From Candidatus Hermodarchaeota archaeon (GTDB taxonomy: Archaea > Asgardarchaeota > Hermodarchaeia > Hermodarchaeales > Hermodarchaeaceae), in the NCBI GenBank assembly GCA_016840065.1, contig JAEOTB010000081.1:1-18262 (forward strand): DNA of 18,262 nucleotides, in the 5' to 3' direction. Of this stretch, positions 1-18,262 are shown piece by piece. Position numbers and translations under genes: made by a program. How positions within the stretch are numbered: position 1 is the first letter of the stretch; each line of letters begins with the position of its first letter. The notes under the pieces were generated by a model, which had not been told where the DNA came from, searched no databases, and saw only the letters and a program-made list of their open reading frames with translations.

Positions 1-1477
1 ACTCCTTAGACGCGCCAGCCATCTCACCAATCCCACCCGCATTATCCGCGATGGGGCCAAAACTATCCATAGCAACATTATTCCCGGTGTGGGTTAGAGC
101 GCCGATACCTATGAGTCCGATGCCGTATAGGACGTAGTCTAGTGTTGCTCCGGTGTAGATGAGGGCGGAGGAGACGAAGGTAGCGGCAATCACTAAGAGT
201 ATCCAGACTGCAGCCTCGTATCCTGCAGATATCCCTGAGAGCATTATCGTGGCTGGTCCTCCGTCGGCTGCGTCGACAATTTCCTTCACTGGTTTGTGAC
301 GGTGACTTGTGAAGTAGTTGGTGATAGGGTTGAAACTTACAGCCAAGCCTACGCCTATCGTGATGAGGATGGCAGGTCTAATGTCTGGTATGGAAAGCCC
401 GCCTATAGTCCATGGTAGAAGACCTGCAAAGGATGTATAGAACCAGGCGAGGATAAATGTCACGATGATGGTGAAGAGGCTAGAAACCTCATAGGACTGG
501 AACATCGCCTTCTCAGCCTTATCGGTCTTCCAAACAGCCACCATAAAGGTACCAATCATGGAAGAGATAACACCAATCGCACGAACGGTAAGCGGGAAAA
601 TGATCCAGAATACATTATTAGTCGCTACGTAAAGAACAAGCCCAAGGATGAGGGCAGAAACAATAGTAACCTCATAACTCTCAAAGATGTCAGCCGCCAT
701 ACCGGCGCAATCTCCTACATTGTCGCCTACTAGGTCTGCTATTACGGCTGCGTTTCTGGGGTCGTCTTCGGGGAGGTCTGCTTCGACTTTGCCGACGAGG
801 TCTGCGCCTACGTCTGCGGCTTTGGTGTAGATTCCGCCGCCGATTCGCATGAAGAGGGCGATGAGGGTTCCTCCGAATCCGAAGCCGAGGAGAGCATCGG
901 GGGCGGCGGTGCCGAAGATGATGAATATCATGGTGCCACCGAGGAGTCCGAGTCCGTCGGTGAGCATTCCTGTGAATGTTCCGCCGTGGTAGGCGATTTT
1001 GAGGGCTTCGCGGTAGGACCTGGCGGAGGCGGAGGCTACTCGGATGTTTGCCTCAATAGCAATCCGCATTCCCCATTGGCCCACGATGAGGGAGAAGGAT
1101 GCGCCTATTACGAAGGCGATGGCGCGGCCGATTGCGACGATGCGCTGGGTCTCCTGGTACGTGTACCCTCCTGCTGTGTGAAAGACCGCGAGGGCTTCGT
1201 GGCTGGGTGGTACGATGTAGACGGAGAAGAAGAGGACAACAGTGAGCAAGCCGATGAAAGGTAGTATAGATTTGAGTTGGCGGCTCAGGTAGGCGTTTGC
1301 GCCCTCCTTGATTGCCTGCCATACTTCTTGCATCTTTTTGGTGCCTTTGTCTGCTCTTAGAACGCTCTTGCGGAGCCAGACCGCGTATATCAGGCTCAGT
1401 ATTGCTGCTATAATCACTGTGCCTATGGCGAACTGTTCAAAGATACCTAAACTGAGGAATGTGTCAAAGAACGTCAT
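1..1477 (-). CDS. hppA: Membrane-bound H+/Na+-translocating pyrophosphatase (V-PPase), 3' end beyond window; probably the divergent subfamily
   Basis: Not in the ORF track because there is no stop in the window. Manual translation from ATG at 1477 gives MTFFDTFLSLGIFEQFAIG...GTKKMQEVWQAIKEGANAYL...LFMRIGGGIYTKAADVGADLVGKVEADLPEDDPRNAAVIADLVGDNVGDCAGMAADIFESYEVT...MDSFGPIADNAGGIGEMAG. These are the signature M-PPase motifs (DVGADLVGKVE, DNVGD, GPIADNAGG). Confidence 0.97.
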   Translation of the reverse strand, partial: MTFFDTFLSLGIFEQFAIGTVIIAAILSLIYAVWLRKSVLRADKGTKKMQEVWQAIKEGANAYLSRQLKSILPFIGLLTVVLFFSVYIVPPSHEALAVFHTAGGYTYQETQRIVAIGRAIAFVIGASFSLIVGQWGMRIAIEANIRVASASARSYREALKIAYHGGTFTGMLTDGLGLLGGTMIFIIFGTAAPDALLGFGFGGTLIALFMRIGGGIYTKAADVGADLVGKVEADLPEDDPRNAAVIADLVGDNVGDCAGMAADIFESYEVTIVSALILGLVLYVATNNVFWIIFPLTVRAIGVISSMIGTFMVAVWKTDKAEKAMFQSYEVSSLFTIIVTFILAWFYTSFAGLLPWTIGGLSIPDIRPAILITIGVGLAVSFNPITNYFTSHRHKPVKEIVDAADGGPATIMLSGISAGYEAAVWILLVIAATFVSSALIYTGATLDYVLYGIGLIGIGALTHTGNNVAMDSFGPIADNAGGIGEMAGASKE

Positions 1478-1530
1478 GTGAATGCCCCATCCGTTGTCAC
1501 AGGATTTTACGCTACTCGTCAAGTTTTTCC

Positions 1531-1543
1531 ATTTAAGTGTTGG
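1531..1543 (-). promoter_or_regulatory. Candidate archaeal BRE/TATA promoter for hppA
   Basis: The minus strand reads CCAACACTTAAAT, about 55 nt upstream of the hppA ATG. It has the same CAAC + T/A-box layout as the candidates at 1608 and 15785. Confidence 0.35.
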
Positions 1544-1607
1544 TAGTGTGCAAACCTTTCAAGAACTATGAGGTACAACTTGTATTTCCCCTGTTTTCGC
1601 AACGAGT

Positions 1608-1622
1608 GCAACGCTTTTGTAG
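1608..1622 (+). promoter_or_regulatory. Candidate archaeal BRE/TATA promoter for the flavoprotein/Fe-S pair
   Basis: GCAACGCTTTTGTAG lies about 50 nt upstream of the TTG start. A GGAGG Shine-Dalgarno site follows at about 1657-1661. Confidence 0.3.
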
Positions 1623-1670
1623 TGCCTCACACATTTTTCCGCCACTAAAAGCATACGGAGGACCCTTGTA

Positions 1671-3128
1671 TTGACCAGTAATGTGGACAAGCTAGTCGCC
1701 GAAGCCTCCAAACTCATAGGCGACAAACACGTCACAACAAACCTTGCATTCCGCCGGAGCTACCTCGCCCGAAGCGTAATGGGCATCCGAGCAGGAATAG
1801 CAGAAGCGATCATAAAGCCGGGCAATGCCGAGGAAGTCCAAGGCATCGTCAAGCTATGCAACGAACTAAAAGTACCCATCAGTCCCTATTCTGGTGGGCT
1901 CAGCGGCGGATACGCCCAACCCCTCCGGGACGAAGGCATAATCCTAGACCTAGTACGCCTAAACAACATAATCGAAGTAGACATCGACAACCGCTACGTA
2001 GTAGTCGAACCAGGCGTCACATCAGGACAAGTCTGGGCTTACTTCCGCAAAGAATATCCAGAATGGGCACCACCAGTACCCGACGGTGCACCACCCCGCG
2101 CCACACTGATAGGTGACGCAGTGGAACGCGGCTTCAGCCTCGTCACCAGCAAATATGGACCACAAGGACGCATGATTAATGGGCTAGAAGTCATACTGCC
2201 CCGCGGCGACAAGATACACACAGGCAGTTGGGCGATGAAAGGCGTCAAGCCCTTCTATCCCTGGGGTCCAGGTCCTGACTTCACCGGCCTATTCCTAGGC
2301 GCCCAAGGTACCATGGGCGTAATCACAAAAGCCGCCATCCGTATCATCCCCCACCCACCCCACATCGACCTAGTTGCTTGGGACTACGACAACCCTGAAG
2401 ACATGACCGATCACACCCTCGCAGTAGTAAAGAAGGAAGTCGGAGTGATGGTGCAGGGCGGCAACTGGTGGCTTGTACCCAGCAGAAAGGATGAGCGCGA
2501 GGTTCCTACGACCCTTGAGGCTTGGCGGAAAGAGAAATACTATATCCCGGCCTGGATGATGAACTTTGAACTCTGGGCTCATACTGAGAAGGAGCTGGAG
2601 AGCCAGCATGACATTATTCAGGAGGAGGCGGATAAGCTCATTAAGCAGGGTAGGAGTATGAAGCCCTGGGAGCTGCACCCTGCCGCTAAAGCTGGTCGTC
2701 TCAAGAAGCCGAACCTGATTGCTGTGCCGTATTCGATGCACCGCGCTGGTTTTGTCTTTATCACTTGGTATCTGCCCTTCGCTGACACCGCTGAGTTTAG
2801 CAATATTTGTGTAGAGACTATGGAGAAGCATGACCTCCCCCCGGTTGTCTGGGTTTCCAGCATCGAGCAGGGGCGCCAGTGCATTGGGATGCCTATTGTC
2901 TGTTTTGATAGTCGTACTGAGGCTGGCTATGAGCAGGCGGAGGCTTGGGACCGTGAGACCACCGAAATCTTCCACAAGAAGGGCTGGCTCAACTATCGTC
3001 CGAACGCCTTTATTCACTGGCCTGCAATGCGCCCGATGATGCCTGAGTATGTGGGTATGTTGAAGGAGCTGAAGGACCTGTGGGATCCAAACAGGATCAT
3101 GCATCCGGGTCGTCTCGATGTCGACTGA
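1671..3128 (+). CDS. FAD-binding oxidoreductase, VAO/PCMH (4-cresol dehydrogenase flavoprotein-like) family
   Basis: 485 aa, TTG start after GGAGG. FAD_binding_4 features: IIKPGNAEEVQGIVKLCNELKVPI, VVVEPGVT, GLEVILPRG, FLGAQGTMGVITK. C-terminal DPNRIMHPGR. The segments VPD...GDAVERG, YPWGPGPD and GWLNYR resemble vanillyl-alcohol oxidase / p-cresol methylhydroxylase. Substrate unknown. Confidence 0.88.
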   Translation: MTSNVDKLVAEASKLIGDKHVTTNLAFRRSYLARSVMGIRAGIAEAIIKPGNAEEVQGIVKLCNELKVPISPYSGGLSGGYAQPLRDEGIILDLVRLNNIIEVDIDNRYVVVEPGVTSGQVWAYFRKEYPEWAPPVPDGAPPRATLIGDAVERGFSLVTSKYGPQGRMINGLEVILPRGDKIHTGSWAMKGVKPFYPWGPGPDFTGLFLGAQGTMGVITKAAIRIIPHPPHIDLVAWDYDNPEDMTDHTLAVVKKEVGVMVQGGNWWLVPSRKDEREVPTTLEAWRKEKYYIPAWMMNFELWAHTEKELESQHDIIQEEADKLIKQGRSMKPWELHPAAKAGRLKKPNLIAVPYSMHRAGFVFITWYLPFADTAEFSNICVETMEKHDLPPVVWVSSIEQGRQCIGMPIVCFDSRTEAGYEQAEAWDRETTEIFHKKGWLNYRPNAFIHWPAMRPMMPEYVGMLKELKDLWDPNRIMHPGRLDVD

Positions 3129-3212
3129 TTCGTACTGGAAAATAGACAAAGTGTAAAAGGAACGATACGATTGGAAATTTGTTAGTTGATGAGAATGATG
3201 GAGGATTTCTGA

Positions 3213-4430
3213 ATGACCGAATCTGATCACAGTAAAACAAAACTTGAAGATTTTCGACTGGAAGTGGCTCGCTGCATCCACTGCAAAGCCTGCTCCCTCT
3301 CCGATGCGGACAACCCCAGTGGAGGCTTTCATCCTGGCTGCCCCGCATGGCATGCCATGGAGTGGGAGGCCTACGGTGGTGGCGCTAAGATGTGGCTTGC
3401 GCGCCAGATCCTTGATGGCCAATACAAGCTGGGCGAGGAAGCCCTGGATATGCTCTACCGTTGTAGCACCTGTGGCAATTGCGAAGCCCAATGTGAGAAC
3501 GAGCTTCCCACAGTTGACATTATTGAGGCGATGCGGGCAGAAGCAGTCAAGGCAGGGCTTGGACCCCTGGATAAGCAGAAGGTGTACTCGAAGGCTGCTG
3601 AGGAAAAACGTAACCCATATAATGAGCCACACGAAGACCGGACAGCGTGGGTTCCTGCCGAGTTTAAGCTCAAGGATAAAGCTGATGTTGTCTACTTTGT
3701 CGGCTGTACTGCAAGCTATCGTTTAAAGGAGCTTGCTGTTTCCACGATGCGGGTTATGCAGAAGCTTGGTACAGATTTGACAGTGAAAGAGGACGAGTAC
3801 TGCTGCGCTTCACCCCTGATTCGGGTGGGTAAAGTGGATACCATCCCCAAATTTGTCAAGCACAATGTTGAGCTCTTCAAGGCAGCAGGAGCCAAGGTTG
3901 TGGTCTCATCGTGCGCGGGGTGTTTCCGCACAATGACAAGAGACTGGCCCAAGTACTACGGGAAACTCCCCTTCGAGGTCAAGCACAGCGTCAACTTTAT
4001 CGCCGAGTTGCTGGAGGCAGGCAAAGCGAAGTTGAAACCCATCAAGGGAATGATTGCAACCTATCATGATCCTTGCCACTATGGTCGTCACATTGGCCAG
4101 TTAATCAAGAGCAAGCGTAAGCGTGCTGAGTGGTTTGAGGTGCCCCGAAAGGTGCTTCGGGCACTTCTCGGTGACAACTTTGTTGAGATGCCGAGGAATC
4201 GGGATCACAGCTGGTGCTGCGGTGCTGGCGGCGGGGCCCGTGCTCAGTTTCCTGACTGGACTATGGATACCTCCATAGAACGAATCAGGGAGGCTGAGGC
4301 CACAGGAGCCAATACCCTCGTTTCTGCATGTCCTTTCTGTGAAACCTCTCTCCAGGCTGCGATTGAGAAGTCTGGGTCGAAGCTGAAACTGGTGGACATT
4401 ATCCAGCTTGTGGAACAAGCGCTCGAGTGA
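3213..4430 (+). CDS. (Fe-S)-binding protein, HdrD/GlcF type (2x 4Fe-4S + 2 CCG domains)
   Basis: 405 aa with GGAGG SD. Ferredoxin motifs CIHCKAC-x15-CP and CSTCGNCEAQC. CCG domain 1: YFVGC...YCCASP...SSCAGC. CCG domain 2: YHDPCH...WCCGAGGG...SACPFC. Confidence 0.93.
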   Translation: MTESDHSKTKLEDFRLEVARCIHCKACSLSDADNPSGGFHPGCPAWHAMEWEAYGGGAKMWLARQILDGQYKLGEEALDMLYRCSTCGNCEAQCENELPTVDIIEAMRAEAVKAGLGPLDKQKVYSKAAEEKRNPYNEPHEDRTAWVPAEFKLKDKADVVYFVGCTASYRLKELAVSTMRVMQKLGTDLTVKEDEYCCASPLIRVGKVDTIPKFVKHNVELFKAAGAKVVVSSCAGCFRTMTRDWPKYYGKLPFEVKHSVNFIAELLEAGKAKLKPIKGMIATYHDPCHYGRHIGQLIKSKRKRAEWFEVPRKVLRALLGDNFVEMPRNRDHSWCCGAGGGARAQFPDWTMDTSIERIREAEATGANTLVSACPFCETSLQAAIEKSGSKLKLVDIIQLVEQALE

Positions 4431-4474
4431 TGTCATAACAAGCCCAGCTAGAGCTTGTGAATCACATTAGCTGT

Positions 4475-4837
4475 CTAGTCGGTGTCTAGTGAAGCTACCG
4501 CGCTGAGCAGTGCTGCTATTCCGACTGGTTTAACCATGAATAGGTCAGCACCAGCATCTAGGGACGTTGTTTTCACTGTCTCGTCAGCGCTGATGAAGAT
4601 AATCAAGCATTTGGGGAGTGCCGTTTTCAACTCCTTAGTTGCAGTTAGTCCATCCATAACAGGCATCCGGTGGTCCATGATGACAATACTAGGTTTTGAT
4701 TCGAGCTTGTGAATCTTCTCTAGAGCCTCTGCACCATGGAAGGCTACACCCACAACTTTGTGGCCTCCCTGTTCTAGAATTGCTCCATATATCTGATGGA
4801 GGAGCGCCTCGTCCTCCACGATGAAGACAGTTGCTAT
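4475..4837 (-). CDS. Single-domain (CheY-like) response regulator
   Basis: REC motifs: (IA)TVFIVEDE acidic pocket, IVIMDHRMPVMDG phospho-Asp, FISAD, GADLFMVKP. The ORF-track GTG at 4819 cuts off strand beta-1. The likely start is ATA at 4837 (see findings). Confidence 0.9.
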   Translation of the reverse strand: MATVFIVEDEALLHQIYGAILEQGGHKVVGVAFHGAEALEKIHKLESKPSIVIMDHRMPVMDGLTATKELKTALPKCLIIFISADETVKTTSLDAGADLFMVKPVGIAALLSAVASLDTD

Positions 4838-7800
4838 TCTGTATCCCCCCTTGGTAATAGAACAACAAAACTGGCTCCTTGAGTGTGGTCGCCAGGCACT
4901 CGGTCCTCAACCCAAATTCTCCCTCGATATCGGGTAACAATGCGCTGAACTAGGGTGAGTCCAATTCCGCGCCCACGTACTCCCCGCTCACCTCTCTCCT
5001 TGGAGGACAAACGGGCAAAGATTTGCTCTTTGTCACCATCTGAAATTCCAGGTCCCCAATCCTGAATCTGTATCTTTAGGAATTCCTCTTCCTCTTCTAC
5101 CAGGACATCAACGTGAACCTCTTCTCGCCGATCATATCGCATAGCGTTATGTAATAGATTGAAGAACATATCATAGAGGAATTCATCAACTTGGGCATAG
5201 TACTTCCCTGGGGAGATGGGGGTGTGGATGTTTAGTTTCCGTTGTGGATAACTATCCCGTATAGCATCGGCTGCAGCGAAAAGCGGCTCTGAAATGTCAG
5301 ACTGCGCTCTTTTTAGTGGAGCAGTATCTATGAGGGCGAATTTCTTCACCTTTGAGATAAGGTCGGAGCTCCGAACTAATTGTGCTAATGCCGTCTGCAC
5401 AAACTCTCTTACTTGTATTGGAAGATTCGATTCTAAGAGCACCAACTCTAGAAGTGAAAGGATGGCTTGGTGAATGTTTGTTAAATCATGGACCATCAGG
5501 TCATTGAAGAACTCGGCTCTGGCTCTTGATTCAAACGCCACTTCTTCAGCCTCTTTACGCTCAGTAATATCAATGAGTACTCCTTCAATTGCGGTCACTT
5601 GGTAGTCAGGATTGTAGAGTCCTCGCATGTTATCATGCAGCCAACGGATGGTTCCGTCCTTTCTGATGATGCGATACTCCAGCTCTCCAATGGCACCAGG
5701 CACTTTACCCATCCGATCGAAATCCTTCTGCAACCGAGCCCAATCATCAGGATAGATTACTTGGTCCCATTTAATCCGTCCTGATACAAAGTCCTCCTCA
5801 GTGTACCCTGTAATGGACTGTACAGCCCCATGAAAGAATTCAATTGAATAATCAGGTTGTGACCTGTACGCTATTCCTAGAAAGTTTTCAACAAAGGAAC
5901 GGTACTTGGCTTCTGATTCCCGAAGCTGTTCCTCTGTTTCTCTTCTGTCGGTGATGTCTGTTGAATTTGAGACAAGAGCAACTGCTCGACCAGATTCGAG
6001 GATTGGTGAGACTCGAACCTCAAACACCTGGACCGTTCCATCTTCTTGCTGGTTCTCGCTATAGAAGGTTTCAGGTTTGCCCGTTACCCAGACTCGTTTA
6101 TAGCAGTCAGATGCAGTTTGCTGGAAATCTGGCGAGATGAAATCAAGGATTGATTTACCCAATACTTCTCTCATTGTAAGATTTACCAGAATCCGGTTAA
6201 TAAACAGAATCCGGAACTTCTGGTCCAAAAGGATGATTTGGTCAGGGGAGTTCTCAGTGACAGACCGCAATCTTTCCTCCGAATCTAGGAGGGCCTGCTC
6301 CATCTGTCTACGCTCTGTGATGTCTTCCCCAGAGCTCAAGGAACCAAGTATGTTCCCTTCCTCATCACGAAAGATGACAGTGTGCCATGCTATGAGCCTC
6401 TCTTCACCCTTGCTAGTAAGAATTGGGTTCTCATGATACTCCACAGGGTCAACTTCACCCTTCAGCTGGGCATACACCTGTTTCACATCCTTGTGGAACC
6501 GTTCAGGGAGAAAGTTATCGAACCAGTTTTTACCCATAGCTTCTTCTTCATAGACTCCAAGCAGCTCGCATCCCTTCCGGTTAATGAGGATTATTTCCTC
6601 TTGAGTGTCCAGCGCTACAAGGATAACTCCTGCCACATCAAGATACTGCTGCGCACGGTCCCGTTCTCGTCGTAGGGCTGTATCGATTTGTTTACGCTCC
6701 GTAATGTCAAGGAGAACACCCTCTACTTGGGTAACAATTCCTGTTTCATCGCTGATGTTTCGTATTCTTTCATGCATCCAACGAATGTGCCCCTCTCGAT
6801 GAATAATTCGATACTCGCGCCTTGTAGATGCTCCTGGCACCGTCCCCATTTCCTTCCACCCTACTTCGATCTGCCCCCAGTCATCAGGGTGAATCATCTG
6901 CATCCAATTTACGCGACCTGACACAAAATCGTCTTCAGTATAACCTGTGATGGCCTCGGCAGCGCCCTGAAAGAACAAAGGTGCACCATTGATATCTGCA
7001 CGATACGCGATACCAGGAAAGTTCTCAACAAAAGACCTGTACTTCCTTTCAGACTCCTGTAGTGCCTCTTGTGCCAGTTTGAGTTCAGTAATATCGTAAA
7101 AAGTAGTGTAGACTTGGTAGGGTTGTTCGTCGCCAGTTCTGAATTGGGGAACAGCACCGATTCTAATCCACCGGGTAATATCTTCAGCTGGGTTGTAGAC
7201 ACCCATTATCACGTCGTGAACTTCTTCGCCAGTCTTCAACGCAACCATCGCGGGGTGGGATTCGCCTGGGAAGTCTGAACCGTCTTCTTTAATGGATCTC
7301 CATTGAGGATCAACTGAGGTTCTGCCCTGCATCTGGTCTAGAGATAATCCTAGAATGCGTTCAGCAGCAGGGTTTGCAGAGGTGATTTCACCACTGGCAT
7401 TCTGGTAGACAACGCCCTGAGCCATAGTTTCGAAGAGGGTTCGGTACGTTTTCTCGTTCTCTCGCAGCGCCTGCCCTATTCTTGCTCGGGTGATGGCCGT
7501 GCCAATTTGAGTAGCAATCATCTCAAGGGCTGTGCGTCCGTGAGCTGAAATCACATCTTTGGTATGGGATGCAACGTTTAAGCAGGCAATAACTCTGTTC
7601 TCATGGCTAACAGGAATCATTGCTAAAACCTTCAGCCCCTCACTTCTATCAATTTGTTCACTGGGAACGGGGAATTCCTCGTAATTGAGGTAAACGGGAT
7701 CTCCCTTCATCACTAACTGATTATTCGGTGAACCAGCTTCGTAGTAACCTACATTCTTTACAAAGGATGGAGAAAGCCCCTTATGAATTAATAGTTCAAG

Positions 7801-10800
7801 GTCGCCAGTAACTTCGTTTACAAGGTAAACGCCGCCGCTATCCATCCCCGAAACCTCTATAGTGGCCTCCAAACAGAGCTTTAACACTGTATGCAAATCA
7901 GAGGTTGCGGATAAAGCCAAACCCAGGTCACGCTGAATACGGATTAACTCCTCAGCTTCCTTCCTCTCACTGATGTCCACGAGAGTAACCTGTACCGCAG
8001 GCTCTCCTTTGAACTCGATAATCTGGGAGGCAATATCCACCCAAATGGCACTCCTATCCTTGTGGATCAATCGCAACTCCCATCGTGGTGGAACATCTTC
8101 TCCCCTTAGCCGAGAAGTCAACCGTTCAAAGGTGTCCCTCCTTTCCTCAATATGAATGAGTTCCTGTATTTCTTGAGGTGACATGCTAGGCGCTTCATCA
8201 ACAGAACGCCCAATGAGTTGAGCAGCCGCCTCGTTGACAAAGGATATCCGAAGAGGATTTGCCTGCAGGATAATAATGCCAAGAAGTGATTGTTCCACTA
8301 GCGTTCTGTACTTGTCTTCCGATTCTAGCAAAGCTTGCTGGGCTCGTTTCTGTTCGGAAATTTCATAAAAAACAGAGACAAAGTATCCGGGACGGGGACA
8401 ATACGCAGATACGGTATACCATCGATCCAGAGGAGCAGCGAACTGTTCAAAATAAGCAGGCTTCCCAGTGAGAGCTACATCCCCATAAACACCAATCAAA
8501 TCAGCTGGATAATCTTCAATGCCAGCGAGAAGCTCTGTGACTCGTTTCCCAATGACATCCTCCCGCTTTAGACCCGTTTGTTCTTCAAAGGCTTTGTTTA
8601 TTTCTAAGAAGATGTAATCGATTGGCTGTCCATCTTCGTCGACCACAACTTTATGAAAAGCGAAGCCCTGAGACATGTTCTCGAAAAGCGATCTGTATTT
8701 CTCCTCTGATTCCTGCAACGCAATCTCTGTTTGCCTTCGTTGAGTGATGTCCTGGATGATCCCTTCATAAAACAAGGCCTCTCCTTCCTTATCGAGAAAT
8801 ACCTGGGCTGTGTTATTCACCCAAACAACCCTGCCGTCAAAGCAGCGCATCTGCACCAGAAAATCTCGCACTACCCCTTTCTCTTCCATAAGCCTCTGCC
8901 ACTGCTGACGATCAGCTTGGTCTACATATAACTCGGTCGCATTTACTTTTTGAAGGGATTCTTGATTAGGATAAGCTAATAGCTGCGCCATTGCAGGATT
9001 AGCGTCAACAATCTGCCCATCTGGCATAGAACGGTAGAGTCCAACAGGGATTCGGTCGAATAGACCCTGATATTGTGCTTCTGATTCGTGAAGCGCCTCC
9101 TCCGTCTGCTTCTGTTCAGTGATATCTACTAAGGTGACTTGTAGCGCTGGCTTTCCCATGAACTCGATTCTTACGCTAGAGACCTCAACCCAGCGAATTG
9201 TACCGTCTTTTCTGAAGAAGCGGAAAGTTATACTCGGTGGGACTGGTTCTCCCTCGAGGGTCCTCTGAGCGTGCCCAAATGCCTCTTCTCGGTCCTCTGA
9301 GTGGACAGTTTCCCATGTTTCTTCTGCAGTCATGGCAAGTAGTTTATCCGCCGAGTACCCAATCATTTCAACGAAACGATTGTTAACAAAGACGAAGGTC
9401 CTCTCCTGAAGTATCATTATCCCGAACGGAGAATGGTCCAAGATTAGCTGGTAGGCTTCCTCTGCCTGCTTTCGCTCAGTAATATCAACGGAATGGAACT
9501 GGGTTGCTGGAGTGCCCTCGTATTCGATTTGTGTACTATAAACCTCTAACCAGCGAAAAGTTCCATCCTTTCTTATCAATCGATACTCATAACGTTCAGG
9601 TAAAGGTTTGCCAGCTAGACGGTCTTTATGGCGTTGAATTGCTGCCTCTTGGTCCTCAGGGAGGACCGTTGCTAGCATTTCTTCAGGAGTGAGGGAGAGC
9701 AACTCTTCAACGCTTCTCCCATAACTTTCAGCAGCAGCCGAGTTTGCGAAGACAAACCTATCTCCCTGCCGGATTGTTACACCAAGAAGGCTGCCATCAA
9801 CAACAGCTCTATACAAACGTTCACTGGTTGCTCTTGCTGCCTCTGCGCGTCTTTGTGAGGTAACATCTACCCATGTGGAGATATAGAATACAAGCTCATC
9901 CTCAATCATAACTGGTGTGGAGGTAATTTGGACCCTACGTATGTCCCCACTCTTTGTTCGGACTTCTGATTCTCTCCCACTGAATCCAACTTCCATAACT
10001 GCGGTAAATGCTTGGACCATATCCACATCTGGGTCCATCTGCCACCAGGGGAAAGGAGGTTTTCCTCCGACAATATCAGCGGCAGTGAAGCCCGATAGCT
10101 CTTCGAATGCTGCGTTGACATAACGAATTGAAGTATCAGGATTTACTACAAGAATTGGGTTAGGTGAATGCTCAAGGATAGTAGAGGTGAAGGTTTCACT
10201 TTCACGAAGTGCCTGTTCTGCCTCCTTTTTTTCTGTGATATCAATTAGAGCAACTTGAGTAGCGGGTTTACCATGGTAACTTACGATTGAAGGGAATCCT
10301 TGGATCCAGATTACTGTTCCATCCCTGCGAAGGAAGCGGTATTCCACACTCACAGGTGAAGGCTTCCCCGCCAATCGTTCTTGTAAACGTCTCAAGTAAT
10401 CCTCCCGATCCTCTGGATGCAGCATTTCTAATACTTCTACAGGAGATTTGGCGAGTACCTCCTCAACAGAGTATCCGGAATGCTCTGCGGCAACCGAATT
10501 GACAAAGACGATGCGATCTTCTTGGATGATAATTAGTCCCTGGGGAGTCCGCTCTACTATCGCCTTGTAAGCCTCCTCCACGTACTCCTCTTCTGTAACA
10601 TCTTGCCCTATGCAAATGATTTCCCGTAATGCTCCTTCCTCGTAAGTAATGCGTGCCTGTTTCCATTCAATGATACGCCGCTCCCCCATCTTGGTGGTCA
10701 CTTCACACACGAACTTCCTTATAGTATCTGAAGCTATGAAGGCTCGAAGCTCTTGTCGGCAAGCCTTCTGATGTTCAAGGGGGATCATTCGTGCAATGAA

Positions 10801-10992
10801 AGATTTACGGACTAGCTCCTCTTCGGTATAACCGGTAAGCTCCTCGCAGCCTTTGCTGAATAATTTAATTCGACCTCTCTTATCGAGTGCTATGATGAGG
10901 AGGTTGTGCATTTCAGCTATTGCATCAAATCGTAGTGCTGCTAGACGCTCTGCTGACCTAAGCTTAGGGGTGTAAGATCTCGTTGAAGGCAT
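4834..10992 (-). CDS. Giant cytoplasmic PAS/GAF sensor histidine kinase (13 PAS + 1 GAF + HisKA + HATPase)
   Basis: 2052 aa. Thirteen ~125-aa units end in D[IV][TS]/EIS followed by coiled-coil 'ALxESE' linkers. A GAF domain (SGGVYLVN...AMIPVSHENRVIACLNVAS) sits after unit 8. H-box LMVHDLTN, N-box NLLHNAMRY, G1 IQDWGPGI, G2 GRGIGLTLV. No obvious TM segment. GGTGG SD upstream. Confidence 0.96.
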   Translation of the reverse strand: MPSTRSYTPKLRSAERLAALRFDAIAEMHNLLIIALDKRGRIKLFSKGCEELTGYTEEELVRKSFIARMIPLEHQKACRQELRAFIASDTIRKFVCEVTTKMGERRIIEWKQARITYEEGALREIICIGQDVTEEEYVEEAYKAIVERTPQGLIIIQEDRIVFVNSVAAEHSGYSVEEVLAKSPVEVLEMLHPEDREDYLRRLQERLAGKPSPVSVEYRFLRRDGTVIWIQGFPSIVSYHGKPATQVALIDITEKKEAEQALRESETFTSTILEHSPNPILVVNPDTSIRYVNAAFEELSGFTAADIVGGKPPFPWWQMDPDVDMVQAFTAVMEVGFSGRESEVRTKSGDIRRVQITSTPVMIEDELVFYISTWVDVTSQRRAEAARATSERLYRAVVDGSLLGVTIRQGDRFVFANSAAAESYGRSVEELLSLTPEEMLATVLPEDQEAAIQRHKDRLAGKPLPERYEYRLIRKDGTFRWLEVYSTQIEYEGTPATQFHSVDITERKQAEEAYQLILDHSPFGIMILQERTFVFVNNRFVEMIGYSADKLLAMTAEETWETVHSEDREEAFGHAQRTLEGEPVPPSITFRFFRKDGTIRWVEVSSVRIEFMGKPALQVTLVDITEQKQTEEALHESEAQYQGLFDRIPVGLYRSMPDGQIVDANPAMAQLLAYPNQESLQKVNATELYVDQADRQQWQRLMEEKGVVRDFLVQMRCFDGRVVWVNNTAQVFLDKEGEALFYEGIIQDITQRRQTEIALQESEEKYRSLFENMSQGFAFHKVVVDEDGQPIDYIFLEINKAFEEQTGLKREDVIGKRVTELLAGIEDYPADLIGVYGDVALTGKPAYFEQFAAPLDRWYTVSAYCPRPGYFVSVFYEISEQKRAQQALLESEDKYRTLVEQSLLGIIILQANPLRISFVNEAAAQLIGRSVDEAPSMSPQEIQELIHIEERRDTFERLTSRLRGEDVPPRWELRLIHKDRSAIWVDIASQIIEFKGEPAVQVTLVDISERKEAEELIRIQRDLGLALSATSDLHTVLKLCLEATIEVSGMDSGGVYLVNEVTGDLELLIHKGLSPSFVKNVGYYEAGSPNNQLVMKGDPVYLNYEEFPVPSEQIDRSEGLKVLAMIPVSHENRVIACLNVASHTKDVISAHGRTALEMIATQIGTAITRARIGQALRENEKTYRTLFETMAQGVVYQNASGEITSANPAAERILGLSLDQMQGRTSVDPQWRSIKEDGSDFPGESHPAMVALKTGEEVHDVIMGVYNPAEDITRWIRIGAVPQFRTGDEQPYQVYTTFYDITELKLAQEALQESERKYRSFVENFPGIAYRADINGAPLFFQGAAEAITGYTEDDFVSGRVNWMQMIHPDDWGQIEVGWKEMGTVPGASTRREYRIIHREGHIRWMHERIRNISDETGIVTQVEGVLLDITERKQIDTALRRERDRAQQYLDVAGVILVALDTQEEIILINRKGCELLGVYEEEAMGKNWFDNFLPERFHKDVKQVYAQLKGEVDPVEYHENPILTSKGEERLIAWHTVIFRDEEGNILGSLSSGEDITERRQMEQALLDSEERLRSVTENSPDQIILLDQKFRILFINRILVNLTMREVLGKSILDFISPDFQQTASDCYKRVWVTGKPETFYSENQQEDGTVQVFEVRVSPILESGRAVALVSNSTDITDRRETEEQLRESEAKYRSFVENFLGIAYRSQPDYSIEFFHGAVQSITGYTEEDFVSGRIKWDQVIYPDDWARLQKDFDRMGKVPGAIGELEYRIIRKDGTIRWLHDNMRGLYNPDYQVTAIEGVLIDITERKEAEEVAFESRARAEFFNDLMVHDLTNIHQAILSLLELVLLESNLPIQVREFVQTALAQLVRSSDLISKVKKFALIDTAPLKRAQSDISEPLFAAADAIRDSYPQRKLNIHTPISPGKYYAQVDEFLYDMFFNLLHNAMRYDRREEVHVDVLVEEEEEFLKIQIQDWGPGISDGDKEQIFARLSSKERGERGVRGRGIGLTLVQRIVTRYRGRIWVEDRVPGDHTQGASFVVLLPRGDTE

Positions 10993-11194
10993 GGCATTCC
11001 CACCAAGTTATAATTTGATTACCTCGACTGGAGTATGAAGTCATTCCCCAGTCCAAGAATCCTATAATCATTGGATGAAGGCGCTTTTTTGTGTTTCCTG
11101 TCATCTGGAAAACGGGTGGCTGTGGATTTTTAGGGAGGATATGGAACATTAGCCACTAGCATTGAAGACTCGTCAAGTGAAGTAGTGAATACCA

Positions 11195-12346
11195 ATGGCA
11201 CGAACCTACAAGATTCAAGTTTTGCCCGGCGATGGAATTGGTATCGAAACCGTCGCTGAAGCAGTGAAGGTGCTCAAAGTGGCTGAAGAGGAAACGAGAG
11301 GACTCAATCTGACATTTCACGAGTTTTCCTGTGGAGGGAAACACTTTCTAGAAACAGGTGAAGAGTGGTCAGCAGAAGCGAAGGCGTTTTCCCAGAACGA
11401 AGCTGATGCAATTCTGTTAGGAGCAGTAGGTTGGGAACGTGAACCTGGGGAGCCTATCAGAAGGTCTGACGGTCAGATAGCTGGAGCTGACGTTGTTCTT
11501 GGAACCCGCTCCGAACTGGATCTTTATGCGAATGTTCGTCCTGTGAAGCTTTACTCGGGTGTGCCTACACCTTTAGCAGACTTGGTACCCAGCGATGTTG
11601 ATTTTGTCATTGTCCGAGAAAACACTGAAGGTCTCTATGTGCCTATTCGTGGAACCCTCAAACGTGGGAGAGATGCGGAATCTGGTGTAGATGTACGGGT
11701 GATAACCCGCCGAGGGGCGGGAAGAGTGAGTCGATTCGCCTTTAAACTCGCCAAGAAGAGAAAGCATGGAGCTCCAACCGATGGGCAGAAGCGGGTTACC
11801 TGCGTAGATAAAAGCAATGTTCTAGACGGATGCAGGTTGTTTCGTAAGGTGTTTCGGGAGGTGGCAAATGATTTCCCAAGGATTGATACTGACTTTGCCT
11901 ATGTGGACGCATGGACAATGTGGTGTCTGCGTCGCCCTTCCTACTATGATGTTGTGGTCACATCAAATATGTTTGGAGATATTATATCCGATTTAGGGGC
12001 AGCCATCCAAGGCGGGATGGGAGTCGCAGCGGGGGCCAATATCGGTGACGGTCATGCCATGTTTGAACCAATTCATGGATCCGCCCCCCGCCACGCAGGT
12101 AAACAACGGGCAAATCCCATTGCAGCCATTCTTGCTGGGAAAATGCTCTTAGAATGGCTAGGGGACAAACACAAGGACCGCCGCTGCCACAGAGCTGCGG
12201 AGAAGATTGAATTCGCCGTCAAGGCGGTGTTGAGTGCTGGGCTGACACGTACATATGATCTGTGTGTAGGTCCCTTTGCTAAGGTTGAGCCATCCACGAC
12301 AGGGATGGTTGGGAGTGCGATTACAGAACTTATTCGTGCACAATAG
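11195..12346 (+). CDS. Isocitrate/isopropylmalate (beta-decarboxylating) dehydrogenase family protein, LeuB/homoisocitrate-DH-like
   Basis: 383 aa. Motifs LPGDGIG, LLGAVG, LDLYANVRP, IVRENTEGLY, VDKSNVL, NMFGDIISDL, FEPIHGSAP, ANPIA. Adjacent to leuC/leuD-like genes. Exact substrate not determinable. Confidence 0.93.
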   Translation: MARTYKIQVLPGDGIGIETVAEAVKVLKVAEEETRGLNLTFHEFSCGGKHFLETGEEWSAEAKAFSQNEADAILLGAVGWEREPGEPIRRSDGQIAGADVVLGTRSELDLYANVRPVKLYSGVPTPLADLVPSDVDFVIVRENTEGLYVPIRGTLKRGRDAESGVDVRVITRRGAGRVSRFAFKLAKKRKHGAPTDGQKRVTCVDKSNVLDGCRLFRKVFREVANDFPRIDTDFAYVDAWTMWCLRRPSYYDVVVTSNMFGDIISDLGAAIQGGMGVAAGANIGDGHAMFEPIHGSAPRHAGKQRANPIAAILAGKMLLEWLGDKHKDRRCHRAAEKIEFAVKAVLSAGLTRTYDLCVGPFAKVEPSTTGMVGSAITELIRAQ

Positions 12347-12362
12347 CAGAATGGTGAAGATT

Positions 12363-13622
12363 ATGGGGCAGACAATCGCAGAGAAAATCCTAGCCGCACA
12401 CGCGGATGTTTCACGAGTAGAGCCAGGGGAAATTATCGAGGCATCAGTTGATGTGGCAATGAGCCATGAGATGCTGGGAACTCGAGTGATTCCCCATGTG
12501 GAGGCTGCAGAGATTGAGCATCTTTGGGATTCTGATAGGGTTGTTATTATGTTGGATCATTGGGCGCCAGCACCCACCGTTGAAGCAGCGATGATACATC
12601 AGCGTGTTCGACGATTCGTTGAGCGTTATGGTGTGACACACTTCTACGATGTAGGAACAGGAATCTGCCATCAGGTACTTGCGGATTACGGGCATCTCCG
12701 GCCTGGCGAGCTACTTGTGGGAACCGACTCCCACACAACGACTGGTGGTGCTCTAGGTGTATTCGCAACGGGGATTGGCGCAACTGATATGGCTGTAGTC
12801 TTAGCTACTGGACGTCTTTGGTTCCGTGTACCCGAATCCATTAGGATTACCCTTTCTGGTAAGCTTCGTGATAAGGTGATGGGGAAAGATGTAATTCTAC
12901 ACATCCTAGGGGAACTTGGTGCTGGTGGAGCTGCCTACAAGGTTCTGGAATTTCAGGGAGATGGTATTGAACATCTAAGCATTGCCTCCCGAATGACTAT
13001 TACTAATATGAGCGTTGAAGCTGATGCCAAAGCTGCAATAATGCCTGCAGACCAGAAAGTCGAAACCTATGTACAGGCAAGAACAGAGATCCCATTCAAA
13101 CCAGCCAAGCCGGATTCAGACGCCTCATACACTCAGACACTTCAGTATGATGTCTCTAAGCTGGTTCCGCAGGTCGCGACCCCCTCATCACCTACTCAGG
13201 TAGTGCCAGTATCAGAGATTGAGGATGTGCCTATTGATCAGGCGTTCCTTGGTTCCTGTACGAATGGTCGAATTGAAGATATACGAATGGCAGCACGAAT
13301 CATTAATGGCAAGCGCGTAGCCAAGTCTGTCAGGTTCCTTGTAATACCCGCAAGCAGAAATGTCTATCAAAAGGCGTTACGGGAGGGGTTACTCGAGATT
13401 CTCCTCACCGCAGGTGCAGTTATTGGCCCACCCACCTGTGGGCCTTGCTTTGGTGGTCATTGCGGTTTACTCGCAGATGGAGAAGTGTGCATCAGCACCT
13501 CAAATAGGAATTTTAGTGGACGTATGGGCAGCCCTGACGCTGAGATATACTTAGCTTCACCTGCTACAGTCGCTGCAAGTGCTATTACTGGGAAAATTAC
13601 TGACCCCAGAAAAGATGTGTAA
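12363..13622 (+). CDS. leuC: 3-isopropylmalate dehydratase / homoaconitase large subunit (LeuC/HacA, archaeal type 2)
   Basis: ATG at 12363 follows a GGTGA SD, giving MGQTIAEKILA (419 aa). Motifs LDH, GICHQV, GTDSHTTT, AFLGSCTNGR, PTCGPCFGGH, STSNRNFSGRMG, YLASPATVAASA. The ORF-track start at 12276 overlaps the upstream gene and is too early. The leuC vs hacA assignment is uncertain. Confidence 0.93.
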   Translation: MGQTIAEKILAAHADVSRVEPGEIIEASVDVAMSHEMLGTRVIPHVEAAEIEHLWDSDRVVIMLDHWAPAPTVEAAMIHQRVRRFVERYGVTHFYDVGTGICHQVLADYGHLRPGELLVGTDSHTTTGGALGVFATGIGATDMAVVLATGRLWFRVPESIRITLSGKLRDKVMGKDVILHILGELGAGGAAYKVLEFQGDGIEHLSIASRMTITNMSVEADAKAAIMPADQKVETYVQARTEIPFKPAKPDSDASYTQTLQYDVSKLVPQVATPSSPTQVVPVSEIEDVPIDQAFLGSCTNGRIEDIRMAARIINGKRVAKSVRFLVIPASRNVYQKALREGLLEILLTAGAVIGPPTCGPCFGGHCGLLADGEVCISTSNRNFSGRMGSPDAEIYLASPATVAASAITGKITDPRKDV

Positions 13623-13629
13623 CACGAAA

Positions 13630-14184
13630 ATGCCAAGAAGAGCGAAAGGAAAACGTAAAGCCTCTGAAACTCCCCGAATTCCTCCAGTTAAGGGTCGGGC
13701 ATGGAGGTTCGGTGACAACATCAGCACAGATGACATAATTTCAGGAGCCCACCTTACCAGCCCCAATCTTGACGAAATTGCTCCATTCACGTTTGAGACA
13801 ATACGGTCTGATTTTGCCAAGGGAGTACAGCCAAACGATTTTATCGTGGGTGGTCACAGCTTTGGCATTGGCTCTAGCCGAGAGTCAGCCCCAGGTGTTC
13901 TTCGGGTGCTCGGGATTGGGGCGGTGCTTGCCGCTTCCTTTGCCCGCATCTTCTTCCGTAACGCTTTCAACCTGGGTCTTCCCGCCATCGAAGTACCTGC
14001 TCTATCTAGTGACCCCAATGTCATTCAAGAAGCGGATGAACTTACGCTCCAGCTTGAGGAAGGTCTACTCCACAATCATCGAACAAAACAAACTATTCAA
14101 ATAACCAAAATTCCCCCCTTCCTAATCGATTACCTCCTGGTAGGAGGCGCAATACCCCTCCTTAAACAAAAACTTGGTCGTTGA
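13630..14184 (+). CDS. leuD: 3-isopropylmalate dehydratase / homoaconitase small subunit (LeuD/HacB)
   Basis: Motifs GRAWRFGDNISTDDII, GHSFGIGSSRESA, AASFARIFFRNAFNLGLP. The start is taken as ATG 13630, just after the leuC stop. ATG 13615 is an in-frame alternative. Confidence 0.92.
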   Translation: MPRRAKGKRKASETPRIPPVKGRAWRFGDNISTDDIISGAHLTSPNLDEIAPFTFETIRSDFAKGVQPNDFIVGGHSFGIGSSRESAPGVLRVLGIGAVLAASFARIFFRNAFNLGLPAIEVPALSSDPNVIQEADELTLQLEEGLLHNHRTKQTIQITKIPPFLIDYLLVGGAIPLLKQKLGR

Positions 14185-14188
14185 AACA

Positions 14189-14878
14189 ATGTGGTTTGTG
14201 CTGTATTCCATATTATTCTGGGTCTTCGCCTGTGCCTTCATATTAATGAGAACCTATGAGGAGGACCCTCCACAGAGTCCTAAAACAAGATCGAGGGCTG
14301 TATCGCAAATCATCAAACCAATCCCTGCAGGGTTGGCAGCCCTCTTTGTGTTTGTAATGCGTCCAAGCCCCTCGCTTTTCTATTTAGTAATGGTAGTGGG
14401 GCTCACTTTCTGCCTTCTAGGTGATATCGGCATGGAAATTGGACTACTACCTGGGCTAGGACTTTTCATGATAGGCCACATTTCTTTCATTACAGCCTTT
14501 CTAAGTCAGAGCCTGTCACTCGGCATCACCCCTGTTGTACACGTTCCCTTGATTGGCTTCACTATCTTTGCCCTCGTCTATTTCATACTGCTTGTGAGAT
14601 ATTTGCTACCAGGCTTGGGGAAATTTAGGGTACCAGTTTTGATCTATGCTCTGGTGATATCAGCGATGTTGGTGGCATCATTCCTTCTGTGGCTGACATC
14701 AGGAACACCCAATGGAATACTTGTTACCTTTGGTGCTACAATCTTTGTTATCTCAGACTCCCTCATAGGCATTCGAGAATTCCATCACAAATTCTCACAG
14801 CCAACAATCAAGATTCTAGGAACCTATTACTTGGCGATTTTCCTCCTTTCCCTGAATGTCTTGGTCTACCTGTTCTAG
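14189..14878 (+). CDS. YhhN/TMEM86 family membrane protein (lysoplasmalogenase-like)
   Basis: Multi-TM protein with KPIP, LTFCLLGDI, GLGLFMIGHISF, PVLIYALVISAM, GATIFVISDSLIG and TYYLA, the pattern typical of YhhN. ATG at 14189 lies 4 nt after the leuD stop. TTG 14174 is an alternative start. Confidence 0.85.
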   Translation: MWFVLYSILFWVFACAFILMRTYEEDPPQSPKTRSRAVSQIIKPIPAGLAALFVFVMRPSPSLFYLVMVVGLTFCLLGDIGMEIGLLPGLGLFMIGHISFITAFLSQSLSLGITPVVHVPLIGFTIFALVYFILLVRYLLPGLGKFRVPVLIYALVISAMLVASFLLWLTSGTPNGILVTFGATIFVISDSLIGIREFHHKFSQPTIKILGTYYLAIFLLSLNVLVYLF

Positions 14879-14960
14879 ACGGGATTTTCCTCGTTTGATA
14901 ATTAGATTTAATTGGATATGGACTGAACCTAATCTGCCTGAAAAGGAGCGTCGATGAATC

Positions 14961-15740
14961 TTGGTAGATCCTATGACTCTGTTAATGGCTCTTGGTTGCG
15001 GTATACTCATTGGCATTATCTCCCTCAGTGGATTGTTAACGCTCAGTGCTGACATTAACCGTGTTCGGAGCATTGCAAAGTTCTTGGTTGCATTGGCAGC
15101 GGGAACGATGGTGGGAGGGGCTGCCTTCCATCTTCTTCCAGAGGCGGTGGAGGAACTCGGAGGATTTACGCTCACCATTACTCTATCCTTTCTATCGGGT
15201 ATAATCGTCTCCTATTTACTTGAGGCGGTGTTAGAGTGGCACCACTGCAATCAAATCGGAGGATGTGAAGAACCATCTCACCGTCACACCATTGGTGCAA
15301 TGAATTTCTATGGCGATAGCGTACACAACTTCATCGATGGCCTGGTTATTGCCGCAAGTTTCCTAGCAGGCCCTCTAATAGGCTTCAGTGTTGTCCTCGC
15401 AGTGGCACTCCATGAGATACCTCAGGAGTTCGGAGATTTCGGAGTTTTAATCCAAGCAGGATATTCGCGTCGACGAGCCCTTATCTACAACTTCATTTCA
15501 GCATTAATGGCAATCGTGGGTATCTGCACAGTCTTTCTATTGAGTAACTGGATAGTTGGCCTAGCAGAATTCATCCCTCTTCTTCTTCCCTTTGCGGCTG
15601 GCAACTTCATATATGTGAGCTTGACAGATTTAATGCCAGAACTCCACAAGGAGCGGAGGACCAAGCACACACTCGTACAGTTTCTTGTTATGCTATTGGG
15701 TATCACCCTAATGGCATCGTTGCTCTTCCTCCCTCTATAG
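14961..15740 (+). CDS. ZIP family zinc/divalent metal transporter
   Basis: 259 aa, hydrophobic. LAAGTMVGGAAFHLLPEA; His-rich loop WHHC...HRH; TM4 GDSVHNFIDG; TM5 VALHEIPQEFGDF; AAGNFIYVSLTDLMPEL. Start is TTG 14961 or ATG 14973. Confidence 0.94.
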   Translation: MVDPMTLLMALGCGILIGIISLSGLLTLSADINRVRSIAKFLVALAAGTMVGGAAFHLLPEAVEELGGFTLTITLSFLSGIIVSYLLEAVLEWHHCNQIGGCEEPSHRHTIGAMNFYGDSVHNFIDGLVIAASFLAGPLIGFSVVLAVALHEIPQEFGDFGVLIQAGYSRRRALIYNFISALMAIVGICTVFLLSNWIVGLAEFIPLLLPFAAGNFIYVSLTDLMPELHKERRTKHTLVQFLVMLLGITLMASLLFLPL

Positions 15741-15784
15741 GCTTGAGTTAAAGACAAAGTTCGTATCTGATTCCCTAATCTTGA

Positions 15785-15797
15785 GCAACTTTTATTA
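15785..15797 (+). promoter_or_regulatory. Candidate archaeal BRE/TATA promoter for the V4R gene
   Basis: GCAACTTTTATTA lies about 55 nt upstream of the start. It is bracketed by the inverted repeat TTGAGC (15781) / GCTCAA (15823). Confidence 0.4.
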
Positions 15798-15849
15798 CTG
15801 CGATATGTAAGGTATATACAGGGCTCAATGAAAGACTCAGGTGATAATA

Positions 15850-16389
15850 TTGAGTGAAGAAGAGTTTAAACAGTTCATTTCACGTTTTGAATTCCGTGAT
15901 GGAGCAGTGATGAACGGACCAGACCGCCATGTTCTTGTCCATGCAAGTTATCTCGTCGGTATTCAGCGTGAAATGGAGGCCGTATTAGGACCAGATGGTG
16001 CCTTTGCAGTAGTCTACAACGCTGCCATTAAAGGCGGCGAGTTCGTCGCAGAGCAACTAGCAAAACAAGCTGGAGCTGCACCCCTAGAGCAAGTAATCAG
16101 AATGATACACAATATCGGCACACTCATTGGCTGGGGCAAGTTCACTGTCACCGAATTTACCGAGAAACCAGTCCTGATGAGAACACGCCACGACAACAGC
16201 TACATTACAGGGCTGTGGACGGGTGCCACCGAAGGCAAATGTCTATTCGTATCCGCAATAGTCGGAATAATCATACCCCTACTAAAGAAAGCGGGACTAG
16301 CCACAGAGCTAGAATACGAAGAATACAAATGCGTCGCAAAAGGCGACCCACACTGCGAATTCGTTGTACGAGAAAGAAAGGAAGAATAA
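15850..16389 (+). CDS. Stand-alone V4R (4-vinyl reductase)/XylR_N-like domain protein
   Basis: IGWGKF, GKCLFV and EYEEYKCVAKGDPHCEFVV match the V4R E-x2-C-x3-G-x3-C-x-F pattern. The AGGTGAT SD favours a TTG start at 15850 over the GTG at 15841, which lies inside the SD. Confidence 0.85.
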   Translation: MSEEEFKQFISRFEFRDGAVMNGPDRHVLVHASYLVGIQREMEAVLGPDGAFAVVYNAAIKGGEFVAEQLAKQAGAAPLEQVIRMIHNIGTLIGWGKFTVTEFTEKPVLMRTRHDNSYITGLWTGATEGKCLFVSAIVGIIIPLLKKAGLATELEYEEYKCVAKGDPHCEFVVRERKEE

Positions 16390-16395
16390 CCTTCT

Positions 16396-16428
16396 AACCT
16401 GTCTTCCATTACTTGGCGAGATCAGGTT
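16396..16428. terminator. Imperfect hairpin between the convergent V4R and uvrC stops
   Basis: AACCTG-TCT-TCCA-ttact-TGG-cg-AGA-t-CAGGTT fills almost the entire 39-nt convergent gap. Confidence 0.35.
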
Positions 16429-18261
16429 TCAGGCTCTTGCAAGATATTCGAGAATCTGTTTGGCAAGCACTCGACCAACAGTAGGTACCGCAGCTACATC
16501 ATCAAGGGACGCCTTCCCTAGTGCTTCTAGGCTACCAAACCGTTTTAGTAGCAGCGTAGCACGGCGGAGACCAACCCCAGGAACATCTGTGAGAATCAAG
16601 TCCAATCCTTTCTTACGTCGAAGTAGACGGTGGTAATTGATGGCATATCGATGCGCTTCATCACGAACTCTTTGAAGCAGCCTCAACCCCTCCCCATCCT
16701 GGGCGAGGTTAAGTGGTTCCTTTTGCCATAGTACATAGACCTGGTCTTGCTCTGGGCGTTCACCCTTCGCCAATCCGATGATGGGAATTTCAGGTGCTTC
16801 AACTGCTTTGAGTGCAGCGTGAGCCATGTTGAGCTGCCCTCGACCACCATCAACAAGGATGAGATCGGGTATGGGGTCACCTTGGGCTAGTACTCGACGG
16901 TAACGACGCTCCACCACTTCACGCATCATGGCAAAATCATCTTGACGAGTTACTTCACGAATCTTAAACCGTCGATAACTCTTCTTCACTGGCAGAGCAT
17001 CCTTGAAGACAACACACACCCCCACTGGCTGTGTACCTTGGAGAGTGGAAATATCAAAACCTTCAATGTGACAGGGTTCTTTTGGTAGCCGGAGATGCTC
17101 CACAAGCTCTTCGAAAGAGTGCTGACGCCGGAGTTCGTCAAGTGCGATGCGCTCAACAAGTTGATGGAGGTGGAACTGGGCGTTTTCGTTAGCCATCCGA
17201 ACAAGGTCTAGCTTGGGTCCTTTCACTGGATGGACAATCTGAACGGTCTTGCTACCTTCTCTTCTTTCACTTAGCCATCGGGATAGGAAGACCTTATCAG
17301 GTATCGACTCAGGGACTAAGATTTCATCTGGTATCTCAGTGGCTCGAATATAGTATTGCTTGATGAATGCTTCTAGCACGGCTCCGTCTGGCTGAGTGGA
17401 GGGTGCTCTAAGAGGAAAGGGTTGCTGTCCAATGATTCGACCAGCTCTTACAACGAGCAACTGGATGAGGGCGTCACCTCCCTTTCTAGCAAGTCCCAAC
17501 ACATCCCTGTGCCCTGGCAGCTTGTTCCAAATCGTCGCTCTCTGTGCTTGCCGTCCCCGCTGAACCGCTCGTAAACGGTCTCGGAAGCGAGCGGCCCTTT
17601 CATACTCTCTCCGCTGGGAGGATAACTCCATCAAATGTGCAAGCTGAACCTCTAACTCATCGTGTCGTCCAGTGAGCATGAGAATGAACTGGTCAACAAG
17701 AGCAACATAATCTTCCTTGGAAATCTTACCTACACAAGGGGCTGGACATTGACCGATATCATACTTTAAGCAGGGTCGTTTGCGTTTACCCAAAACGATA
17801 ACACGGCGGCATGTAGCGATTGGCGTGGTTCGGATAACTGACCTTAGTAGCCCATCGAGAGCTTTTACATTTGCATAAGGGCCAATGTAGCGGCTGCCAT
17901 CGTCGACTATCTTGCGGGTTTTCTCCATGCGAGGATATTCCTCAGCCAGGGTGATGCGTACAAAGGGGAAGCTCTTGTCATCTCGAAACTGAACATTGAA
18001 TCGTGGCTTATACTGTTTGATTAGATTGTTCTCGAGCATCAGAGCCTCCGCTTCATTAGCGGTCACGATAACCTCAAAATCTTCAGTTGCTTGACCAATA
18101 GGAGACACGATCTTGCCCTGAGCTATACCACGAAAGTGCTGGGGAACCCGCTTTATGAGCGATTTAGCCTTCCCAACGTAAATGACCTGTCCTTTTCCAT
18201 CATAGAACATGTAGACGCCAGGCTTGTCCGGCAACTGTTTAAGCTCTTGCTCGAGCTGCAT
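16429..18261 (-). CDS. uvrC: Excinuclease ABC subunit C
   Basis: 610 aa. GIY-YIG domain (LPDKPGVYMFYD...IYVGKAKSL...EALMLENNLIK...PRFNVQFRDDKSFP); Cys cluster (TC...PCLKYDIGQCPAPC); UVR domain (YERAARFRDR); RNase H-like domain (IEGFDIS, DDFAMM, PDLILVDGGRGQL, QRVRDEAHRYA); HhH (VPGVG). The ATG is at the window edge, so a slightly longer N-terminus is possible. Confidence 0.97.
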   Translation of the reverse strand: MQLEQELKQLPDKPGVYMFYDGKGQVIYVGKAKSLIKRVPQHFRGIAQGKIVSPIGQATEDFEVIVTANEAEALMLENNLIKQYKPRFNVQFRDDKSFPFVRITLAEEYPRMEKTRKIVDDGSRYIGPYANVKALDGLLRSVIRTTPIATCRRVIVLGKRKRPCLKYDIGQCPAPCVGKISKEDYVALVDQFILMLTGRHDELEVQLAHLMELSSQRREYERAARFRDRLRAVQRGRQAQRATIWNKLPGHRDVLGLARKGGDALIQLLVVRAGRIIGQQPFPLRAPSTQPDGAVLEAFIKQYYIRATEIPDEILVPESIPDKVFLSRWLSERREGSKTVQIVHPVKGPKLDLVRMANENAQFHLHQLVERIALDELRRQHSFEELVEHLRLPKEPCHIEGFDISTLQGTQPVGVCVVFKDALPVKKSYRRFKIREVTRQDDFAMMREVVERRYRRVLAQGDPIPDLILVDGGRGQLNMAHAALKAVEAPEIPIIGLAKGERPEQDQVYVLWQKEPLNLAQDGEGLRLLQRVRDEAHRYAINYHRLLRRKKGLDLILTDVPGVGLRRATLLLKRFGSLEALGKASLDDVAAVPTVGRVLAKQILEYLARA

Positions 18262-18262
18262 A

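Follow-up and report, generated by a model that had tools for sequence, protein, structure and literature searches.

Strand-skew flips at silent positions of genes in a Hermodarchaeota archaeon as possible marks of DNA break sites

The window analysed here is a stretch of 18,262 nucleotides from the uncultured Asgard archaeon Candidatus Hermodarchaeota archaeon (assembly GCA_016840065.1, contig JAEOTB010000081.1, positions 1 to 18,262, forward strand). It begins with two divergent genes, one encoding a membrane H+/Na+ pyrophosphatase (hppA) and the other a GlcD-like FAD-binding oxidase, followed by genes for a PAS kinase, leuB/leuC-like proteins and uvrC. Within the first two genes, silent codon positions switch abruptly from almost all A/C to almost all G/T. 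The features are as follows.

1-127: terminal 127-mer shared exactly with the start of another contig of the assembly, C122, which carries the rest of hppA (803 aa when joined); an assembly-graph branch that contains the first flip.
2-1522, minus strand: hppA, first 507 codons; the gene runs off the contig (PF03030, E 1e-133).
75-95: sharp A/C to G/T flip (plus strand) at hppA codon about 480, in the conserved motif TGN/NVAMDSFGPIADNAGG (step 1.40, null SD 0.25).
96-480, plus strand: G/T block, which is coding-strand A/C for hppA codons about 350-479; it fades towards 482, where a gradual G/T to A/C return occurs.
482-720, plus strand: A/C block, which is coding-strand G/T for hppA codons about 273-345.
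715-735: sharp A/C to G/T flip at hppA codon about 273, in the conserved motif GDNVGDCAGM/AADIFESY (step 1.30).
736-1522, plus strand: G/T block, which is coding-strand A/C for hppA codons 1-272 and includes a run of 42 A/C-ending codons.
1523-1670: divergent intergenic region, with a G/T to A/C boundary at about 1688 (step -1.10).
1671-3128, plus strand: FAD-binding oxidase gene, 485 codons (PF01565).
1671-2430, plus strand: A/C block (codons 1 to about 253), which includes a run of 35 A/C-ending codons.
2430-2460: A/C to G/T flip at codons about 253-262, on the fully conserved motif VGVMVQGGNWWLVPS; it is more gradual than the hppA flips (step 0.75).
2461-3128, plus strand: G/T block to the end of the gene.
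15841-16389, plus strand: small ORF with no Pfam match whose second half is an A/C block (z 2.4-3.0), a weaker island of the same kind.

The block-wise switching reported in the original prediction was confirmed. Run lengths matching synonymous shuffles would have refuted it; each gene was compared with shuffled versions of itself. The 35 consecutive A/C-ending codons of the FAD oxidase gene compare with at most 22 in the shuffles, and the run of 42 in hppA with at most 26. In 2577-2663, 26 of 29 codons end in G/T and none in A. The cusum-range z was 9.3 for hppA and 12.8 for the FAD oxidase gene, and the autocorrelation z was 15 and 16, respectively. The neighbouring PAS kinase, leuB/leuC-like and uvrC genes were not blocky (z below about 2). 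On the plus strand the switch points from A/C to G/T were placed at about 86, at about 725 and, more gradually, at about 2430-2450, and those from G/T to A/C at about 482, about 1688 (the divergent promoter) and about 3116. Both genes do start with about 750-800 nt of coding-strand A/C. Genome-wide, 39 of 2,268 ORFs had z above 6 and 16 had z above 10. In the extreme cases, as in ATPase A (contig C36, 2644-4419), 235 codons end almost only in A/C and the next 350 or so shift to mostly, then almost only, G/T endings. We found no paper describing such mosaics.

We next wanted to determine what kind of bias this is. At fourfold sites the purine fraction was constant (0.43-0.45 in A/C, neutral and G/T blocks), so that the shift consists only of transitions. 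Intergenic DNA follows its flanks (r 0.35) and Leu first positions are polarised as well. The pattern is shared with other species of the same genus from separate assemblies (G001 and G003), which have the same polarity and approximate flip positions in the FAD oxidase gene, ATPase A, the amidohydrolase and hppA, whereas the sister genus mostly does not share it. It is thus a heritable DNA-strand bias, not codon selection or an assembly artefact. Sharp flips ran almost only from A/C to G/T (12 against 1 of the reverse), a direction that reads the same on both strands, and only flips of this direction sit between extended domains. No 4-6-mer at the flips survived correction for multiple testing, and GGCC was not among the enriched words.

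The interpretation given in the original prediction was partly supported. Its reading of the blocks as amino/keto strand skew, rather than GC content or ordinary codon optimality, holds, and a local strand-asymmetric mutational process is the best class of explanation. The alternative that it offered, selection on mRNA folding, was not supported, since A/C and G/T blocks deviated from their shuffles in opposite or null directions. A role for the divergent promoter, about which the blocks had been called mirror-symmetric, was not supported either: there was no trend along genes and no gene-start or promoter effect genome-wide, and the symmetry arises because two A/C to G/T flips happen to lie about 800 nt on either side of the promoter. 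The proposed deamination of an exposed strand predicts the opposite polarity if that strand is a resected 3' tail (PMC6786661). The coincidence of switch points with recombination or assembly junctions, which would have counted against the original prediction, was found in part. The flip at about 86 lies in the 127-nt assembly-graph branch, but the 34 contig junctions joined by 127-mer overlaps had a mean step of 0.00 and only the hppA junction was strong. The suggestion of a second layer of information within coding DNA was not supported; the pattern looks like a footprint, not a code.

What is new here is that the flips coincide with intein insertion sites. At 15 empty sites in this genome (sites at which relatives carry inteins), the step was positive in 14 with 40-codon windows and in 15 with 80-codon windows, with a mean of about 0.5 against a null of 0 ± 0.25 (p 8e-8 and 2e-8). 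When the 3 sites that had suggested the idea were left out, 11 of 12 were positive (p 6e-6). Eleven of the 15 were in the top 10% of their own gene, and in 7 of 15 the largest step of the gene lay within 7 codons of the site. At occupied sites in relatives the step was positive in 14 of 14 (mean 0.49), while intein interiors were unpolarised (average 0.04). MCM in this genome showed the same pattern. There were exceptions. One intein site (contig C98, 11045) showed no step, and the helicase intein of this genome, present in every relative whose copy was examined, had unpolarised flanks, which fits the absence of empty targets but is a single case. Sites known only from inteins in distant families gave a weak result (3 of 5 positive), and 17 occupied sites in other Asgard families showed no step, so the bias is specific to this lineage. 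A search with intein splicing domains for mini-inteins yielded no new host sites.

For hppA and the FAD oxidase gene the link to inteins is by analogy. Their flips lie on fully conserved motifs of the kind inteins favour, have the A/C to G/T polarity and have tails of a few hundred bases. However, no intein or other insertion was found at these flips in 19 genomes of the class, among the best matches (about 150 of some 380) from a sample of 301 genomes of the phylum, or among longer homologues. The H+-PPase homologues of roughly 1,000 aa carry C-terminal extensions, not insertions, and the best H+-PPase matches from the phylum sample are continuous. No nuclease is known for these genes, and an exact-protein lookup of the FAD oxidase in other assemblies returned nothing on record. 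The FAD flip is not shared by the sister genus, unlike most intein-site steps, and only 2 of the 12 strongest flips in the genome map to known intein sites.

The explanation that we favour, with moderate confidence, is that the blocks are a natural, heritable mutational footprint of repeated DNA break repair. In this view, in this archaeal class one DNA strand locally accumulates C>T and A>G changes at every free position (G>A and T>C as seen on the other strand), and the polarity is set by discrete points, such that on each side of a point the strand running 5' to 3' away from it becomes G/T-rich, with tails of about 0.3-1 kb. As intein insertion sites are places cut by homing endonucleases, each flip may be read as a site of recurrent double-strand breakage repaired by homologous recombination. 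After 5'-3' resection only one strand on each side would be resynthesised, outward from the break, and in this lineage that strand would be biased towards G and T, either through G.T mispairs made during fill-in or through damage to nascent single strands. The three hppA flips, at codons about 273, 480 and 700, and the FAD flip, at codon about 256, would then be such sites, cut by a nuclease not yet identified, and the boundary at about 1688 would be where the tails of two neighbouring footprints meet. The assembly-graph branch at the first flip implies alternative haplotypes. Our analysis demonstrates the skew, its restriction to transitions, the direction of the flips and their link to intein sites, whereas breakage as the cause, the nascent-strand mechanism and the identity of the hppA and FAD flips as break sites are inferences. 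The nascent-strand mechanism in particular is a deduction, as the polarity is opposite to the well-documented deamination of resected 3' tails. Repair gene content revealed no clear lineage-specific defect and was not decisive: NucS was present in 18 of 19 genomes, a MutS-like gene in 16 of 19 and MGMT in 17 of 19. Intein sites and flips might also share a hidden cause, such as extreme local conservation that favours recombination junctions.

Among other explanations, a local strand-asymmetric process unrelated to breakage is possible but unlikely. Small origin-like sites of DNA synthesis (abortive or recombination-independent initiation, nick-primed strand displacement) might prefer very conserved sequence, with intein sites being only one subset. 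The polarity is that of a replication origin, most strong flips have no known intein, and the hppA flips sit on all three top-conserved motifs. However, within intein host genes the maximum step sits on the intein site itself rather than on other conserved motifs, the FAD oxidase gene has five other fully conserved windows with no flip, and no shared sequence motif was found at flips. Less likely still are recombination mosaics, in which alleles of opposite polarity circulate in the population and genes are patchworks joined at conserved motifs. Same-genus species do carry opposite polarity in the same ATPase A segment (alignment columns about 455-500), the first flip lies in the assembly branch, and polarised islands are enriched near contig ends. 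But random joins would give both flip directions equally, contig junctions in general show no step, and the idea does not explain how polarised alleles arise.

A transcription-associated asymmetry, or selection on mRNA (codon optimality, folding) in highly expressed genes, is very unlikely and already largely refuted here. Many affected genes are probably abundant (ATPase, thermosome, ACS/CODH, AOR and hppA, for example), coding-strand A/C blocks outnumber G/T blocks 3:1, and the FAD A/C block folds less than its shuffles. Against this, a transcription-associated bias would follow gene orientation from the transcription start with a G+T-rich coding strand, whereas the metagene profile was flat, the 5' parts of the two genes are A/C-rich on the coding strand and the flips are internal. 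Codon choice following tRNA logic would be confined to coding positions, whereas intergenic DNA and Leu first positions are polarised, fourfold sites keep their purine:pyrimidine ratio and opposite choices occur within one gene. Folding effects were inconsistent, the sister genus, with the same genes, mostly lacks the blocks, and Topo VI A and PolD are also affected. An assembly or consensus artefact of a mixed population is the least likely: although this is a MAG with 5% contamination, two PolD DP2 copies and islands near contig ends, reading frames and protein identity are intact through the blocks, other species from other assemblies show the same polarity at the same places (some mid-contig), junctions carry no step, and an artefact could not confine itself to synonymous sites.

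We compared the pattern with known systems. In yeast, strand-coordinated 'single-switch' mutation clusters form around double-strand breaks through bidirectional resection (PMC6786661), and nascent single strands are mutagenised in break-induced replication (PMC9262586). There, as in our reading of the flips, the strand bias switches at the break, tracts are hundreds of bases to kilobases long, and the bias is caused by one strand being single-stranded or resynthesised during homologous repair. In our case a switch was observed at intein (homing endonuclease) sites elsewhere in the genome, with no nuclease site known at the flips of the window. The yeast clusters are acute, arising from a single event, and those of the resection type have C>T on the top strand left of the break and G>A right of it. 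Here the polarity is the reverse, both transitions are involved, and the signal is an evolutionary equilibrium that saturates synonymous sites. Replication-associated skew, with a G/T-rich leading strand and a jump in keto skew at the origin, has the same sign of flip and involves the same pair of transitions. Instead of one to a few switches per chromosome with domains of 100 kb or more, however, we found 40-84 flips with tails of about 100-250 codons, lying inside genes and at intein sites and varying between species of one genus. In vertebrate mitochondrial DNA, third positions are nearly saturated with A/C or G/T through C>T plus A>G on one strand, with proteins kept intact by selection, but this is a single replicon-wide gradient tied to one replication mode, whereas here the asymmetry forms local mirror-image islands in a chromosome. 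Co-conversion tracts flanking homing introns and inteins are likewise centred on the homing site, extend a few hundred bases into the flanks and persist at empty sites, but known tracts are donor-derived sequence with no strand polarity. Intein sites and homing have been described (PMC2814812, PMC10643990); none of the intein papers found in our literature search uses the term 'strand asymmetry'.

A wider reading, which we offer only tentatively, is that the A/C to G/T flips are a genome-wide evolutionary record of recurrent site-specific DNA breaks. Flips with no known intein, such as the three in hppA at its three catalytic motifs and the one in the FAD oxidase gene, would then mark targets of unrecognised homing-type nucleases or 'ghost' intein sites, and the reversed polarity would show that in this archaeal class the strand resynthesised during recombinational repair, not the resected tail, is the mutagenic one. 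In practical terms, the islands distort codon-usage, dS and HGT analyses and sit where MAG assemblies tend to break. If the break-repair reading is right, sequence composition alone can locate break and homing hot spots in organisms that cannot be grown. It would reveal past intein activity at sites that are now empty, and it would also expose a lineage-specific property of archaeal recombinational repair in Asgard archaea, the closest known relatives of eukaryotes.

The analysed DNA is the start of contig C64 of a 2.59-Mb, 131-contig metagenome-assembled genome (G000) that is 84% complete. The following features were identified in it.

1-127: terminal 127-mer shared with contig C122 (G000:C122:1-127)
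2-1522, minus strand: first 507 codons of hppA, encoding a membrane pyrophosphatase
1671-3128, plus strand: gene for a FAD-binding oxidase (FAD)
4834-10992, minus strand: gene for a 2,052-aa sensor histidine kinase with many PAS domains and a GAF domain, not polarised
15841-16389: a weaker A/C block

We first asked whether the third codon positions of hppA and FAD were ordered to a greater extent than could be expected by chance. Third positions of both genes formed long A/C or G/T runs, of 42 and 35 codons respectively, while synonymous shuffles within the gene reached at most 26 and 22. The cusum-range z was 9.3 and 12.8, and the autocorrelation z was 15 and 16. Apart from the weaker A/C block at 15841-16389, the other genes of the window were ordinary. 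The observation of the original prediction was therefore confirmed, and its coordinates and counts were correct.

To determine how common this organization is we called 2,268 ORFs on the whole genome. Thirty-nine of them showed z above 6 and 16 showed z above 10. In the gene of ATPase A (C36:2644-4419), 235 codons end almost only in A/C and the next 350 or so shift to mostly, then almost only, G/T endings. The islands were 1-5 kb long, rare and enriched near contig ends, since 4.3% of ORFs within 500 nt of an end had z above 6, compared with 1.1% of those beyond 10 kb. The affected genes were mostly conserved core genes, including those for ATPase A and B, PolD DP2, MCM, thermosome, ACS/CODH subunits, AOR, PPDK, a NuoD-like subunit, Topo VI A, STT3 and an FwdA-like amidohydrolase. 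At C78:112293-117720, two long ORFs with no Pfam match lie in a 6-kb, almost purely A/C (plus strand) island, which ends about 400 nt before the contig end and is followed by a G/T-rich STT3 gene on C102; the ORF calls in this island may be on the wrong strand.

Since such blocks could reflect a property of the DNA strand, of codons or of mRNA, we classified blocks from non-fourfold neighbours only and then examined the fourfold sites. The purine fraction at these sites was 0.43, 0.45 and 0.45 in A/C, neutral and G/T blocks, while the A+C fraction was 0.81, 0.55 and 0.30, so only transitions are involved. Leu switched between CTA/CTC and TTG, and codon positions 1 and 2 shifted by about 0.1. 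Intergenic DNA shared the polarity of its flanks (r = 0.35), and no trend along genes was detected genome-wide. mRNA folding energies deviated inconsistently. This is a property of the DNA strand, not of codons or mRNA. The interpretation in the original prediction, which had offered a local strand-asymmetric mutational process or selection on mRNA folding, was supported in part, in favour of the former.

The polarity was also observed in related genomes. G001 and G003, which belong to the same genus but are different species (83-92% aa identity) from separate assemblies, showed the same polarity in the same parts of FAD, ATPase A, the amidohydrolase and hppA, with flips at roughly the same codons but of different strengths. 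In one ATPase A segment G001 and G002, another genome of the class, had the opposite polarity to G000 and G003. The sister genus was largely unpolarised in these genes. The state is therefore natural, lineage-specific and fast-evolving; an artefact could not confine itself to synonymous sites or recur in other species.

An A/C to G/T flip reads the same on both strands. Among the sharpest change points, 12 were A/C to G/T and 1 was the reverse. At looser thresholds the ratio was 84:57, and only the A/C to G/T flips were situated between extended domains. No sequence motif marked the flips, and GGCC was not among the enriched words.

The position of some flips suggested a link to inteins. In the sister genus ATPase A carries a LAGLIDADG intein at Walker A, which is where the G000 gene flips. 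In nearly every sister-genus genome PolD DP2 has a roughly 1.6-kb in-frame insert at about aa 900, and the intein-free DP2 of G000 flips at codon 897. The G000 bin holds two full-length PolD DP2 genes (C93:49-3495 and C36:11247-14696) that are 88% identical, one of them on a 4-kb contig, and this is either a second related population in the bin (contamination 5%) or a paralogue. Both flip at the intein site, and the short-contig copy flips much more strongly. To test the link we took all LAGLIDADG hits of the 19 genomes of the class, mapped their extein flanks onto G000 and measured the step at each empty site, defined as the mean polarity of 40 or 80 third positions left of the site minus that of the same number to the right. 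Of 15 sites, 14 (40 positions) and 15 (80 positions) were positive, with a mean of 0.52 and 0.46 against a null of 0 ± 0.25 and 0.20 (Mann–Whitney p of 8e-8 and 2e-8). When the three sites that had prompted the idea were left out, 11 of 12 were positive (p 6e-6). Eleven of the 15 sites were in the top 10% of their own gene, and in 7 of 15 the largest step of the gene was located within 7 codons of the site.

Similar results were obtained at occupied sites. In the relatives that carry the inteins, N-extein minus C-extein was positive at 14 of 14 sites (mean 0.49, p 2e-6), while intein interiors averaged 0.04. The MCM gene of G000 spans two contigs with a 103-nt overlap, at the start of C61 (1-2950) and the end of C10 (131046-131885). 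It carries one intein at Walker A and has an empty second site at Walker B, where six sister-genus genomes carry an intein. Its N-extein is strongly A/C, its intein near neutral, and its C-extein strongly G/T beyond the empty Walker B site; the assembly breaks about 130 nt from that site. The footprint reached about 100-200 codons on each side. However, 17 occupied sites in other Asgard families showed no step (mean 0.08, p 0.34), so in our reading two ingredients would be needed, a break site, which is universal, and a lineage-specific bias. None of the papers on inteins that were searched uses the term 'strand asymmetry', and further literature searches found no description of such mosaics.

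While the skew, its direction and its coincidence with intein sites were observed directly, the mechanism is our inference. Homing endonucleases make double-strand breaks. After 5′-3′ resection the top strand is resynthesised to the right of the break and the bottom strand to the left. If the resynthesised strand gains G and T, the result would be exactly an A/C to G/T flip with decaying tails and an unpolarised insert. Such a gain could come from dGTP opposite T and dTTP opposite G, or from damage while the nascent strand is single-stranded, as in migrating-bubble synthesis (PMC9262586). Deamination of the resected 3′ tails, which is the documented cause of single-switch clusters in yeast, gives C's mutated on the left and G's on the right (PMC6786661), which is the opposite polarity. 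Repair gene content gave no decisive clue. A MutS-like gene (about 740 aa) and an O6-alkylguanine transferase gene lie next to each other in most genomes of the class (for example G003:C203:2864-4248) but neither was found in G000 or G002, which could be a real loss or an unassembled locus.

We then returned to hppA and FAD. Contigs C64 and C122 overlap by exactly 127 nt in opposite orientation, so hppA (803 aa) is split by an assembly-graph branch; forty contig-end pairs in this genome share terminal 127-mers and could be joined. The joined hppA has three A/C to G/T flips, at codons about 273, 480 and 700, inside its three most conserved motifs: GDNVGDCAGM, NNVAMDSFGPIADNAGG and GGAWDNAKKYIE. 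The 127-mer branch, at the flip near codon 480, implies alternative haplotypes in the sample. The FAD flip lies on the fully conserved VGVMVQGGNWW motif, but five other equally conserved windows have no flip. No intein or insertion was found at any of these positions. The FAD flip is absent from the sister genus, and the hppA flips are only partly shared by G001. Several short LAGLIDADG ORFs of about 200-260 aa in the class genomes (for example G004:C23:185834-186007 and G002:C187:2409-2666) look free-standing rather than intein-borne, and are candidate nucleases for flips that have no intein. The mirror symmetry about the divergent promoter noted in the original prediction is simply the meeting of tails from the flips at about 725 and about 2440. 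For this window the break-site reading is therefore an analogy, which we consider about as likely to be right as wrong.

Taken together, the observation is very strong and represents a natural strand-asymmetric transition footprint with origin-like polarity. What is new is its statistically firm anchor at intein homing sites, which points to recombinational repair of recurrent breaks as the cause.
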